From: an uncultured Lachnospiraceae bacterium
Lineage (GTDB): Bacteria > Bacillota > Clostridia > Lachnospirales > Lachnospiraceae
NCBI GenBank assembly: GCA_905235275.1
Contig: CAJOLA010000002.1
Location: 2,033-66,032, forward strand
Length of the DNA stretch: 64,000 bases
Direction: 5' to 3'
Shown: positions 1 through 64,000 of the stretch, piece by piece
How the letters are laid out: every line of letters starts with the position of its first letter
Numbering within the stretch: the stretch's first letter is position 1
Notes under the pieces: model-generated
What the model saw: the letters and a program-made list of their open reading frames with translations, nothing else
Databases searched by the model: none
Told to the model about the DNA's origin: nothing
Made by a program: the position numbers and the translations under genes

Positions 1-506
1 CGGCTATCGGTAACATAGCACAGTTCCTTCCGATGGCCGTTGCGGACGGATCCGACATGGATGCCAGAACCAAGATGGCGTTTGCAAGCACGATGAGCGG
101 TTATTCGATGGAGCTTGGAAGCTGCACGAGCGAGCATGCGCTTGAACATGCGCTGTCGGGACATTATCCGGAGATTCCGCACGGTGCGGGACTTATCATG
201 ATTTCGGACGCATATTTTAAATATTTCATTGAGAGACATGTCTGCGATGACAGATTTATGGAAATGGCAATGAATATCGGAGTCCTTACGCCTGTCGATC
301 CGATGGATTTCCTTTACGGATTGCGTGATCTGAAAGAAAAATGCGGAGTGGCAGACATTAAGATGAGCGATTACGGTGTCTCTCCGGAGGATTTTCCGAC
401 GCTCGCCAAGGAAGCAAGATCCACAATGGGATTGCTTTTTGATTGCGATATGTACGATATCCCTGAAGAAGACGTAATTAAGATATATGAGGATTCATAC
501 GAATAA
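1..506 (+). CDS. iron-containing (group III) alcohol dehydrogenase, C-terminal fragment (5' end lies outside the window)
   Basis: The frame is open to the window edge. The translation has the metal-binding His cluster HALEHALSGHYPEIPHGAGL typical of Fe-ADH (BdhA/YqhD-like) enzymes. Confidence 0.7.
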   Translation, partial: AIGNIAQFLPMAVADGSDMDARTKMAFASTMSGYSMELGSCTSEHALEHALSGHYPEIPHGAGLIMISDAYFKYFIERHVCDDRFMEMAMNIGVLTPVDPMDFLYGLRDLKEKCGVADIKMSDYGVSPEDFPTLAKEARSTMGLLFDCDMYDIPEEDVIKIYEDSYE

Positions 507-520
507 AAGGGAGAGAAGCT

Positions 521-1123
521 ATGAAAACGTTTGCTAAGATTAAAAATGCAGTAATGGTCGGCGCCGTTGTTGCCGTGTCATGCGTGACGCTTACTGCCTG
601 TTCCGGAAGCGGGGAAGGAAGCGAGGCCCTTTCCAAGTATGAGAAGGCCGACTTAAGCGGATATGAGGGCATGAAGGACTACAATAAAGAAATCATGCTG
701 GTTGATATGACCGTGGATGACATTAAAAAAGAAGTGGATAAAAATGGCACATTTGCATTTGTTGCTTCTTATTCCACATGTCCGTACTGTAACGTAATCA
801 TGCCCTTTCTGAATGATTATGCCATTCAGGAAAATACAAAAGTCGGATATCTTGATACCAGAAAGAATCCCGAGTGGAAAAATAACATGGAAATTGACGG
901 ATATGATACATTCCTGGTGATGTTCGGCAATTACCTCCGTTTGGATGAGAACGAAAAAAGACACCTTTACGTGCCGCATATGTTCTTCATAAAAAACGGT
1001 AAGGTCGTATATAACTTCCAGGGAGTATCCGAATTACTGGAGAATGAAGATTCCACGGTAACGGATGAGATTGCGGAAGATATTAAGTTAAAAATTAAAG
1101 AAGGCTTTGATGAATTAAAGTAA
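521..1123 (+). CDS. thioredoxin-fold lipoprotein (CPYC redox motif)
   Basis: N-terminal signal peptide with lipobox LTAC, followed by an STCPYC CxxC motif in a roughly 170-aa domain. A GGGAGAG RBS lies upstream. Confidence 0.55.
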   Translation: MKTFAKIKNAVMVGAVVAVSCVTLTACSGSGEGSEALSKYEKADLSGYEGMKDYNKEIMLVDMTVDDIKKEVDKNGTFAFVASYSTCPYCNVIMPFLNDYAIQENTKVGYLDTRKNPEWKNNMEIDGYDTFLVMFGNYLRLDENEKRHLYVPHMFFIKNGKVVYNFQGVSELLENEDSTVTDEIAEDIKLKIKEGFDELK

Positions 1124-1124
1124 A

Positions 1125-1673
1125 ATGACCGAGAGTTCACTGAAAAAGAACAAAAAAAATGCCCCCAAAGGGGCGGATTCGAAAGAGATCGCCATGTGCG
1201 GTCTTTTTATTGCGGTCGCTTTGATATTCTCTTATATTGAAAGCATTTTGCCTATACCTATGCCGGTACCGGGATTTAAGATAGGTATTGCCAATATTGC
1301 GATAATATCTGTCCTTTACATGTACGGCGCGAAGCAGGCACTGATAGTAAATATAATCAGGATAGTGCTTGCGTCACTGCTTTTCGGGCACGGTAACGTG
1401 CAGCAGTTCTTTTTCAGCCTGGCAGGCGGAATGGCAAGTCTTGGCATCATGACATTACTTAAGAAAACGGATAAGTTTTCAATTATTGCCGTAAGTGCGG
1501 TAGGCGGAGTAGTGCATAATATCGCTCAGGTACTCATTGCCATGATGATTCTTACAACCGCTTCGATAGGGTATCTCATCCCAATCTTTGTGATTATAGG
1601 AGTCGTGACGGGGATAGTTTGCGGAATAATCGCAAAAATTTTCCTGCGTCACGTCGCAAGAGGCGAGGGCTGA
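1125..1673 (+). CDS. Gx transporter family membrane protein (heptaprenyl-diphosphate-synthase-component-I-like fold)
   Basis: About 5 TM helices. The SYIESILPIPMPVPGFKIGIANI motif is recalled from the Hpre_diP_synt_I/Gx family. The start lies 1 nt after the upstream stop. Confidence 0.55.
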   Translation: MTESSLKKNKKNAPKGADSKEIAMCGLFIAVALIFSYIESILPIPMPVPGFKIGIANIAIISVLYMYGAKQALIVNIIRIVLASLLFGHGNVQQFFFSLAGGMASLGIMTLLKKTDKFSIIAVSAVGGVVHNIAQVLIAMMILTTASIGYLIPIFVIIGVVTGIVCGIIAKIFLRHVARGEG

Positions 1674-1684
1674 AAGAAAACGGT

Positions 1685-2380
1685 TTAAACCCCTTCGTAT
1701 TCATCGCCTCTGCGAAGTCTCGGGCAGATGCGCAGATAGTAGATTGCGATAATTACGTCAAATAACGTAAGCATAAGCATTACGGGTATCTGATGCATGT
1801 TCATCGTAAGAACGGCACCGACAAAGGCTCCCGTAACAAAAACAACTATAAAAAGAATTCGCATCCCGATGGAAGCACCGTAACTTTTAAGTATGGAGTG
1901 CTTATTGGGGTGTTTTTTCTTTAGGGACTCCTTGCAGATTCTTCCAAGCTCGACGCCGACATCTGTCGCCACTCCCGACATATGGCTGACACGCAGCTTA
2001 AACTGTGACAGGAAACCGTTTTGGAATCCCGCAAACAATGAGCAGAAGATTACGAACATATAAGAACCGCCGAAAACGATTGTGAATATAAAAAGAAGCG
2101 AAGCTCCGATGATATATCCGATTCCGAAATTGCGGGTAAAGTTACCGTCGCCTCGGGGATTAATAAATGATGAGACGGCAACACCGACTATGAAGGCCGA
2201 TACGATACCAATGAGTGAGAAGAACATCCCCCAGTTTCCCTCAAGCATATTTACGGGGATACGCGTAAGGCTTCCCGTGATATGAGTGGCGCTGAAGGGG
2301 GCGTATTTGAGTATTATCTCAACATTCAGCCATCCGCAGGCAAATGTTGCAAGATAGCCGAATACTACAAACGAGTTCAC
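1685..2380 (-). CDS. YoaK/DUF1275 family membrane protein
   Basis: Polytopic protein with duplicated motifs THITGSLTR and SHMSGVATDVGVELGR, resembling the YoaK family. Confidence 0.5.
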   Translation of the reverse strand: MNSFVVFGYLATFACGWLNVEIILKYAPFSATHITGSLTRIPVNMLEGNWGMFFSLIGIVSAFIVGVAVSSFINPRGDGNFTRNFGIGYIIGASLLFIFTIVFGGSYMFVIFCSLFAGFQNGFLSQFKLRVSHMSGVATDVGVELGRICKESLKKKHPNKHSILKSYGASIGMRILFIVVFVTGAFVGAVLTMNMHQIPVMLMLTLFDVIIAIYYLRICPRLRRGDEYEGV

Positions 2381-2501
2381 GATATATTTCCTTTCGATAA
2401 ATAAAACGCAAAGTATCCGGTATGAATCACTACACCGGATACTTTTTTAAGATTATGAATTAAGAGTATAGTCTTTTTGAAAATATTTTGCAAATAAATT
2501 T

Positions 2502-3299
2502 TTAGGTTGCAATCTGTATGATGAATATAATACTCGGAATGAGGATAATAATGGTCGTAATAACCATGTATCTCCGCAGCCTCCGCCATCGTGCCTCGGA
2601 AATCTCTCCGGTTTTCGGGATCTTTAAAATGCTTAGGATAACCGAAGAAGATATGAAAATGAAATATGCATTTACCAGGAAAAGGTAAGCGGCGCCCGAT
2701 AACATCTGCCAGTTGGCATTAGCTATTGAATACCCGCATGTGCACAAAGGCGGCATGAGAGCGGTAGCGATTGCGACGCCGGGTATTATGTTATTTGCCT
2801 TATCGGATCTCGTCTGACCGATAATTCCCGCAAATCCTCCGAAGGTAGCGATAAGCACATCAAAAAACGTCGGATTCGTTCTTGCAAGAAGCTCACCCGT
2901 CGGTTCCTTGATGGGAGAGAGCAAAAAGAAGATGGTGGAAGCGCCGACGCTTATTATTATCTGCATCGCAAATCCCAACAGATGCCTTCTGGCCAAAAGT
3001 AAGTTGGCGGATTCAACGCAGAACGCAGTCGCAAGAATCGTTCCCATGATTGGAGAAATAAGCATGGCTCCGATAATGACGGCTGTAGAGCCCGTATTAA
3101 GACCGATGGATGCAATCATGATTGCGCACAGCATGACGAGCATGTTCGTACCGGTTATCTTGCCTCCCGCAAGAAGTCGGTTTTTTATCTCATCATGCGT
3201 GGCAACGTCCTCGTGAAGGGAAAAGGTGCGTTGCAAAATGTTTTTAAAGGAATCCTTTTCTTCTATATTATTACTGTCTTTGTTGTCTTCTGAATTCAT
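2502..3299 (-). CDS. DUF389 domain membrane protein
   Basis: Polar N-terminus followed by TM helices with the motif GSTAVIIGAMLISPIMG, characteristic of DUF389/TIGR00341 proteins. Confidence 0.55.
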   Translation of the reverse strand: MNSEDNKDSNNIEEKDSFKNILQRTFSLHEDVATHDEIKNRLLAGGKITGTNMLVMLCAIMIASIGLNTGSTAVIIGAMLISPIMGTILATAFCVESANLLLARRHLLGFAMQIIISVGASTIFFLLSPIKEPTGELLARTNPTFFDVLIATFGGFAGIIGQTRSDKANNIIPGVAIATALMPPLCTCGYSIANANWQMLSGAAYLFLVNAYFIFISSSVILSILKIPKTGEISEARWRRLRRYMVITTIIILIPSIIFIIQIAT

Positions 3300-3360
3300 G
3301 AGTAGAATTATACCACATGCAAGGGGATAAATTGTACTAAAAAAAGAACAATTTATTTTC

Positions 3361-3389
3361 TTGCCTGAGTATGTATATTCATGTATACT
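3361..3389 (+). promoter_or_regulatory. candidate sigma-A promoter of the S10 operon (TTGCCT-17-TATACT)
   Basis: TTGCCT at 3361-3366, a 17-nt spacer and TATACT at 3384-3389. It sits about 245 nt upstream of rpsJ. Confidence 0.4.
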
Positions 3390-3635
3390 ATTGAGGCTGT
3401 GACATTGATAGCTGTGAAGCGTGAGGTTGCTTGCAAATGCGTAAGTACATGCCTTTGCGAGGTTTTCCGTGGAGCGAATGTCAGTGAATCCGACGACAAG
3501 TCACTGTACGAATCATCTGTAATATAACAGAAATGACACGTTGTTTTGTAGAGAATTTATGAAACACGTGGGAGTGTGTACAGTCACCGCTTGTCGTACT
3601 TACAACAAAAGTGCGAATAGGAGGCGACTTTTTTT

Positions 3636-3950
3636 ATGGCAAATCAGAAAATCAGAATCACATTGAAAGCTTATGATCATCAGTTAATTGATCAGTCGGC
3701 TAAGAAGATTATCGAGACTGCGACAAAGACCGGCGCAGAGGTAAGCGGACCGGTACCTCTTCCTACTAAGAAGGAAGTAGTTACCATCCTCAGAGCCGTA
3801 CATAAGTATAAGGACTCAAGAGAGCAGTTCGAGCAGAGAACTCACAAGAGACTTATCGATGTACTTTCTTCATCACAGAAGACGATGGATGCTTTATCCA
3901 AGATCGATATGCCTGCCGGCGTTGATATCAGTCTTAAGCTGATGAGATAA
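3636..3950 (+). CDS. rpsJ: 30S ribosomal protein S10
   Basis: The translation [15 protein letters not shown]...RTHKRLIDV is canonical S10. It is the first gene of the S10 operon, with a GGAGG RBS. Confidence 0.97.
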
Positions 3951-4066
3951 GAACTTTCAAATCTATTACGAAAGAAACCGACGGACTTTTTACTATTATA
4001 TAGAATCATATGCGTCCGAGTTTTTTTCCTCTTTTAGAAAAACATTTAAAATTTAAGGAGATAATC

Positions 4067-4702
4067 ATGAAGAAAGCAATTTTAGCTACAAAAGTCGGAA
4101 TGACTCAGATCTTCAGTGAAGACGGTACTATTACACCGGTAACTGTACTTCAGGCCGGACCTTGTGTTGTTACACAAGTAAAGACGGTTGAGAACGACGG
4201 TTACAGTGCCGTACAGGTTGGTTTTATGGACATCAGGGAAAAGCTGGTGAACAAGCCCGTTAAAGGACAGTTTGATAAAGCAGGACTTCCTTACAAGAGA
4301 TTTATCAAGGAGTTCAAGCTTGATAATGCTGAAGAGTATTCGGTAAAAGATGAGATAACAGTTGATGTATTCGCTGTTGGAGATAAGATTGACGCTACGG
4401 CCATTTCCAAAGGAAAAGGTTACCAGGGCGCAATCAAGAGACACGGTCAGTCAAGAGGACCTATGGGACACGGTTCCAAGTTCCACAGACACCAGGGCTC
4501 TAACGGTATGGCAGCTACACCAAGCCGCGTACCGAAGGGCAAAGGAATGCCGGGTCACATGGGTAGTGTTAAGAGAACGGTTCAGAACCTTGAAATCATT
4601 CAGGTTGATACAGAGAACGGACTTCTCCTTGTAAAGGGTTCCGTTCCCGGACCGAAGAAGACACTCGTAACTATTAAAGAGTCAGTTAAGAGTGCTGATT
4701 GA
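4067..4702 (+). CDS. rplC: 50S ribosomal protein L3
   Basis: [16 protein letters not shown] is a canonical L3 N-terminus. ATG at 4067 is preceded by AAGGAG, so the ORF-track start at 4010 is rejected. Confidence 0.95.
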
Positions 4703-4727
4703 TTAAGCGAAGGAAGGAGGATATAAA

Positions 4728-5348
4728 ATGGCTAACGTATCTGTTTACAATATGAAGGGAGCCGAGGTAGGCTCTTTGGAATTAAGTGATGCGGTGTTTG
4801 GAGCAGACATTAAAGAGCAGCTCGTACACCAGGCTGTTGTTACCTACCTCGCTAATCAGCGTCAGGGAACACAGAGCGCGTTAACACGTTCAGAAGTTTC
4901 CGGAGGCGGAAAGAAGCCTTGGAGACAGAAAGGAACAGGTAACGCAAGACAGGGATCCATCAGAAGCCCGCAGTGGACAGGCGGCGGTATCGTATTCGCG
5001 CCGAAGCCACGCGACTATTCCAAGAAGATGAACAAGAAGGAAAGACGTGCAGCTCTTTTCTCAGTTCTTACTGATAAGGTGAATAATGATAACCTCATCG
5101 CGCTTGACGAGATGAAGTTTGATGAGATTAAGACAAAGAATTTCGTTGAGGTGTTGAACAACCTTAAGGCAGAGGATGCGCTTGTAATTCTCAGTGAGAG
5201 TGATAAGAACGTAATCCTTTCAGGACGTAATATTCCTTCAGTTAAGGTTATTACAACTGACAGCATTAACACCTACGACGTTCTTAAGTATAAGAAGCTG
5301 ATTGCTACGCAGGATGCTCTTAAGAAGATTGAGGAGGTATATGCGTAA
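4728..5348 (+). CDS. rplD: 50S ribosomal protein L4
   Basis: Conserved L4 translation (KKPWRQKGTGNARQGS) and operon position. Confidence 0.96.
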   Translation: MANVSVYNMKGAEVGSLELSDAVFGADIKEQLVHQAVVTYLANQRQGTQSALTRSEVSGGGKKPWRQKGTGNARQGSIRSPQWTGGGIVFAPKPRDYSKKMNKKERRAALFSVLTDKVNNDNLIALDEMKFDEIKTKNFVEVLNNLKAEDALVILSESDKNVILSGRNIPSVKVITTDSINTYDVLKYKKLIATQDALKKIEEVYA

Positions 5349-5647
5349 TGGCTAATGTTCAATATTATGACGTAATTTTCAAGCCTGTTATCACGGAACA
5401 GTCTATGAATGATATGGCTGATAAGGTTTATACATTCTATGTACATCCGGAAGCTAACAAGGTAATGATCAGAGAAGCCGTTGAGAAGATGTTCGACGGC
5501 GTAAAGGTAGCCAAGGTGCGTACACTTAACCTCGGCGGTAAGAAGAAAAGAAGAGGTTATATCTACGGCATGACTGCCAACAAGAAAAAGGCAATCGTAC
5601 AGCTTACCGAAGACAGCAAAGATATCGAACTCTTTGAAGGACTTTAA
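5348..5647 (+). CDS. rplW: 50S ribosomal protein L23
   Basis: Conserved L23 translation. The ATG overlaps the rplD TAA stop (TAATG). Confidence 0.95.
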   Translation: MANVQYYDVIFKPVITEQSMNDMADKVYTFYVHPEANKVMIREAVEKMFDGVKVAKVRTLNLGGKKKRRGYIYGMTANKKKAIVQLTEDSKDIELFEGL

Positions 5648-5694
5648 TTATAAGATAAACGCAGAAAACAATATTGCGTGAAAGGAGAACCCTG

Positions 5695-6537
5695 ATGGGA
5701 ATTAAGACATATAATCCGTATACGCCTTCAAGAAGGCATATGACAGGATCTGATTTTTCAGAGATTACAAAGAAGACTCCTGAGAAGTCACTTTTAAAGC
5801 CGCAAAAGAAACATTCCGGACGTAATAACCAGGGAAAGATAACGGTTAGACATCGCGGAGGCGGTAACAGACAAAAATACAGAATCATAGATTTTCAGCG
5901 TAAGAAAGACGGAATCAGCGCAAAGGTTATCGGTATCGAATACGATCCGAACAGAACATCCAATATTGCGCTTATCTGTTACGAGGACGGAGTTAAGTCC
6001 TATATACTTGCTCCTAAGGGACTTACGGACGGCATGACGGTTATGAGCGGTCCTGACGCAGAGATCAGCGTCGGTAACTGCCTTCCGCTTGAGAATATCC
6101 CCGTAGGTACGGAGATCCATAACATTGAGCTTTATCCGGGACGCGGAGGACAGCTTGTTCGTTCCGCAGGACTCAAAGCACAGCTTATGGCTAAAGAAGG
6201 AAAGTATGCAACACTTCGTCTTCCTTCAGGAGAGATGAGAATGGTTCTTGCTACCTGCCGAGCTACTATCGGTGAGGTTGGTAACGGCGACCACAGCCTT
6301 ATTAACATCGGTAAGGCGGGACGTAAAAGACACATGGGATTCAGACCTACTGTTCGCGGTTCTGTTATGAACCCTAACGATCATCCGCACGGTGGTGGTG
6401 AAGGACGTGCACCTATCGGTCGTCCAAGCCCGATGACCCCTTGGGGTAAACCGGCAATGGGACTTAAGACACGTAAGAAGAATAAGAAGTCCAATAAGAT
6501 GATTGTAAGAAGAAGAGACGGAAAATCATTTAAATAA
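5695..6537 (+). CDS. rplB: 50S ribosomal protein L2
   Basis: [14 protein letters not shown] is a canonical L2 start and the GHPHGGGEG motif is present. The internal ATG at 5695 was chosen over the ORF-track start at 5674. Confidence 0.96.
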
Positions 6538-6555
6538 TATAGGAGGTTAGATACC

Positions 6556-6831
6556 ATGGCTCGTTCACTTAAAAAAGGACCTTTTGCCGATGAGAGCTTG
6601 CTTAAAAAAGTAGACGCTATGAACGAATCGGGAAATAAGCAGGTTATTAAGACATGGTCACGTCGTTCCACAATATTCCCGCAGATGGTTGGACATACAA
6701 TCGCGGTACATGACGGAAGAAAGCACGTGCCTGTTTACATTACTGAAGATATGGTCGGACACAAGCTCGGTGAGTTTGTTGCAACAAGAACATATCGTGG
6801 ACACGGAAAAGACGAGAAGAAGTCTGTTTAA
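6556..6831 (+). CDS. rpsS: 30S ribosomal protein S19
   Basis: [10 protein letters not shown]...HDGRKHVPV is canonical S19. Confidence 0.97.
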
Positions 6832-6859
6832 TTGTATTGCGAAAGGAGGTATATCCATT

Positions 6860-7246
6860 ATGGCCAAAGGACATAGATCACAAATTAAAGCGGAGAGAAA
6901 TGCTGTTATGGATACGAGACCAAGCGCGAAGCTTTCATACGCAAGGGTTTCAGTTCAGAAAGCCTGCTTCGTACTTGATGCTATCAGAGGAAAGGATGTT
7001 GAAGAGGCACTTGCCATCGTAAGATATAATCCGAGATACGTATCAAAGCTTGTAGAGAAGTTGATCCGTTCAGCAATTGCCAACGCTGAGAATAACAACG
7101 GTATGGATATTAATAATTTATACATTGAGGAGTGCTACGCTAACAAGGGACCTACAATGAAGAGAGTTCGCCCGAGAGCACAGGGAAGAGCGTACAGAAT
7201 TGAAAAGCGCACAAGTCACATAACTGTAGTGCTTAACGAAAGATAA
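6860..7246 (+). CDS. rplV: 50S ribosomal protein L22
   Basis: L22 translation starts at MAKGHRSQIKAERN. A GAAAGGAGG RBS lies at 6841-6849 and ATG at 6860. Confidence 0.93.
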   Translation: MAKGHRSQIKAERNAVMDTRPSAKLSYARVSVQKACFVLDAIRGKDVEEALAIVRYNPRYVSKLVEKLIRSAIANAENNNGMDINNLYIEECYANKGPTMKRVRPRAQGRAYRIEKRTSHITVVLNER

Positions 7247-7262
7247 TCGAAAGGAGAAATAA

Positions 7263-7934
7263 ATGGGACAGAAGGTTAATCCTCACGGTTTAAGAGTCGG
7301 CATCATCAAAGACTGGGATTCCAAATGGTATGCTGACAAGAATTTCGCTGACGCTCTTGTAGAAGATTACAATATTAGAAAATACCTCAAGAAAGAGACA
7401 TATGCTGCAGGAGTTTCTAAGATTGAGATAGAGCGTGCATCAGAAAGATTAAAGATTACACTTCACACCGGTAAGCCGGGTATGGTTATCGGACAGGGCG
7501 GTAAGAACATCGACGAGCTTAAGAAGAAGGTTGAGAAGCTTACAGACGCTAAGAAGATAACTATTGACGTAAAAGAGATTAAGAAGGTTGACAGAGACGC
7601 ACAGCTTGTTGCCGAGAACATCGCTAAGCAGCTCGAAGAGCGTGTATCATTCAGACGTGCGATGAAGTCTTGTATGTCAAGAACAATGAAGAGCGGTGCC
7701 AAGGGAATCAAGGCAAGCTGTTCAGGACGTCTCGGCGGTGCGGATATGGCACGTACGGAGTTCTACAGCGAGGGAACAATTCCTCTTCAGACACTTCGTG
7801 CCGATATTGATTACGGATTCGCTGAAGCGGATACTACATACGGTAAAGTCGGAGTTAAGGTTTGGATCTATAACGGAGAAGTTCTTCCTGCCAAGACACA
7901 GGCTGAGCCTAAAAACGAAGGGGGCGAGCAGTAA
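7263..7934 (+). CDS. rpsC: 30S ribosomal protein S3
   Basis: [13 protein letters not shown] is canonical S3, with KH domain motifs. Confidence 0.97.
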
Positions 7935-8497
7935 TGTTATTACCTAAGAGAGTAAAACACAGAAAGCAGTTCCGTGGTTCAATGGCCGGTAAGGCTACTC
8001 GCGGTAACAAGGTTACTAACGGAGACTTCGGTCTTATGGCTGTAGAGCCATGTTGGATCAGATCCAATCAGATAGAGGCTGCCCGTATCGCCATGACACG
8101 TTATATCAAGCGTGGCGGTGATGTATATATTAAGATTTTCCCTGACAAGCCCGTAACCGGAAAGCCTATCGGTGTTCGTATGGGTAAAGGAAAGGGTAAC
8201 GTAGAGTATTGGGCGGCTGTTGTTAAGACAGGTCGTGTAATGTTTGAGATCGGCGGTGTGACTGAAGATGTTGCAAAAGAAGCGCTCAGACTTGCAATGC
8301 ATAAATTACCTTGCAAATGTAAGATAGTAGCCCGCGAGGGAGTAGAGAACGAGGATCTTGAGGCTAAGGCTAAAGAAAGAGCTCAGGCAAGAGCCAAGAA
8401 GAGAGCCAAGACAGATGAAGAAGCACCTCAGAGCGCTCCTGAAGAGGCTGTTAGCGCAGGCGCTGAGAATGAAGGCGGTGATAACAGTGAAAATTGA
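7934..8497 (+). CDS. rplP: 50S ribosomal protein L16, with an unusual roughly 40-aa charged insertion in the C-terminal tail
   Basis: [15 protein letters not shown] is canonical L16. It is 187 aa, against about 140-146 aa in typical bacteria (see findings). Confidence 0.93.
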
Positions 8498-8693
8498 TAC
8501 ATATTTGGAAGATTTGAGAAAGAAGACGGCTGATGAGCTGTCAACGGAATTAGTAGCTGCTAAAAAGGAACTTTTCAACCTGAGATTCCAGAATGCGACA
8601 AATCAGCTTGATAATACGGGAAGAATTAAGACGGTAAAGAGAAATATCGCAAGAATTCAGACTGTTATCGTTGAGAAAAAGGCTGAAGGCTGA
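8487..8693 (+). CDS. rpmC: 50S ribosomal protein L29
   Basis: The [16 protein letters not shown] motif is present. A GTG start at 8487 gives a typical 68-aa L29 and overlaps the rplP stop. An alternative ATG lies at 8469. Confidence 0.85.
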
Positions 8694-8719
8694 TGAGCTT
8701 TATGAAAGGAGAAAAAGAC

Positions 8720-8974
8720 GTGGAAAGAAATTTAAGAAAGACACGTACGGGCAGAGTGGTATCCGATAAGATGGATAAGACCATTGTTGTGGCCGTAGAA
8801 GATAATGTAAAACATCCGTTATACAACAAGATCGTCAAAAGAACCTATAAGCTTAAAGCTCATGACGAGGAGAATTCCTGTCAGGTTGGAGATGTTGTAA
8901 AAGTGATGGAGACCAGACCGCTTTCAAAGGATAAGAGATGGCGTTTGGTTGAGGTAATCAGCAAAGCTCAGTAA
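8720..8974 (+). CDS. rpsQ: 30S ribosomal protein S17
   Basis: [20 protein letters not shown] is canonical S17. The GTG at 8720 lies 8 nt after the AAAGGAG RBS. The ORF-track start at 8693 is an alternative. Confidence 0.88.
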
Positions 8975-9004
8975 TTTATTAGAAACTTATGAAAGGGGTA
9001 TATC

Positions 9005-9373
9005 ATGATACAGCAGGAAAGCAGACTTAAGGTTGCTGATAATACAGGCGCCAAAGAAATCCTTTGCATTCGTGTTATGGGCGGTTCACGCAGAAGATAT
9101 GCCGGGATTGGCGATATCATAGTTGCTACTGTCAAAGAAGCAACACCAGGCGGCGTTGTTAAAAAAGGTGACGTTGTAAAAGCAGTTGTTGTTCGTACCG
9201 TTAACAAGACTCGTCGTCAGGACGGCTCATATATCAGATTTGATGAGAACGCGGCAGTTATTATAAAAGATGACAAGACTCCGGTAGGAACCCGTATTTT
9301 TGGACCGGTAGCCAGAGAATTAAGAAACGGACACTTCATGAAGATCGTTTCACTGGCTCCGGAGGTATTATAA
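9005..9373 (+). CDS. rplN: 50S ribosomal protein L14
   Basis: [17 protein letters not shown] is canonical L14. Confidence 0.97.
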
Positions 9374-9386
9374 GGAGGTGTCGGAA

Positions 9387-9698
9387 GTGTCAGCGTTAAA
9401 GATAAAGAAGGGTGATACCGTTAAGGTAATCGCCGGAAAAGATAAAGGTAAAGAAGGTAAGGTTTTACTTCTTGATCCCAAGAGCTCACGTGTAATCGTT
9501 GAGGGAATCAATATGGTTAAGAAGCATTCCAAGCCTACAACAGCTAATCAGAAGGGCGGAATCATTTCAAAAGAAGCGCCTATTCATATATCCAACGTTG
9601 CTCTCGTTGTTAACGGAGAGACAACAAAAGTAGGATTTGAAGTAAAAGACGGTAAAAAAGTTCGCATAGCCAAGAAAACAGGCGAAGAGATTAAATAA
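9387..9698 (+). CDS. rplX: 50S ribosomal protein L24
   Basis: KOW motif [20 protein letters not shown]. The GTG at 9387 lies 8 nt after AAGGAGG. The GTG at 9378 overlaps the RBS and is less likely. Confidence 0.9.
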
Positions 9699-9719
9699 TC
9701 AGGGAAGGAGGTTAAAAAA

Positions 9720-10259
9720 TTGAGCAGATTAAGAGAGTTATATGACAATGAGATAACTAAGCAGATGACAGAGAAGTTTGGATATAAGAATCAGTTAATG
9801 GTTCCCAAGCTTGATAAGATCGTTATCAACATGGCTATCGGTGAAGCAAAGGAGAATTCAAAGATCCTTGACACTGCGATGGAGGAACTTGCCATTATCA
9901 CAGGTCAGAAGCCGGTACTTACAAGAGCCAAGAATTCCATAGCTAACTTCAAACTCAGAGAAGGAATGCCAATCGGTTGTAAAGTAACACTTCGCGGTGA
10001 GAAAATGTACGACTTCCTTGACAGACTTGTTAACCTCGCCCTTCCTCGAGTTCGTGACTTCAGAGGTGTAAGCCCTGATTCATTTGACGGAAGAGGAAAT
10101 TATGCGATAGGTATTAAAGAACAGCTTATTTTCCCTGAGATCGAATATGATAAGATCGATAAAGTCAGAGGTATGGATGTTATCATCACAACTACGGCAA
10201 AGACAGATGAAGAGGCACGCGAATTACTCAGATTTTTCAATATGCCTTTCAAGAAATAA
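9720..10259 (+). CDS. rplE: 50S ribosomal protein L5
   Basis: Conserved L5 translation. TTG start at 9720 after a GGAAGGAGG RBS. Confidence 0.95.
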
Positions 10260-10271
10260 TGGAGGAGATTT

Positions 10272-10457
10272 ATGGCTAAGACTTCAATGAAAGTGAAGCA
10301 GCAAAGAAAGCAGAAATTCTCTACCAGAGAATATACACGTTGCAGAATTTGCGGCAGACCCCACGGATATTTGAGAAAATACGGAATCTGCAGAATATGC
10401 TTCCGTGAATTAGCGTATAAAGGACAAATACCCGGTGTGAAAAAAGCATCTTGGTAA
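10272..10457 (+). CDS. rpsZ: 30S ribosomal protein S14 type Z (zinc-binding, 61 aa)
   Basis: [23 protein letters not shown] carries the CxxC...CxxC zinc motif of short S14. Confidence 0.95.
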
Positions 10458-10476
10458 TTAAAGCAAGGAGGAAATA

Positions 10477-10872
10477 ATGACAGATTCAATCGCAGATATG
10501 CTTACAAGAATTCGTAACGCGAATATCGCTAAGCATGATACCGTTGATATACCTGCGTCTAAAATGAAAATTTCAATCGCAGAAATTCTTCTTAACGAAG
10601 GATATATTCGTTCCTATAATGTAGTTGAAGACGGCGCGTTTAAGACTATTCACATCGAATTAAAGTACGGCGCCGGAAAAAGTGAGAGAATCATTTCAGG
10701 ACTTAAGAGAGTATCCAAGCCCGGACTTCGTGTATATGCCGGTAAGGAAGATCTTCCAAAGGTTCTCGGAGGGCTCGGCATTGCTATTATTTCAACTAAC
10801 CAGGGCGTTATTACAGATAAAGAAGCAAGAAAACGTAATGTAGGCGGAGAAGTGCTCGCATTCATTTGGTGA
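10477..10872 (+). CDS. rpsH: 30S ribosomal protein S8
   Basis: [15 protein letters not shown] is canonical S8. Confidence 0.97.
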
Positions 10873-10903
10873 TTTTTCAGAATTATTTAGGAGGTAAAAA
10901 GGC

Positions 10904-11446
10904 ATGTCACGTATAGGAATTAAGCCTGTTACCATCCCTGCCGGAGTTACCGTAACGGTTGATGATAAAAACAATGTGACCGTTAAGGGTCCTAAAGGCA
11001 CTCTGGAAAAACAGATGCCGGCGGGTATGGAGATAAAAGTAGAGGGTGAGACAGTTACTGTTTCAAGACCTAATGATTTAAAGAAGATGAAGTCTTATCA
11101 CGGACTTACAAGAACGCTCATTAACAATATGGTTATCGGCGTGACTGAAGGATTTGAGAAGAAGCTTGAGATTAACGGTGTAGGTTACCGTGCTCAGAAG
11201 AAGGGAAAGACACTCGTTCTTAACCTTGGATACTCTAATCCCGTAGAGATGAACGATCCGGAAGGCATCGAGGTAGATGTTGACGGTCAGAACATCCTCA
11301 TCGTAAAAGGAATTGACAAGCAGAAAGTCGGCCAGTACGCAGCTGAGATTCGTACAAAGAGACCGCCTGAACCATATAAGGGCAAGGGTATCAAGTATGA
11401 AGACGAAGTTATCAAGCGTAAAGTAGGAAAGACCGCTAAGAAATAA
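10904..11446 (+). CDS. rplF: 50S ribosomal protein L6
   Basis: [15 protein letters not shown] is canonical L6. Confidence 0.97.
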
Positions 11447-11464
11447 TGAAAGGAGCAGATACTG

Positions 11465-11833
11465 ATGGTTAACAAAAAATCAAGAACCGAGGTTCACAGA
11501 AATAAACATCTCAGAGTTCGTAACCGTGTGAACGGTACAGCTGAAAAGCCGCGTCTTGCAGTATTCAGAAGTAACAGCCATATGTACGCTCAGATTATTG
11601 ACGATACGGTTGGGAATACTTTAGTTTCGGCCAGCACAATGGATAAAGAAGTAAAAAGCGCATGTGAAAGAACAGATAATGTTGATGCGGCTGCAAAGGT
11701 TGGAACCTTTATTGCAGAGCGTGCAAAGGCTAAGGGCATCACAACAGTCGTATTTGACAGAGGCGGATTTCTTTATGCCGGCAAGGTAAAAGCACTTGCT
11801 GAGGCGGCTCGTGAAGCCGGACTTGAATTTTAA
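11465..11833 (+). CDS. rplR: 50S ribosomal protein L18
   Basis: Conserved L18 translation ([19 protein letters not shown]). Confidence 0.96.
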
Positions 11834-11850
11834 GCGGAAGGGAGAAGACA

Positions 11851-12360
11851 ATGAGAGACAACAAAGTTGACAATGGTCAGGTTGAGTTTTCTGACAACGT
11901 TGTATCTATTAAAAGAGTTACCAAGGTTGTTAAGGGTGGACGTAATATGCGTTTCGCAGCTCTCGTGGTAGTTGGTGATAACAACGGCCATGTTGGAGCC
12001 GGAGTCGGAAAAGCGGCTGAGATCCCTGAAGCTATTCGCAAGGGTAAAGAAGACGCTATGAAGCATATGATAGAAGTTGCCATGGATGAGAACGGATCCG
12101 TACCTCATGATTTTGTCGGTAAATTCTGCGGAGCTAATGTATTACTTAAGAGAGCTCCCGAAGGTACCGGTATTATCGCAGGAGGTCCTGCACGTGCATT
12201 ACTTGAGCTTGCAGGCATCAGAAATATCCGTACAAAATCACTTGGTTCAAACAACAAGCAGAATGTTGTATTTGCCACACTTGACGGCCTTCAATCCATG
12301 AAGACGCCGGAAGAGTTTGCCAGACTCCGCGGTAAGTCAGTTGAAGAGATTAAAGGTTGA
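11851..12360 (+). CDS. rpsE: 30S ribosomal protein S5
   Basis: Conserved S5 translation ([18 protein letters not shown]). Confidence 0.96.
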
Positions 12361-12382
12361 TTGTTAAAGGAGGCAGACTGAC

Positions 12383-12565
12383 ATGGCAGAAAAGAATATT
12401 AAAGTTACTTTAGTAAAGTCACCTATCGGTGCAAAGCCTAAGCACAGAAAGACAGTCGAGGCTATGGGGCTTACAAAGCTTCACAAGACTGTTGAGCTTC
12501 CTGATAACGAAGCTACAAGAGGTCAGATTGCACAGGTTGGATATTTACTTCAGATTGAGGAATAA
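12383..12565 (+). CDS. rpmD: 50S ribosomal protein L30
   Basis: 60-aa protein with KVTLVKSPIG...TVEAMGL, canonical L30. Confidence 0.94.
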   Translation: MAEKNIKVTLVKSPIGAKPKHRKTVEAMGLTKLHKTVELPDNEATRGQIAQVGYLLQIEE

Positions 12566-12590
12566 AATATAACTAGAAGGAGGTGTCACA

Positions 12591-13031
12591 ATGGATTTAT
12601 CAAGCTTAAAGCCGAACGAAGGCTCTGTAAAAGATAATTTCAGAGTCGGCAGAGGTCACGGTTCAGGCAACGGAAAGACATCCGGTAGAGGTCAAAAAGG
12701 TCAGAAGTCCCGTTCAGGCGGTTCTCCAAGACCGGGCTTCGAAGGTGGACAGATGCCTTTATACAGAAGAATCCCCAAGAGAGGGTTCACTAACTACAAT
12801 CATCTTGATATCGTTGGTATCAACGTTTCAGCGCTTGATGCTTTCAACGACGGTGATGAGGTTACAATCGAATCTCTTATCATCAAAGGGATTATAAAGA
12901 ATCCGCAGGACGGAGTTAAGATTCTTGGCAATGGAGAGATTAGCAAGAAGCTTAATGTTAAGGTCAGTGCGTTTTCTGAAAAAGCTAAGGAGAAAATCGA
13001 GGCAGCAGGCGGTACTTGTGAGGTGATTTGA
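12591..13031 (+). CDS. rplO: 50S ribosomal protein L15
   Basis: [19 protein letters not shown] is the L15 glycine-rich motif. Confidence 0.96.
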
Positions 13032-14359
13032 TGATTGGCACATTAGGACGTGCTTTTAAAAGCGCAGATCTTAGAAAGCGTCTGTTGTTCATGCTGGGAG
13101 TACTTGTCGTTGTAAGACTTGGAAGTCTTATTCCGATTCCGGGTGTTAATACCGGATACTTCAGCTCAATCCTTGATAATTTGGGGGATGGTAATTTAAG
13201 CTACCTTAATGCTTTTACCGGAGGCTCTTTTGAGAGACTTTCATTATTTGCTTTAGGTATCACTCCTTATATTACGTCTTCAATTATCGTTCAGCTTCTT
13301 ACAATTGCAATTCCTAAATTAGAGGAAATGCAAAGAGAAGGTGAAGACGGTCGTAAGAAGATGGAAAGGATAACCCGATACATTACTCTCGGACTTGCAA
13401 TTGCCGAGTCTGTTGCAATGGCTGTCGGGTTCGGACGTCAGGGACTTATTGCCGGATACGAGACAATGAGCATGGGTCATTACGTAATGGCTATCATTAT
13501 CGTAATTATCGCTCTTATTGTCGGAGCTACGGCTCTTATGTGGCTCGGTGAGCAGATAACCGACAAAGGTGTTGGAAACGGTATTTCAATTATCCTTTTA
13601 TTCAACATCATCGCCGGTGTACCGGCAGATTTTGCAGGCTTATTTGAACAGTTCATTAAGGGACAGGGCGCAGGTCAGGCAATCGGAGCAATTGCGATAA
13701 TTGCCGGAGTTTGCGTAGGTATGATTTTAATTGTTATCATTCTTTCGGACGCCGAGAGAAGGATACCGGTGCAGTATTCACAGAAGGTTGTGGGAAGAAG
13801 AGTGTTTGGCGGACAGTCATCACATATTCCTCTCAAAGTTAACACGGCAGGTGTAATGCCTGTAATCTTTGCTTCATCGATTATGCAGTTCCCTGTTATA
13901 ATCGCACAGCTTATTACAAGATCACAGCCGGAATGGACCAAGTATTTAACACCGTCATTCTGGTTTAATACGGATCATTGGATATATACCGTCGGCCTTG
14001 CGGCTTATGTGGGATTGATTATAGCTTTTGCTTATTTCTATACTTCAATCACATTTAACCCGATTGAGATTGCCGATAATCTTAAAAGGAGCGGCGGCGT
14101 GGTTCCCGGAGTTACGCCGGGTAAGTCTACAAGCGATTATTTACAATCGATAATTAACAAAATCGTTATCGTGGGTGCGATAGGAATCGCGATTGTCGCG
14201 GTTATTCCAATGGTATTCTCGGGAATATTCGGAGCGAACGTATCCTTCGGCGGAACGTCACTCATCATTATCGTCGGAGTAATACTTGAGACACTAAAAC
14301 AGATGGAAGCCATGATGCGTAATAAAAATTACCGCGGTTTCCTGAGTGATGAAAATTAA
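13031..14359 (+). CDS. secY: preprotein translocase subunit SecY
   Basis: 10-TM protein with SecY motifs (LGITPYITSSIIVQLL). ATG at 13031. The ORF-track position 13028 is a TTG. Confidence 0.96.
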   Translation: MIGTLGRAFKSADLRKRLLFMLGVLVVVRLGSLIPIPGVNTGYFSSILDNLGDGNLSYLNAFTGGSFERLSLFALGITPYITSSIIVQLLTIAIPKLEEMQREGEDGRKKMERITRYITLGLAIAESVAMAVGFGRQGLIAGYETMSMGHYVMAIIIVIIALIVGATALMWLGEQITDKGVGNGISIILLFNIIAGVPADFAGLFEQFIKGQGAGQAIGAIAIIAGVCVGMILIVIILSDAERRIPVQYSQKVVGRRVFGGQSSHIPLKVNTAGVMPVIFASSIMQFPVIIAQLITRSQPEWTKYLTPSFWFNTDHWIYTVGLAAYVGLIIAFAYFYTSITFNPIEIADNLKRSGGVVPGVTPGKSTSDYLQSIINKIVIVGAIGIAIVAVIPMVFSGIFGANVSFGGTSLIIIVGVILETLKQMEAMMRNKNYRGFLSDEN

Positions 14360-14383
14360 TCGGATTTTAGAGGAGTAAATCTT

Positions 14384-15025
14384 ATGAAGATAGTTATGCT
14401 TGGAGCCCCGGGAGCGGGCAAAGGAACACAGGCAAAGAAGATAGCCGAACAATACGGCGTTCCTCATATTTCGACAGGAGATATTTTCCGCGCCAACATT
14501 AAGAACAACACACCTCTCGGCCAGCAGGCCAAGATCTATATGGATAAGGGTGAGCTTGTTCCGGATGAACTTGTTGTAAGTCTGATTATGGACAGATTCG
14601 ACGAGCCCGATTGTGCGAACGGTTACGTTCTTGACGGGTATCCGAGAACCATTCCTCAGGCTGAGGCGCTTGATAAGGCGCTTGAGGATAATGGCGAGAA
14701 GCTTGATTTCGCAATCGACGTTGATGTTCCCGATGAGGTAATTATTAACAGAATGAGCGGAAGAAGAGCATGCTTAAATTGCGGGGCAACCTATCACGTT
14801 GACAATAACCCTCCCAAGGCAGAGGGTGTCTGTGATGCCTGCGGCAATGAACTGGTCTTAAGAGAAGATGACAAGGAAGAGACTGTTAAGAATCGACTTG
14901 ACGTTTATCATGACCAGACAGAGCCCTTAAAGAAATATTATGCGGGCGCAGGAGTTCTTTATACCGTTGACGGTACTAAAGACATGGAAGAAGTATTTAA
15001 GTCAATATGTTCCATCGTTGAGTGA
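14384..15025 (+). CDS. adk: adenylate kinase (Zn-binding lid type)
   Basis: P-loop GAPGAGKGTQ and lid cysteines CLNCG...CDACG. Confidence 0.97.
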   Translation: MKIVMLGAPGAGKGTQAKKIAEQYGVPHISTGDIFRANIKNNTPLGQQAKIYMDKGELVPDELVVSLIMDRFDEPDCANGYVLDGYPRTIPQAEALDKALEDNGEKLDFAIDVDVPDEVIINRMSGRRACLNCGATYHVDNNPPKAEGVCDACGNELVLREDDKEETVKNRLDVYHDQTEPLKKYYAGAGVLYTVDGTKDMEEVFKSICSIVE

Positions 15026-15028
15026 TGT

Positions 15029-15334
15029 ATGCCTATGAGTGAGTTTGATTACAAAGGATGCCTCGCATTTTCACTGGCGGGGCATGACAAGGGAAAGGTA
15101 TATGTGATCCTTGATGTTGAGGGCGACAGGGCGTTGCTTTCGGACGGAAAGCTAAAGCCTGTCACCAATCCCAAATCCAAAAAACTCAAACACATACAAT
15201 TAGTTAAAAAAACATATGATTTTTATTTGAAACAATTTGATAATTCCGATATTGAAGCGGGGCATACGCCAACCGATGAAGAGGTGGCAAGAGCCATAAA
15301 GCTTTTTCGGAGGGAAGGAAAGGAGGAAGACTAA
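15029..15334 (+). CDS. KOW domain-containing RNA-binding protein
   Basis: 101-aa protein with a KOW-like [11 protein letters not shown] motif. It occupies the adk-infA interval, as in other Clostridia. Confidence 0.6.
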
Positions 15335-15552
15335 TGTCTAAGACAGATGCAATTGAGATAGAAGGAACAGTAGTTGAGAAGCTTCCAAACGCAATGTTTC
15401 AGGTGGAGCTTGAGAATGGACACCAGGTTCTGGCACATATAAGCGGTAAGCTCAGGATGAATTATATTCGTATATTACCGGGAGACAAAGTGACATTAGA
15501 GATGTCTCCTTACGACCTTACCAAAGGCAGAATTATCTGGAGAGACAAATAA
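15334..15552 (+). CDS. infA: translation initiation factor IF-1
   Basis: [30 protein letters not shown] is canonical IF-1. Confidence 0.97.
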
Positions 15553-15635
15553 TTAAGCAAAGTCATCGGACTTGCGAAGGCACTTATTAATATGATATAA
15601 TATTCGGCAGACTTGTCTGAAAGGAGGTTTTTACA

Positions 15636-15749
15636 GTGAAGGTTAGATCATCAGTAAAACCTATTTGTGAAAAATGCAAAGTCATAAAAAGAAAAGGCGT
15701 TGTCAGAATTATCTGTGACAACCCGAAACACAAGCAAAGACAAGGATAA
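15636..15749 (+). CDS. rpmJ: 50S ribosomal protein L36 (37 aa, absent from the ORF track)
   Basis: Read by hand. The GTG at 15636 lies 8 nt after AAAGGAGG, and the translation (M)[36 protein letters not shown] is canonical L36. Confidence 0.93.
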
Positions 15750-15985
15750 TCCTATTTAGGAATTCTTTGTTTGCATAAGTTCATACGGCCGTCATCCGTA
15801 TGACAAAAGACGAAAGTCTAAAGCGGCTGAGCAGACCTGACATCTAAGGGTCGGCGATTTTATTAACTGTATCAGTTATTCGGGCCGGTACAACATTTCA
15901 GACGTCTGATATCAGACGGGCTACCGGTTTGTGTGACTGTTGAATTTTTAAACGATTGATTATTTATTATGGAGGAAAGAACTAA

Positions 15986-16360
15986 ATGGCTCGTATTTCA
16001 GGTGTAGATTTACCAAAAGAAAAACGAATTGAAATCGGTCTTACTTATATTTATGGAATCGGCAGATCAAGATCCACAAAGATTTTGGCTGAGGCTGGAG
16101 TTAATCCTGACACTCGTGTAAGAGATCTTACAGATGAGGAAGTTGCCAAGATCCGTGAGATTATCGACGGAGACACGGAACATCTTATTGAAGGTGATCT
16201 CCGCAGAGAAATCGCCATGAATATCAAAAGATTAAAAGAAATCGGCTGCTACAGAGGAATCCGTCACAGAAAAGGTCTTCCCGTAAGAGGACAGAAGACA
16301 AAGACCAATGCCCGTACATGCAAAGGTCCTAAGAAGACGGTAGCAAACAAGAAGAAATAA
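15986..16360 (+). CDS. rpsM: 30S ribosomal protein S13
   Basis: [14 protein letters not shown] is canonical S13. Confidence 0.97.
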
Positions 16361-16380
16361 TATAGGAGGCTTTTTATAAA

Positions 16381-16776
16381 ATGGCTGGAAAAGTTACAAA
16401 AAAAGTGACCAAAAAGCATGTAAAGAAAAATATTGATAAAGGACAGGCTCATATTCAGTCTTCTTTTAATAATACAATAGTTACATTAACGGATACACAC
16501 GGTAATGCGCTTTCTTGGGCAAGTGCGGGTGGTCTTGGTTTCAGAGGATCCAAGAAGTCTACTCCGTATGCGGCTCAGATGGCTGCAGAGACAGCTGCCA
16601 AAGCAGCACAGATCCACGGATTAAAGTCAGTCGACGTTATGGTTAAGGGACCGGGTTCAGGTAGAGAAGCGGCTATTCGTGCCCTTTCAGCAGCAGGACT
16701 TACTGTTACAAGTATTAAAGACGTAACACCTGTACCACACAACGGTTGTCGTCCGCCAAAACGCAGAAGAGTTTAA
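16381..16776 (+). CDS. rpsK: 30S ribosomal protein S11
   Basis: Conserved S11 translation ([15 protein letters not shown]). Confidence 0.97.
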
Positions 16777-16797
16777 TTATAAGGAGGTAGTGTTAAG

Positions 16798-17391
16798 ATG
16801 GCAGTAAACAGAGTTCCTGTTTTAAAGAGATGCAGATCACTTGATATGGATGCGTCTTATTTGGGAATAGACAAAAAGTCTAATAGAGCTCCGCACAACG
16901 CGGGCAGAAAGATAAGCCAGTACGGACTTCAGCTCAGAGAGAAGCAGAAGGCTAAGTTCATATATGGCGTACTTGAGAAGCCTTTCCGTAATTATTACAA
17001 GAAGGCTGAAAGAATGAAGGGTATGACCGGTGAGAACCTTATGGTTATGCTTGAGAGCAGACTTGATAACGTAGTTTTCAGACTCGGATTCGCAAGAACA
17101 AGAAGAGAAGCAAGACAGGTTGTCGATCACAAGCAGATTCTTGTAAACGGCAAGGTTGTAAATATCCCTTCATATCTTGTTAGCGCAGGAGATGTTATCA
17201 CGGTTTCCGAAAAAGGAAAGTCATCCGAAAGATTTAAGGCCATTAAAGAGGTAACAGAGGGAAGACTCGTTCCCGAATGGCTTGATTGTGATAAAGAGAA
17301 CCTTTCAGGTAAAGTGAATTCACTTCCCGAGAGAGAAGCAATTGATGTTCCTGTAGATGAGATGCTTATCGTCGAGTTGTATTCAAAATAA
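16798..17391 (+). CDS. rpsD: 30S ribosomal protein S4
   Basis: Conserved S4 translation with an S4 RNA-binding domain ([20 protein letters not shown]). Confidence 0.96.
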
Positions 17392-17443
17392 TTAACTGAT
17401 TGACGCAAGAAGTATACAGATTCGTAAGGAGGAGCAAATATAC

Positions 17444-18412
17444 ATGGTGGATGCAGAATTTAACTTTAAAACACCAAAGATCGAACAGATTTCCGCTTCC
17501 GAAGACGGTAAATCGGCAAAGTTTGTCGTAGAACCGCTTGAGAGAGGATATGGTTTGACACTCGGAACTTCACTCAGAAGAATCATGCTTTCTTCATTGG
17601 TAGGAACGGCAGTAACAAGCGTTAAGATCGACGGAGTGCTTCACGAATTCAGTTCAATCCCGGGCGTTAAGGAAGACGTTTCCGAGATTGTTATGAACAT
17701 CAAGCAGCTTGTTATAACTAACAGCTCTTCAACTGCAGAACCGAAGGTTGCACGTATTGAAGCAAAAGGCGAGGGAGTTGTACGCGCATCCGATATTGAG
17801 GCTGATGCCGATATCGAGATTATTAATCCCGAGCTTGAGATTGCTCACCTTGATTCGCCTGACAGCGAATTAAATATGGAGATATATATCCGTAACGGAC
17901 GTGGTTATGTAAGCGCTGAGCGCAACAAAAACGAAGACGATGCGGTAGGTATTATTGCAGTTGATTCCATATATACACCTATTCAGAGAGTGAATATGGA
18001 AGTATGCGACACCAGAGTCGGTCGTGATACTGACTTTGATAAGCTTACACTTGAGATATTTACAAACGGTGCAATCGCACCGGAGGATGCTTTAAGCCAT
18101 GCGGCAAGAGTTTTAAAAGAGCATCTTCAGGTATTTATCAACCTTTCCGAAGACGGAGAGATCGCTGATGATACATTTGAGAGCGAGAATGATGAACAGG
18201 TAAAGACCATGTCCATGAGTATCGAGGATATGGAGCTTTCCGTAAGATCATTCAACTGTCTGAAGAGAGCAGGGATCAATACTGTTGCAGATCTCTGCAA
18301 TAAGTCTGAAGACGATATGATGAAAGTAAGAAACCTCGGTAAAAAATCTTTTGATGAGGTTCGTCTGAAGTTAGATGAGTTGGGACTTGGACTCAAGAAA
18401 AACGGAGAATAA
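17444..18412 (+). CDS. rpoA: DNA-directed RNA polymerase subunit alpha
   Basis: NTD motifs (GYGLTLGTSLRRIMLS) and a CTD HhH (LSVRSFNCLKRAGI). Confidence 0.97.
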   Translation: MVDAEFNFKTPKIEQISASEDGKSAKFVVEPLERGYGLTLGTSLRRIMLSSLVGTAVTSVKIDGVLHEFSSIPGVKEDVSEIVMNIKQLVITNSSSTAEPKVARIEAKGEGVVRASDIEADADIEIINPELEIAHLDSPDSELNMEIYIRNGRGYVSAERNKNEDDAVGIIAVDSIYTPIQRVNMEVCDTRVGRDTDFDKLTLEIFTNGAIAPEDALSHAARVLKEHLQVFINLSEDGEIADDTFESENDEQVKTMSMSIEDMELSVRSFNCLKRAGINTVADLCNKSEDDMMKVRNLGKKSFDEVRLKLDELGLGLKKNGE

Positions 18413-18508
18413 TTATCAGCGCGACAGTAAGTCCGAAAGAGCATGTCGAATCGATCGGGTCGAATCAACCGGATTGACAGCTGATGCATAATTGGAGGAT
18501 TATAAAAA

Positions 18509-19045
18509 ATGGCAAAATACAGAAAGCTCGGAAAGGATTCCGCAGCACGTAAGGCATTACTCAGAAACCAGGTAACGGCGCTTATCCTTAATGATAAGCT
18601 TATCACAACAGAGGCAAGAGCTAAGGAAGTTCAGAAGATTGCCGAGAAGCTCATCGCACTCGCTGTTCGTGAGAAGGACAATTACGAGACAATTACCGTT
18701 ACTGCCAAGGTTCCTCAGAAGGATGCCGACGGCAAGAGAATGAAGGAGACGGTAGACGGCAAGGAAGTTGTTGTTTATGATACCGTTGAAAAAGAGATTA
18801 AGAAGGATAATCCTTCAAGACTTCATGCAAGAAGACAGATGGAGAAGTACCTTTACAAGGTAAAGGTTGTTCCGAATGAGCCTGCAGGAAGAAAGAGAAA
18901 TACAAAAGAGATCGATCTTACTACAAAGCTTTTTGATGAGATTGCAACTCGTTACGCAGACCGTAACGGCGGATACACAAGAATCATCAAGGTTGCACCG
19001 AGACGCGGTGACGGAGCGATGGAAGTAATTTTAGAGCTTGTTTAA
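18509..19045 (+). CDS. rplQ: 50S ribosomal protein L17, with a roughly 50-aa internal insertion
   Basis: [17 protein letters not shown] and the C-terminal [17 protein letters not shown] are canonical L17. It is 178 aa, against about 115-130 aa typically. Confidence 0.93.
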
Positions 19046-19050
19046 GAAGA

Positions 19051-19075
19051 AGGCGACAACGGTCGCCTTTTTTTG
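19051..19075 (+). terminator. intrinsic terminator after rplQ
   Basis: AGGCGAC-AACG-GTCGCCT hairpin followed by a T8 run. Confidence 0.8.
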
Positions 19076-19183
19076 TTGCGTCGACTCTTAAAGAGACAGT
19101 GAATATGTTTATTTTTTCAACTGTTTTGAAAGTGAAAAGTCTGTTATAATGATTCTTAAATATTTTCTGGGGTGGAAAGTTTG

Positions 19184-20047
19184 ATGCCGATAATTGATGT
19201 AAAACATATAGCATACGATTACGAAAACAGGGACGAAGAGGGGAGAGAGATTTCCTACAGAGCGCTTGATGATGTAACGATGGAAGTGCAGGAAGGGGAC
19301 TTTATTGCCGTGCTCGGGCATAACGGGTCAGGTAAATCCACATTTGCAAAGCATCTGAATGCGCTTCTTGTGCCAAGCGAGGGTACCGTTTATATTTGCG
19401 GGATGGACACTGCGGATTCCGGCTCCGTTCCCGATATCAGGGAAAGTGCGGGTATGGTATTTCAAAACCCCGATAACCAGATGGTGGCATCTGTCGTTGA
19501 TGAGGAGGTCGGATTCGGACCGGAGAATATCGGTGTTCCGACGCCTGAGATATGGAAGAGAGTCGAAGTGGCATTGGAAGCGGTCGGAATGTATGCATAT
19601 AAGGACAGTTCACCCACCAGGCTTTCGGGAGGCCAAAAACAAAGGGTCGCAATAGCAGGCATTCTTGCCATGAATCCGAAGTGTATCATTGCAGACGAGC
19701 CTACGGCAATGCTTGACCCCAAAGGCCGTGCCGACGTTATAAATGTCCTGCACAGGTTGAATGAAGATCAAAATGTAACGGTCATCCTCATTACGCATAA
19801 TATGGAAGAAGTAACGGATGCAGACAGGGTTTTTGTTATGGAAGGCGGAAAGGTTGTTTTGCACGGTACTCCCGAGGAAGTATTTTCCGAGGTTGAGGTA
19901 ATGCAAAAACTCAGGCTGGACGTACCTGAGGTTACTAAGCTTGCATTTGAGCTTAAGAAAAGGGGCCTTCCCGTAAGAGACGGAATACTTACACGTGAAG
20001 AATTGGTAAAGGAACTAAAGAGAATTCATGGAACTTACAACGCGTAA
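19184..20047 (+). CDS. ecfA1: ECF transporter ATPase component EcfA1
   Basis: Walker A GHNGSGKST and signature LSGGQKQR. It sits in the rplQ-ecfA-ecfA-ecfT-truA order typical of Firmicutes. ATG at 19184. Confidence 0.93.
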   Translation: MPIIDVKHIAYDYENRDEEGREISYRALDDVTMEVQEGDFIAVLGHNGSGKSTFAKHLNALLVPSEGTVYICGMDTADSGSVPDIRESAGMVFQNPDNQMVASVVDEEVGFGPENIGVPTPEIWKRVEVALEAVGMYAYKDSSPTRLSGGQKQRVAIAGILAMNPKCIIADEPTAMLDPKGRADVINVLHRLNEDQNVTVILITHNMEEVTDADRVFVMEGGKVVLHGTPEEVFSEVEVMQKLRLDVPEVTKLAFELKKRGLPVRDGILTREELVKELKRIHGTYNA

Positions 20048-20885
20048 TCTTACATATGAATACGATTCCGGGACAAGCTATGCCAAGAAAGCGATAGATG
20101 ATATTAATCTCGTGATAAGAGAAAATGAATTTATCGGTCTCATCGGACATACGGGCTCCGGCAAATCCACGCTTATCCAGCACCTGAACGGATTGCTTCG
20201 CGCAACTAAAGGAGAGGTTTACTGGAACGGGAAGGACATTTTTTCCGACGGCTTTGACAGAAGGGAATTCAGGGGACACGTGGGTCTTGTTTTTCAGTAT
20301 CCCGAATATCAGCTTTTTGAAACGGACGTTTTAAAGGATGTCTGCTTTGGTCCCAAAAACCTCGGACTTTCCGAAGAAGAGGCAACCAAACTCGCAAAGG
20401 AAGCGCTTTCACTTGTAGGGATTAATGAGTCTTATTATAAAAAATCCCCTTTCGACCTTTCGGGCGGTGAAAAAAGGCGTGTGGCGATAGCGGGAGTGCT
20501 TGCCATGAGGCCTGAAGTGCTGATTCTTGATGAGCCGACCGCGGGACTCGACCCTAAGGGAAGGGATGAGATACTCGGAAGCGTCAGCACCATCAGAAAA
20601 GAGACGGGAAATACCGTTATTTTGGTGTCCCACAGCATGGATGATATTGCCGAATACGTTGAGAGAGTAATTGTGATAAATAACGGGCGAATCGAATATG
20701 ACGGTGATAAAAGGGAAGTGTTTCAGCATATCGATGAGCTTGAGAGCATGGGGCTTTCCGCGCCTCAGATGTGCTATCTGATGAGAGATTTAAAAGAAGC
20801 GGGATTTAATACGGGAGACGGTGCTCTGACGGTGGAGGAAGCCATAGAGCCGATACTTGATAACTTTAGGAGAAGGAATGTTTAA
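20028..20885 (+). CDS. ecfA2: ECF transporter ATPase component EcfA2
   Basis: Walker A GHTGSGKST and signature LSGGEKRR. It overlaps ecfA1 by 20 nt. Confidence 0.93.
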   Translation: MELTTRNLTYEYDSGTSYAKKAIDDINLVIRENEFIGLIGHTGSGKSTLIQHLNGLLRATKGEVYWNGKDIFSDGFDRREFRGHVGLVFQYPEYQLFETDVLKDVCFGPKNLGLSEEEATKLAKEALSLVGINESYYKKSPFDLSGGEKRRVAIAGVLAMRPEVLILDEPTAGLDPKGRDEILGSVSTIRKETGNTVILVSHSMDDIAEYVERVIVINNGRIEYDGDKREVFQHIDELESMGLSAPQMCYLMRDLKEAGFNTGDGALTVEEAIEPILDNFRRRNV

Positions 20886-21684
20886 GGATATTACATTAGG
20901 ACAATACTATCCTGCGGATTCGGTCATTCACAGGCTGGATCCGAGAGTGAAGCTGCTTGGCACGCTTGTGTATATAGCATCGCTCTTTATAGGAAAGACG
21001 TTTTTTACATTTATTCCGATAAGCGTCTTTCTTGTAGCGGTAATAATATTATCAAAGGTTCCGGTATCCTTCATTTTGCGAGGAATTAAGCCGATTATCC
21101 CGCTCCTTATCATAAGCGTGATATTCAACCTGATTCTTACGCCCGGTGATTCTGTGATAGTGCATTTCTGGATTATCACTATCAACTGGGAAGGTGTGTG
21201 GCTTGCGGTATTTATCGCGGCAAGACTTGCGTACCTGGTGGCAGGTTCGTCCATTCTTACGCTGACCACAACGCCGACGAGACTGACGGACGGTATGGAA
21301 AAGGGGCTCAGATTTTTAAAGCCGCTTAAGGTTCCGGTGCATGAGATGGCGATGATGATGTCTATCGCACTCAGGTTTATTCCGATTCTTACCGAGGAGA
21401 CCGACAAGATAAAGAAGGCTCAGATGGCAAGGGGAGCGGATTTTGAAAGCGGGAATATCATGAAAAGGGTAAAAGCCATGATTCCGCTTCTTGTACCGCT
21501 TTTCGTATCGGCGTTCAGAAGAGCAAATGACCTGGCGACTGCCATGGAGGCAAGATGCTATAGCGGCGGGGACGGTCGTACGAAGATGAAACCGCTTATG
21601 TATACTGTTCATGATTTTATTGCCTATGGCATTATCGGTGCATATCTGGCATCGGTGATTGTAATGAGGGTTTTCGGTTTATGA
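20878..21684 (+). CDS. ecfT: ECF transporter transmembrane component EcfT
   Basis: Polytopic protein with the conserved ARG motif (QMARGADF) of EcfT/CbiQ proteins. The ATG at 20878 follows AGGAGAAGG. Confidence 0.9.
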   Translation: MFKDITLGQYYPADSVIHRLDPRVKLLGTLVYIASLFIGKTFFTFIPISVFLVAVIILSKVPVSFILRGIKPIIPLLIISVIFNLILTPGDSVIVHFWIITINWEGVWLAVFIAARLAYLVAGSSILTLTTTPTRLTDGMEKGLRFLKPLKVPVHEMAMMMSIALRFIPILTEETDKIKKAQMARGADFESGNIMKRVKAMIPLLVPLFVSAFRRANDLATAMEARCYSGGDGRTKMKPLMYTVHDFIAYGIIGAYLASVIVMRVFGL

Positions 21685-22442
21685 GAAGAGTTTTTTTAAG
21701 AGTTTCATATGACGGGACGGCTTATCACGGCTGGCAGGCTTTGCCGAATACCGTAACTGTTGAGGGCGTGTTAAATGATACGCTGACAAAGCTTACGGGC
21801 TCTCCTGTCGAGGTTATCGGAGCGAGCCGTACCGATGCGGGCGTGCATGCCTTGGGAAATGTCGCCGTATTTGATACGGATTCGACCATTCCGCCGGAGA
21901 GATTCTCTTATGCGTTAAATACCATGCTTCCGGACGACATAAGCGTTGTGGAATCATTTGAGGTTCCCCCTGACTTTCATCCGAGAAAGACAGACACTTA
22001 TAAAACTTACGAATATACGATACTAAATACCAAATTTCCACTGCCTGCACGAAGGAATTATACGTGGCACTTAAAAGCAGACCTCGATATCGATAAGATG
22101 AGAGCGGCGGCATCTTTGCTCATAGGACCGCATGATTTTAAGGGATTTTGCAGTGCGAAGACTCAGGTCGAGAATACGGTAAGAATCATTTATTCGATAA
22201 GCGTGTTAAAAGAGGGCGACGAGATTAAGATAAGAGTAAAGGGAAACGGCTTCCTCTATAACATGGTCCGCATAATAGCCGGGACTCTTGCGGCGGCCGG
22301 AGGCGCAGGGAAGGTTACGCCTGAAGATATAGAAAAAGCGCTTCGAACCGGTGACAGAAGCCTGGTCGGAAAGACGGCACCGCCTCAGGGACTGTGCCTT
22401 GTGGAGATAGAATATCCGGAATTGGAATATGAAGAGCCTTAA
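21681..22442 (+). CDS. truA: tRNA pseudouridine(38-40) synthase TruA
   Basis: YDGTAYHGWQ and the catalytic GASRTDAGVHA motif. Confidence 0.95.
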   Translation: MRRVFLRVSYDGTAYHGWQALPNTVTVEGVLNDTLTKLTGSPVEVIGASRTDAGVHALGNVAVFDTDSTIPPERFSYALNTMLPDDISVVESFEVPPDFHPRKTDTYKTYEYTILNTKFPLPARRNYTWHLKADLDIDKMRAAASLLIGPHDFKGFCSAKTQVENTVRIIYSISVLKEGDEIKIRVKGNGFLYNMVRIIAGTLAAAGGAGKVTPEDIEKALRTGDRSLVGKTAPPQGLCLVEIEYPELEYEEP

Positions 22443-22538
22443 AAAACGACATCGTCTGAGACACTTATATCGCGTAAAGTCAGTATCCGCAGCAGGTATT
22501 ATAAACTTATATGAATGCCGGCGTCTCTTAAGGGGAAG

Positions 22539-22627
22539 CAATTCGCTAAGCATTTCGCTAAGCAATTCGCTAAGCATTTCGCTAAGCATTTCGCTAAGCA
22601 TTTCGCTAAACAATTCGCTAAGCGTTT
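22539..22627. repeat. 12-bp tandem repeat, CA[A/T]TTCGCTAAG x7 plus a partial unit
   Basis: Seven head-to-tail 12-mers run from 22539 to 22622, plus a degenerate eighth. They lie in the convergent intergenic region downstream of truA. Confidence 0.95.
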
Positions 22628-22653
22628 CCCAAAGATAAAGTATTCGAAATATC

Positions 22654-22693
22654 AAAAAATGACAGGCCTTACATTAAAGACCTGTCATTTTTT
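22654..22693. terminator. bidirectional intrinsic terminator (truA / zinc-ribbon gene)
   Basis: AAAAAATGACAGG ... CCTGTCATTTTTT forms a perfect 13-bp stem, with an A-run on one side and a T-run on the other. Confidence 0.85.
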
Positions 22694-22701
22694 GTGAATT
22701 G

Positions 22702-23235
22702 TTACTCGTAGGGAGTAAAGAAGTCGGTAATTGAATCTCTGATATCCTCTCCGCTGCGAATAATAGAATCGCGAACCTCATATCCTTTCGTTCTTAAGAA
22801 ATCCAACATATCATCCGTAACTCCGTCATCTTCAAAATCGTCGAAGAAGTCATTGTCTCTGTCATCTTTCCGAGAATCGTTACGTCCCCTTTTTTTCTCC
22901 GGCTGAGTTGTTTCGGGCTGCGTGGTCGCAGGCTCAGTCGTTGCGGTAGTTGTAGTCGTTGTCGTGACCTCGGTTTCTTCCGCAACATCGGTCGGATTTG
23001 CGGTAGTGCCGGAGCCTGCGGTATTGGCAATAACCGCAATAATAACTGCGGCAGCTATACCGATGACTGCAGCAACCCCCCATGCCACCCATTTGACAGC
23101 CTTTTTTTTGCCGGGTTCATGTGTCTCTTCGGGGAACCGGTCGGAATTCTCTCCCATCCAATTAATCGGTGCCCCGCAATAAGTACAATAATCATCGCTT
23201 ACGCGAATCTTATGTCCACAATTATTACATTTCAT
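22702..23235 (-). CDS. zinc-ribbon domain membrane protein with Thr/Pro-rich linker and acidic C-terminus
   Basis: MKCNNCGHKI...CTYCG is a CxxC..CxxC zinc ribbon. One TM helix follows, then a TTTTTTTATTEPATTQPETTQPE low-complexity tract. ATG at 23235 after a GGAGGGG RBS. Confidence 0.7.
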   Translation of the reverse strand: MKCNNCGHKIRVSDDYCTYCGAPINWMGENSDRFPEETHEPGKKKAVKWVAWGVAAVIGIAAAVIIAVIANTAGSGTTANPTDVAEETEVTTTTTTTATTEPATTQPETTQPEKKRGRNDSRKDDRDNDFFDDFEDDGVTDDMLDFLRTKGYEVRDSIIRSGEDIRDSITDFFTPYE

Positions 23236-23400
23236 AAAATCCCCTCCAATAACTAAAAAAACGATCATATAATAATTGCCGATACATATATTTTAACACA
23301 AAAGTATGTTTGGGTAAAATCCGGACAATTTTTTTATTGATAATATGGCGATTTCAAGGTATTATTAATAGTCGGAAAATTAATATCGGGAGGTATTCGT

Positions 23401-23820
23401 ATGAGTGTTTCACAGATTTCAGTTTTTTTGGAAAACAAATCGGGCGCCTTGGCAAATCTTACTTCGACTCTTTCGGATAACGGCATCAATATAAGAGCCA
23501 TGTCCGTGGCAGAGACAAGTGAGTTTGGTATAGTCAGAATGATAACCGACGATGTCTACGAGGCTACAACCGTTCTTAAGGATGCGGGATTTATAGCCAA
23601 GTTTAACAGAGTTATCGGAGTTACCATTGCAGACGAGCCCGGAAGCCTGAATGAAGTTATTAACATTCTCGGGAATATGGGAGTTGATGTGGAGTACATG
23701 TACGCGTTTCTGGGAGGAGATAAGGCGGATCATGCCAATATAATTCTTCGTGTTCAGGATATAGACGCTGCCGAGAACGCACTTCGTAATGCAGGGTTAG
23801 AGTTGTTGGAGTGGGAATAA
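23401..23820 (+). CDS. ACT domain-containing protein (tandem ACT)
   Basis: 139-aa protein built from two ACT-like beta-alpha-beta-beta-alpha-beta halves (ISVFLENKSGALANLT / IGVTIADEPGSLNEV). Confidence 0.7.
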   Translation: MSVSQISVFLENKSGALANLTSTLSDNGINIRAMSVAETSEFGIVRMITDDVYEATTVLKDAGFIAKFNRVIGVTIADEPGSLNEVINILGNMGVDVEYMYAFLGGDKADHANIILRVQDIDAAENALRNAGLELLEWE

Positions 23821-23880
23821 ATTCCGATTTCCATTAAATTATTTATTGTTTGTTCATTGTTGATTAATTAGGAGAGAAAG

Positions 23881-25395
23881 ATGGCCATTAAGATTATCAT
23901 GTTAATTGCCTTTTTCAGTCTTATGGTCGCCATCGGATTTTACTGCCGCAGGCAGGCAAGAGATGTTGACGGCTTTGTGCTGGGAGGCAGAGGGGCAGGG
24001 CCCTGGCTTACCGCATTTGCGTACGGAACTTCGTATTTTTCCGCGGTAGTTTTTGTCGGCTATGCGGGACAGTTCGGTTGGAAATACGGAATATCGGCTA
24101 CATGGGCCGGTATCGGTAATGCTTTGATCGGATCGCTTCTTGCATGGGTGATTCTTGGTAGAAGAACGAGAAGAATGACACAGCATCTGAATTCCAAGAC
24201 GATGCCCGATTTCTTCGAGAAAAGATTCGGTAACAATTCACTTAAGATTGCGGCATCAATCATTACCTTCGTATTCCTGATTCCGTATACGGCATCCCTT
24301 TATAACGGTTTGTCGAGACTTTTCGGAATGGCATTTTCCATTGATTATTCCGTCTGCGTAATAATCATGGCCGTTCTTACGGGTGTATACGTAATCGCCG
24401 GAGGATATATGGCTACCGCGATTAACGACTTTATCCAGGGTATCGTCATGCTCTTCGGTATTGTTGCGGTTATTGTTGCAGTACTTAATACAAAGGGAGG
24501 CCTGATGGCATCCCTCGACGGTTTGGCACAGGTAAACGATGCGAGCGTTTCATCAACTCCGGGTATATTTAATTCGTTCCTGGGGCCCGATCCCCTGAAT
24601 CTGCTGGGAGTGGTGCTTCTAACGTCCCTCGGTACGTGGGGGCTTCCTCAGATGGTTACCAAGTTTTATGCGATTAAGTCAGAGAAGTCAATAAGACCGG
24701 GAACCGTTATTTCAACGATATTCGCACTTGTTGTAGCCGGAGGATGCTATTTCCTCGGCGGATTCGGAAGACTTTTCTCAGGTCAGATAGATATCGCGGC
24801 CAACGGATTCGACTCAATCGTTCCTACGATGCTTAGCGGTCTTCCGGATATCCTTATCGGTCTTGTCGTAATCCTTGTTATGTCAGCATCCATGTCGACG
24901 CTTTCATCACTTGTGCTTACATCAAGCTCCACGATAACTCTTGATCTGATAAATGCCAACAGAAAGAACAAATTAAGCGAGAAAAAGCAGGTGTTTATCA
25001 TGAGGATTTTCATCGTGGTATTCATTGCGATTTCCGTATTTATCGCGATTCTCCAGTATAAGTCCAGCGTTACCTTTATAGCGCAGCTTATGGGAGTATC
25101 GTGGGGAGCACTTGCGGGAGCATTCCTTGCGCCGTTCCTTTACGGCCTGTTCTGGAAGAGAACGACCGTTGCGGCATGCTGGGTGAACTTTATTTTCTCC
25201 TGCACGGTTATGCTTTTGAACATCTTCTGCAAATCGGCATTCCCGGTACTTCTTCAGTCACCGATTAATGCCGGAGCATTCTGTATGCTTGCGGGTCTTG
25301 GCATAGTGCCGCTGGTTTCGATATTTACGCCGAAACCCAAAAAACCTGTTTTAGACTTTGCTTTTGAGATATTTAAAAAGGAAAATGAAGGGTAA
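23881..25395 (+). CDS. sodium:solute symporter family (SSF) transporter
   Basis: 504 aa with about 13 TM helices. SSF-like motifs are present (GGRGAGPWLTAFAYGTSYFSA, GLPQMVTKFYA). Confidence 0.8.
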   Translation: MAIKIIMLIAFFSLMVAIGFYCRRQARDVDGFVLGGRGAGPWLTAFAYGTSYFSAVVFVGYAGQFGWKYGISATWAGIGNALIGSLLAWVILGRRTRRMTQHLNSKTMPDFFEKRFGNNSLKIAASIITFVFLIPYTASLYNGLSRLFGMAFSIDYSVCVIIMAVLTGVYVIAGGYMATAINDFIQGIVMLFGIVAVIVAVLNTKGGLMASLDGLAQVNDASVSSTPGIFNSFLGPDPLNLLGVVLLTSLGTWGLPQMVTKFYAIKSEKSIRPGTVISTIFALVVAGGCYFLGGFGRLFSGQIDIAANGFDSIVPTMLSGLPDILIGLVVILVMSASMSTLSSLVLTSSSTITLDLINANRKNKLSEKKQVFIMRIFIVVFIAISVFIAILQYKSSVTFIAQLMGVSWGALAGAFLAPFLYGLFWKRTTVAACWVNFIFSCTVMLLNIFCKSAFPVLLQSPINAGAFCMLAGLGIVPLVSIFTPKPKKPVLDFAFEIFKKENEG

Positions 25396-26095
25396 GATTA
25401 TAACGATTATAATTAGCGCAGCAGCTGTTGCTGCGCTTGTTTGGTTTTTAAACTCAGATTACAGAAATATATTGTTTTCGCCGTTTTGGAGTGACAGTGC
25501 GGTTACAGCCACGAACATCGCACAGGAATCGGAATCCGAGACCACGGTATTTGTTCGGGACAGCAAAGACCGTGCCGGAATTTCCGTAAGCCGTGATTTC
25601 GGGGACTTCAGGGGACACGTTGAAAAGGATTACTATGTAATAGACTATTGCAACGAGGATGCCGGCGTAATTAAGGTGCCGGATTCAATCGACGGATATC
25701 CTGTCAAAAAGCTCGGGAAACTCAGCTTCGCAAGGAGATTTTGCAAAGAGATTATTATTCCGGACAGCGTTGAGGAGATAGGAGAGCGTGCATTTATTAA
25801 CTGCGAAGAGCTCGAAAAGATTACTCTGGGCAAGGGCTTAAAGAAAATGGGATCAGAGGCTCTAAAGAGCTGTCATGTTCTGAAAGCGGTCGCGTTTCCC
25901 GAAGGAATGCAGGAGATAGGCGATATGGTTTTTGATGAGAATGAGAATCTCGAAAGCATCGGTATTCCCGGGAAGGATACCAAAATAGGGGCGCTTATAG
26001 AGAAGTCCTCATGCCCGAAAGCCGTAATAGTCACACCTAAGGATTCACAGGCGGATAAGACCGCAAAGGAAAAACAGTTTTCCGTACGTAATTAA
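25385..26095 (+). CDS. leucine-rich repeat (BspA-type, LRR_5) protein with N-terminal membrane anchor
   Basis: Repeats of the form IPDSVEEIGERAFINCEELEKITLGKGLKKMGSEALKSC are typical BspA-like LRRs. The ATG at 25385 overlaps the symporter stop. Confidence 0.7.
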   Translation: MKGKIITIIISAAAVAALVWFLNSDYRNILFSPFWSDSAVTATNIAQESESETTVFVRDSKDRAGISVSRDFGDFRGHVEKDYYVIDYCNEDAGVIKVPDSIDGYPVKKLGKLSFARRFCKEIIIPDSVEEIGERAFINCEELEKITLGKGLKKMGSEALKSCHVLKAVAFPEGMQEIGDMVFDENENLESIGIPGKDTKIGALIEKSSCPKAVIVTPKDSQADKTAKEKQFSVRN

Positions 26096-26221
26096 AATCA
26101 GGATTTGAAAGATTTTGGTAAACAATTCTTATAAAACGTGATAAAAATTTTAATGAAAAATTTATAAAAAGATAGTATAATAGGTCGAGTAAATTTAAAC
26201 CTTTTAATGACAGGAGATATC

Positions 26222-26923
26222 ATGTTGACTTTTAAAGACATATTAAAAGAATGCAGTCCGGAGGAAATAATCAAATATCTTGATACGGATTCGGTTGATG
26301 AATACAAAGAAGTATATGCCAAGTTAATGGATCTTGAGCCCGTTGATACGGGATGTGTATTCGTTGGTATTGATTATACCGGATGCGGTAAGACTGAAAA
26401 TGAGGTTGCCGCCTATAATGCAGAAGAATTAAAGGAAGCTTTGGGTTCTTCATCTAAGTTGGCATCTGTCTCTTTTGAAGAAGTAGCGAATCTTTCAGGA
26501 GAAGAAGCAGGCAAGCTTGCCGGAGTGACTGTTTTACCGGTGGCCGTGATGTATGAATGCTGTCCGTGGAACGAAGTGCTTGGATTTAAAGTAGACAGAG
26601 AGAATGTTGACAGCTACGGCGTTGTTCCTTTTGTCGGTGACGTACTTTTTAAAATGACATTCTTTAGTTTCTCCGAAGAAGAGATAGCGGAGATCAGAGA
26701 GGTTATTAAGGATACCATGTCTTTGGTTGATGAGACCAGAAAGATGGACGAGGAAGAGAGAGAAAAGAATATTTTCTCAGCTGAGAGAAGTGCCGCATAT
26801 TTTTCATTCCAGGATAACAGACCTGAAGAAGAGAAGATGGAAGATATGTATGAAGCCGCCAGAGGTACCGTTCGAAATCTTATTCGTGAATATGAGACGG
26901 TAAAAAACGTGGTCGGGATTTGA
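26222..26923 (+). CDS. hypothetical acidic cytoplasmic protein
   Basis: Long ORF with an AGGAG RBS 5 nt before the ATG at 26222 (alternative ATG at 26207). I recognise no family. Confidence 0.5.
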   Translation: MLTFKDILKECSPEEIIKYLDTDSVDEYKEVYAKLMDLEPVDTGCVFVGIDYTGCGKTENEVAAYNAEELKEALGSSSKLASVSFEEVANLSGEEAGKLAGVTVLPVAVMYECCPWNEVLGFKVDRENVDSYGVVPFVGDVLFKMTFFSFSEEEIAEIREVIKDTMSLVDETRKMDEEEREKNIFSAERSAAYFSFQDNRPEEEKMEDMYEAARGTVRNLIREYETVKNVVGI

Positions 26924-26942
26924 ATATCAGGGAGCGTGAGTG

Positions 26943-27848
26943 ATGATAAGGACGATGATTAACGGGTTATGTATGTCTCTTGCAGACAGCGTACCCGGTG
27001 TGTCGGGGGGCACGGTTGCCTATATCATGGGCTTCTACGAGGACTTCATAGGCAGTATTAATGATATATTCTACGGTGATAAAAGCAAGAAAAAGGATGC
27101 CGCCTTTTATCTCATCAAGATAGGTATCGGCTGGGCAATCGGTATGATTGTTGCCGTTTTGGTCCTGACAAGTATGTTCGAAAAACATATTTACACGATC
27201 AGCTCTCTGTTTATGGGATTTATTATGGCATCCATTCCGGTAATGATTTATGAAGAGTTACAGGAAGAGGCGGAGAATAAGCTTAAATTTAAGCCTTACT
27301 ATCTTATATTCATCGGTATAGGAATAGTTACGGTAGTGCTTCTTACAATTTTTAAGAGCAACTCAGGCGATACGATTATTATGAGTGTATCTCATCTGAA
27401 TATAGGAAGTATTATTTATATTTTCCTTGGAGGATGCATATCGATATCGGCCATGTTTTTGCCGGGTATATCGGGTTCCACCATCCTTTTGGTTATGGGG
27501 CTTTACATACCGGTTATGACGGCCGGAAAGGAATTGCTGCATATGCACATTTCTTATCTGCCGGCACTTATAATATTTGCTGCCGGTATGGTAGTCGGAG
27601 CACTCAGTGTCGTTAAGTTGATTGAATATTGCCTGAGCAGATTCAGACATCAGACGATGTTCCTCATAATAGGTCTGATGCTCGGTTCCCTTTTTGCAAT
27701 AGTTATGGGACCGACGACCTTAGAGAATCCGGAACCGCCTCTTTCCATAGGAACATTTAACTGGATAGCATTCTTCATCGGAATCGCGCTTATCGTTTTG
27801 CTTCAGTTCGCGGGAACGAACAAGAAAAAAAGAGAAGGCACGACGTGA
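26943..27848 (+). CDS. DUF368 domain membrane protein
   Basis: Duplicated motifs SVPGVSGGTVAYIMG and LPGISGSTILLVMG, characteristic of DUF368. Confidence 0.7.
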   Translation: MIRTMINGLCMSLADSVPGVSGGTVAYIMGFYEDFIGSINDIFYGDKSKKKDAAFYLIKIGIGWAIGMIVAVLVLTSMFEKHIYTISSLFMGFIMASIPVMIYEELQEEAENKLKFKPYYLIFIGIGIVTVVLLTIFKSNSGDTIIMSVSHLNIGSIIYIFLGGCISISAMFLPGISGSTILLVMGLYIPVMTAGKELLHMHISYLPALIIFAAGMVVGALSVVKLIEYCLSRFRHQTMFLIIGLMLGSLFAIVMGPTTLENPEPPLSIGTFNWIAFFIGIALIVLLQFAGTNKKKREGTT

Positions 27849-27871
27849 TGATATAAGAAGTAATAAGCAGT

Positions 27872-27911
27872 GAGTATATATGGGAGTCTCCTATATATAC
27901 TCTTTTCTTTT
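27872..27911 (+). terminator. intrinsic terminator after the DUF368 gene
   Basis: GAGTATATATGGGAG/CTCCTATATATACTC forms a 15-bp stem with one G-T pair, followed by a T-rich run. Confidence 0.8.
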
Positions 27912-27959
27912 TATGATATAATAAATTAGTTAGTTAAAAGAAAAAGGAGGCGGTCGCAT

Positions 27960-30080
27960 ATGAATATTACCTTCGGAAAACTTCTGAAAGCTGATTTAAG
28001 AAAAAGATTATGGATGATAATACTTATTTTTGCGGTAAGTATTGTTGCATATCCGATTTTTTATCAGATTTTCCTTTCGTCCGTTTCTGAAGGCAATACC
28101 GATTATATAGGGACTATCGTAACCAAAGACAATGCTACGGAATTAGTCCTCGGGTGGCGTAACAGAAGTATTTACTATATTGTTACGGGTGCGGCTATTT
28201 TGGCAGCCGTTACGGGTTTTGCATATCTTGATTTAGAAGACCCCGAAATGAAATACCAGGGCAGAAATGTCGATAAAGATACATGGTTTAAGGTTCGATG
28301 GCTCGGAGGTTACATTGCGGGAATTGTTCCTGTGCTTATCGGCGCCCTGATTGCAATATTTGCGATAGCTCCGATTAATGTTGCTTTTTCAGCCCCTAAT
28401 ATCGGAATGGCTTTTTCCACGCTCGGTATCGTAATAGTCGGTTTTACGGCCATATATGCAGCTTGTGTACTGGCGATGGTCCTTACGGGCAAGATAATAA
28501 CGGGGCTCCTTATGTGCGGGCTTTTCCTGGGATATGCTCCCATGTGCGGTGCGCTTATCGGAGGATTTAAGGACGGATTCTTTTCAAGAATATATATCCC
28601 GTACGAGCACATGTCCGATTCACCTTTTATGTATTTTTCTCCCGTTACGGCATTCAGAATCGTGGCGGAAAGACCGTCAAGCGTCTGGGGATGGATTTCA
28701 CTCGGTGTATTTATTGCGGCAGGAACGGCCCTTTCGTTTAAGCTTGTAAAGCTTCGTACGCAGGATACTCCCGGTTATGCCATGCTTTATGACAGGATGC
28801 GCGGCATCGTAAAGGTAATCTGGGGAATACCTGTTGCCTTGGTTGCCGGAATGATATTTACGGTATTTTCCGATAATAAAGCCACATTCATGTTTATACT
28901 GGGAACCTATATAGGTGCATTCGTCGTCAATATTGCCATTCAGTATCTGTTTGATTACGACATTGAGACCAACAAAAGGCATTTTATATCAGGCGGAGTA
29001 ATTTTTGGCGGAGTGACCGTTGTTATCCTGATTCTGTTTTGCGATCCGTTCGGCATTAACAGAAACATACCCGCAAAAGAGAATGTAAAAAGCATGTCGG
29101 TTGCAAGCTCCGACACCTCGGGACAGCTCAGACTTCTCGGAGGCTTCATGGAGAATGAAGACAGCATAAATGCAAGAGATACCGACTGGCTTCTTACGAA
29201 TACGTTTATCGAAGATTTCGATAAGATATATGATGTTGCAAGTGAAGGTACCAAGTATAAGAACGCGAACGGAAGAGCTTATACGGAAGTTTATGTAGGC
29301 TTTGAGTTAAATAACGGACGTAAGCTCTACAGAAAATATGATATCGATCTTACGGTTTCACAGGAGACCATCGATAACCTTTCAGAGCTTGAGACCTACA
29401 GGGAGAGATTCTATCCTACGGCATACATTGAGAATAACGCATATAAGCAGGCGCAGCTTGGCGGATGGAATTTTGCGGATCTTATGGATGCAAAGGATAA
29501 GAAAAGAGTGGATTTATCCGAAGAACAGGTTAAGAATCTTACGAAGGCCATAAAGGAAGACAGTCTGAAGTTCAGCAGTAAAAAGCTTAAAGAAAGCATG
29601 CCGACGGGAGATTTGATTTTATACTACGAAAAATCCGGTTTTGACGAAATATACGTATATCCGGAATATACCAATACGATTAAAGTTCTTGAAAGCCTCG
29701 GTATGGCAGGCGCACTGAAGTTTAATCCTGCAGAGCTTCCGAAAAACATTCAGTCTGCCACATTAAAGGTTGCGGAGACCTCCAATGCGCTGCAGACCTC
29801 TGAGGATACCGGAGAAGAGAGTGACATTGACGTAGAGAATTTAAATAATGTTAACGGAATGCTTTACGGTACGTATCGTATGGAAGCAAAGGACTACGAC
29901 TTCGGAAAGAACGAGATTGAAAGCCTCCTTGAATGCCTTGCTCCGGCCCGCGCCGGTGTAATGGAGTCGATGGACAGATCATTTACCCTTACTTTAAAGA
30001 GAGCGGAAAACGATCAGGACTTCTATGAAGCGGTAGTAACGGATGAAAAAGGATTAAATAAACTTCTGGAAGGAAAATAA
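27960..30080 (+). CDS. hypothetical polytopic membrane protein: about 9 TM helices (ABC-2-permease-like) plus a roughly 330-aa C-terminal soluble domain
   Basis: AAAGGAGG RBS. The hydrophobic N-terminal 370 aa starts FGKLLKADLRKRLWMIILIF, as in ABC-2 permeases. No ATPase gene is adjacent. Confidence 0.5.
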   Translation: MNITFGKLLKADLRKRLWMIILIFAVSIVAYPIFYQIFLSSVSEGNTDYIGTIVTKDNATELVLGWRNRSIYYIVTGAAILAAVTGFAYLDLEDPEMKYQGRNVDKDTWFKVRWLGGYIAGIVPVLIGALIAIFAIAPINVAFSAPNIGMAFSTLGIVIVGFTAIYAACVLAMVLTGKIITGLLMCGLFLGYAPMCGALIGGFKDGFFSRIYIPYEHMSDSPFMYFSPVTAFRIVAERPSSVWGWISLGVFIAAGTALSFKLVKLRTQDTPGYAMLYDRMRGIVKVIWGIPVALVAGMIFTVFSDNKATFMFILGTYIGAFVVNIAIQYLFDYDIETNKRHFISGGVIFGGVTVVILILFCDPFGINRNIPAKENVKSMSVASSDTSGQLRLLGGFMENEDSINARDTDWLLTNTFIEDFDKIYDVASEGTKYKNANGRAYTEVYVGFELNNGRKLYRKYDIDLTVSQETIDNLSELETYRERFYPTAYIENNAYKQAQLGGWNFADLMDAKDKKRVDLSEEQVKNLTKAIKEDSLKFSSKKLKESMPTGDLILYYEKSGFDEIYVYPEYTNTIKVLESLGMAGALKFNPAELPKNIQSATLKVAETSNALQTSEDTGEESDIDVENLNNVNGMLYGTYRMEAKDYDFGKNEIESLLECLAPARAGVMESMDRSFTLTLKRAENDQDFYEAVVTDEKGLNKLLEGK

Positions 30081-30253
30081 AATAAAAGCAATAAAAAAGA
30101 GAGTCGCATGAGGGGGGTAAATAGCGACTCCCTTGACCCGTTCGCTTACTAAATCGAAGCGGGGGCGATGATATTGATATAAATGATATACTATCTATCA
30201 TTTACGTATGCATTCTATCACACTTTTTTCACAATTTCAAGAGGGGGAAGCAA

Positions 30254-31048
30254 ATGGCTTATACTATTTTTAAAATAGGGTCTTTTTCCTTGCATGGCTA
30301 TGGATTAATGATTGGAATAGGAATAATTGCAGCCGTAATAATTGCTACCCTGAGAGCCAAGGGAGCAGGCTTAAATGCCGACAAAGTCCTGGGTATGATT
30401 TTATGGAGTACCATAGTCGGATTTGGCGGCGGAAAACTTTTATATATAATCGTGGAGCATGACAGACTGGCCGATGATCCGTGGGGCGTTTTGGGACCGT
30501 CGGGATTTGTCGTATACGGCGGTTTGATATGTGGCATATCATTCAGTGTTCTATATACTAAGCTTACAAAGATTTCTTTTGCAAGATATATCGATCTTCT
30601 GATTCCGTCTCTTGCGATAGGCCAGGGGTTCGGAAGACTGGGGTGTCTTATGGCAGGATGCTGCTACGGTCGCCCCGCAGGTCCCGGGGAATGGGGTATA
30701 GTATTTCCTCCGGGGTGTGACGCGCCTTCAGGCGTGGCTCTGGTGCCGACGCAGGTATATATGGCAATCGGAGATTTTGCGATTGCGGCGATTCTTTTAA
30801 TAATAGATTACGCTACACGCGGTAAGAACAGAACGCCGGGAACTCTCATAGTAGGATATCTTCTTATGTACAGTGTCGGAAGATTTTTGATTGAGTTCTT
30901 AAGAAATGACGACAGAGGAAGCGTGGGAGCACTTTCCACATCTCAATTTATAGCAATCTTTATGGTGGCGGCCGCCATAGTCATATGGATTGTTCAAAAA
31001 ACAAGATACAAAAACGGGAAAAATGAAAATGAAAATATTGCAACCTGA
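30254..31048 (+). CDS. lgt: prolipoprotein diacylglyceryl transferase
   Basis: Lgt-family motifs are present: GRLGCLMAGCCYG, VPTQVYMAIGD and YSVGRFLIEFLRND. Confidence 0.8.
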   Translation: MAYTIFKIGSFSLHGYGLMIGIGIIAAVIIATLRAKGAGLNADKVLGMILWSTIVGFGGGKLLYIIVEHDRLADDPWGVLGPSGFVVYGGLICGISFSVLYTKLTKISFARYIDLLIPSLAIGQGFGRLGCLMAGCCYGRPAGPGEWGIVFPPGCDAPSGVALVPTQVYMAIGDFAIAAILLIIDYATRGKNRTPGTLIVGYLLMYSVGRFLIEFLRNDDRGSVGALSTSQFIAIFMVAAAIVIWIVQKTRYKNGKNENENIAT

Positions 31049-32102
31049 TTATTATAAAGATTTTAAATGCATCGCCTCTGCCTGTGAGGATACCTGTTGT
31101 GCTGGCTGGGAGGTTGATGTTGATGATGAGAAGTACCATTTTTATAAGACCGTTAAAGGGGCACTCGGCAAACGCTTAAAGGAAGTCATGGTACCCAAGA
31201 AAAAGGGTGAGGGCTGTTCCTTTGAGCTTAGTGAGGACAAGAGGTGTCCTTTTTTGGATAAAGAAAATCTTTGCGACATCATAAAGGAGCTTGGAGAAGA
31301 GGCTATTTGCGAGACCTGCACCGATTATCCGAGATTCATAAGAGACTACGGTCAGACAAGAGAGATAGGTCTTGTTCCTTCATGCTTTACCGCGGCTCAG
31401 CTCATGGTAAATAAAAAAAAGCTCTCAGTCATCGTTTCAAAACAGGATGATGATCTGAGGCTTGAGTTAAATGATATTGATGCCGAATTGTTTTTTGAGT
31501 TAAAGGATCTGCGTTCAAGAATATTTATGTGTCTTGCCGATAAGAAACGGCCGGTCGAAGATAAGCTGTCGGATATTCTGGACATAGCGCAGGAGTATGA
31601 AGATGACTGCGGTAAGTCAAAAGACCCGACAAGCGCATACAGGGGCCATAAAGATCCCGTTAAGATGTTTTTTAAGCCTTTTGACGGCATGGAAACCGTA
31701 AACCCGAAATGGGATGATTATGTTGATGATACACATGAATTCGAGATAACGGATGATGATTACAGGGAAGTCTGTAAAAAGATTCCGCAGCTTTCAAGAG
31801 CGCTCGAAGAGCTTGCGTTTTATTATTTTTACAGATATATCATGGAAGCCGTATATGATGCCAAAATATTAACGGCGGCCAAGACCGCCGTTGTAGCATT
31901 TATCTGTTGCAGACATATATGCACCATGGAATTTATAAAGAACGGGAAGCTTTCCTGTGATGATATAGCCGAAATTTTTCATGTGTATTCAAGGCATCTT
32001 GAACATTCAGAGGTTAACTGGAACAGGTTCTTCGATGAGTATGAGACAAATACCATCTATTCCAAAAAGACCTTAAAAAAGATTCTTAAAGGGCAGTATT
32101 GA
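31023..32102 (+). CDS. FliB-family Cys-rich protein (flagellin lysine-N-methylase-like)
   Basis: The N-terminal motif YYKDFKCIASACEDTCCAGWEVDVD and a second CPFL..NLC cluster are recalled as the FliB/YkgJ-type signature. No flagellar genes are nearby. Confidence 0.45.
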   Translation: MKMKILQPDYYKDFKCIASACEDTCCAGWEVDVDDEKYHFYKTVKGALGKRLKEVMVPKKKGEGCSFELSEDKRCPFLDKENLCDIIKELGEEAICETCTDYPRFIRDYGQTREIGLVPSCFTAAQLMVNKKKLSVIVSKQDDDLRLELNDIDAELFFELKDLRSRIFMCLADKKRPVEDKLSDILDIAQEYEDDCGKSKDPTSAYRGHKDPVKMFFKPFDGMETVNPKWDDYVDDTHEFEITDDDYREVCKKIPQLSRALEELAFYYFYRYIMEAVYDAKILTAAKTAVVAFICCRHICTMEFIKNGKLSCDDIAEIFHVYSRHLEHSEVNWNRFFDEYETNTIYSKKTLKKILKGQY

Positions 32103-32103
32103 T

Positions 32104-33666
32104 TTAGCGTCTCTTGCTTTCGTCATTAAGGGTTCTCGGATCGTCTTTTAAGTTCGGGCTGTCCATCTGACCGTTAGGTCTGCCGCCCTGCATGCCGCCG
32201 GGCATTCCCCCCATCATGCCCGTGCCGTAGATAATATCATTCATAACAATATCAGTGCTTGAGGTACCTGCCGTAACGGTATAGGTGCCTCCTTTTTTAA
32301 TTTCCGGTGCGCTTATGACAACGCTGTCGTAAGCCTTGGGTGCCGTATAAGAGCAAAGTGTATTTCCCGATTCGTCTTTTATCTCAATTGTTGTTCCTGC
32401 CGACTGATTTTGTGTTGCGGTAAGTATGGAGCCTTGTGTTGATTCGGATCCCATATTCTGAGCCATTCCGCTCATGCCCGTTGCCACGAGTATTCCCCCT
32501 GAGATTGAAGCCTTTCCGTCGTAATCAAGAACGGAATCGCCGTTGTTGGTTGATCCTGACGCATAAGTCTCACCGCCCGTGATTATTATGTCTCCGTTGG
32601 AGTCAAGAGCGTCTCCCCCTGCATTAAGATAAACTTTTCCGTCAGAAATCCTTAAAGTGTTCATGGCATTTGTTGCGTCATCACTTGCAGTGACATCGGA
32701 TGATCCGCCCGCGATATTTACGATATCTGCCTCATATCCCTCATAGCAGTTCGTAATTTTTATGTTGCCGCCTGCAATGAGAATTTCGGGACCTGCGTGT
32801 ATCGCATCGTCATAGGCATCGATTGTAACATTGCCGTCCTGAATATATACGAAGCCTTTCGTCGCATCCTCATCATTTTCGGAATGGATGGCATCCTGTG
32901 CGGCTTTTATGTTGATGTCGCCTCCGGCAATGCGCACACTGTCTTTGCCCTGTATGCCGGAATCGGCTGAATCCACGTTAAGAGTTCCCCCCGTAATCTT
33001 AACGTTATCCTTTGATACAATCCCATGCCCGGATTTGGATGTGACGTTTAAGGTTCCCTTGCCGTTTAAAGTTATCGTATCTTTGGCAAATATTGCCCCG
33101 TCAACGTTGCTGTCGTCCGTCTGTGTAAAAGTGCCGCCGTTTGAAACGGTATTGGTCGTTCCTTCTTTGGTTGTGATAAATACCTTGTCGGCATTCTTTA
33201 CGTAGATTCCCGCGTAAGAGTTTGAATTAATGCTTGCGTTATCAAGGACGAGCTGAATTTTGTCCGTATCCGCGCCTTCAACCTTTACGGTGCCGTTTGC
33301 AAGCGTGCCCGTAAGTATATACACGCCTTCTTTTGAAATGGTAATCGTATCACCGGAAACGCTTACGCCGTCCGCATTTGACGGGCTGTTAAGGTTTACG
33401 GTAACGGCACCTGCCTCATCGAAAGTCTGAACGAGGTCCCTGTCGGTGAACATGTTTGCAATGTCGATGGTTGTATTTTCAACATTGGGAACGGATGCGG
33501 AAGCACTTTGCCCTGAGGTTGAAGCGGCAGTTTCTTCCGTGCTCTCCGTAACTGTCACACTTTCCGTGACGGTTGTCTCCTGCGGGGCAGAGCCGAAGCA
33601 CCCCGCAAGAAGTACGGATGCTGCAATGGCAGGTGTAACGGTTGCAAATAATAATTTCTTCTTCAT
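32104..33666 (-). CDS. secreted lipoprotein with Cthe_2159-like beta-helix (carbohydrate-binding domain-containing protein)
   Basis: Lipobox LLAGC, then a Ser/Thr-rich linker. Long G/N/T/D-rich segments repeat irregularly (GDTITISKEGVYILTG..., ITGGTLNVDSADSGIQGKDSVRIAGGDINI), as in parallel beta-helices. The tail is Gly/Met/Pro-rich. The ATG at 33666 lies 7 nt after AAGGAG. Confidence 0.65.
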   Translation of the reverse strand: MKKKLLFATVTPAIAASVLLAGCFGSAPQETTVTESVTVTESTEETAASTSGQSASASVPNVENTTIDIANMFTDRDLVQTFDEAGAVTVNLNSPSNADGVSVSGDTITISKEGVYILTGTLANGTVKVEGADTDKIQLVLDNASINSNSYAGIYVKNADKVFITTKEGTTNTVSNGGTFTQTDDSNVDGAIFAKDTITLNGKGTLNVTSKSGHGIVSKDNVKITGGTLNVDSADSGIQGKDSVRIAGGDINIKAAQDAIHSENDEDATKGFVYIQDGNVTIDAYDDAIHAGPEILIAGGNIKITNCYEGYEADIVNIAGGSSDVTASDDATNAMNTLRISDGKVYLNAGGDALDSNGDIIITGGETYASGSTNNGDSVLDYDGKASISGGILVATGMSGMAQNMGSESTQGSILTATQNQSAGTTIEIKDESGNTLCSYTAPKAYDSVVISAPEIKKGGTYTVTAGTSSTDIVMNDIIYGTGMMGGMPGGMQGGRPNGQMDSPNLKDDPRTLNDESKRR

Positions 33667-33678
33667 GTTCATTCTCCT

Positions 33679-34359
33679 TTATAATTCCGCTTTTGCAGTC
33701 TGTGTTTTATTGATTGATATTTCAAGGTTGCCGTTTCGTTCTCTGATCTCATCTATCATCGCTTTTTCATTTGTTTCATTCTTTAAAGTGACGTCATATG
33801 AGAGCTTGAAAAGGCTGCCCATGTTGGTTGTTTTTACATGTGTAAGCTCATGGCTTGAAGTATTTTTTTCAAATATGTCATCGAATACGTGAGTGTAGTC
33901 GAGCGTTTCGGGTATTGTTATCGTAAGTGTTTTGTGAAGTCCGGATTTTCCTGCGTTAAAGTTAACATTGGAAAATGCGATAAATGCGATGCTGACGATT
34001 ACCGCAAAGATTGCCGCAAACAACAGGTATCCCATCCCCGCGATAAGGCCCGCGCCCATCGCAAGGAATATGGCGCCGATTTCCTTGGCCGACCCTTGAG
34101 CCGATCTGAATCGTACGAGTGAAAATGCACCTGCGACCGCAACACCGGCACCGATGTTTCCGTTTACAAGCATTATTACAACGCATACGACGGCCGGCAG
34201 CAGTGCGAGCGTCGCCATAAAGCTTTTTGATGAATCGGAATGTCTCGAATACATAAAAGTAATGAAAATTCCAATTGCAAGAGATACTCCCAGACATGCC
34301 ATAAATGCACCTATGGAAATGGAAGCAAGTGAGCCGAAAATGCTGTTAAATATTGCCAA
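33679..34359 (-). CDS. DUF4956 domain membrane protein
   Basis: 4-5 TM helices with the AFSLVRFRSA motif, then a roughly 90-aa soluble C-terminal domain. TTG start at 34359 after GGGGGAG. It overlaps the upstream VTC gene by 14 nt. Confidence 0.65.
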   Translation of the reverse strand: MAIFNSIFGSLASISIGAFMACLGVSLAIGIFITFMYSRHSDSSKSFMATLALLPAVVCVVIMLVNGNIGAGVAVAGAFSLVRFRSAQGSAKEIGAIFLAMGAGLIAGMGYLLFAAIFAVIVSIAFIAFSNVNFNAGKSGLHKTLTITIPETLDYTHVFDDIFEKNTSSHELTHVKTTNMGSLFKLSYDVTLKNETNEKAMIDEIRERNGNLEISINKTQTAKAEL

Positions 34360-35098
34360 TTTTAATCTCCCCCTTCTTTAACATATCTTTATATGCGGCA
34401 CCGTATTTTGAAAACGATGCTTTAAATATCTGTTTGTCCGATAAGAATCTGCTGAGCCACAATGGCATTCCTTCGATAAGCTTTACTTCCATTATTGAAT
34501 GCCCCGGACTTATGAGAAGCTCTCCGTCCGGCTCATGCTCAAGCGTAAGGTCGGAAGTCCTGTATCTGATATTGGTATCAAAGGTTACTCTGAAATCCTT
34601 ATTGTCTTTACCGTAGAAGGCTTCTCTGTCATACGAAAGAAAAACTACCGGATGAAGTGTTTTATAAATATCCCTGAAGTAAGTAAGCTCTTTGGCGATT
34701 TGGACATCCGTGGGCTTAGCGTCCGGTCTGTCGAATTCATCATCCGGAAGAGGACTGCCCGCCAGGAAATCAAGAGCATCCTTTTGAGGGATGAATATTC
34801 TTCTTTTAAATACAGTTTTTTTGCATTTCTTTTTTAATTCGACAAATACCGGATCGGAAAGTGAAGAAGTGTTATAGCTTCTTACCCTTAACTTTTCTTT
34901 ATAGACGGGTTTTTCGATTGAACGTCTTGCAAGAAGAAAAGAATCGGTATCGTAATAAATGTTTCTGACGGTTGCATCACCGTGCGGATCCTTTACCATC
35001 AGGTCTTTATTTTTAAAAAGATTAAGAAGCTCTTCTTTTTCTTTGTCATCAAGAAGGTATTTTATTTCCACTCTTGAGAATATGTTTTTGTTTGCCAT
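34346..35098 (-). CDS. VTC domain protein (polyphosphate polymerase domain-containing, triphosphate-tunnel fold)
   Basis: 250 aa. The N-terminal RVEIKYLL is an ExK tunnel motif. YYDTDSF, KLRVRSY, VFVELKKK and EVKL strands resemble the CYTH/VTC beta-barrel pattern. Confidence 0.65.
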   Translation of the reverse strand: MANKNIFSRVEIKYLLDDKEKEELLNLFKNKDLMVKDPHGDATVRNIYYDTDSFLLARRSIEKPVYKEKLRVRSYNTSSLSDPVFVELKKKCKKTVFKRRIFIPQKDALDFLAGSPLPDDEFDRPDAKPTDVQIAKELTYFRDIYKTLHPVVFLSYDREAFYGKDNKDFRVTFDTNIRYRTSDLTLEHEPDGELLISPGHSIMEVKLIEGMPLWLSRFLSDKQIFKASFSKYGAAYKDMLKKGEIKIGNI

Positions 35099-35254
35099 TT
35101 TTTGTACCCCCTCTTTCTTTCTGAGGCAAGTGTAGAGGACATAACTTAAATGAAGCTTAAAAATTAGGATTTTTTTTTGATATAATATTTTAAAGTTGAA
35201 TTAAGGTTTCCACGGTAGTGTGTTCATAAGAATAAAGGAAAGAAAGGAAAAGAT

Positions 35255-35926
35255 ATGAGACTTCTTTTTGCGGAAGATGAACATTCATTATCAAGAGCCG
35301 TCTGTGCGGTTCTTAAAAAAAATAATTATGAGGTCGATCCCGTCTATAACGGAAAGGATGCACTTGATTATCTGGAAGCCGGAGAGTACGACGGCGCAAT
35401 ACTTGATATCATGATGCCTGAGATGGACGGAATCACGGTCCTTAAAAAAATAAGAGAAGCCGGAAACAACATTCCCGTAATCATGCTTACGGCAAAAGCC
35501 GAGGTTGATGATAAGGTGTACGGTCTTGATTCCGGAGCAAATGATTATCTTGCAAAACCGTTCGATATGAAAGAACTTCTCGCGCGAATAAGAAGTATCC
35601 TTCGCGTTAATACTGCGCAGACTTCCTCGAAGCTTAAGTTTTCGGATATAGAACTCGATCAGACGACATTCGAGCTTTCATCGGGGGCGGAATCCTTTAA
35701 GCTTACCAATAAGGAATATCAGATGATGGAGATGTTCATATCCAACCCTCACAGAATATTTTCCGCTGAAAATTTTCTTGAAAAGATATGGGGATATGAG
35801 TCCGATGCGGATATCAATGTAGTCTGGGTTTATATTTCGTATCTCAGGAAAAAACTGACGGCACTTAAATCAAAGGTTGTCATCAAAGCGACAAGAAACG
35901 TCGGATACTCACTTGAGGAGTCTTAA
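35255..35926 (+). CDS. OmpR-family response regulator
   Basis: Receiver domain (LLFAEDE, DGAILDIMMPEMDG, LTAK) plus a winged-helix C-terminus (VWVYISYLRKKL). Confidence 0.92.
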   Translation: MRLLFAEDEHSLSRAVCAVLKKNNYEVDPVYNGKDALDYLEAGEYDGAILDIMMPEMDGITVLKKIREAGNNIPVIMLTAKAEVDDKVYGLDSGANDYLAKPFDMKELLARIRSILRVNTAQTSSKLKFSDIELDQTTFELSSGAESFKLTNKEYQMMEMFISNPHRIFSAENFLEKIWGYESDADINVVWVYISYLRKKLTALKSKVVIKATRNVGYSLEES

Positions 35927-35980
35927 GGCTTAAAGGGGAAAGCCCCTGCTGTATAAATTTACGGATTTCGGTAAAGAATA

Positions 35981-37351
35981 ATGATAAAAAAATTACGAAT
36001 AAAACTTATAGCGGTTGCGATGATATCCATGTTTGTGGTCCTTGGAACCATTGTGTCCGCAATAAATATTATCAACTACAACAAAACGGTCAATGATGCC
36101 GATGCGATACTGACCGTCTTAAAGGAAAATGACGGTAAATTCCCAAGGGACATGAGACCTGACATGGAAGCACAGGATTTCGCACAGTCCGATTCATCAC
36201 AGAGTGAGTCCACGGGGCAGCAGGAGAGCGGTGCGACACAGGAGGCGACTCCTCCGACCTTTCCGAAAGAAAACGAAAGCTTCACACGTGAGGGGCGAGG
36301 TCACGGACCGGACGGTCACATGCTTCTTAATTCTCCGGAGACGGCTTACGAGTCAAGGTTTTTTAGCGTAAGCCTTGACAGTTCCGGAAACGTAACGGGG
36401 ACGGATGTCGGTCAGATTGCAGCCATCGATTCGGAGTCGGCAAAGGAGATGGCGGCATACGTTTACGCATCAGGAAGACAGAAAGGATTTTACGGCAATT
36501 ACAGATATGTGCGCTCAGAGAGTGATTCCGGAGTACGGATAATTTTTCTTGATTGCATGAGGAGTCTTTCGAGCTTCAGGAATACTCTTTTAATGAGTAT
36601 AGTCGTATCGCTTATCGGACTGGGTGCCGTATTTGTTCTTGTAATTATTTTCTCAAGACGCATAGTAAAGCCTGTTTCCGAGAGCTACGAAAAGCAAAAA
36701 GAGTTTATTACGAATGCGGGGCATGAGCTTAAGACACCGCTTAGCATCATTAATGCCGATGCCGAGGTTCTTGAGATGGAAAGCGGTGAGAGCGAATGGC
36801 TTGATGACATTAAGAATCAGACATCAAGGCTTGCGGCTTTAACCAACGACCTGATATTTCTTGCGAAGATGGAAGAGGGCGGCGGAGAGCTTGTCCTGAT
36901 AGAATTTCCTTTTTCCGATATGGTAAAGGAAGCGGTTAAGTCATTTGCCGCACCCGTTAAGGCGGCAGGAAAAACTCTTGCAACCGACATTGAAGATATG
37001 ATAAGTATTAAGGGCGACGAAAAAAGTCTGTATAAGCTTGTAAACATTCTTCTTGATAACGCGAATAAATACTCGCCCGAAGGCGGATACATTCATGTCG
37101 GCTTAAGGCGGCAAAAGGGTAGAACCATTCTTGATGTAACCAATACAACCGATTATGACCTGGACAGGGATAATATCGACGGACTTTTTGACAGATTTTA
37201 CAGAGCCGATAAATCACGCAATTCGGGGAAGGGCGGATACGGCATAGGCTTGTCGGTTGCGAAAGCGATAACCGAAAAACACAAAGGAAAAATAAGAGCT
37301 TACGCAAAGGATGCGCGCTGTATGGTGATTGAAGTATCATTTGCGGGATGA
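35981..37351 (+). CDS. sensor histidine kinase (two TM helices, about 170-aa extracytoplasmic loop)
   Basis: H-box NAGHELKTPLS, N box LLDNANKYSP, and G boxes DRFYRAD and GYGIGLS. Confidence 0.92.
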   Translation: MIKKLRIKLIAVAMISMFVVLGTIVSAINIINYNKTVNDADAILTVLKENDGKFPRDMRPDMEAQDFAQSDSSQSESTGQQESGATQEATPPTFPKENESFTREGRGHGPDGHMLLNSPETAYESRFFSVSLDSSGNVTGTDVGQIAAIDSESAKEMAAYVYASGRQKGFYGNYRYVRSESDSGVRIIFLDCMRSLSSFRNTLLMSIVVSLIGLGAVFVLVIIFSRRIVKPVSESYEKQKEFITNAGHELKTPLSIINADAEVLEMESGESEWLDDIKNQTSRLAALTNDLIFLAKMEEGGGELVLIEFPFSDMVKEAVKSFAAPVKAAGKTLATDIEDMISIKGDEKSLYKLVNILLDNANKYSPEGGYIHVGLRRQKGRTILDVTNTTDYDLDRDNIDGLFDRFYRADKSRNSGKGGYGIGLSVAKAITEKHKGKIRAYAKDARCMVIEVSFAG

Positions 37352-37362
37352 TTGGAGATAAA

Positions 37363-37860
37363 ATGATTTACAGAAGAAACGTAAGTACACGCAGAGGCAT
37401 GAAGGTATCTTTTTCGACAACATGGGAATATAAATCTGAATTCATCACGGATGCGTGTTATGACATCATAAAGAATGATTTTGGGTCAAGTCTTGTCAGG
37501 GCGTGCGTGATAATGGAGCAGGGCGGAAAGAAGCAGGAGATTTTGGATGACGTTAAAGTCTCGGAAACCGTCGACCCTGCTGTTTTTGAAAAGCTGGCTA
37601 AAGGCTGCGATGAGGCGATTATTGCAGGATACAGTAAAATAATGGACTGTCCGATTGAATTTCATTTTAGTGCGGGGACTAACGTGGTAGAGCTTACGTG
37701 TCTTAAAATGGGCTTTTTTAACAAAAAAGGCAAGCATGCATTTGACGTATACATGGACAGTATCGAGATAAATGCATATTGTCGTGACGTCAGAAGAAAG
37801 ACGTCTTTAAAATATGAAAATAATGACAAAAAAATTCTTGACAAGGGTCAACCGCTATAA
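37363..37860 (+). CDS. hypothetical protein
   Basis: ORF with a GGAG RBS 5 nt before the ATG at 37363. An alternative start at 37348 overlaps the kinase stop. I recognise no family. Its 3' end contains the tRNA operon promoter. Confidence 0.4.
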   Translation: MIYRRNVSTRRGMKVSFSTTWEYKSEFITDACYDIIKNDFGSSLVRACVIMEQGGKKQEILDDVKVSETVDPAVFEKLAKGCDEAIIAGYSKIMDCPIEFHFSAGTNVVELTCLKMGFFNKKGKHAFDVYMDSIEINAYCRDVRRKTSLKYENNDKKILDKGQPL

Positions 37861-37866
37861 TATAAT
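37838..37866 (+). promoter_or_regulatory. consensus sigma-A promoter of the tRNA operon (TTGACA-17-TATAAT)
   Basis: TTGACA at 37838-37843, an exact 17-nt spacer and TATAAT at 37861-37866. It lies 56 nt upstream of tRNA-Pro. Confidence 0.8.
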
Positions 37867-37921
37867 GCTACTTGCGTTGCGAAGAGAGAGCTTTAAAACG
37901 CAAGTGAATTTTAGGAGCTGA

Positions 37922-37996
<75 letters not shown>

Positions 37997-38021
37997 TATT
38001 TCAGCCAATATATTATTTTTT

Positions 38022-38092
38022 GCGGGTGTAGTTCAATGGTAGAACACCAGCCTTCCAAGCTGGATACGTGGGTTCGATTCCCATCACCCGCT
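38022..38092 (+). tRNA. tRNA-Gly (anticodon TCC)
   Basis: Acceptor GCGGGTG/CACCCGC, anticodon arm CCAGC-CTTCCAA-GCTGG, T-arm GTGGG-TTCGATT-CCCAT. No encoded CCA. Confidence 0.9.
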
Positions 38093-38096
38093 TTGT

Positions 38097-38170
<74 letters not shown>

Positions 38171-38177
38171 CTAATAT

Positions 38178-38252
38178 GGTGGGTATAGCACAGCTGGTCA
38201 GCGCGTCTGATTGTGGTTCAGAAGGTCGAGGGTTCGAATCCCTCTATCCACC
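38178..38252 (+). tRNA. tRNA-His (anticodon GTG, with encoded G-1)
   Basis: An extra 5' G pairs with discriminator C. Acceptor GTGGGTA/TATCCAC, anticodon arm TCTGA-TTGTGGT-TCAGA. Confidence 0.88.
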
Positions 38253-38264
38253 CTGGTCGGATAA

Positions 38265-38336
38265 TGGGCTATCGCCAAGCGGTAAGGCACAGGGTTTTGA
38301 TCCCTGCATTCGCCGGTTCGAATCCGGCTAGCCCAG
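38265..38336 (+). tRNA. tRNA-Gln (anticodon TTG)
   Basis: Acceptor TGGGCTA/TAGCCCA, anticodon arm CAGGG-TTTTGAT-CCCTG, T-arm GCCGG-TTCGAAT-CCGGC. Confidence 0.9.
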
Positions 38337-38357
38337 TTATATCGGCAAATAAATGAA

Positions 38358-38762
38358 GCAGAAATTTTGGTCTTTAACCAAGTGACGTTTCGACCAACGG
38401 GAGAAACTCACAAAGCTTTGCGAAGCAGAAATTTTGGTCTTTGACCAAAGGATGTTTCGACCGAAGGGAGAAACTCACAAAGCTTTGCGAAGTAGAAATT
38501 TTGGTCTTTGACCAAAGGATGTTTCGACCGAAGGGAGAAACTCCAAATTTCTACGCAGTAGAAATTTTGCGAAGCCAAAGGATGTTTCGACCGCAGGGAG
38601 AAACTCCAAATTTCTGCGAAGCAGAAATTTTGGCGTAGCCAAGTGATGTTTCGACCGAAGGGAGAAACTCACAAAGCTTTGCGTAGCAAAGATTTTGGCG
38701 AAGCCAAAGGATGTTTCGACCGAAGGGAGAAACTCCAAATTTTTGCGCAGCAAAAATTTTGG
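38358..38762 (+). repeat. tandem array of six 63-67-nt structured repeats plus a seventh partial unit that abuts tRNA-Lys
   Basis: Unit starts are at 38358, 38425, 38492, 38558, 38621, 38686 and 38750. The conserved core is GATGTTTCGACCGAAGGGAGAAACTC, flanked by hairpin-forming arms that covary. Confidence 0.9.
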
Positions 38763-38833
38763 GCTCGTAGCTCAGTCGGTAGAGCACTAGACTTTTAATC
38801 TAGGTGTCCCGGGTTCGAACCCCGGCGGGCTCA
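38761..38833 (+). tRNA. tRNA-Lys (anticodon TTT)
   Basis: Acceptor GGGCTCG/CGGGCTC (two G-T pairs), anticodon arm CTAGA-CTTTTAA-TCTAG, T-arm CCGGG-TTCGAAC-CCCGG. Confidence 0.88.
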
Positions 38834-38870
38834 CAAAAAAAGCAGGCATTCATATGAATGCCTGTTTTTT
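38834..38870. terminator. bidirectional intrinsic terminator (tRNA operon / hydrolase gene)
   Basis: An A7 run, the perfect palindrome CAGGCATTCATATGAATGCCTG, then a T6 run. Confidence 0.85.
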
Positions 38871-38873
38871 GAT

Positions 38874-39776
38874 TTATGCCCCTTCCATTTCCAGGATATC
38901 ATTAATGGCTTCATCAATCGCCCGTCTTCCTTCGACAGTCGGAAGAAGCGGGAAGTCGTGTCCGAGATTTTCACCGACGTAGATATTACAGTTTTTTCCT
39001 GCCTTTTTTAATTTGTCGTAAAATTGCGATATGTCGGGATAAAATATCTCTTCGGAACCCACGAAAAGGTCAACGTTATCGAGCCCGTTAACATCGCCGA
39101 ACATCGGACTGACCCTATAGTCACGCGTGTCGAGGTCTCCCGCCCAGTGAATGCCGTATCTTACAAGACCGGGGGGTGAGAGCATAATGTCTCTGTCAAC
39201 GAAATCATCCATTTCCGGATTGCTCATCGATACATCAAGCCAGGGCGAGAAAAGTATAAGCTTATCCGGGGTAGGGATATTCTCCGTTGCAAAATATTCA
39301 CTGAGGCTGAGCGCCAGTCCGCCACCTGCGGAATCACCCATTAAAATAAATTTTTTGTCCGGAAACCTTTTAAGCAATGAGTTGTAAACATCCTCAACAA
39401 ACTTAAAAGCATCATCATGATTGGCATAAGGCATAAGCTCATAGAGCGGTACTATCATGTGGCATTTCGTCTTATATGCAATACGATCAATCATTTTCCA
39501 GTGAAAAGCAGTTATCTCATCAACGAAAGCTCCTCCGTGCAAATAAATTATCACGGTATCGGAATCGGATGATTCGTTTAAATAATATACAGGCTGATTG
39601 TCCATATCCTTTTCCGTTATATCACATTTAAATCTGAGATATATAGGGAGGGAATACTGTGGTTTACTATGTTGTGATTTTTTATTTAAAAATTCTTCTA
39701 CCTCCTCGGGGCTTTTTTTTCTGTATCTTAATTGAACCAACTGTTCTACAAAGTTGGCCATTAATGACTTGCGCAT
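38874..39776 (-). CDS. alpha/beta hydrolase (hormone-sensitive-lipase-type esterase)
   Basis: Oxyanion motif HGGAF and nucleophile elbow GDSAGG. A C-terminal GHDF holds the catalytic His. Confidence 0.85.
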   Translation of the reverse strand: MRKSLMANFVEQLVQLRYRKKSPEEVEEFLNKKSQHSKPQYSLPIYLRFKCDITEKDMDNQPVYYLNESSDSDTVIIYLHGGAFVDEITAFHWKMIDRIAYKTKCHMIVPLYELMPYANHDDAFKFVEDVYNSLLKRFPDKKFILMGDSAGGGLALSLSEYFATENIPTPDKLILFSPWLDVSMSNPEMDDFVDRDIMLSPPGLVRYGIHWAGDLDTRDYRVSPMFGDVNGLDNVDLFVGSEEIFYPDISQFYDKLKKAGKNCNIYVGENLGHDFPLLPTVEGRRAIDEAINDILEMEGA

Positions 39777-39790
39777 AAAACTAACTCCAA

Positions 39791-40060
39791 TTAATCTTCT
39801 TCAATAACCTGAATTTCCATGTATTCAAAATCAACGCTTTCCATGAAATTATCCTTGCGGAAGCGTGTTTTTGAATGCGCCTTAAAATCCTTAATGTTGG
39901 CCTCAAGCCATATCGGCTCAGCCAGATCGAATTCGTAGCAGGCGTCTTTTACGGCATCAAATACCTTTCGCGTGCGATTTATATCATCGCCGTTTTCCAA
40001 TACGATATCTTTTTTCAGACGACCGTTGTCGTCATATAATTTACACCATAGTCGGAACAT
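39791..40060 (-). CDS. hypothetical small protein (89 aa)
   Basis: ORF with a GGAAGGAAG RBS before the ATG at 40060. The ORF-track start at 40075 is a TTG inside the RBS. I recognise no family. Confidence 0.45.
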   Translation of the reverse strand: MFRLWCKLYDDNGRLKKDIVLENGDDINRTRKVFDAVKDACYEFDLAEPIWLEANIKDFKAHSKTRFRKDNFMESVDFEYMEIQVIEED

Positions 40061-40210
40061 AAATCTTCCTTCCAAAACAAAGCCCTAAGCTTTGTCAAAA
40101 CATATTAACTCCTAACATATCAAAGAGGCGGGATAAAATCAAGTAAACAAAATGTAAAGAGTTTGACGGGGTTAAAATTTAGTGTTAGATTAAGTGAAAA
40201 GTAAATACAA

Positions 40211-40343
40211 ATGCAGGGGAGTCCGTGAGCGGGCTGAGAGGAAGTTATCAACTTCGACCCTTTAACCTGATTTGGGTAATGCCAACGTAGGAAGTCACAG
40301 AGAGTTTTTTTGATAAGGCGCTTCCGGCGTCTTATCTTTTTTT
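40211..40343 (+). promoter_or_regulatory. TPP riboswitch (THI element) with terminator expression platform
   Basis: The conserved THI-box segments GGGGAG..GCTGAGAGG..ACCCTTTAACCTGAT..GGGTAATGCC..AGGAAG are present. A GATAAGGCGC/GCGTCTTATC hairpin and T7 run follow at 40312-40343. Confidence 0.88.
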
Positions 40344-40372
40344 AAAATATATAAGGAAGAATCGGAGCAGAT

Positions 40373-41686
40373 ATGGAAAGAGAATTTACGACTCAAATGG
40401 ATGCCGCAAAACGCGGTATCATTACAAAAGAAATGGAAGCGGTCGCAAAAAAAGAATATATGGAGCCTGAGAAGCTTCGTGAACTTATCGCAAAGGGACA
40501 GGTAATCATTCCCGCAAATAAGAATCACACGGCGCTTGATCCGAACGGTATAGGGCATGCGCTTACAACAAAGATAAACGTAAACCTCGGAGCCTCAAGA
40601 GATGCCGAGGATTGGGAGGTCGAATATAAAAAAGTCGACATGGCGGTAAATTACGGTGCCGAAGCCATCATGGACCTAAGTTCATGCGGAGATACAAGCA
40701 GTTTCAGACGCCATATTGCGTCAAAGTGTCCGGCGATGCTTGGGACCGTGCCGATTTATGACGCACTTGTCTACTATAAGAAAGAATTAAAAAAGATAAC
40801 CGCAAAGGAATGGCTCGATGTCGTAAGACTTCACGCTGAGGACGGCGTTGATTTTCTGACAATTCATTGCGGAATCAACCGCGAGACGGTAAATAAGTTT
40901 AAGCGTAATAAGCGAAAGATGAATATAGTATCCAGAGGAGGATCCATCATTTATGCATGGATGGAAATGACGGGAAATGAGAATCCGTTTTTTGAATACT
41001 ACGACGAGCTTTTGGAAATTTGCCGTGAATATGACGTAACCATCAGCCTCGGAGATGCGTGCCGACCGGGATGTATCGATGACGCGTCGGATGCCGCACA
41101 GATTGAAGAACTTATGACGCTGGGAGAGCTTACGCTTCGCGCATGGGAAAAGGATGTCCAGGTAATGATAGAAGGTCCGGGGCATATGCCGATGAACCAG
41201 ATTGCGGCGAACATGGAAATCCAAAAAACGCTTTGCCACGGAGCTCCGTTTTACGTACTCGGACCTCTCGTTACCGACATAGCGCCCGGATATGACCACA
41301 TTACGTCAGCCATCGGAGGCGCCATGGCGGCATGGCAGGGAGCGGCATTTCTTTGCTATGTAACACCTGCCGAACATCTTCGCCTGCCTGACCTTGATGA
41401 TGTTAAAGAAGGCATCATGGCCTCCAAAATTGCGGCTCATGCGGCAGACATTGCGAAAGGACTTCCTCATGCGACAGATGCAGATAATGCCATGGCGGAT
41501 GCAAGGCAGGTCCTTGACTGGAACAGGCAGTTTGACATTGCAATCGATCCGGAGAAGGCAAGAGCCTACCGCGCATCCGCTGCCCCCGAGAAGGAAGATA
41601 CCTGCAGTATGTGCGGTAACTTCTGCTCAGTTAAGAATATGAATGCGATTCTTGACGGCGGTGAAGTAAAGATTTTCGGAGAGTAA
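40373..41686 (+). CDS. thiC: phosphomethylpyrimidine synthase ThiC
   Basis: 437 aa with conserved ThiC motifs ([20 protein letters not shown]) and a C-terminal CSMCGNFC cluster. Confidence 0.96.
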
Positions 41687-41713
41687 TTGGTGCTTTTTGC
41701 AAAGGAGATAAGT

Positions 41714-42514
41714 ATGAAGACATGTTTGACAATTGCCGGCAGCGACTCAAGCGGCGGCGCCGGAATCCAGGCGGATTTAAAGAGCTTCGGTGCCAATGGC
41801 GTCTTTGGCATGAGTGTAATTACGGCACTCACCGCCCAGAACACCCTCGGTGTCGACGACATTTTGGAAGTCCCGACCGACTTCATCAAAAAGCAGCTTG
41901 AAAGTGTTTTTTCGGACATTGTTCCCGATGCCGTTAAAACGGGAATGTTTGCCGGTGCCGATGCCGTATCGGTTACTGCCGATTTCTTAAATGAAAGAAA
42001 TGTAAAAAATCTGGTGGTTGACCCTGTTATGGTATCCACATCCGGCAGCAGTCTTACATGTGAGGAAAGCATAACGGTTATGAAGAAAAAGCTGCTTCCG
42101 ATTGCAGGCATCATAACTCCCAACATCCCTGAAGCCGAAAAGCTCACGGGAAATACGATAACCACAGAAGAAGATATCTTAAAGGCAGGCAAAGCTCTGA
42201 GGGAAAACTTTGGGTGCGCCGTCCTTATCAAGGGGGGTCATTTCGAGGCGGATACGGAAAACTGCACGGATATATTGTTTACCGATGAGGAAAAGCCGAT
42301 TTATTTTTCTTCGAAAAGAATTGCAAATGAAAATACACACGGTACCGGCTGTACTATGTCGAGCGCGATTGCGGCGGGGCTTGCCAACGGCATGAACATG
42401 AAAACCGCCGTTCACCGGGCAAAGATCTATGTGTTTGGCGCAATTAAAGACGGCCTTGACTTAGGGAAGGGCAAGGGACCGCTAAACCACTTTTATTTTA
42501 CGAAAGGAAGATGA
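41714..42514 (+). CDS. thiD: hydroxymethylpyrimidine/phosphomethylpyrimidine kinase ThiD
   Basis: [20 protein letters not shown] and [12 protein letters not shown] motifs. The ATG at 41714 follows AAGGAG. Confidence 0.94.
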
Positions 42515-42717
42515 CCATGAATATCAGATTAAACGGACAGGATGAAGAATTTAAAGACGGGGCAACACTTATTGACATCCTTAAGGAAAAAGACATAAAT
42601 CCCGAGACGATAATTGCCGAGGTTGACGAGGTGATACTTAAGCCTGAAGAATTTGAAGGGTGTAAGTTAAATGACGGCAGTGTCGTTGAGATATTAAGAT
42701 TTGTAGGTGGTGGCTGA
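42511..42717 (+). CDS. thiS: sulfur carrier protein ThiS
   Basis: 68 aa with a ubiquitin-like fold pattern, ending in GG. It overlaps the thiD stop. Confidence 0.88.
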
Positions 42718-42721
42718 TATT

Positions 42722-43495
42722 ATGAGTAATGACGAATTGATTATAAACGGGACGCCGGTAAAGAGCCGTCTGTTTCTTGGGACAGGAAAGTTCGGTGACG
42801 ACAGCCTTATCCCGAAATGCATAGAAGCGGGAGGCGTTCAGGTGGTAACGGTCGCACTTCGCAGGGTGGACTTTAATTCCGATACCGACAATCTCATAAG
42901 ACACATTCCCGAAAGCTGCATACTCATGCCTAACACTCACGGCGCAAGAAATGCCGAAGAAGCGGTAAGGATGGCAAGACTTGCAAGAGCCGCCGGTTGC
43001 GGTGACTGGGTTAAGATCGAGGTTGTATCCGACAACAAATACCTTTTGCCGGATAACGAAGAGACACTTAAGGCAACGGAGATTCTTGTAAAAGACGGAT
43101 TTACCGTTATGCCGTACATGAGCCCCGACCTTTATGCGGCCCGTCGAATGAGAGATGCGGGAGCATCATCGGTTATGCCGCTCGGTGCTCCGATCGGAAC
43201 CAATAAAGGATTAAAAACAAAAGAACTCGTAAGCATATTGTGCGAGGAAATGGATATTCCGGTCGTTGTGGATGCCGGAATCGGAAAGCCGTCGGAGGCG
43301 GCAGAGTGTATGGAGACGGGTGCCGCCGCGGTTCTTATCAATACGGCGATAGCTACGGCAGGAGACCCCGTTCGCATGACAAAGGCGTTCGCGATGGCGG
43401 TTGAGGCAGGAAGAGACGCATATCTTTCGGGACCTGCCGCCGTTAGGGATACGGCTTCCCGTTCAACGCCTCTTACGGGATTTTTGAGGGACTGA
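42722..43495 (+). CDS. thiG: thiazole synthase ThiG
   Basis: [16 protein letters not shown] and MPLGAPIG motifs. ATG at 42722 (ORF-track GTG at 42707 is possible). Confidence 0.94.
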
Positions 43496-43496
43496 C

Positions 43497-44609
43497 ATGG
43501 GATTTTATGAAACATACAAAAAATTTAAAAGCTATGATTTCGAATCATTCTTTGAAAATACAACCAAAGATGATGTATTGCGTGTCATTGAAAAAGGTTC
43601 AAAGACACCTGAGGATTTTTTGACGCTTCTTTCACCTGCAGGTCAGGACGCGGATGTGCTTGAGACGATGGCAAAAAAGTCAAACGAATTGACGGAGAGT
43701 TTTTTCGGGAAGACGATAACTCTTTTTACGCCGTTGTATCTCTCAAATGTATGTGATAACGGATGTCTTTACTGCGGATTTAACAAAAATAATCCGGTGC
43801 GCCGCGGCATTTTGTCCCTTGAAGAAGTCGAAAGAGAAGGCAAGGCGATAAATGAGAGCGGTATAAGACACATCATTATCCTTACCGGTGAGAACAGGAA
43901 AGCAACGCCGCCGGAATACATTGCAGACTGCGCAAAAATCTTAAGGAAATACGTCGACTCGATTATCATTGAGGTTTATTCGATGAGTGCCGAAGAATAT
44001 GCCATGCTCTACAATGCGGGAGTTGACGGGTTTACGATGTTTCAGGAGACATATAACGAGGACATGTTCCCGGGTCTTCATCCGATAGGCGAGAAGGGTA
44101 ATTACAAAAAAAGACTCGACAGCCCCGAGCTTGCCTGCATGGCGCATTACAACACGGTAAATATCGGGGCGCTTCTGGGGCTTGATGACTGGCGCAAGGA
44201 TACATTCTTTACCGGGCTGCATGCGAAGTATCTTCAGGATAAATATCCGGGAAGCGATATAGCCGTTTCGCTTCCGAGAATTTGCGAGCACGAAGGGATT
44301 ACGGAATTCGAAGCGACCTGTAGCGTAAAAGACATTGATCTCGTGCAGGCGATGTGTGCGTACAGAGTGTTTTTACCAAGACTCGGAATTACCGTTTCCA
44401 CGAGGGAGCCTGCGCAATTAAGAGATAAGCTTATAGGACTCGGAGTTACGAAAATGAGTGCGGGTTCGGTAACGGAAGTGGGCGGCCATGCACAGGAGGC
44501 AAAAAGCGACGGACAGTTTGAGATAACGGACACAAGATCTGTAAAAGAGATGGAAGAGGCGATACGCGGCAGGGGATATCAGCCGGTATTTAAAGACTGG
44601 TACAAGTAG
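43497..44609 (+). CDS. thiH: 2-iminoacetate synthase ThiH (radical SAM tyrosine lyase)
   Basis: Radical SAM motif CDNGCLYCGF, about 370 aa, and thi operon context. Confidence 0.9.
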   Translation: MGFYETYKKFKSYDFESFFENTTKDDVLRVIEKGSKTPEDFLTLLSPAGQDADVLETMAKKSNELTESFFGKTITLFTPLYLSNVCDNGCLYCGFNKNNPVRRGILSLEEVEREGKAINESGIRHIIILTGENRKATPPEYIADCAKILRKYVDSIIIEVYSMSAEEYAMLYNAGVDGFTMFQETYNEDMFPGLHPIGEKGNYKKRLDSPELACMAHYNTVNIGALLGLDDWRKDTFFTGLHAKYLQDKYPGSDIAVSLPRICEHEGITEFEATCSVKDIDLVQAMCAYRVFLPRLGITVSTREPAQLRDKLIGLGVTKMSAGSVTEVGGHAQEAKSDGQFEITDTRSVKEMEEAIRGRGYQPVFKDWYK

Positions 44610-44620
44610 GGAGAATAAAA

Positions 44621-45232
44621 ATGAATGAATTTGAAAAAGCGGTGCTCGGGTATTTTACGCCTGAACAGGCACAAAAAATACAAAGCACGAAGGTTTTCAT
44701 AGCAGGATGCGGCGGGCTCGGATCTAATGTTGCTCACATGCTTGTGCGATGCGGATTTAAAAATTTTGCATTACTCGACTTTGATATTTTGGAAATGAAA
44801 AATTTAAACAGGCAGTTTTATTTTCCGGACCAGGTCGGCAGTCCCAAAAATGAAGAGCTTGCCAAAACGCTCCTCAGATTAAATCCGGATCTAAATCTTG
44901 AACTGATATCAAGAAAGCTGCAGTCACAGGAGGAAGTAAAAGAGCTTGTACAAGGCTTTGATATTTTGGTTGAGGCATTCGATAATCCAAAAAGCAAGTC
45001 GGTATTTGTTAACGGGGCGGTACCGCTTGGGAAACCCGTAATTGCCGTTTCGGGAATAGCGGGCTTTAAAGACCCCGACAGTATAGTGACCAAAAAGATA
45101 GGAGATAATCTTTATCTTATCGGGGACGGAGTAAGCGATATAAAAGAAGTGCCGCCCCTTTCACCGAGAGTAAATGTTGCGGCAGCCAAGCAGGCCGGAA
45201 AGGTGCTTGAGCTGACGCTTGAAAACAGTTGA
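44621..45232 (+). CDS. thiF: ThiS adenylyltransferase ThiF (short form)
   Basis: Nucleotide-binding GCGGLGSNVA and the ThiF/MoeB fold. Last gene of the thi operon. Confidence 0.85.
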   Translation: MNEFEKAVLGYFTPEQAQKIQSTKVFIAGCGGLGSNVAHMLVRCGFKNFALLDFDILEMKNLNRQFYFPDQVGSPKNEELAKTLLRLNPDLNLELISRKLQSQEEVKELVQGFDILVEAFDNPKSKSVFVNGAVPLGKPVIAVSGIAGFKDPDSIVTKKIGDNLYLIGDGVSDIKEVPPLSPRVNVAAAKQAGKVLELTLENS

Positions 45233-45241
45233 TTTAGTTGG

Positions 45242-45312
45242 AATTTGTCAACCCGTGGATGGGGGGAAACCCCCTCTGGGGAACCCCCAGAGGGGGTTGA
45301 CAAATTTTTTTT
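45242..45312 (+). terminator. GC-rich intrinsic terminator after thiF
   Basis: Inner 12-bp stem CCCCCTCTGGGG/CCCCAGAGGGGG (45270-45296) lies inside outer arms AATTTGTCAACC/GGTTGACAAATT, followed by a T8 run. Confidence 0.8.
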
Positions 45313-45324
45313 GCGTGATAATAT
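45297..45324 (+). promoter_or_regulatory. promoter of the metal-resistance operon (TTGACA-16-TGaTAATAT)
   Basis: TTGACA at 45297-45302 is formed by the 3' arm of the terminator. The extended -10 TG-a-TAATAT lies at 45316-45324. Confidence 0.6.
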
Positions 45325-45327
45325 GAA

Positions 45328-45349
45328 CATATGAATAGATATTCATATG
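45328..45349. promoter_or_regulatory. perfect 10-2-10 inverted repeat, candidate ArsR/SmtB operator
   Basis: CATATGAATA-GA-TATTCATATG lies immediately downstream of the -10 and 14 nt before the arsR-like start codon. Confidence 0.65.
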
Positions 45350-45362
45350 GAAGGAGGAAAAA

Positions 45363-45650
45363 ATGGACGACAAGAAGTCACAGGCGATTGCCGACGCGTT
45401 TAAGGTCTTTGGAGACAAGACCCGCATAAGGATTCTTTTCAGTCTCCAAGACAAGGAAAAATGTGTCGAAGAGATTTCAGAAGAACTCGGCATGGAGCAG
45501 TCGGCCATATCACATCAGCTGAGGATACTAAAGGATGCACGTCTTATCCGGCTCAGAAAAGAGGGCAGGTATTCCTTTTACTCCCTGGAGGATGAACATG
45601 TAAGCATCATCTTAAAGATGGGCATGGAACACGCAAGCGAAAATATGTAA
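45363..45650 (+). CDS. ArsR/SmtB family metalloregulator
   Basis: 95 aa with a winged HTH (FKVFGDKTRIRILFSL...SAISHQLRILKDARLI). Confidence 0.88.
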   Translation: MDDKKSQAIADAFKVFGDKTRIRILFSLQDKEKCVEEISEELGMEQSAISHQLRILKDARLIRLRKEGRYSFYSLEDEHVSIILKMGMEHASENM

Positions 45651-45678
45651 ACAAATATAAGGAAGAAAGGGATTAATC

Positions 45679-45900
45679 ATGAAGTATAAGTATGAATTAA
45701 GTGAAGTTGATTGCGCTAATTGCGCGGCTAAGATGGAAGAGGCTATTGCAAAGATTGACGGAGTGGAAGAAGCAACCATTAATTTTATGGCACAAAAGCT
45801 TATTTTGGTAGCAGATGAGAACAGAATAGATGAGATTCTTCAGGAAGCGCAGAAAAGAATTTCAAAAATTGAGAAGGATTGTGAAATCATAATTAAGTAA
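45679..45900 (+). CDS. heavy-metal-associated (HMA) domain metallochaperone
   Basis: 73 aa with the CANCAAKME CxxC motif in a ferredoxin-like HMA fold. Confidence 0.85.
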   Translation: MKYKYELSEVDCANCAAKMEEAIAKIDGVEEATINFMAQKLILVADENRIDEILQEAQKRISKIEKDCEIIIK

Positions 45901-45912
45901 AAGGAGACTTAT

Positions 45913-47811
45913 ATGACTAAATCACAAAAAAAGGATCTTATAAGAATTATAGTTGTGGGCTGTATGCTTGCTGCTTTAATGATTCTTTTTCATACGGGTG
46001 TGATACCGGAGCTTCCCGAAGGTGGATATAATTTTCTGGGGCTCGGACTGTTTATGGTTCCTTATATCATAATCGCGTATGAAGTGATTGCCAAAGCTGC
46101 AAGAAACATTTCACACGGCCAGGTTTTCGATGAGAATTTCCTGATGCTTGTTGCCACGATTGGTGCTTTTGTGGTGGGCGAGTTTGAAGAGGGCGTTGCC
46201 GTTATGCTCTTTTACCAGGTCGGCGAGCTGTTTGAGAGCATTGCGGTCGGCAAATCCCGTCAGTCCATAAAGGAACTGATGGACATTGCACCCGAATATG
46301 CCAATATCGAGGTGGACGGTAAGATTGAGCAGGTCGACCCGGACGATGTTGGGATCGGTTCCGTTATAATCGTGCGTCCCGGTGAAAAGATTCCGCTTGA
46401 CGGCATCGTAATCAGCGGTGAGTCAAGAGTTGATACGTCATCTCTTACGGGTGAATCGGTTCCCCGTACCGTAAAAGAAGGTGACGAGGTTATAAGCGGA
46501 TGTGTAAATGAAAATATGACGCTTACCGTAAAGACAACAAAGGAATTCGAGGATTCAACCGTATCCAAGATACTTGAGCTTGTTGAAAATGCAGGAAGCA
46601 AAAAAACAAAGACCGAGAAATTCATCTCGAAATTTGCCAAGTACTATACACCTATTGTGGTATTTGCCGCACTGGCAGTATTTATTATTCCGGGTTGCAT
46701 AACGGGAGACTGGTTTATGTGGCTTGAGAGAGCATGTACGTTTCTTGTCGTATCATGCCCCTGTGCGCTGGTTATATCGGTGCCCATGGGATTCTTTGCC
46801 GGAATCGGTGTCGCATCCAGGATGGGAATTCTTATCAAGGGAAGCAACTACCTTGAGTCTGCGGCCGAATTAAAGACAATGGTCTTTGATAAGACCGGAA
46901 CGCTTACGCAGGGAGTGTTTGAGATAACTGAGGTTGCTCCCGCCGAAGGGGTTACCGAAAATGAGTTGCTCGAAACTGCGGCTTACGCCGAACAGATGTC
47001 GACTCATCCGATAGCCGAGGTCATTAAGCAAAGATATGCCGAAATCGGAGGAGAGACGAATCTTGATCAGTTAAGGGATGTTCAGGAGATTTCCGGACAC
47101 GGCGTGGAAGCTTATCTGCGTGATGAGATGATAATGGCGGGCAATCATAAGCTTATGGTAAAAAACGGAATTGATGTAATGGAACAGGTATCAGTCGGAA
47201 CCATCTGCTATGTTGCCAAAGCCGGAAAATATCTCGGTCATATCATTATATCCGATGTCGTAAAGGAAGAAGCAAAGGAAGCGATTGCAAATCTTAAAAA
47301 AGAAGGCGTTGCTCAAACCGTTATGCTTACCGGTGACAGAAAAGCGGTAGGTGAAGCCGTTGCAAAAGAACTCGGTCTTGATGATGTATATACGGATCTG
47401 CTTCCTTCCGACAAGGTTGAAAAGGTCGAAGAGCTTCTTAAGGATGACAGCAAAAGAAAGCTTGGCTTTGTCGGCGACGGAATTAACGACGCACCGGTGC
47501 TTGCCGAGTCTGACATAGGATTTGCGATGGGAGCCATAGGCTCCGATGCCGCAATAGAAGCGGCCGACATTGTCATTATGGATGATGACGTAAGAAAGAT
47601 TGCGACTACGGCCCGCATTTCAAAATATACGCTTGGCATTGTGAAGCAAAATATTACATTTGCGCTGGTGGTTAAGATTGGAATAATAATACTCAGCGCA
47701 TTCGGTCTTACAAATATGTGGGTTGCCGTATTCGGTGATGTGGGGGTTGCCGTTATTTGTATTTTGAATTCCATGAGAATTTTAAGAAAGAAGAATGGAT
47801 TTTTAAAATAA
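45913..47811 (+). CDS. heavy metal translocating P1B-type ATPase (Cd/Zn/Co-type, no fused N-terminal HMA domain)
   Basis: CPC motif (SCPCALVIS), phosphorylation site DKTGTLT, TGES, and GDGINDAP hinge. Confidence 0.92.
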   Translation: MTKSQKKDLIRIIVVGCMLAALMILFHTGVIPELPEGGYNFLGLGLFMVPYIIIAYEVIAKAARNISHGQVFDENFLMLVATIGAFVVGEFEEGVAVMLFYQVGELFESIAVGKSRQSIKELMDIAPEYANIEVDGKIEQVDPDDVGIGSVIIVRPGEKIPLDGIVISGESRVDTSSLTGESVPRTVKEGDEVISGCVNENMTLTVKTTKEFEDSTVSKILELVENAGSKKTKTEKFISKFAKYYTPIVVFAALAVFIIPGCITGDWFMWLERACTFLVVSCPCALVISVPMGFFAGIGVASRMGILIKGSNYLESAAELKTMVFDKTGTLTQGVFEITEVAPAEGVTENELLETAAYAEQMSTHPIAEVIKQRYAEIGGETNLDQLRDVQEISGHGVEAYLRDEMIMAGNHKLMVKNGIDVMEQVSVGTICYVAKAGKYLGHIIISDVVKEEAKEAIANLKKEGVAQTVMLTGDRKAVGEAVAKELGLDDVYTDLLPSDKVEKVEELLKDDSKRKLGFVGDGINDAPVLAESDIGFAMGAIGSDAAIEAADIVIMDDDVRKIATTARISKYTLGIVKQNITFALVVKIGIIILSAFGLTNMWVAVFGDVGVAVICILNSMRILRKKNGFLK

Positions 47812-47927
47812 AAACTGTTATACTCAAGGTGACACAGGAGTTATATTTTTACCTTTTTTCCAAAATGATGTTGTGTGTTTACTTTTGGGCAGGTAACACT
47901 TTCCTGTCGTAACCGGAGGATGAGACT

Positions 47928-48488
47928 ATGGCAGATTCTACAATTACAAAAAAAGCAATAGCGGAAAGCCTGAAAAAGATAATGAAGGAGAAACCCTTCG
48001 ATAAGATATCCGTTGCAGAGATTTGTGATGACTGCGGACTTACCCGAAAAAGCTTTTATTATCATTTCAAGGACAAGTACGATCTCGTAAGCTGGATATT
48101 CGATTATGAATTCCTTGGCAAAAAGGAACGTATCATCGGATATGACATGGTTTGGTTTTTTGATGATATGTTTAAATATCTCAGCGATAACAGGTCATTT
48201 TACAAGAAGCTTTTTGATTCTGACGGACAGAACAGCTTTCACGATACGTTCGTGCAGGGAATCAGTCCGATAGCAGAGGGCATTTGCGGGAGCGTCCTGC
48301 CGGATGTGCCGGAGGCATTGTCTAAGTGTTATGTGGATTTCTTCTGTGAGGGTCTTGCGGCTGCCGTTAAGCGTTGGCTTAACAGCGGAGTAAGCGGTGA
48401 GGAGTTTATAGAAGCCACTCATCAGGCAGTTAATGAGACGGTTACGTTCGTTATCGGATGTCAGCTTGAATTCACGCAAACGCAATGA
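47928..48488 (+). CDS. TetR/AcrR family transcriptional regulator (DhaS-like)
   Basis: N-terminal HTH ITKKAIAESLKKIMKEKPFDKISVAEICDDCGLTRKSFYYHFKDKYDL. Confidence 0.88.
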   Translation: MADSTITKKAIAESLKKIMKEKPFDKISVAEICDDCGLTRKSFYYHFKDKYDLVSWIFDYEFLGKKERIIGYDMVWFFDDMFKYLSDNRSFYKKLFDSDGQNSFHDTFVQGISPIAEGICGSVLPDVPEALSKCYVDFFCEGLAAAVKRWLNSGVSGEEFIEATHQAVNETVTFVIGCQLEFTQTQ

Positions 48489-48529
48489 TTTGATGGGTTC
48501 TGTTTAAGAAATACTATATATAGTGAGTG

Positions 48530-48566
48530 CGCACGGGTAACAAAACAGCCCGTGCGTTTACTTTTT
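48530..48566 (+). terminator. intrinsic terminator after the TetR gene
   Basis: 8-bp stem CGCACGGG/CCCGTGCG, followed by the tail TTTACTTTTT. Confidence 0.55.
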
Positions 48567-48674
48567 AGACATACAATATCCCGTGTCTAATGTAATATTT
48601 TAAATGAGACTCTATTATAATGTGCGGAAACGTAAAAGAAAGAAATTTTTTAATAAAAACGGAGGTTACGGACA

Positions 48675-50078
48675 ATGGCATTTGATTTGGCCCACAAGGC
48701 ACAACGAAAAATGTTTGAGGTTGTTATAGATGCTGCTCTTAAGCATGCAGGAAAGGACAGACAGAAGGCTTTACTTCAGCTTGTAGACCTTGTAGAAAAG
48801 GTTCTCGGTGATACATGGTCACCGGCTGCATATCAGAGATTCAGAGATATCTTCAGCGATCCCGACAGCAAATGGATGAAGTATGCGGATTCTCTCTTTG
48901 ATGACCTCGATCCTAAGATTATCAAGAACAGAGCTCTTAACCTTGCATACGAGGCAGGCTTTAGAGGATTCAAGATTGCTCAGGCCAACAAAGAGAAATA
49001 CGGATGCAGCATTCCATGGCTCATCCTTATCGATCCCACAAGTGCATGTAACTTAAAGTGTACAGGATGCTGGGCAGCAGAGTACGGACATACTAAGCAG
49101 CTTTCATATGAAGATATGGATAAGCTTATCACTGAGGCAGAGGCTCTCGGAACACACGCTTTCCTTATGACAGGCGGTGAGCCTCTTATCCGTAAGGATG
49201 ACATCATTAAGCTTTGCGAAGCTCATCCTTACAGCCACTTCCATTGCTTCACAAACGGAACACTTATCGATGATGCGTTCTGTAAGGAAGCAGTAAGAGT
49301 AGCTAACTTCACACCTTCAGTTTCTCTTGAGGGATTCGAGGAGGTTAACGACGGTCGTCGTGGTGCCGGCGTTTACGAGAAGGTTCTTCATGCAATGGAT
49401 ATCATGAAAGAGAACAAGATGCTCTTCGGTACATCCATCTGCTACACAAGCCAGAACTACAAGACAGTTACATCTGATGAGTTCATCGACCTTCTTATCT
49501 CTAAGGGTGTTAAGTACTCATGGTACTTCCACTATATGCCGGTTGGAAATGATGCCGCTACGGATCTTCTTCTTAACCCTGAGCAGAGAGAGTATATGTA
49601 TCACAGAGTTCGTGAGATCAGAGGATATGAGGGCGGTAAGCCGATCATGGTTGTTGACTTCCAGAACGACGGTGAGTTCGTTTCAGGATGTATCGCAGGC
49701 GGTAAATATTACTGTCACGTTAACCCGAACGGTGATGTTGAGCCTTGCGTATTCATTCACTATTCTAACGCTAACATCCATGACATGAGCTGGCTTGAGT
49801 GCTTACAGCAGCCACTCTTCAAGGTATATCAGGCTAACCAGCCGTTCAATGATAACCACCTTCAGCCATGTCCTATGCTTGAGAACCCTGATAAGCTGAG
49901 AGCCATGGTTAAGGAGACAGGTGCTCATTCAACAGATATGCAGTCACCTGAGGACGTTGATCATCTTTGCGCTAAGTGTGATGACTATGCTGAAGCATGG
50001 ACAGACACGGCTCAGAAGCTTTGGGCGGCAGGTCACATTGATAAGAAAGCAAGATTTGAGCAGGATAAGAAAAAATAA
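48675..50078 (+). CDS. radical SAM protein with SPASM/twitch-like C-terminal Cys cluster
   Basis: CNLKCTGCWAAEYG is the CxxxCxxC radical SAM motif. The downstream CIAGGKYYCHVNPNGDVEPCVF is SPASM-like. A roughly 110-aa N-terminal extension is present. Confidence 0.85.
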   Translation: MAFDLAHKAQRKMFEVVIDAALKHAGKDRQKALLQLVDLVEKVLGDTWSPAAYQRFRDIFSDPDSKWMKYADSLFDDLDPKIIKNRALNLAYEAGFRGFKIAQANKEKYGCSIPWLILIDPTSACNLKCTGCWAAEYGHTKQLSYEDMDKLITEAEALGTHAFLMTGGEPLIRKDDIIKLCEAHPYSHFHCFTNGTLIDDAFCKEAVRVANFTPSVSLEGFEEVNDGRRGAGVYEKVLHAMDIMKENKMLFGTSICYTSQNYKTVTSDEFIDLLISKGVKYSWYFHYMPVGNDAATDLLLNPEQREYMYHRVREIRGYEGGKPIMVVDFQNDGEFVSGCIAGGKYYCHVNPNGDVEPCVFIHYSNANIHDMSWLECLQQPLFKVYQANQPFNDNHLQPCPMLENPDKLRAMVKETGAHSTDMQSPEDVDHLCAKCDDYAEAWTDTAQKLWAAGHIDKKARFEQDKKK

Positions 50079-50112
50079 TTAAACCTTGAACATATAAAAA
50101 ACAGGAGGATTT

Positions 50113-51601
50113 TGATATGTACCCAGAATCCTGGACACATTGACGGCTCTTTTAGGTGAAACACATGGATGCTTCCCTGTACTTTACAGGGGGCATCCAT
50201 TTTGTTTTCGCCTGAATCCGTTCATTGTTGTAATAGTCTATATATTCACGGACTGCGTCCGAGAACTTCTCAAATGATGTATATTCCTTTTCATATCCGT
50301 AGAACATCTCATTCTTCAATCTCCCAAAGAATGTTTCCATAATACAGTTATCATAGCAGTTGCCTTTGCGTGACATCGACTGGATGATTCCATGTTTTTT
50401 CAGGGTGTTCCTGAAATATTCGTGTCGGTACTGCCAGCCCTGGTCACTGTGGAATATCAGCCCAGATACATCCGGAAACTTATCAAAAGCACCGTCTAGC
50501 ATCCGGCGGATCTGCTCCAGGTCTGGTGATTTTGACAGGTCGTATGATATGACTTCATTCGTGTTCATATCAAGGATCGGTGAAAGATAGCATTTTCCCC
50601 AAGAAAGGCTGAACTGGGATACATCTGTCGTCCATTTCTCGAGAGGTGCCGTTGTGCTGAAGTCCCTGTCTATTATGTTGGCAACAATCTTTCCGACCTC
50701 GCCCTTAAAGGAATGGTATTTTTCTTTTGGGCGTGTTCCTTTCAACCCCATGGTATTCATCAGACGCTGTACGCGTTTATGGTTGACCTTTTTGCCCCGG
50801 TTCACCAGCTCTGCGTGTACCCTGCGTACTCCGTACCGTCCCTTATGCCGGCTAAAGATATCCGCAATATCTTCCGCCAGAGCACTGTTTCTTTCTGCTA
50901 CGACATCTGTTTTAGATATCTCGAAGTAATAGGTGGAGCGGGCAAGTCCCATGGCTTTCAGGAGGTGCTTTAGCTGGTACCCTTCTTCCCGGAGTTCTTT
51001 GACAATCGCTGCTTTTTCGCCTTGAGTTGCGCAGCCTCTTTTTCTTCTCTCAAGGCGATCTCTTTTTTTATCACTTCGATCTCCGCCTTGATGGCTTCAT
51101 TTTCTGCTCGCAGGCGTACGAGTTCCTCATACTCGGATTCTTCGAGTTTCCTCGGGTTGTTATAATTAATCTTATTCATGTCAGGATCCTTTGGCCTTCT
51201 GCCTTTTCTCATATCAACAAGTCCATTGTATCCCATTGTTTTATATTTGCGAACCCATTGATATAATAATCCGCTATCGATTCCAGCATCAATAGACACT
51301 GACTTGATGGAGGCTCCAGCGAGCACCTTGGATACCAGTTCCAGTCGTTCCTCAGGTGTCCATTCCTTGTTCTGCCCTTTGTGTTTCAGCACATCCGGGC
51401 CATTTGCATCCTCCATCCGGACCCATCGCCTGATCATGTTTCGAAATTCTCTCGGATTCTTAATTCCATCCGGAGTCTCAGGCCACTTTCCTTGCCTGTA
51501 CAATTCAACACATTTCCTCTTGTACTCATAACTGTAACGTAACTGTAACGCATAAAAATGTACCCTCCTTACTGGTTGTCCAGTAAAGAGGGTACATATC
51601 A
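50113..51601 (-). mobile_element. IS3-family insertion sequence (1489 bp), flanked by a TTT target-site duplication
   Basis: Imperfect terminal IRs: TGATATGTACCCAGAATCCTGGACA at 50113 and TGATATGTACCCTCTTTACTGGACA as the reverse complement of the 51601 end. TTT lies at 50110-50112 and at 51602-51604. It has orfA/orfB with a GAAAAAG slippery site. Confidence 0.88.
50152..50952 (-). CDS. IS3-family transposase OrfB (DDE/rve integrase core), normally expressed as an OrfAB fusion by -1 frameshifting
   Basis: rve-type motifs WTTDVS, HSDQGWQY and NCIMETFFGRLKNE. The -1 frame is open from the slippery site at 51012-51018 (AAIVKELREEGYQLKHLLKAMGLARSTYY). Confidence 0.9.
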   Translation of the reverse strand: MGLARSTYYFEISKTDVVAERNSALAEDIADIFSRHKGRYGVRRVHAELVNRGKKVNHKRVQRLMNTMGLKGTRPKEKYHSFKGEVGKIVANIIDRDFSTTAPLEKWTTDVSQFSLSWGKCYLSPILDMNTNEVISYDLSKSPDLEQIRRMLDGAFDKFPDVSGLIFHSDQGWQYRHEYFRNTLKKHGIIQSMSRKGNCYDNCIMETFFGRLKNEMFYGYEKEYTSFEKFSDAVREYIDYYNNERIQAKTKWMPPVKYREASMCFT

Positions 51602-51602
51602 T
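50970..51602 (-). CDS. IS3-family OrfA (HTH plus leucine zipper); the native start is put out of frame by an 11-bp duplication
   Basis: YSYEYKRKCVELYRQGKWPE is a typical IS3/IS150-group OrfA N-terminus. The native ATG (51553) is frameshifted relative to the body. The ORF-track start at 51602 straddles the IS/flank junction (see findings). Confidence 0.7.
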   Translation of the reverse strand: MICTLFTGQPVRRVHFYALQLRYSYEYKRKCVELYRQGKWPETPDGIKNPREFRNMIRRWVRMEDANGPDVLKHKGQNKEWTPEERLELVSKVLAGASIKSVSIDAGIDSGLLYQWVRKYKTMGYNGLVDMRKGRRPKDPDMNKINYNNPRKLEESEYEELVRLRAENEAIKAEIEVIKKEIALREEKEAAQLKAKKQRLSKNSGKKGTS

Positions 51603-51667
51603 TTTCCTCCTGTTTTTTGTTTGTAAAAGCGTATGTCTAAAATATCTTATCTAAAGAAAAATAAGAA

Positions 51668-52762
51668 TTATACGTTGAATCTGAAAAGTATCACGTCGCC
51701 GTCCTGAACAACATAGTCCTTGCCTTCCATGCGGACAAGACCTTTTTCTTTTGCTGCGGAAAGAGAACCGCAATCAAGTAATTCCTGCCAACCGATAACC
51801 TCGGCCTTGATAAAACCGCGTTCGAAATCCGTATGAATCTTACCGGCAGCCTGAGGAGCCTTGGTGCCTTTTGTGATGGTCCATGCTCTCGTCTCCGGTT
51901 CGCCTGACGTAAGATAACTGATAAGTCCGAGAAGCTCATAGCTTGCGGTAATAAGCTTATCAAGTCCTGAGGATGATATACCCAAATCGTCAAGGAACAT
52001 CTTTTTCTCGTCATCGTCAAGATCTGACATCTCTGCTTCAATCTGAGCGCATACCACATACACGCCGCTTCCGGATTCTTTTGCATATTCCCTTACACGC
52101 GCAACATGAGGATTGTTAACCGCATCATCTGCGATATCCTCATCGGAAACATTGGCCGCATAAATAACAGGCTTTGCGGTAAGAAGATTATATTCCTTCA
52201 TATATTCCTGCTCGTCTTCGGAGAGCTCGAGAGTAAGAGCGAGATTCCCGTTTTCCAGATGATTCATTACTTTTTCAATGAATGCCACTTCCTTGGCTGC
52301 ATCCTTGTTATTATTTGCAAGCTTCTTTTGCTTGGCAAGCCTTTTCTCCAAAACTTCCATATCGGCAAATATAAGCTCCATGTTAATCGTTTCAATATCG
52401 CGGATGGGGTCAATGGAGCCGTCCACGTGAACAATATTGGAATCCTCGAAGCATCTTACGACATGAACAATCGCATCAACCTCACGGATATTGGATAAAA
52501 ATTGGTTTCCAAGGCCCTCGCCCTTGGATGCACCCTTTACAAGACCTGCGATATCAACGAATTCGATAACGGCGGGAGTAATCTTTTCAGAGTTATAAAG
52601 GGCTGCCAGTTTATTCAGGCGTTCGTCAGGAACGGTAACGATACCGATATTCGGATCTATCGTACAGAAAGGATAGTTGGCGGCATCGGCGCCGGCCTTT
52701 GTCAGAGAATTAAAAAGCGTACTTTTCCCGACATTAGGAAGTCCTACGATTCCCAGTTTCAT
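51668..52762 (-). CDS. ychF: redox-regulated ribosome-binding ATPase YchF
   Basis: [19 protein letters not shown]-loop, 364 aa, and a TGS-like C-terminus. Confidence 0.96.
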
Positions 52763-53033
52763 TAATCCACCTCCATATATTAAGGTTATTTGTAAAATTT
52801 CTGACTAAATATATCACAGAAAAGTGCAACTCACAAGCAAGTTAATTTATAAAAAATTAACAAATAAATATTTATAAAATTTGATACATATTAATAATAT
52901 ATAATATGGAAATATATTGTGCCCAAAAACGATTCGACACACTATATATAGATTTCCACCGGCCACCACTTTTGGGAAATTAAGTATATTTACGGTATTT
53001 AAGGGATTTTGCGGGCTTGTTTTTCCTAATTAA

Positions 53034-53088
53034 AGTGATATTATGTGCATGTAAGTGGTAAAAAGTAGTGATTAGTGGAGAATAGTGG
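53034..53088 (+). promoter_or_regulatory. array of AGTGR direct repeats, candidate MraZ operator
   Basis: AGTGA at 53034. AGTGG at 53054, AGTAG at 53064, AGTGG at 53074 and AGTGG at 53084 show exact 10-bp phasing. The array ends 24 nt upstream of mraZ. Confidence 0.55.
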
Positions 53089-53111
53089 TAGATTTTTAAG
53101 GAGAAGACACT

Positions 53112-53549
53112 ATGTTTGATGGCGAATATTATCATACGTTAGACGCCAAAGGCCGTCTGATCCTTCCTGCCCGTTTCCGTGAAGAGCTGGGCGGTTCCTT
53201 CGTTATTACCCGTGGTTTAGACGGGTGTTTGTTTGTCTACACACAATTGGAATGGCAGGCCTTTGATGAAAAACTTCAGAGTTTACCGCTTATAAACAAA
53301 GGGGCAAGAGAATTGACCCGATTCTTCCATGCGGGAGTTACACAATGCGAGCCTGATAAGCAGGGACGAATCCTCGTCCCTGCGGGCTTGCGTGCATACG
53401 CCGATTTAAAGAAGGAAGTATGCATGGTGGGTACCGGAAAACATATAGAAATCTGGGATAAGGAACGCTGGGAGACCAATATGTCTGAGATTAGCGACAA
53501 TCTTGACGGACTTCTTGACGGAATGCAGGATATGGGCTTTTTGATTTAA
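53112..53549 (+). CDS. mraZ: transcriptional regulator MraZ
   Basis: [24 protein letters not shown] and a second DKQGRILVP motif form the duplicated SpoVT/AbrB-like MraZ signature. Confidence 0.96.
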
Positions 53550-53562
53550 ATTAGGAGGAATA

Positions 53563-54513
53563 ATGGATTTTGGCCATATATCGGTTCTTTTAGAGGAAAC
53601 GATAGAGAGTCTTAATATAAAAGAAGACGGAATTTATGTTGACGGGACTCTCGGTGGCGGAGGTCACAGCCTACACATTGCCAAACGTTTATCGGACAAG
53701 GGAAGGCTGATAGGGATAGACAGAGACGATGAAGCAATTAATGCGGCAAGCGAGGTCCTGTCCGATTACTCCAACATTTTTACGCCCGTAAGAAGCAATT
53801 ACGACAGGGTTTGCGATGTTTTAGCAGAACTCGGTATCGACAGGGTTGACGGCATAGTCTTGGATCTGGGTGTTTCATCACATCAGCTTGATACGCCTGA
53901 AAGAGGCTTTTCCTACAGACAGGATGCTCCATTAGACATGAGGATGGATAAAAGGCAGACAAAGACTGCGGCGGATATAGTAAATGATTCTTCAAAGGAA
54001 GAGCTTATCCGAATCCTCAGAGAATATGGTGAGGAGAGATTCGCTCCGTCCATAGCATCGCTTATTGTGGAGAAGAGACAGGAAAAGCCTATACAGACAA
54101 CATTTGAGTTGAATGACATTATCAAATCCGCTATTCCTGAAAAGTATCGAATTACGGGAGGTCATCCTTCCAAAAGAACTTTTCAGGCAATAAGGATTGC
54201 AATAAATTCGGAACTGGAAAGCATAGAGAAAGTGATACCCGAAATGATAGACCTGCTAAAAGACGGTGGCAGGTTAAGCATCATCACTTTCCATTCGCTT
54301 GAAGACAGAATTGTAAAGACGGCTTTTAAAACGGCCGAGAATCCATGCACATGTCCTCCGGATTTTCCGGTGTGTGTGTGCGGTAAGAAACCAAAAGGAA
54401 AAGTAATCACGAGAAAACCCGTTTTACCGTCAAAAGGGGAGATGGAAAACAATCCGCGTTCAAAAAGCGCGAAGCTGAGGGTTTTCGAAAAGTCAGATAC
54501 TAAAGAAGCTTGA
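53563..54513 (+). CDS. rsmH: 16S rRNA (cytosine1402-N4)-methyltransferase RsmH
   Basis: [29 protein letters not shown] and [10 protein letters not shown] motifs. Confidence 0.96.
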
Positions 54514-54526
54514 AAAGGAGGTTAAT

Positions 54527-54988
54527 ATGGCTGTAAGTGAGAGAAAACATAATTATTATTCCCCGGGTAGCGAAGCAAGGGATTTATCCACTGCACCACG
54601 AATAGATTATCCTCCTGAGGAGGGCCCGAGGAGACAAAAAACACGCCGGCCAAACCACAAACGCCGCAACAAAAGAAAGAATCTGATCTATCTTGCGACG
54701 ATGGTGGCGGTTACGGGAATCATATTTGTTTTTTGTGTTCAGTATCTTTCCATTAAAGGTGCGACATCCGGAATGTCGGCAGACATTGCGGCAATGCAGG
54801 AAGAGCTTAACGAGCTTACCATTATGAATGATGAGCTTGAAGCCGAGATTAATACAAATATTGATTACGATAAGATTTATAAGACGGCGACGGGAGAGTA
54901 CGGCATGGTTTATCCGAATAAGGGTCAGGTCAGAACATATAACGCCGATGGAGAGGGATATATAAGACAGTATAAAAATATTCCGTAA
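54527..54988 (+). CDS. ftsL: cell division protein FtsL
   Basis: Basic N-terminus, a single TM helix, a coiled-coil (AAMQEELNELTIMNDELEAEI), and its position after rsmH. Confidence 0.75.
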   Translation: MAVSERKHNYYSPGSEARDLSTAPRIDYPPEEGPRRQKTRRPNHKRRNKRKNLIYLATMVAVTGIIFVFCVQYLSIKGATSGMSADIAAMQEELNELTIMNDELEAEINTNIDYDKIYKTATGEYGMVYPNKGQVRTYNADGEGYIRQYKNIP

Positions 54989-55014
54989 CGTAACAAAAGG
55001 AAAAATAAGTTTCA

Positions 55015-57060
55015 ATGAGTAAAAAGGACAGAATACAAAAAAACAAAGAGACAATGCTTGGCAGGATGAGAACCAAAGCCGGCGTTGCCTTTTTTATTGC
55101 TATAGTAATATCAGCTATACTAATAATAAGGGTAATTGGAATTAATGTGGCAAGCGGTGAAGAGTATTCGAAGATAGTTCTGAATCATCAGGCAAGCACT
55201 TCAAAGAGGATAACGGGAAAAAGAGGTGAGATACGCGACCGCAACGGTACGATATTTGCTTACAGTAAAAAGGTTTACAACCTCATAATCGATCCCAACA
55301 GGCTTCTTAGTGAAGACGGTAAATATAAAGAAGATACAATAGAAGCCCTTACATCCATGTTTGACATAACAAGGGAAGATATTGAAAAGAAGCTTATCGA
55401 AAAGCCTGCAAGCAAGTACGAAAAGATGCTTGTCAATCTCGAAGAAGAAAAGGTGACTCCGTTCCTTGAGTTTGAGGAAGAGGAAAATAAAAAGCCGAAG
55501 AGCGAGAGGAAGAACATTGACGGAGTGTTTTTTGAGGATACGTTTATCAGAGCTTATCCGTTTAACAGTCTTGCGAGTGATACGATCGGATTTGCAAGCG
55601 TGCTAAACGGTGGTGAAATCGGGCTTGAAAGACAGTATGACAATGAGCTTACCGGAGTTGACGGCCTCTCCTATACATATATAGATGAGAATCTCGAGGT
55701 TGACAATGTCGTAAAACAGCCGATCGACGGTAACAACATAATTACGACGCTTGACTACGGAATTCAAAATATTCTCGAAAAATATATCAGAGAATATAAC
55801 GAGAAAAAGCCGTCGGTAAACACCGCGGTAATCGCTGCGGACCCCAATACCGGAGAGATACTCGGGATGGCAAGCTATCCGAACTTCGACCTTAACAATC
55901 CGAGAGATTTAACCAAGGCGGTAAAGCCCGAAGAGCTGGAGAAGATGGACGAGGATGCAAAGACGGATGCCCTTTACGGGCTTTGGTCAAATTTTTGTAC
56001 ATCAAGAGTTTATGAGCCGGGTTCAACATTTAAGTCAATAACAATAGCGTCTGCCCTTGAAGACGGAAAAGCAAAGGACGGAGATAAGTTCAGCTGCTAT
56101 GGAAGTAAATACGTGGGCGGATTTAATGTCGGATGCTGGAGAATAGACGTCGGCGGACACGGAGAGCTTGATCTTGAAGAAGCGCTTGCCGATTCATGTA
56201 ACGTGGCTCTTATGGACATAGGACTAAATCTTGGCGCCGAGTCAATGGTTAAGTATCAGTCGATGTTCGGCTTCGGTAACAAGACCGGCATCGATCTTCC
56301 CGGAGAGGAAAGAGGTATCGTATATGACGCCGACAGTATGCAGGATATCGATGTTGCGACCAACTCATTCGGACAGAGCTTAAATGTCAACATGATACAA
56401 ATGATTGGCGCATACTGTTCGCTCATTAACGGTGGTAATTATTATCAGCCTCACGTGGTAAAGGCAATCACCGATTCAAAAGGAAATGTCGTAAAGACAA
56501 TCAATCCGTCAGTGGTAAGAAGGACCGTTACAAAGGAAACCTCGGATACCATAAGACACTACCTTGAATCCGGTGTTGAAAAATATGCCGTTCAATATTC
56601 CAAGGTTGAAGGATACTCAATGGGTGGTAAGACGGCAACGGCTCAGAAGATTCCGAGATCCGAAAGGAAATGGCTGATTTCCGTAATGTCATTTGCACCG
56701 GTCGAAAATCCCAAAGTGCTTCTCTATGTTCTTATAGATGAGCCGGACGGAACAACGGGCGGAGGCGGTGACGGTATGGATTCACAATACCTTACCAAAT
56801 CCATTATGACTGAGCTTCTTCCGTATCTTGCGATAAGCAGAACGGATGACAAAGACGTTGTAATGCCGAATGCCGATGAAGGAAATAATCCCGACGGCGG
56901 AGTTGATACTCCTGACAACGCCGAAGAATATGATTATGATGAAGAAGATGAAAATGAAATAGAATACTACGATTCCGATAAAGAAGAAACCGATGATAAG
57001 GAAGAAACCTACAACGAAGACAATGAAGACTACAACAAAGAAGACGAATATGACGAGTGA
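55015..57060 (+). CDS. class B penicillin-binding protein (FtsI/PBP2B/SpoVD-type transpeptidase) with acidic low-complexity C-terminal tail
   Basis: N-terminal TM helix, PBP dimerisation domain, active-site STFK, SCN and KTA(T) motifs. The last roughly 60 aa are D/E/Y/N-rich. Confidence 0.9.
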   Translation: MSKKDRIQKNKETMLGRMRTKAGVAFFIAIVISAILIIRVIGINVASGEEYSKIVLNHQASTSKRITGKRGEIRDRNGTIFAYSKKVYNLIIDPNRLLSEDGKYKEDTIEALTSMFDITREDIEKKLIEKPASKYEKMLVNLEEEKVTPFLEFEEEENKKPKSERKNIDGVFFEDTFIRAYPFNSLASDTIGFASVLNGGEIGLERQYDNELTGVDGLSYTYIDENLEVDNVVKQPIDGNNIITTLDYGIQNILEKYIREYNEKKPSVNTAVIAADPNTGEILGMASYPNFDLNNPRDLTKAVKPEELEKMDEDAKTDALYGLWSNFCTSRVYEPGSTFKSITIASALEDGKAKDGDKFSCYGSKYVGGFNVGCWRIDVGGHGELDLEEALADSCNVALMDIGLNLGAESMVKYQSMFGFGNKTGIDLPGEERGIVYDADSMQDIDVATNSFGQSLNVNMIQMIGAYCSLINGGNYYQPHVVKAITDSKGNVVKTINPSVVRRTVTKETSDTIRHYLESGVEKYAVQYSKVEGYSMGGKTATAQKIPRSERKWLISVMSFAPVENPKVLLYVLIDEPDGTTGGGGDGMDSQYLTKSIMTELLPYLAISRTDDKDVVMPNADEGNNPDGGVDTPDNAEEYDYDEEDENEIEYYDSDKEETDDKEETYNEDNEDYNKEDEYDE

Positions 57061-57091
57061 TGTGATTTTATTCTTTAAGGAGGTATAAACG

Positions 57092-58453
57092 ATGAACGAA
57101 ATGGAAAACATTAACAAAGCAATAGTTATCGGAGCCGGTGTGAGCGGAATCAATGCGGCAAATCTCTTGTCTGCTCATGTCGGAGAAGTGTGCCTCTATG
57201 AGGAGAATCCCAAAGCCGATGTTGAAAAGATTCGCGAAAACCTTGTTGATGAGAGAATTAAAGTAATAGTCGGAGAATTAACGGATGAGGAAATGGAATC
57301 GGCAGTACTTGTGGTTCCGAGTCCGGGAGTATTTCCCGAAAGTGAGATTTTCAGAAGAGCGGTTGATAAAGGCAAAATCATTTGGGGGGAGATTGAACTT
57401 GCATATCGTTTTGAAAAAGGCGAGGTTATCGCAATAACCGGAACTAACGGAAAAACGACGACAACCACTCTGATAGGGGAAATAATTAAAGCGTGGAACG
57501 CAAATACATTTGTTGTGGGAAACATCGGTATTCCGTATACAAGCGAGGTTGAAAAGACCACGACGGATTCCGTGTCCGTAGCTGAGATAAGCAGTTATCA
57601 GCTTGAGACGATGATAACGTTTCATCCGAAAATCGCGGCAATCCTTAACATAACTCCGGATCATCTCGACAGACATCATACGATGGAAGAATATGCAAGA
57701 GTTAAGGAAAGCATATGTAAAAATCAGACCAGGGATGATACGTGTGTATTAAATTATGACGACGAAAGGTTAAGGGATTTTGGGGAGAATCGCTGCCCGT
57801 CAAATGTTGTATGGTACGGAAGATTAAACAGACCGGAAAAAGGATTCTACTTTGAAAATGACGTAATTTTTAAAGTGGATGGCGATGATAAGACGGCGCT
57901 TCTTGATATAAATGATACGAACCTTCTGGGGACTCATAATTATGAAAACATGATGGCGGCATTTGCGGTGGGGGAAGCCGCAGGTGTTCCGAACGATACC
58001 ATTATAAGAGTAATAAAAAATTTCAAGGCCGTTGAACACAGAATAGAATTTGTTAATACGGTTAACGGAGTTGATTATTACAACGACTCAAAGGGAACAA
58101 ACGAAGACGCATCCATCAAGGCAATCGAGGCAATGAGAAAGCCGACGATTCTTATTGCGGGAGGATACGATAAGAACAGTACCTTCGATGAATATGTAAA
58201 AGCATTCGGTGATAAGGTAAAAGAAGTTGTGGTTCTCGGGGCGACGGCAGATAAGATTATCGATACCGCAAAAGCCGCAGGCTTTACGAATGTGGTAAAG
58301 GTAAAAGACCTTGAGGAAGCCGTAAACGTTTGTAAAAAGGATGCAAAAAAAGGCGAATGCGTTTTACTTTCACCCGCATGTGCCAGCTGGGACATGTTTA
58401 CCAATTATGAGGTGAGGGGTCGTAAGTTTAAAGAATATGTAAATGCAAATTGA
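57092..58453 (+). CDS. murD: UDP-N-acetylmuramoyl-L-alanine--D-glutamate ligase
   Basis: N-terminal Rossmann GAGVSG, Mur ligase P-loop GTNGKTTTT, and DSKGTN. Confidence 0.94.
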   Translation: MNEMENINKAIVIGAGVSGINAANLLSAHVGEVCLYEENPKADVEKIRENLVDERIKVIVGELTDEEMESAVLVVPSPGVFPESEIFRRAVDKGKIIWGEIELAYRFEKGEVIAITGTNGKTTTTTLIGEIIKAWNANTFVVGNIGIPYTSEVEKTTTDSVSVAEISSYQLETMITFHPKIAAILNITPDHLDRHHTMEEYARVKESICKNQTRDDTCVLNYDDERLRDFGENRCPSNVVWYGRLNRPEKGFYFENDVIFKVDGDDKTALLDINDTNLLGTHNYENMMAAFAVGEAAGVPNDTIIRVIKNFKAVEHRIEFVNTVNGVDYYNDSKGTNEDASIKAIEAMRKPTILIAGGYDKNSTFDEYVKAFGDKVKEVVVLGATADKIIDTAKAAGFTNVVKVKDLEEAVNVCKKDAKKGECVLLSPACASWDMFTNYEVRGRKFKEYVNAN

Positions 58454-59661
58454 TTAATAACGGAGAAAAAAAGTTGGTTGCAACAGACGTCAGTAAATTT
58501 AAAAAACCAAAGGCAACGAGCACGGTAAAAAAGAGGGATTTTTTAACTTTTGATTATTCACTCTTTTTCATTGTGGTATTTATCATTGCTTTCGGACTGA
58601 TAATGATATACAGCGCAAGTGAATATTCTTCGCAGCAGGCCTTCGGGAATTCCTGGGGGTATTTCAGAAGGCAGCTTTTGTCCGTCGCCATCGGTGCGGT
58701 AGGTATGCTTATTGCGTATGTGCTTGATTATCACATATATAACAGGGGAAAAATTCCGTGGTTTTTGTTTGGCTTTTCTCTGATTTTTATGTTTGCGCTT
58801 TTTACGCCGCTCGGTTTAACGGTAAACGGAGCCAGAAGATGGTTGGATTTAAAGGTTACGACGCTGCAGCCGGCGGAGCTTGTTAAGATTTCGGTAATAA
58901 TTCTTACGGCAAGCCTCATATGCTTAAGCAAAACGAAGTTCGTGGGAGCAAGGAAAATGATAAGGATATTCCTGTGTACCGGAGCTTTCCCTGCACTTCT
59001 CGTATACTTTATAAGTTCAAACTTAAGCAGTGCCATAATTATAGCGTGCATTTCACTGTTTATGACATTTATCGGATATCCGGGATATAAGCCGTACATA
59101 ATCACTGCAATCGTAGTTGCGGTAATATGTGTTTTTGCTTATATGTACGCCAATTCCGCCAGTCCCGATTCCGACAGCTTCCGACTAAACAGATTGGCGG
59201 TGTGGCTGCATCCGGAGGATTACGCCGAAACCACCGGATACCAGACCGTTCAATCTCTGTATGCCATAGGATCCGGAGGGTTCCTCGGTAAGGGTCTTGG
59301 CGGAAGTATGCAAAAGCTTAGCTTCATCCCGGAAGCACAAAACGACATGATATTTGCCGTTATATGTGAGGAGCTTGGAATCTTCGGAGCGATTCTTGTG
59401 GTTTCATTATTCGTTTTCCTCTTATGGAGAATATTTGTGATTGCAAGAAAAGCGCCTGACAGATTCGGAATGCTCATTTGTATGGGTATATTCTTTCACA
59501 TTTCGGTTCAGGTATTCTTAAACATTGCCGTTGCAACCAACCTGATACCGAATACCGGAGTAACGCTTCCGTTCATAAGCTACGGCGGTTCGTCCATTTT
59601 GTTCCTTATGTTCGAGATGGGAATGGTACTCAATGTCTCAAGGCAGATAAAGGAAGAGTAA
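58450..59661 (+). CDS. ftsW: FtsW/RodA/SpoVE family peptidoglycan glycosyltransferase
   Basis: 10-TM SEDS protein with the motifs QPAELVK, PEAQNDMIFAVICEELG and LPFISYGGSS. TTG start overlaps the murD stop. Confidence 0.9.
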   Translation: MINNGEKKLVATDVSKFKKPKATSTVKKRDFLTFDYSLFFIVVFIIAFGLIMIYSASEYSSQQAFGNSWGYFRRQLLSVAIGAVGMLIAYVLDYHIYNRGKIPWFLFGFSLIFMFALFTPLGLTVNGARRWLDLKVTTLQPAELVKISVIILTASLICLSKTKFVGARKMIRIFLCTGAFPALLVYFISSNLSSAIIIACISLFMTFIGYPGYKPYIITAIVVAVICVFAYMYANSASPDSDSFRLNRLAVWLHPEDYAETTGYQTVQSLYAIGSGGFLGKGLGGSMQKLSFIPEAQNDMIFAVICEELGIFGAILVVSLFVFLLWRIFVIARKAPDRFGMLICMGIFFHISVQVFLNIAVATNLIPNTGVTLPFISYGGSSILFLMFEMGMVLNVSRQIKEE

Positions 59662-59663
59662 TA

Positions 59664-60377
59664 ATGACTAAAAAGAAAAGAAGAGGTCTTATTGTACTCC
59701 TCATAATCGAAGCTGCCGTTGCGGTTGCGGTTATGGTGATTTTGTTCGGATTTAAGACGAAGAACGTCATATGCGAGGGAAATACCAGACTTGAGGACTC
59801 TCAGATCTCTGAATACATATTTCAGGGAAAGCTTCCTAATGCCGTGATTTACAAGCTTTTCGGAAATAAAAACAAACATGTTCCTTTTGTGGAAAAGTAT
59901 GATGTAAGCATTGCAAAGCCTGATACTTTAAAGCTTACGATTCACGAGAGAGAGTACTACGGATATTTCAAAATAGAAAATACAAACTTCTATTTTGATA
60001 AGACGGGTACGATTACGGATGTTTCCGAAAGACAGTTGGAGGGTGTCACGCCGGTGGAGGGTGCCGGATTTATTCCGGTGCGTGAAGGGGAAAATATTAC
60101 CTTGGCAAATGAGCAGTTTGGAAAAGGTCTGATGACATTTGCCAATTCATTTTATGAATATAAAATACCTTCAGACAAGATAACATTCGATGATAAAGGC
60201 GATTATGTCCTTAAGATAAAGGATGTTACCGTGCTTTGCGGTCCGGCCGAATATACGGACGAGAAGATGGACCGTCTTTCAAGACTTATACCTGAAATGC
60301 AGGACTTAAAAGGCGTGTTGCATCTTGAAAAATTCGACGGCACGGAAAAAAATGTTTATTTCAATAAAAGTGAATAA
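59664..60377 (+). CDS. ftsQ: cell division protein FtsQ/DivIB (POTRA domain)
   Basis: MTKKKRRG followed by a TM helix and a POTRA-like KNVICEGNTRLEDSQI segment. The ATG at 59664 lies 2 nt after the ftsW stop. The ORF-track start at 59478 lies inside ftsW and is rejected. Confidence 0.7.
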   Translation: MTKKKRRGLIVLLIIEAAVAVAVMVILFGFKTKNVICEGNTRLEDSQISEYIFQGKLPNAVIYKLFGNKNKHVPFVEKYDVSIAKPDTLKLTIHEREYYGYFKIENTNFYFDKTGTITDVSERQLEGVTPVEGAGFIPVREGENITLANEQFGKGLMTFANSFYEYKIPSDKITFDDKGDYVLKIKDVTVLCGPAEYTDEKMDRLSRLIPEMQDLKGVLHLEKFDGTEKNVYFNKSE

Positions 60378-60486
60378 TACGGTTGAAAAATTATTTAAAA
60401 AAATATAGAATATATTAGAATGTATTCAATACAGGAAAAGAACGTTTATATAAAAGACGTATGCAATATAAGGGAGGGCCAGAGCC

Positions 60487-61617
60487 TTGTTGGAAATTAA
60501 TACTAATGATGTGGAACCGGTAGCTAAGATAAAAGTCGTAGGTGTAGGCGGAGCAGGTAATAACGCCGTTAACCGTATGGTTGATGCGGGTGTTATGAGT
60601 GCAGAGCTTATAGGTATCAATACTGACAACCAGGCATTACTCAGCTGTAAAGCACCTTCTACGATTCAGATTGGTGAGAAGCTCACAAAAGGACTTGGAG
60701 CCGGAGCGCAGCCTGAGATTGGAGAAAAGGCTGCGGAAGAGAATCTTGAAGAGATAGCAAAAGCCCTTGAGGGCGCCGACATGGTATTCGTTACATGCGG
60801 TATGGGTGGCGGAACCGGAACGGGTGCTGCTCCGATTATCGCAAGTGTTGCGAAGGGACAGGGTGCTCTTACGGTCGGAGTTGTAACAAAGCCTTTTACA
60901 TTTGAGGGTCGTACAAGACTTGATAATGCGATTGCAGGTATCGAGAAGCTCAGAGACAGCGTTGATACACTTATCGTTATCCCTAATGACAAGCTTCTTG
61001 ACATCGTTGACAAGAGAACATCAATGCCTGAGGCATTAAAGAAGGCTGATGAGGTTCTTCAGCAGTCAGTTCAGGGTATTACGGATCTTATTAACGTACC
61101 TGCCCTTATCAATCTTGACTTTGCAGACGTTCAGACTGTTATGAAGGATATGGGATTTGCTCATATCGGTATCGGTCAGTCATCAGGCGACGAGAAGGCT
61201 TTGGAAGCAGTTCAGCAGGCTGTTACAAGTCCGCTTCTTGAGACTACCATTTCAGGTGCCGCTAACGTTATCATTAACATTTCCGGTAACACATCACTTG
61301 ATGACGTTAACGTGGCTGCAAGCTATGTAAGAGAGATGGCAGGCGAAGAAGCCAATGTTATCTTCGGTGTAATGTTCGATGAGAATGAAGGAGATAACGT
61401 AACCATTACCGTAATCGCAACAGGTATGGACGACAAGGAACTCGGCAAGATCGGAACTTCAAGAAGAGGAATGAGCGCACCTACATCAGCCGGAAGACCG
61501 GTTGCCGCAGCTTCATCCGTAAAGGAAAGTGCTCCTAAGGCTCAGGAAGCACCGAAGTCAAACGCACAGTCAGAAGGTATTCATATTCCGACATTCCTTA
61601 AGAATGGTGATGAATAA
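60487..61617 (+). CDS. ftsZ: cell division GTPase FtsZ
   Basis: [17 protein letters not shown], tubulin signature [10 protein letters not shown] and C-terminal IPTFLK peptide. TTG start after an AAGGGAGGG RBS. Confidence 0.97.
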
Positions 61618-61644
61618 TATAACGCGATAGGCGTATATATAAAG

Positions 61645-61680
61645 GACCGTCAAAGATTATTCGTTTTGGCGGTCTTTATT
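61645..61680 (+). terminator. intrinsic terminator after ftsZ
   Basis: GACCGTCAAA/TTTGGCGGTC forms a 10-bp stem with one G-T pair, followed by TTTATTATTT. Confidence 0.6.
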
Positions 61681-61701
61681 ATTTAGAAAGAGATATTTAA
61701 A

Positions 61702-63513
61702 ATGTCAGATAATCGTGAATTTATTCGAAATTTTTGTATAATTGCTCATATCGATCACGGTAAATCCACGCTTGCCGACCGGCTTATCGAGAAGACGCAG
61801 ACGCTTACCGAAAGGGAGATGCAGGCGCAGGTTCTCGATAATATGGATCTTGAGCGTGAACGCGGTATCACGATTAAAGCCCAGACCGTCAGGCTTAAAT
61901 ATAAGGCAAATGACGGGAAAGAATATGTTTTTAATCTGATTGATACTCCGGGGCACGTGGATTTTAACTACGAGGTTTCGCGTTCTCTTGCAGCCTGCGA
62001 GGGAGCGATTCTTGTCGTGGATGCGGCTCAGGGTATTGAAGCGCAGACTCTTGCGAATGTCTATATGGCAATAGACCATAACCTGGAGGTCTTTCCGGTT
62101 ATTAATAAGATTGACCTTCCGAGCGCAGACCCCGAACGCGTAAAAGATGAGATAGAAGACGTGATAGGCATCGAGGCGCATGATGCACCGCTCATTTCCG
62201 CAAAGAACGGCATTAATATTGAAGAGGTTCTTGAGGCCGTTGTGGCAAAGATTCCGGCTCCCGGCGGTGATGAGACGGCTCCGCTTTCGGCGCTGATATT
62301 TGACTCGTTTTATGATTCATATAAAGGTGCCGTCATATTCGTGCGTGTCATGGAAGGAACCGTTAAGAAGGGAACGCGCATCAGGCTTATGGCTACGGGT
62401 GCAGTCGAAGAGGTTGCCGAGGTCGGTACGTTTGGCCCGGGACAGTTTATTCCGACGGGTGAGCTTACGGCGGGAATGGTCGGCTATATAACGGCTGCCA
62501 TCAAGAACGTAAAGGACGTAAGCGTCGGCGATACCGTAACCGAAGATAAGAGACCGTGCGAGAAACCGCTTCCCGGTTACAAAAAGGTAAACCCAATGGT
62601 ATTTTGCGGAATTTATCCTGCGGACGGTGCCAAGTATCAGGATTTAAGAGATGCGCTTGAGAAGCTTCAGTTAAATGATGCCGCGTTGACCTACGAGCCC
62701 GAGAATTCGATTGCGCTCGGATTCGGTTTCAGATGCGGATTCCTCGGTCTTTTGCACCTGGATGTTATCCAGGAGAGACTCGAGAGAGAGTATAACCTTG
62801 ATATCGTAACGACGGCTCCGGGAGTTGTCTATAAGGTTTATAAGACTGACGGCGAGGTCATTGAGCTTACGAATCCGTCGAATCTGCCTGATGTTTCCGA
62901 GATTGCCTACATGGAAGAGCCCGTAGTTAATGCCGAGATTATGGTGACTAAGGAATATGTCGGAACCATTATGGAGCTTTGCCAGCAGAGACGCGGCGTA
63001 TATCACGGTATGGAATATATAGAAGAAAACCGTGCGCTGCTTAAGTATGAGCTTCCTTTGAATGAGATTATTTACGACTTTTTCGATGCCCTAAAGTCAA
63101 GATCCAGAGGTTATGCCTCGTTCGACTATGAGCTTTCGGGCTACAAGGAGTCCAAGCTTTGCAAGCTCGACATTCTTATCAACAGAGAAGAGGTGGATGC
63201 GCTCTCATTTATCGTATTCGCCGGAAATGCCGAGGAACGCGGCAGAAAGATGTGCGAGAAGTTAAAGGAAGAGATTCCCAGACAGCTTTTCGAGGTTCCC
63301 ATTCAGGCCGCCATCGGTAACAGGATAATTGCGCGTGAGACGGTAAGGGCTCTCAGAAAAGACGTGCTTGCGAAGTGCTACGGCGGTGACATTTCGCGTA
63401 AAAAGAAGCTTCTCGAAAAGCAAAAAGAAGGAAAGAAGCGTATGCGTCAGATAGGAAAAGTCAATATTCCTCAAAAAGCCTTCATGAGTGTATTAAAATT
63501 GGATGAAGACTGA
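61702..63513 (+). CDS. lepA: elongation factor 4 (LepA)
   Basis: [21 protein letters not shown]1 motif, 603 aa, and the LepA-specific C-terminal domain ([20 protein letters not shown]). Confidence 0.97.
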
Positions 63514-63522
63514 TAAAACGCA

Positions 63523-63551
63523 TTGACACGTCATATTTTTTCAACTATAAT
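63523..63551 (+). promoter_or_regulatory. consensus sigma-A promoter upstream of rplM (TTGACA-17-TATAAT)
   Basis: TTGACA at 63523-63528, an exact 17-nt spacer and TATAAT at 63546-63551. A roughly 125-nt structured leader follows. Confidence 0.75.
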
Positions 63552-63677
63552 GATTAACCGTGGCATGTAAAAGGTCACGGTTATATTTTTGTCGCCCTGT
63601 CTGCCCATTAGCCCCGGGAACAGGCGATAAAGCAACAATAAGACATTTTTTTTCGTTTTAACGGAGGAATTATATAA

Positions 63678-64000
63678 ATGAAGACAACAATGGCAAATGC
63701 ATCAACCATTACAAGAAAATGGTATGTGGTTGACGCATCACAGTATACCTTGGGACGTCTTGCGTCACAGGTTGCTTCCATCTTAAGAGGAAAGCACAAG
63801 CCTGAGTACACACCTTATGTTGACTGTGGTGATTATGTTATCGTAATTAACGCAAAAGACGTTAAGCTTACAGGTAACAAGCTTGATCAGAAGACATACT
63901 TCAGACATTCAGGTTACATCGGAGGCGCTAAGGAAGTTCCCATTAAAGAGATGCTTGAGAAGCATCCCGAGAGAGTTTTCGAGCATGCCGTTAAGGGAAT
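63678..64000 (+). CDS. rplM: 50S ribosomal protein L13 (3' end outside the window)
   Basis: Read by hand. The ATG at 63678 follows ACGGAGG. The translation [46 protein letters not shown] is canonical L13, and the frame is open to the window end. Confidence 0.92.

Follow-up and report, generated by a model that had tools for sequence, protein, structure and literature searches.

Does an operon in which a VTC-domain gene is joined to genes for a membrane protein and a lipoprotein, next to its own two-component system, give a bacterium the means to make polyphosphate (polyP) and pass it out of the cell? This question was raised by a sequence-only reading of a 64-kb stretch of DNA (the window) from an uncultured Lachnospiraceae bacterium.

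A conserved operon and its neighbours

All open reading frame coordinates of the sequence-only reading were confirmed on the sequence, and the locus is organized as follows.

32104-33666, minus strand: lipoprotein gene, 520 aa when read from the second ATG (start of the longest ORF: 33672)
33679-34359, minus strand: DUF4956 gene, 226 aa, TTG start codon preceded by the Shine-Dalgarno sequence GGGGGAG
34346-35098, minus strand: VTC gene, 250 aa
35099-35254: intergenic region of 156 nt between the VTC operon and the regulator gene
35255-35926, plus strand: response regulator gene, 223 aa, OmpR/PhoB-type
35981-37351, plus strand: sensor histidine kinase gene, 456 aa
37348-37860, plus strand: 170-aa ORF, with a 4-nt overlap with the kinase stop codon

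The DUF4956 gene shares 14 nt with the VTC gene and the lipoprotein start at 33666 lies 13 nt past the DUF4956 stop, both as read earlier, and coordinates and Pfam domains likewise agree with a trio divergent from an OmpR-type regulator/kinase pair across 156 nt. The TTG start of the DUF4956 gene is supported because alignments with homologues span 100% of the query, while the second ATG of the lipoprotein gene follows a properly spaced AGGAGA and was chosen by the gene callers on the identical contig. The operon neighbours in the window were fliB, lgt and a tRNA cluster, and no glycan-synthesis genes were found beside the operon there. The 170-aa ORF had no Pfam, NCBIfam or PADLOC family match and, among 86 loci, was present only on a contig of the same species (L001); its membership in the system is doubtful.

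Gene order was compared across 80 species-level genomes, with denominators that differ per gene (80, 72 and 62 loci). DUF4956 directly followed VTC at all 80 loci, the commonest overlap being 8 nt, and the beta-helix gene was next in line at 69 of 72, which bears out the expected co-occurrence of the pair and the trio. A regulator/kinase pair adjoined at 46 of 62 loci, in three different orientations, and a neighbouring two-component system was absent from the other 16. An arrangement seen again in 80 different species-level genomes is not a product of chance, and the cluster is real and widely conserved in gut Clostridia.

The system is already present in annotation, NCBI naming the VTC protein family "polyphosphate polymerase domain-containing protein", and in the literature, as CotH-VTC-DUF4956 clusters beside pel loci. 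No biochemistry on the bacterial VTC-DUF4956 system was found in the literature, and the only genetics concerned the CotH-type cluster of Streptococcus intermedius (PMC12345266); the earlier statement that no function had been shown experimentally for such pairs was thus essentially right.

The VTC-domain protein is Vtc4-like

Profile searches assigned the three operon products to Pfam VTC, DUF4956 and Cthe_2159, as anticipated. The VTC protein, which is soluble and basic (pI 9.0) and has neither an SPX nor a membrane domain, matched VTC (PF09359) with E=2.5e-42 over profile positions 2-233 of 235, and its PDB sequence matches were only Vtc4, Vtc3 and Vtc2. One family member (P0470) was an apparent fusion of a weak receiver domain with VTC. 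When the AlphaFold model of the window protein (pLDDT 91.8) was searched with Foldseek, the top 13 matches were all VTC tunnel domains, the best being the Vtc4 structures 3g3r/3g3q (best E=1e-14, TM 0.73), while other tunnel enzymes, of which YgiF, CyaB-type and ThTPase structures came next, reached a TM of 0.52 or less. The VTC-like tunnel fold proposed earlier was thereby confirmed, and by sequence and structural model the protein is specifically Vtc4-like and not a generic CYTH/TTM protein.

The active site was compared with the Vtc4 residues that mutagenesis has identified as required for polyP synthesis, namely K200, R264, R266, K281, Y359, R361, E426, S457 and K458. All nine map by alignment onto the window protein (K13, R71, R73, K89, Y156, R158, E204, S230 and K231) and are invariant in 36 homologues, so that the catalytic tunnel residues in question are indeed there. 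K458 is Ile/Leu in the inactive Vtc2/Vtc3. Further tunnel residues were retained (Vtc4 R196, K294 and K428 as R9, K98 and K206), and the second motif, E-x-K, is that of Vtc4. A difference from yeast Vtc4 lies at Thr198, where bacterial VTC proteins carry an invariant Glu (E11) and the first strand therefore reads R-x-E-x-K, nearer the hydrolytic tunnel enzymes with their ExExK motif.

This Glu, the mostly hydrolytic character of the CYTH/TTM superfamily and the next-best fold matches to YgiF, CyaB-type and ThTPase structures would suit a hydrolase or other tunnel enzyme (tripolyphosphatase, NTPase or cyclase) in an operon for envelope or phosphate signalling. We consider this improbable, since no residue needed for polyP synthesis has been lost, not even the lysine by which active Vtc4 differs from inactive Vtc2/Vtc3, the second motif is Vtc4-like and the fold is nearer to VTC than to the hydrolases. 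Residues and model together suggest that the VTC protein is most probably a polymerase, building inorganic polyP from the phosphate of ATP.

The membrane partner

The second protein matched Pfam DUF4956 (E=1.5e-16) and comprises five predicted transmembrane helices and a C-terminal beta-alpha-beta-beta-alpha-beta (ACT/PII-like) domain, in line with the membrane protein with a soluble tail described earlier. It is the more conserved member of the pair, with a mean column identity of 75% against 58% for the VTC enzyme, and its alignment contains an invariant LVRFRS..G.AKE loop. Its structure model was of moderate quality (pLDDT 68) and in Foldseek gave no match to Vtc1 or VTC membrane domains and no E below 0.009, the weak matches obtained being ACT/PII-like and confined to the ACT-like tail. 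The suggestion that DUF4956 is a translocase lost ground through this result and through the contrast of five helices plus an ACT-like tail with the three-helix VTC subunits.

The nearest described analogue of DUF4956 is MgtC, a regulator and not a channel. The MgtC/SapB family shares its architecture (membrane domain plus C-terminal ACT-like domain) and Gly/Ala-rich helices, but DUF4956 is a separate Pfam family and MgtC is not found beside a VTC gene. Weak Pfam MgtC matches were obtained for 7 of 35 DUF4956 family members, and in S. intermedius the counterpart is said to combine an MgtC transmembrane domain with an ACT domain (PMC12345266). Together with the helices and ACT-like tail, the lack of similarity to the VTC channel and an acidic lipoprotein that should be a poor polyP binder (see below), these features could mean that polyP is made but kept in the cytoplasm, with DUF4956 as an anchor and/or MgtC-like ACT regulator and the lipoprotein in a separate, co-regulated role (cation or glycan binding). 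We rate this as unlikely, at about one chance in four. The comparison of the DUF4956 profile with the E. coli MgtC-family protein YhiD by hhalign was not significant, a third partner that is mostly predicted to be secreted or at the surface is awkward if the product stays inside, and, according to a review, yeast is poisoned by polyP that a VTC-type enzyme leaves free in the cytosol.

The third gene and its alternatives

The lipoprotein matched Pfam Cthe_2159 (E=2.6e-74) and, over residues 95-321, PDB 4peu/4phb (E=4.9e-31). After its LLAGC lipobox come a Ser/Thr linker and a strongly acidic body, and the chain ends in a Gly/Met/Pro tail; the protein is thus the Cthe_2159-like beta-helix lipoprotein it had been taken for. 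Its beta-helix domain is homologous to Cthe_2159 of Clostridium thermocellum, from which it differs in being a lipoprotein with linker, extra C-terminal turns and tail, and its gene has a fixed place in the operon beside VTC and DUF4956. The mature protein has a pI of 4.2 and a net charge of -36, and among homologues the median charge was -58, with a lipobox in 55 of 66. Direct polyP binding is therefore unlikely, which weakens the proposal that this protein would bind the polyanion or process it. Pfam calls Cthe_2159 a carbohydrate-binding domain, and we know of no catalytic motif in these proteins.

In Paenibacillus, Acetoanaerobium, Enterococcus, Nonomuraea and Pseudobutyrivibrio the VTC-DUF4956 pair was kept with a different third gene. 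This variable gene mostly encodes a predicted secreted or surface protein, either a Cthe_2159-type lipoprotein as in the window or a CotH kinase, which in S. intermedius is described as secreted (PMC12345266). CotH-VTC-DUF4956 clusters have been reported in Gram-positive pel/exopolysaccharide loci (Whitfield 2020, PMC7112168), including S. intermedius SIR_1592-1594 (PMC12345266) and C. perfringens NELoc-2 (PMC2879425). They share the core pair and a secreted or surface partner with the window, which in contrast has the beta-helix lipoprotein in place of CotH, lacks a pel/glycan-synthesis context and has a dedicated two-component system; the window VTC protein shares only 27% identity with the copy on Pseudobutyrivibrio plasmid pNP95.

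The pair might be a general cassette for surface-polymer modification. By providing a donor of phosphoryl groups or polyphosphate on the cell exterior, it would allow the partner (CotH kinase elsewhere, in the window the carbohydrate-binding beta-helix) to phosphorylate a glycan of the cell surface or to cross-link it. CotH-VTC-DUF4956 lies within an exopolysaccharide cluster on pNP95 and adjoins pel loci in streptococci, clostridia and bifidobacteria, and deletion of the DUF4956-type and CotH genes of S. intermedius changes Pel level and aggregation (PMC12345266); the Pfam description of Cthe_2159 fits as well. The neighbours fliB, lgt and tRNA cluster in place of glycan-synthesis genes, the lack of a known catalytic motif in the lipoprotein family and the absence of a phenotype on deletion of the S. 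intermedius VTC gene (PMC12345266) leave it a small probability. In that species loss of the VTC-domain gene left aggregation unaffected while loss of the DUF4956-type gene changed it, and the two proteins therefore need not form one obligate machine.

Proposed control by the adjacent two-component system

The regulator carries Response_reg (E=2.6e-30) and Trans_reg_C (E=5.3e-21) Pfam domains; no NCBIfam equivalog scored above its cut-off, the best being RppA with 210 bits against a cut-off of 250. The kinase has HisKA and HATPase_c domains, no HAMP or PAS domain was detected in it, and, in keeping with the large extracytoplasmic loop noted earlier, two hydrophobic membrane segments surround an acidic loop of ~165 aa (pI 4.6, net charge -10). 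Three elements were located in the intergenic region.

35129-35134, minus strand: candidate -10 of the VTC operon, TACACT, 10 nt past the repeat, as read from the sequence
35145-35161, minus strand: direct repeat TTTAAG-CTTCA-TTTAAG, 11-bp period, at the -35 position of the VTC operon
35157-35186, plus strand: promoter-like site TTAAAA-18-TATAAT with extended -10 TG, 10/12 matches, facing the regulator/kinase genes

The TTTAAG-n5-TTTAAG repeat has a single match within the window and is a candidate binding site of the OmpR-type regulator. Its architecture was found in 28 of the 77 regions upstream of orthologous genes, where shuffles predict 0.17, and it was commoner beside two-component systems of the window class (17/32 vs 10/43). 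At the same offset as the window -10, orthologous loci carry TACACT, TATACT or TATAAT. The extended -10 TGATATAAT reported earlier at 35178-35186 is present; its strand, previously left unassigned, is the plus strand, where it serves the regulator/kinase genes. As a promoter of the VTC operon TGATATAAT was ruled out, since it points toward those genes. The repeat and -10 upstream of VTC are compatible with control by the two-component system, and the earlier proposal of such control gained support from the adjacency at 46 of 62 loci and the conserved operator-like repeat.

A proposed route for polyphosphate

Tentatively, and at somewhat less than even probability, we read the locus as a two-component-controlled operon for a Vtc4-type polymerase, a DUF4956 membrane partner and possible conduit, and an indirectly acting lipoprotein. 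The cytoplasmic triphosphate-tunnel enzyme would convert ATP into inorganic polyP, and DUF4956, translationally coupled to it, would most likely tether it at the membrane, presenting a conserved basic loop (LVRFRS...K) and the ACT-like domain on the cytoplasmic side. A DUF4956 oligomer may pass the nascent chain outward, aided by the outside-positive membrane potential. The very acidic beta-helix lipoprotein, on the outward side of the membrane, would influence the exported polyP only indirectly, perhaps via Ca2+/Mg2+ bridges or a surface glycan. The OmpR-type regulator and the adjacent kinase, whose extracytoplasmic loop is acidic, would turn the operon on via TTTAAG-n5-TTTAAG, which replaces the -35.

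The closest eukaryotic counterpart is the polymerase-translocase of yeast, the VTC complex (Vtc4/Vtc3 or Vtc2/Vtc1), whose catalytic tunnel domain is homologous to the window enzyme; as there, the enzyme is linked, here genetically, to a membrane protein, and the bacterial exterior corresponds topologically to the vacuole lumen. The window enzyme, however, lacks the SPX sensor domain and the fused three-helix membrane domain. A Vtc1-type subunit is likewise missing, the unrelated DUF4956 being the membrane partner, and a two-component system would do the regulating that in yeast falls to inositol pyrophosphates. The established bacterial polyphosphate kinases PPK1/PPK2 would have the same product, polyP from a nucleoside triphosphate, but are unrelated in fold and family, and their polyP is intracellular, without dedicated membrane or surface partners. 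Polyphosphate synthesis and export by the cluster is plausible from its sequence, and a Vtc4-like enzyme joined to a membrane protein, an acidic lipoprotein and its own sensor system makes it a promising lead.

Operon structure and flanking genes

The VTC-domain protein, the DUF4956 membrane protein and the beta-helix lipoprotein are encoded by three closely packed genes on the minus strand, and the ORF list reproduced all coordinates that had been assigned to them from sequence alone.

34346-35098, minus strand, VTC gene, 250 aa
33679-34359, minus strand, DUF4956 gene, 226 aa, overlapping the VTC gene by 14 nt
32104-33672, minus strand, lipoprotein ORF in its longest form, with a second ATG at 33666; 520 aa from 33666
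35099-35254, intergenic region between the VTC operon and the regulator gene, 156 nt

The DUF4956 gene begins with a TTG start located 7 nt after GGGGGAG, which is backed by full-length homologues as well as by an identical 226-aa database protein. For the lipoprotein gene, the ATG at 33666 is preceded by a correctly spaced AGGAGA and was also chosen by the gene callers on an identical metagenome contig; it lies 13 nt past the DUF4956 stop, in agreement with the spacing noted by the sequence-only reading. The families named in that reading were all matched by profile search, with Pfam VTC (PF09359) scoring 145.5 bits (cut-off 23; E=2.5e-42) over profile positions 2-233 of 235, DUF4956 (PF16316) scoring 61 bits against a cut-off of 30.6 (E=1.5e-16) and being matched by all 35 aligned homologues (35/35), and Cthe_2159 (PF14262) scoring 250 bits for the lipoprotein (E=2.6e-74). 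NCBIfam contained no model for any of the three operon proteins. A role in anti-phage defence was dismissed, as PADLOC gave no match for any of the proteins.

Downstream of the divergent two-component system, a 170-aa ORF (37348-37860, plus strand) shares 4 nt with the kinase gene, overlapping its stop codon; it matched no Pfam, NCBIfam or PADLOC family and, among 86 loci, was found elsewhere only on a contig of the same species. The kinase and this ORF are directly followed by a tRNA cluster (Pro, Gly, Arg, His, Gln, Lys; 37838-38834, plus strand), which is preceded by a perfect TTGACA-17-TATAAT promoter (37838-37866) and carries a tandem repeat of about 65-67 nt between tRNA-Gln and tRNA-Lys (6.2 copies, 86% matches, 38355-38762). 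At the other end, two plus-strand genes in 30254-32102 converge with the lipoprotein gene: lgt, assigned to prolipoprotein diacylglyceryl transferase by a Pfam LGT match on the identical contig, and fliB, which encodes a flagellin lysine-N-methylase (NF038110, E=1e-69). Only a single base separates the fliB stop codon (32102) from that of the lipoprotein gene (32104), and no terminator was predicted at this point of convergence. Upstream of lgt, a 706-aa protein with many membrane segments (27960-30080, plus strand) matched no Pfam family.

The VTC protein resembles Vtc4

The first homologue search with the VTC protein returned at least 7,835 homologues, for which NCBI uses the name 'polyphosphate polymerase domain-containing protein'. 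An exhaustive profile search of clusters at 50% identity gave 9,442 clusters at E<=1e-3, 5,249 at 1e-10 (eukaryotic VTC members included) and 1,376 at 1e-30. By sequence, the only PDB entries matched were those of Vtc4, Vtc3 and Vtc2. The AlphaFold model (pLDDT 91.8) led to the same proteins, which filled Foldseek ranks 1-13 (E 1e-14 to 1.5e-10), with the Vtc4 structure 3g3r_B as the best match (E=1.1e-14, TM 0.73), while other tunnel enzymes (YgiF, CyaB-type cyclases, thiamine triphosphatase) reached a TM of 0.52 at most. The predicted structure is that of a triphosphate-tunnel beta-barrel that is nearer to Vtc4 than to other enzymes of this class. With its 250 aa the protein consists of the VTC domain alone and has no SPX domain, no membrane segment and no three-helix C-terminal domain.

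In Vtc4, the triphosphate is held by K200, R264, R266, K281, Y359, R361, S457 and K458, and Mn2+ by E426 (Liu et al., bioRxiv 10.1101/2023.01.27.525886). Mutating the eight triphosphate-coordinating residues significantly lowers polyphosphate (polyP), and K458 is the single difference of Vtc4 from the inactive Vtc2 (Ile) and Vtc3 (Leu) (bioRxiv 10.1101/2023.01.27.525886); E426 belongs to the R264A/R266A/E426N triple mutant used for VTC inactivation. HMMER alignments placed the first six of these residues at K13, R71, R73, K89, Y156 and R158 of the window protein. The C-terminal third, searched with HMMER against the PDB as a fragment alone and with a 20-sequence profile, gave chance matches only. 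Because HMMER was unable to align this third, fungal Vtc4 fragments were retrieved and compared by hhalign, which assigned E426, S457 and K458 to E204, S230 and K231; residue counts from R361 up to LEVK and FSKF in fungal Vtc4 served to check the numbering. The catalytic tunnel residues on which the sequence-only reading depended are thus all present, and none of the nine positions varies among 36 bacterial homologues sharing 49-77% identity with the window protein. Further tunnel residues are also conserved, namely R9 (R196 in Vtc4), K98 (K294) and K206 (K428).

One position differs, since bacteria have an invariant E11 where Vtc4 has Thr198. The resulting first strand, R-x-E-x-K, is intermediate between ExExK, the motif of hydrolytic tunnel enzymes, and R-x-T-x-K, that of Vtc4. 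We nevertheless consider it improbable, given the complete set of Vtc4 residues, that the VTC protein is a tunnel enzyme with an activity other than polymerization. Our literature search found no enzymology or assay of any bacterial VTC protein.

The DUF4956 membrane protein

DUF4956 is conserved even more strongly than the VTC enzyme, with a mean column identity of 75% and the invariant stretch VNGNxxxGVAVxGAFSLxRFRSxxGxAxEI...GLxxGMG. Its model, which is of moderate confidence (pLDDT 68), predicts five helices (16-40, 45-64, 69-86, 91-108 and 112-131) and a C-terminal beta-alpha-beta-beta-alpha-beta domain whose secondary structure would fit an ACT-like fold, and Foldseek matches of this tail to ACT and PII folds were weak (E >=0.009). 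The positive-inside rule would place the RFRS...K loop and the C-terminal domain in the cytoplasm.

The yeast VTC channel consists of five three-helix subunits whose TM1 carries basic residues. Foldseek matched DUF4956 to no VTC chain, so a structural likeness to Vtc1 or to the membrane domains of VTC was rejected; DUF202 was absent from the listed family matches (E up to 10) of the DUF4956 homologues, and the operon contains no Vtc1-type channel subunit. If DUF4956 forms a conduit it would therefore be an analogue rather than a homologue of the VTC channel, and compared with the yeast complex the bacterial system is split, lacks SPX and has a non-homologous membrane partner. An alternative in which DUF4956 serves as an anchor or regulator while polyP stays inside the cell appears unlikely to us, but carries more weight than a non-polymerase activity of the enzyme.

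Pfam MgtC was matched by 7 of the 35 DUF4956 members, with a best E of 0.027 that is below threshold, and the DUF4956 profile showed no significant similarity to E. coli YhiD by hhalign (probability 0.2%, E=0.37), so homology to MgtC is not claimed. A relationship is suggested by the architecture, these weak matches and a label in the literature, where an MgtC transmembrane domain and an ACT domain are given for the Streptococcus intermedius protein of the DUF4956 type (PMC12345266).

Fusions of VTC with DUF4956 were absent from the top 150 representatives. Two other VTC-family representatives, P0433 (677 aa) and P0450 (571 aa), have a shortened VTC joined directly to Cthe_2159 repeats, with DUF4956 missing; as true fusions they make no topological sense, since VTC and Cthe_2159 would each be expected on a different side of the membrane, and they are probably deletions or assembly errors/chimeras.

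Conservation of the gene neighbourhood

Scanning one genome per GTDB species yielded at least 594 loci, of which the best 80 (44-51% identical; Lachnospiraceae, Oscillospiraceae, Ruminococcaceae, Acutalibacteraceae and others) were examined. In these 80 best loci DUF4956 directly followed VTC without exception (80/80), usually with an overlap of 8 nt. Of the 72 loci whose sequence extended far enough, 69 had the Cthe_2159-type gene next, and an OmpR-type regulator and kinase adjoined the operon in 46 of the 62 with upstream sequence, the pair being divergent in 25, co-directional in 19 and downstream in two. The conservation of the first two linkages rules out a chance adjacency of the VTC, DUF4956 and lipoprotein genes; the cluster is real and far from chance, and the co-occurrence expected by the sequence-only reading was found for the pair, the third gene and the two-component system. 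The complete five-gene module is also present in Lachnoclostridium phytofermentans and, within the Bacilli, in Paenibacillus cellulosilyticus. More distant copies are arranged as follows, with RR and HK denoting response regulator and histidine kinase.

Acetoanaerobium: RR-HK-VTC-DUF4956-PLD-like
Enterococcus faecalis plasmid: VTC-DUF4956-RR-HK-CotH
Nonomuraea: VTC-DUF4956-CotH
Pseudobutyrivibrio plasmid pNP95: CotH-VTC-DUF4956, within an exopolysaccharide cluster

As these copies retain VTC-DUF4956 and swap the partner, the invariant core consists of the enzyme and DUF4956, often joined by a two-component system and by a partner protein that is secreted or on the surface.

Individual loci showed further features. 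At the Acetoanaerobium noterae locus (L089) the gene after VTC-DUF4956 (7417-8973) encodes a PLD-superfamily protein with PLDc_N and two PLDc_2 domains; no beta-helix or CotH gene is found in third place, and a P-type cation ATPase gene follows on the opposite strand. On pNP95 of Pseudobutyrivibrio xylanivorans (L087, 5038-8177) the three genes lie amid glycosyltransferases, acyltransferases and pyruvyl transferases. Loci like that of L. phytofermentans (L003-L006) carry a gene of the NAGPA family (phosphodiester glycosidase; 13551-14519) downstream of the beta-helix gene, past a 52-aa ORF, a possible further link to phosphorylated glycans.

Annotation of the VTC family already exists, and earlier publications mention the VTC-DUF4956 core pair. 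In Gram-positive bacteria, cotH, a polyphosphate polymerase gene, DUF4956 and DUF4832 are listed as accessory to pel loci (Whitfield et al. 2020, PMC7112168), and NELoc-2 of Clostridium perfringens contains VTC-domain genes, 'tubulin/FtsZ' genes and CotH (Lepp et al. 2010, PMC2879425). Three such genes were deleted in S. intermedius (2025 mBio, PMC12345266), where Pel levels and aggregation were altered by loss of the DUF4956-type gene or of the gene for the secreted CotH protein, whereas loss of the polymerase-domain gene caused no such change; the mechanism was left open there. These CotH and Pel contexts suggest VTC-DUF4956 as a cassette that modifies surface polymers, an explanation to which we give little credence overall. 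The Cthe_2159-type operon and its two-component system were not described in any paper found by our literature search.

Two-component system and candidate promoters

The regulator of the divergent pair contains the Pfam domains Response_reg and Trans_reg_C, and the kinase HisKA and HATPase_c, with an acidic extracytoplasmic loop of about 165 aa (pI 4.6). The pair could not be equated with a named system, since NCBIfam RppA scored 210 against a cut-off of 250 and RppB 151 against 400. An identity with PhoBR was likewise rejected, the PhoB and PhoR scores being below their cut-offs, and the TTTAAG repeat described below differs from pho boxes.

The extended -10 reported by the sequence-only reading, TGATATAAT at 35178-35186, is present but lies on the plus strand, and would therefore be a promoter for the regulator and kinase genes rather than for the VTC operon. 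Upstream of the VTC gene, the intergenic region contains two other elements.

35161-35145, minus strand, candidate operator TTTAAG-CTTCA-TTTAAG
35134-35129, minus strand, candidate -10 TACACT, 10 nt after the repeat and followed by a Shine-Dalgarno sequence

Within the 64-kb window the repeat, with one mismatch at most, gave one match against 0.86 expected and is not significant by itself, so the argument is based on conservation across species. After the ribosome-binding site, the commonest 7-mers upstream of orthologous operons were TTTAAGT, TTAAGTT and TTAAGGT, and the aligned regions contained two to four repeat units with an 11-bp period and a -10 at a fixed distance. A strict pattern (TTWARK-n5-TWWRRK, then 8-14 nt, then TAnnnT) occurred in 28 of 77 upstream regions, compared with a mean of 0.17 and a maximum of 2 in shuffled sequences. 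Its frequency was 17/32 where a two-component system of the window class was present and 10/43 elsewhere. As judged from sequence, the repeat and -10 have the layout of an OmpR/PhoB-type activated promoter, and we infer that the regulator binds there.

One VTC-family representative, P0470 (351 aa), appears to be a fusion of a weak receiver domain (23 bits, below cut-off) with a full VTC domain, which hints at direct control of some VTC enzymes by phosphorylation.

The acidic lipoprotein

The signal peptide of the lipoprotein ends in a lipobox, MKKKLLFATVTPAIAASVLLAG followed by C (LLAGC; pattern [LVI][ASTVI][GAS]C), which is present in 55 of 66 homologues, and its beta-helix is homologous to the solved Cthe_2159 structure (PDB 4peu/4phb, E=4.9e-31). 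The mature protein has a pI of 4.2 and a net charge of -36, with a homologue median of -58. This strong acidity argues against the earlier idea that the lipoprotein binds a phosphate polyanion directly; binding via bridging Ca2+ or Mg2+, or binding of a glycan, is possible.

Proposed function and significance

Taken together, we tentatively favour, at somewhat less than an even chance, a chain in which a Vtc4-type polyP polymerase would work at the membrane together with DUF4956, the neighbouring two-component system would switch the operon on, and the polyP product would leave the cell. The outside-positive membrane potential of bacteria, which has the same polarity as the yeast vacuole lumen, would favour outward movement of a polyanion. 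The weakest links of this chain are DUF4956 as a channel and the role of the acidic lipoprotein. Of the earlier interpretation, which had cast VTC and DUF4956 as a split synthase-translocase, the enzyme identity, gene linkage and regulatory link stood, while the translocase and lipoprotein roles are not yet supported.

In reviews, polyP synthesis is assigned to VTC in eukaryotes and to PPK in prokaryotes. Thousands of bacterial clusters contain a VTC enzyme with a complete catalytic set, which, if active, would represent a third bacterial route to polyP, while its linkage to membrane and surface proteins could account for bacterial polyP placed outside the cell. Gut Lachnospiraceae and Oscillospiraceae commonly carry the system, which is compact, comprising three genes and two regulators with a recognisable candidate operator. 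It may also account for the secreted CotH kinases encoded beside the same VTC-DUF4956 pair. A broader scenario, which we regard as speculative and rather doubtful, is that gut Clostridia and other Bacillota possess a second, eukaryote-type polyP route in which a Vtc4-like polymerase docked on an independently evolved DUF4956 exporter and is induced by an envelope-sensing two-component system, yielding regulated extracellular or cell-surface polyP. If true, acidic beta-helix lipoproteins that bind cations would work together with such surface polyP, or secreted CotH kinases would draw on it for phosphoryl groups.

Follow-up and report, generated by a model that had tools for sequence, protein, structure and literature searches.

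Here we describe a tandem array of hairpin-forming units in the spacer between tRNA-Gln and tRNA-Lys of a tRNA operon from an uncultured Lachnospiraceae bacterium; it is a real structured tRNA-spacer element, undescribed so far. The array lies in a 64,000-nucleotide stretch of DNA that was analysed as a whole, hereafter the window. The reading that we favour, and whose chances we judge to be about even, is that the array arose by local amplification and homogenisation of a pre-tRNA leader module typical of this lineage in rumen Clostridia. The module consists of a 12-13-"pair" hairpin, H3, whose internal loop is a tandem G.A/A.G and whose tip is C(GNA)G, followed by an A-rich linker, a short hairpin that usually has a GNA triloop, and a U-rich run of 1-7 nt abutting the tRNA 5' end. 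The six-fold multiplicity looks like a recent amplification of an older module, because three copies, all diverged, are present in the sister species L062 and the units are ordered differently in another sample. Judging by that difference, in sample ERZ27234817, and by a partial duplicate in L062, amplification is apparently ongoing.

Long structured spacers in bacterial tRNA operons are usually written off as degraded junk. Here, one hairpin module recurs before different tRNAs, keeps its structure as its sequence changes, and is present six-fold in one genome. An effect of the module on the 5' maturation of tRNAs, on read-through or on the stability of spacer RNA would make it a new cis element for tRNA biogenesis in a major Firmicutes group of the gut and rumen, and should the excised array prove stable, cells would have a new way of making regulatory RNAs with several sites. 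With its strong preference for GNA triloops, the module is also a clean test case for RNA-level versus single-stranded-DNA-level selection on hairpins.

The operon contains six tRNA genes, none of which encodes CCA (0/6, read from the sequence). The first-pass annotation had counted five tRNA genes at spacings of 4-25 nt; ARAGORN and Rfam gave spacings of 25, 4, 7 and 11 nt and five genes before the array, to which tRNA-Lys, after a gap of 424 nt, adds a sixth (Table 1). The promoter and the terminator that had been proposed were both recovered, the former as a full match to the consensus and the latter as a stem at 38843-38864 flanked by A7 and T6. This stem is given on the minus strand in the scan listing and is bidirectional when judged by eye, and it is common to the tRNA operon and the convergent esterase gene (Abhydrolase_3) downstream. 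The promoter scan gave one further promoter-like site before tRNA-Lys, a weak 9/12 match at 37985, and the scans bear out the placement of the array between the sole consensus-type promoter of the operon and its terminator. As tRNA-Lys would be without a promoter of its own, the hairpins are unlikely to be efficient terminators. The neighbourhood comprises a two-component system and an ORF with no Pfam assignment upstream, with the esterase and thi genes also nearby; cas, toxN and transposase genes were not found among the seven neighbouring ORFs scanned.

Primary analysis with TRF returned a single array at 38355-38762 with a period of 67, 6.2 copies, 86% matches and a score of 483, as well as an alternative period of 129 nt that represents a double unit. 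Unit alignment gave six full units of 63-67 nt, all direct, and a partial seventh, as had been noted for this gap. The partial unit does run up to the first G residues of tRNA-Lys, which its TTTTGG overlaps, and it stops 1 nt short of the tRNA 5' end. Allowing up to 2 mismatches, the core GTTTCGACCNNNGGGAGAAACTC occurs 6 times, with 0.00 occurrences expected in shuffles; the same search found none elsewhere in the 64-kb window. The core had been called invariant, and it is present in all six units but identical in just 3/6: u3, u4 and u6 have the flanks GAT...TC, the loop triplet differs (GAA/AAC/GCA), and u1 has GAC. The segments between the cores are 60-100% identical to one another and palindromic. 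The heptamer GCGNAGC is found 7 times in the 424 nt of the array, always on the + strand, and 22 times in the remaining 63.6 kb with both strands counted.

Table 1. Features of the tRNA operon and the array, in window coordinates
Feature	Position	Strand	Basis and remarks
Promoter, sigma-70-type consensus TTGACA-17-TATAAT	37838-37866	+	12/12 matches in scan; predicted
tRNA-Pro(UGG), Gly(UCC), Arg(UCU), His(GUG), Gln(UUG)	37922-38336	+	ARAGORN and Rfam
Unique lead-in TTATATCGGCAAATAAATGAA, 21 nt, 3' of tRNA-Gln	38337-38357	+	Read from sequence
Tandem array, six units and a partial unit	38358-38760	+	TRF, inverted-repeat and unit alignment
Unit u1	38358-38424	+	
Unit u2	38425-38491	+	
Unit u3	38492-38557	+	
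Unit u4	38558-38620	+	
Unit u5	38621-38684	+	
Unit u6	38685-38749	+	
Partial seventh unit GCAAAAATTTT	38750-38760	+	
Six H3 cores, GTTTC-GA-CC-NNN-GG-GA-GAAAC	38387-38733 (38387-38407, 38454-38474, 38521-38541, 38584-38604, 38648-38668, 38713-38733)	+	Core search, covariance model 42-48 bits, pair counts
Six H1 hairpins at the junctions, with 10-bp arms and a GNA triloop	38412-38759 (38412-38434, 38479-38501, 38545-38567, 38608-38630, 38673-38695, 38737-38759)	+	Inverted-repeat scan, unit alignment
Six H2 hairpins	38366-38708	+	Inverted-repeat scan
H2, TTTGGTC-TTT-GACCAAA type	38366-38381, 38433-38449, 38500-38516	+	
H2, TTTGGC-GNA-GCCAAA type	38566-38579, 38629-38643, 38694-38708	+	
tRNA-Lys(UUU)	38761-38834	+	ARAGORN and Rfam, 71 bits; 3' end 38833/4
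Bidirectional intrinsic terminator: A7, stem CAGGCATTC-ATAT-GAATGCCTG, T6	38836-38870	.	Scan and by eye

Each unit is composed of three hairpins, H1, H2 and H3, and every hairpin in the first-pass annotation was found in its place. H3 has the form GTTTC-GA-CC-GNA-GG-GA-GAAAC, with a tandem G.A internal loop; its cores are extended by GGA(T)/TCC or GTGA(T/C)/TCAC, with a bulged pyrimidine in each. The tip is CC-GNA-GG (CCGAAGG-type) in 5/6 copies and exactly CCGAAGG in 4/6. The GGAG-AAA-CTCC stem that had been suggested can form in units ending CTCC but in none of the others. For the junction hairpin H1, 8, 8, 10, 10, 9 and 10 of 10 positions pair in order of position, the third, fourth and sixth copies being perfect 10-bp hairpins (CTAC/GTAG, CTGC/GCAG and TTGC/GCAA, respectively), and the last H1 finishes 1 nt 5' of tRNA-Lys. 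H2 occurs in two types; the u4 copy carries a 1-nt deletion, and the same copy is intact in another sample.

The unit belongs to no described family that we could find, in agreement with the initial impression. With E-values up to 10 allowed, Rfam cmscan of positions 37000-39500 gave only tRNAs and sub-threshold noise, an outcome confirmed at the gathering score, and Rfam searches at permissive E-values of the related tRNA loci and of eight distant loci carrying the H3 21-mer gave nothing. Plasmid and phage collections had no blastn match to the array, a metagenome contig scan yielded one irrelevant coding match only, and a viral scan yielded one match only, in another context. A coding array was rejected: every ORF on either strand is frame-broken and starts with TTG or GTG, and no consistent ORF exists. 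We also rejected H3 as a K-turn, hammerhead or box C/D element, as it has no 3-nt bulge, no CUGAUGA core and no CUGA box. The precedent that had been cited, the E. coli tyrT repeats that give rise to rtT RNA, holds as an analogy but not as an identity. Both would be (nearly) non-coding tandem repeats within a tRNA transcription unit, expected to be freed by tRNA-processing enzymes. The E. coli repeat is 178 bp long and lies in the 3' trailer, each repeat with a copy of the tRNA 3' end. In contrast, the array is the 5' leader of the last tRNA, situated between two tRNAs rather than in a 3' trailer, and its three-hairpin units of 63-67 nt have no tRNA 3'-end copy, the sole likeness being at the tRNA-Lys 5' end; furthermore, there is no match to the Rfam RtT model at E up to 10.

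The evidence for an older module comes from a small and related comparative set: this operon is represented by three species, to which two further Lachnospiraceae and two lineages of Acutalibacteraceae are added. Tracts of tRNA-operon spacer in relatives contain one or a few diverged H3 copies (1-3), each with a short hairpin behind it and then a U-rich linker that meets the tRNA 5' end. In the sister species L062, the Gln-Lys spacer is 203 nt long and has three diverged H3 copies (GTTTC-GA-CC-GAA-GG-GA-GAAAG; GTTTC-GA-GC-GAA-GC-GAA-GAAAC; GTTTTGAAC-GAA-GTTCAAAAC), after which the hairpin ACTCATTG-CGAAA-CAATGAGT stands immediately 5' of tRNA-Lys; one orthologous H3 copy has Watson-Crick pairs in place of the G.A pairs. 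The partial duplicate in L062 is made up of the module, the tRNA-Lys 3' end and the terminator. In the sister species L078, GTTTC-GA-GC-GCA-GC-GAA-GAAAC is followed by CTCTGC-GCA-GCAGAG, 5 nt 5' of tRNA-Lys. Copy number, whose variation between strains the first-pass annotation had proposed to check, differs between these species, and unit order differs between samples. The tRNA-proximal hairpin of the three species is wholly different in sequence and occupies the same place, and both it and H3 stay paired despite sequence change in the sister species and the other Lachnospiraceae. The module is also present 5' of tRNA-Asp, Thr, Met and Phe in the Lachnospiraceae L015 and L037, where the H3 21-mer is identical to that of three of the six units; the proximal hairpin of L015 is AAAACC-GAA-GGTTTT. 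The L058/L078 species carries the operon in inverted orientation at the same site, with unchanged flanking genes, and its H3 remains sense to the tRNAs. Synteny searches via ThiC relatives and more distant histidine-kinase relatives led to no tRNA operon there.

Covariance-model matches with E <0.01 were obtained in L015, L037, L062, L078, L034 and L044, all in a tRNA-operon spacer or trailer and on the tRNA sense strand, with the qualification that most of these copies also built the model, so that the training set is partly the test set. Within the window the model matched the six units alone. Confident copies in this lineage thus reside only in tRNA-operon spacers and trailers, which upholds the proposed link to tRNA loci over a dispersed REP/MITE. 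For H3, 79-81% of cells are paired, compared to 71-75% in shuffles (0/500 shuffles reach the observed value), double changes are seen in 12-18 cells (1/500 shuffles), and compensatory changes affect 5-6/11 pairs. The first-pass annotation had taken compensatory changes within the array as evidence of selection. Structure is indeed kept across species, but the changes within the array do not prove selection, because template switching during replication can co-convert both arms of a palindrome in one step (PMC8794818), and gene conversion between units could act likewise. Nor does covariation distinguish the junction hairpin from an alternative unit-closing stem, which fit the within-array changes at 55/60 and 54/60 pairs, respectively, in a partly hand-made count.

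The sense strand folds better than the antisense strand in 14/15 spacers (sum -939.7 vs -843.6 kcal/mol), with sense-strand loops that are mostly C(GNA)G. The RNA fold of the array is far better than its shuffles (z = -8.6); folds with DNA parameters give z = -8.4 for the + strand and -8.9 for the - strand, which does not separate the strands, and for the array alone neither RNA versus DNA folding nor + versus - strand energy discriminates.

Taking the consensus scans at face value, the promoter at 37838 would produce a single precursor that spans the array and all six tRNAs. By the B. subtilis paradigm, tRNA genes without encoded CCA are matured at the 3' end by RNase Z. The predicted cleavage sites rest on textbook tRNA maturation: RNase Z would cut after tRNA-Gln, at about 38337, and RNase P at 38761, and together these cuts would release a spacer RNA of ~424 nt, almost all stable hairpins, ending in hairpin-U-3'OH. 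The conserved role of the module is most likely exerted in cis. The module would hold a long leader folded on itself beside the RNase P site, and the released leader would acquire a protected 3' end. Slippage or unequal crossing-over among the palindromic units most likely generated the six copies themselves as a by-product. Stable hairpins that end 1-5 nt away from the cleavage site are not known to help RNase P and might hinder it. Further points argue against a cis-leader role: in Acutalibacteraceae, the H3 element sits 3' of the last tRNA, after a terminator-like hairpin and not in a leader, and the C(GNA)G/GCGNAGC loops, much less stable in RNA than in DNA (PMC13037366), fit a role in single-stranded DNA at least as well.

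The most novel account, which we consider unlikely, holds that H3 and the proximal hairpin are an undescribed, conserved pre-tRNA leader motif with a real job, whether as a cis determinant for RNase P/RNase Z, in graded read-through or as a recognition unit of a stable spacer RNA, and that here multiplication has turned the motif into an array of six sites titrating an H3-binding factor, a sponge inside a tRNA operon. Rather unlikely, too, is the proposal that the excised array is a trans-acting multi-site decoy for an H3-recognising protein or RNA, in the manner of CsrB/RsmZ or 3'ETS-leuZ. The recognised part would be either the hairpin with its tandem G.A or the 3' strand of that hairpin, GGGAG, which resembles a Shine-Dalgarno sequence, with six sites raising the capacity. 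Consistent with a decoy, no part of the unit is better conserved than the H3 core, whose 21-mer is shared by L015 and L037, the RNase P product is predicted to end in a hairpin and U run, as terminator-ended small RNAs do, and the array folds far better than shuffles. Furthermore, the Acutalibacteraceae H3 is part of a three-way-junction element with its own terminator, 3' of tRNA-Gly, an arrangement that is small-RNA-like. On the other hand, the L062 copy with Watson-Crick pairs for G.A suggests that any stable hairpin would do and speaks against a specific recognition surface, and relatives carry 1-3 copies. A CsrA site (AAGGAUGU) was rejected, as its GGA is not conserved: the GGA of AAGGAUG becomes GUGAU in two units and in relatives. 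CsrB/RsmZ and type III antitoxin (ToxI) arrays may be compared with the array as tandem structured RNA units able to bind several copies of one protein, but the array has no conserved GGA in loops, its GGA lying in the stem extension of four units and being replaced by GUGA in the remaining two and in relatives. 3'ETS-leuZ and the E. coli internal transcribed spacers would be similar as by-products of pre-tRNA processing that may persist through terminal structure. RNAs of the 3'ETS-leuZ type are single-copy and base-pair with Hfq-dependent small RNAs, whereas the array consists of multi-copy hairpins, for which we identified no target, seed region or Hfq-type site.

The element could instead act as DNA, a reading that we hold to be quite improbable. 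The units would be REP-like mini-hairpins folding on the sense (non-template, lagging-template) strand of a highly transcribed locus, with the RNA incidental; variants of this idea make them selfish palindromes spreading by template switching or slippage, or signals for primase, gyrase or an HUH transposase. The loops speak for it: they are nearly all C(GNA)G, and GCGNAGC mini-hairpins are exceptionally stable as DNA but far less so as RNA (PMC13037366), so the exceptional stability ascribed to them in the first-pass annotation applies to DNA and only much more weakly to RNA. The seven sense-strand GCGNAGC and the CC-GNA-GG tips of H3 match the DNA mini-hairpins of Hirao, and the ssiA priming signal has CCGAAGG as its mini-hairpin (PMC13037366). 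The mini-hairpins of Hirao were, however, defined biophysically as DNA, and their known natural roles are at N4 promoters and at the single-strand origins of phages and plasmids rather than in tRNA operons. By GC skew the + strand is leading, which would expose the sense sequence on the lagging-strand template, and H1-like palindromes also occur past the operon terminator in L078. REP/BIME/REPIN (RAYT-associated) and pneumococcal BOX elements likewise are short imperfect palindromes, often with GCG(N)AGC tips (PMC2817692), and are modular, tandemly amplifiable (as boxB), and extragenic but transcribed. The H3 21-mer itself forms the core of an inverted-repeat (REPIN-like) element that is dispersed through genomes of Anaerolineae, and it is found in an insertion-like element of two candidate-phyla-radiation (CPR) bacteria. 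A crude HUH screen for RAYT-like genes near the Anaerolineae copies gave nothing convincing, and a common downstream gene family for matches of the 21-mer before ATG was rejected, the genes being unrelated. Other features weigh against a DNA role. Copies in this lineage are confined to tRNA spacers, with 0 in the other 63.6 kb of the window and 0 in the non-tRNA parts of related loci, and they keep a tight position with respect to the 5' end of the tRNA. The six units are all direct and strictly sense, without the alternating orientation of BIME/REPIN arrangements, and orientation tracks the tRNAs in the inverted operon (the replication direction there being inferred). Finally, the GT(A/G)G (GTAG-type) 5' tetranucleotide of REPs is absent, GGAT or GTGAT standing before the stem.

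Transcription attenuation is a very improbable explanation. Under it, the hairpin and U-run elements would grade or regulate read-through into tRNA-Lys(UUU), with H3 as a sensing or anti-terminator partner whose GAGAAAC strand is able to pair with AUUUCU of the H1 5' arm. UUUU does follow every H1 in the window, and this alternative pairing is visible in the sequence, but it is short (5 bp) and not conserved in L015. The tRNA cluster of L015, which has no internal promoter, contains 8 terminator-like sites vs 1.7 expected, and strong terminator-like hairpins stand immediately 5' of tRNA-Val and tRNA-Thr. Against attenuation, the H1 and H2 stems are AT-rich with 3 G-C pairs only, a single weak + strand site was called in the array (38629-38643), there is no evident ligand or protein sensor, and tRNA-Lys would hardly be expressed behind a series of six attenuators.

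A degenerate CRISPR-like array, a ToxI-like array or decayed tRNA pseudogenes are effectively refuted: the ~65-nt period with a 26-nt conserved core resembles CRISPR geometry, type III antitoxins are tandem RNA repeats, and AATTTTGG..CGTAGC is common to the unit and the tRNA-Lys 5' end (p about 0.02-0.05), but the "spacers" are similar to one another and palindromic rather than unique; no cas or toxN-like gene is among the seven neighbouring ORFs scanned; the array precedes tRNA-Lys, a terminator and the convergent Abhydrolase_3 gene rather than a co-oriented endoribonuclease toxin gene; the unit length is outside the 34-45 nt of type III antitoxins; and the loops are triloops, not 7-nt anticodon or T loops, with tRNA similarity at chance level apart from the junction and no tRNA-like unit seen by ARAGORN or Rfam.

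All short-read contigs recovered for the locus break at the array or within a few units, and such elements are for this reason probably under-represented in metagenome-assembled genomes. Of the same-strain contigs, L074 stops near tRNA-Lys and L077 stops inside the upstream tRNAs. Contigs of another sample reproduce both ends of the array, L076 covering u1-u2 before it turns chimeric in u3 and L054 covering u4-u6 together with tRNA-Lys.

Between tRNA-Gln and tRNA-Lys lies an amplified spacer module that is structured, linked to tRNAs and recognisable by a conserved hairpin. Tandem Repeats Finder offered a 129-nt double period as an alternative call for the array, and the core GTTTCGACCNNNGGGAGAAACTC occurs there in six copies at up to two mismatches (shuffle expectation 0.00) and nowhere else in the 64 kb at that threshold, which bears out the repeat array described in the first-pass annotation. 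The promoter and terminator claimed there for the operon are both present, and an encoded CCA is absent from all six tRNA genes as read from the sequence. No promoter-like sites were found within the array, so that tRNA-Lys would be made only by read-through of it. The adjoining genes are a response regulator, a histidine kinase, a 170-aa ORF, a convergent Abhydrolase_3 esterase and the thi operon behind a TPP riboswitch. The exact sequence of the ORF was not found in a collection of 15 billion proteins; in other assemblies, the product called there is 165 aa long. The riboswitch and an S10-Clostridia leader are both ordinary and place the organism in Clostridia, and a separate 12-nt repeat is covered by just short doubtful ORFs on both strands.

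Coordinates of features in the window and in comparison loci (L-handles)
Source	Coordinates	Feature	Details
Window	3406-3499	S10-Clostridia ribosomal-protein leader	
Window	22536-22628	12-nt tandem repeat AAGCATTTCGCT	7.8 copies, 90% matches
Window	37348-37860	170-aa ORF	no Pfam match; stop codon inside -10 box of tRNA-operon promoter
Window	37838-37866	consensus promoter	12/12
Window	37922-38336	tRNA-Pro, Gly, Arg, His, Gln	spacers 25, 4, 7, 11 nt; ARAGORN + Rfam
Window	38355-38762	sole array, Tandem Repeats Finder	period 67, 6.2 copies, 86% matches, score 483
Window	starts 38761	tRNA-Lys(UUU)	after 424-nt gap; ARAGORN + Rfam
Window	38843-38864	terminator	A7-stem-T6
Window	40205-40311	TPP riboswitch	upstream of thiC
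L058, L078 (one sister species)	5993-6373; 4540-4669	inverted operon	compared with window 37922-38834
L062 (sister species)	3100-3253(-)	second H3 + hairpin	downstream of tRNA-Lys and terminator
L015 (rumen Lachnospiraceae MAG)	624-1952	tRNA cluster	downstream of 23S rRNA
L034, L044 (Acutalibacteraceae)	2915-3075; 3260-3460	tRNA-Gly, terminator-like hairpin, three-way-junction element, second terminator	in that order
L076 (another sample)	5545-5799	contig tracking u1-u2 and part of u3	
L011, L013, L021, L028, L045, L052, L057	5400; 7484(-); 1189; 6216; 5124; 141; 3212(-)	21-mer 1-5 nt before start codon	
L019	3895	21-mer without start codon after it	short repeats downstream
L004	1010; 1283	inverted-repeat element	
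L051, L009 (candidate phyla radiation, CPR)	397-570; 6960-7050(-)	~75-nt element	

Each unit is 63-67 nt long and contains three hairpins. H1 bridges the unit junction, with a GNA triloop between 10-nt arms; three copies are perfect yet differ in sequence (CTAC/GTAG, CTGC/GCAG and TTGC/GCAA), the remaining three pair at 8-9 of 10 positions, and the final H1 stops 1 nt short of tRNA-Lys. H2 comes in two types, TTTGGTC-TTT-GACCAAA and TTTGGC-GNA-GCCAAA. H3, the conserved core (GTTTC-GA-CC-NNN-GG-GA-GAAAC), has five Watson-Crick pairs that lead through a symmetric tandem G.A/A.G loop to two C-G pairs capped by a triloop. Either GGA(U)/UCC or GUGA(U)/UCAC, with a bulged pyrimidine, lengthens the stem; the core had been described as invariant, but identical copies were found in just three of the six units. 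Hairpins that change in sequence and keep their pairing are present, as had been claimed, but the 5' and 3' H1 arms of one unit can alternatively form a unit-closing stem with 54 of 60 pairs, where the local hairpins reach 55 (a partly manual count), so that covariation inside the array fits both folds nearly equally and cannot discriminate between them.

Orthologous loci in sister species were anchored by the flanking esterase and histidine kinase, with an esterase identity of 64-69% between these species. In L062, the order is Arg-His-Gln, a 203-nt spacer and Lys, and the spacer contains three diverged H3 copies: the first keeps GA/GA, the second has GA/GAA with an inner GC/GC stem, and in the third the G.A pairs are swapped for Watson-Crick pairs (GUUUUGAAC-GAA-GUUCAAAAC). 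These are followed by a tRNA-adjoining hairpin, ACUCAUUG-CGAAA-CAAUGAGU. L078, whose contig terminates within H3, carries GUUUC-GA-GC-GCA-GC-GAA-GAAAC and then CUCUGC-GCA-GCAGAG, 5 nt before tRNA-Lys. Since the tRNA-Lys leaders of both carry H3 and a proximal hairpin, this arrangement predates the split of these species, and the proximal hairpin has been wholly rewritten in sequence without losing its place. In the species of L058 and L078, the two flanking genes are the same but the complete operon between them appears inverted in place, with H3 still in the tRNA sense; the 170-aa ORF is absent there, and a run of palindromes stands instead. The second module of L062 joins a remnant of tRNA-Lys, just its final ~16 nt, and a second terminator copy, and looks like either a module-tRNA duplicate minus the tRNA body or an att-like scar.

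Scanning one genome per species for the 21-mer GTTTCGACCNNNGGGAGAAAC returned 53 loci, against an estimated chance expectation of ~17 for 596 Gb. The window flanks recur only at the matches in L015 and L037, both rumen Lachnospiraceae MAGs. In each, the hairpin lies on the tRNA strand of tRNA-operon spacers and leads, via CAAGC and a short GAA-triloop hairpin, to a GGUUUU that adjoins the next tRNA. Across the window and the related loci of this lineage, the element is linked to tRNA loci, as the first-pass annotation had proposed, and not a dispersed repeat. Variants in L015 keep the fold (GUUCC-GA-GC-GAA-GC-GAA-GGAAC, GAGUUUC-AA-GGC..GCC-GUA-GAAACUC and GCGAU../..UCGC). The stretch from 23S to the first tRNA of the L015 cluster gave no sign of 5S rRNA. 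The cluster has 66-277-nt spacers full of unrelated perfect hairpins, no internal promoter and eight terminator-like sites versus 1.7 expected, with strong terminator-like hairpins immediately before tRNA-Val and tRNA-Thr. In Acutalibacteraceae (L034/L010 and L044/L017), the same 21-mer has another setting: it belongs to a three-way-junction element that has a terminator of its own and lies ~60 nt beyond tRNA-Gly on the downstream side. There an outer stem encloses H3 and a second hairpin, with conserved GAGTTCTGAGCC; this element resembles a candidate small RNA and has no Rfam match.

Seventeen H3 copies were aligned by hand and the structure tested against 500 shuffles: 81% of cells were paired, versus 74.7% in shuffles (0/500 reached the observed value), and the 12 double-change cells were reached by 1/500. 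The covariance model from this alignment had no match in the window beyond the six units; at six related loci, with filters off, every match at E<0.01 was in the sense orientation and fell within the spacer or trailer of a tRNA operon, most of the matched copies being themselves in the model-building set. With the window units left out, the model-based alignment scored 0.265 for covariation, versus 0.169 +/- 0.024 when shuffled (0/500), with 18 double-change cells and compensatory changes in 6 of 11 pairs. Coming from a small and related sample that in part overlaps the training set, these statistics are support, not proof, for the H3 structure.

By analogy with established Firmicute tRNA maturation, one precursor would be transcribed from 37838, RNase Z would cut after the CCA-less tRNA-Gln and RNase P at the 5' end of tRNA-Lys, and a ~424-nt spacer made of hairpins, with hairpin-U at its end, would be released. 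The conservation suggests that the module may act in cis, as a self-contained folded leader adjoining the RNase P site, and that unit multiplicity may have no separate function. We would give this joint reading about an even chance of being right. In way of working, the array is closest to the tyrT/rtT repeats and the E. coli RNAs derived from tRNA-operon spacers, although it has no match to the RtT model. That the excised spacer is itself a functional sponge RNA seems to us unlikely.

Constraint acts on the sense strand. Among 15 spacers of tRNA operons in five genomes, 14 fold better as sense than as antisense (summed, -939.7 vs -843.6 kcal/mol), sense-strand loops are C(GNA)G in the overwhelming majority, and on the antisense strand the purine-rich G.A loop in H3 would become a C/U mismatch pair. 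RNA and sense-strand DNA cannot be told apart on this evidence: RNA and DNA parameters fold the array equally well, and the + strand is leading by GC skew, so that the sense sequence is also the lagging-strand template. A REP-kind DNA hairpin element is a doubtful alternative. GCGNAGC, present in seven copies that all lie on the + strand, and CCGAAGG are classic, extraordinarily stable mini-hairpins as DNA, and much weaker as RNA (PMC13037366), so the stability previously ascribed to GCGAAGC holds for DNA. Against such an element, and favouring RNA, orientation tracks transcription in the inverted operon (replication direction there being deduced only from gene orientation and a weak skew), and position is tight relative to tRNA 5' ends. 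Furthermore, although REP/BIME or BOX elements are closest in hairpin build, the array lacks the GTAG tetranucleotide and alternating orientation of REP/BIME, and the window and related loci showed no dispersed copies.

Attenuation by the hairpins is a poor prospect. CRISPR-like, ToxI-like or tRNA-pseudogene identities are, even jointly, barely credible: no cas, toxN or transposase was found among the adjoining genes, the inter-core segments resemble one another where CRISPR has unique spacers, no toxin gene accompanies the array as in toxin-antitoxin arrays, and unit-tRNA similarity is at chance level save for AATTTTGG..CGTAGC, common to the 5' end of tRNA-Lys because the repeat boundary runs into the tRNA. 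Also, no reading frame is continuous through the units, and the array had no match in plasmid and phage collections. Neither the array nor the related loci matched any Rfam family, even with E allowed to reach 10, in line with the unit having gone unrecognised at first. The array fails the defining tests of each compared family.

Several observations point to slippage or unequal crossing-over on an older module as the origin of the array. In the distal array of sample ERZ27234817, unit order differs, a u5-u6-like pair standing ahead of a u4 with intact H2, while its proximal contig has u1-u2 identical to the window; L062 has a partial duplicate of module, tRNA-Lys 3' end and terminator; the double period fits duplication by unit pairs; and all short-read contigs recovered for the locus break at the array or within a few units (the L077 proximal contig stops earlier, in the upstream tRNAs). 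The L076 contig switches abruptly to unrelated sequence, probably as an assembly chimera at the repeat. The perfect, differing H1 arms could come from the structural selection originally proposed; they could equally come from template switching, which converts palindrome arms in one step (PMC8794818) and for which highly transcribed DNA is a setting (PMC3820800).

The same 21-mer recurs in distant settings. Shortly before start codons its GGGAG is the Shine-Dalgarno sequence, preceded by four to five tandem 7-8-nt repeats (e.g. CTTCACT x4, GCTGACG-type), in unrelated genes of Clostridia, Kiritimatiellaeota and one high-GC viral contig whose products have no family in common. In Anaerolineae it is the core of a dispersed, REPIN-looking long inverted repeat, TTGTCGTTTCGACCGNAGGGAGAAACCTTGC ... 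TCTCCTCGGAGAGCGCTCGTCGAAACGACAA (L001, L004, L005, L006, L023, L031, L039, L046), with several copies shortly upstream of tRNA-Met in L004. Related forms occur in L025, L027, L030, L038, L032 and L041, the last two with a variant, TGTCATTTCGAGCGATAGCGAGAAATC, overlapping the 3' end of a small GIY-YIG-like gene, and TGTC...C-flanked forms in some Proteobacteria, Desulfobulbus and Riflebacteria. Additionally, two CPR bacteria share an element in which the 21-mer tips a longer hairpin beside a GUA-triloop hairpin; in Saccharibacteria its place is downstream of tRNA-Lys, with a 29-nt direct repeat on either side, and in Kaiserbacteria it is in frame within an intact 227-aa GrpE-like ORF, resembling palindromic-element insertions into genes.
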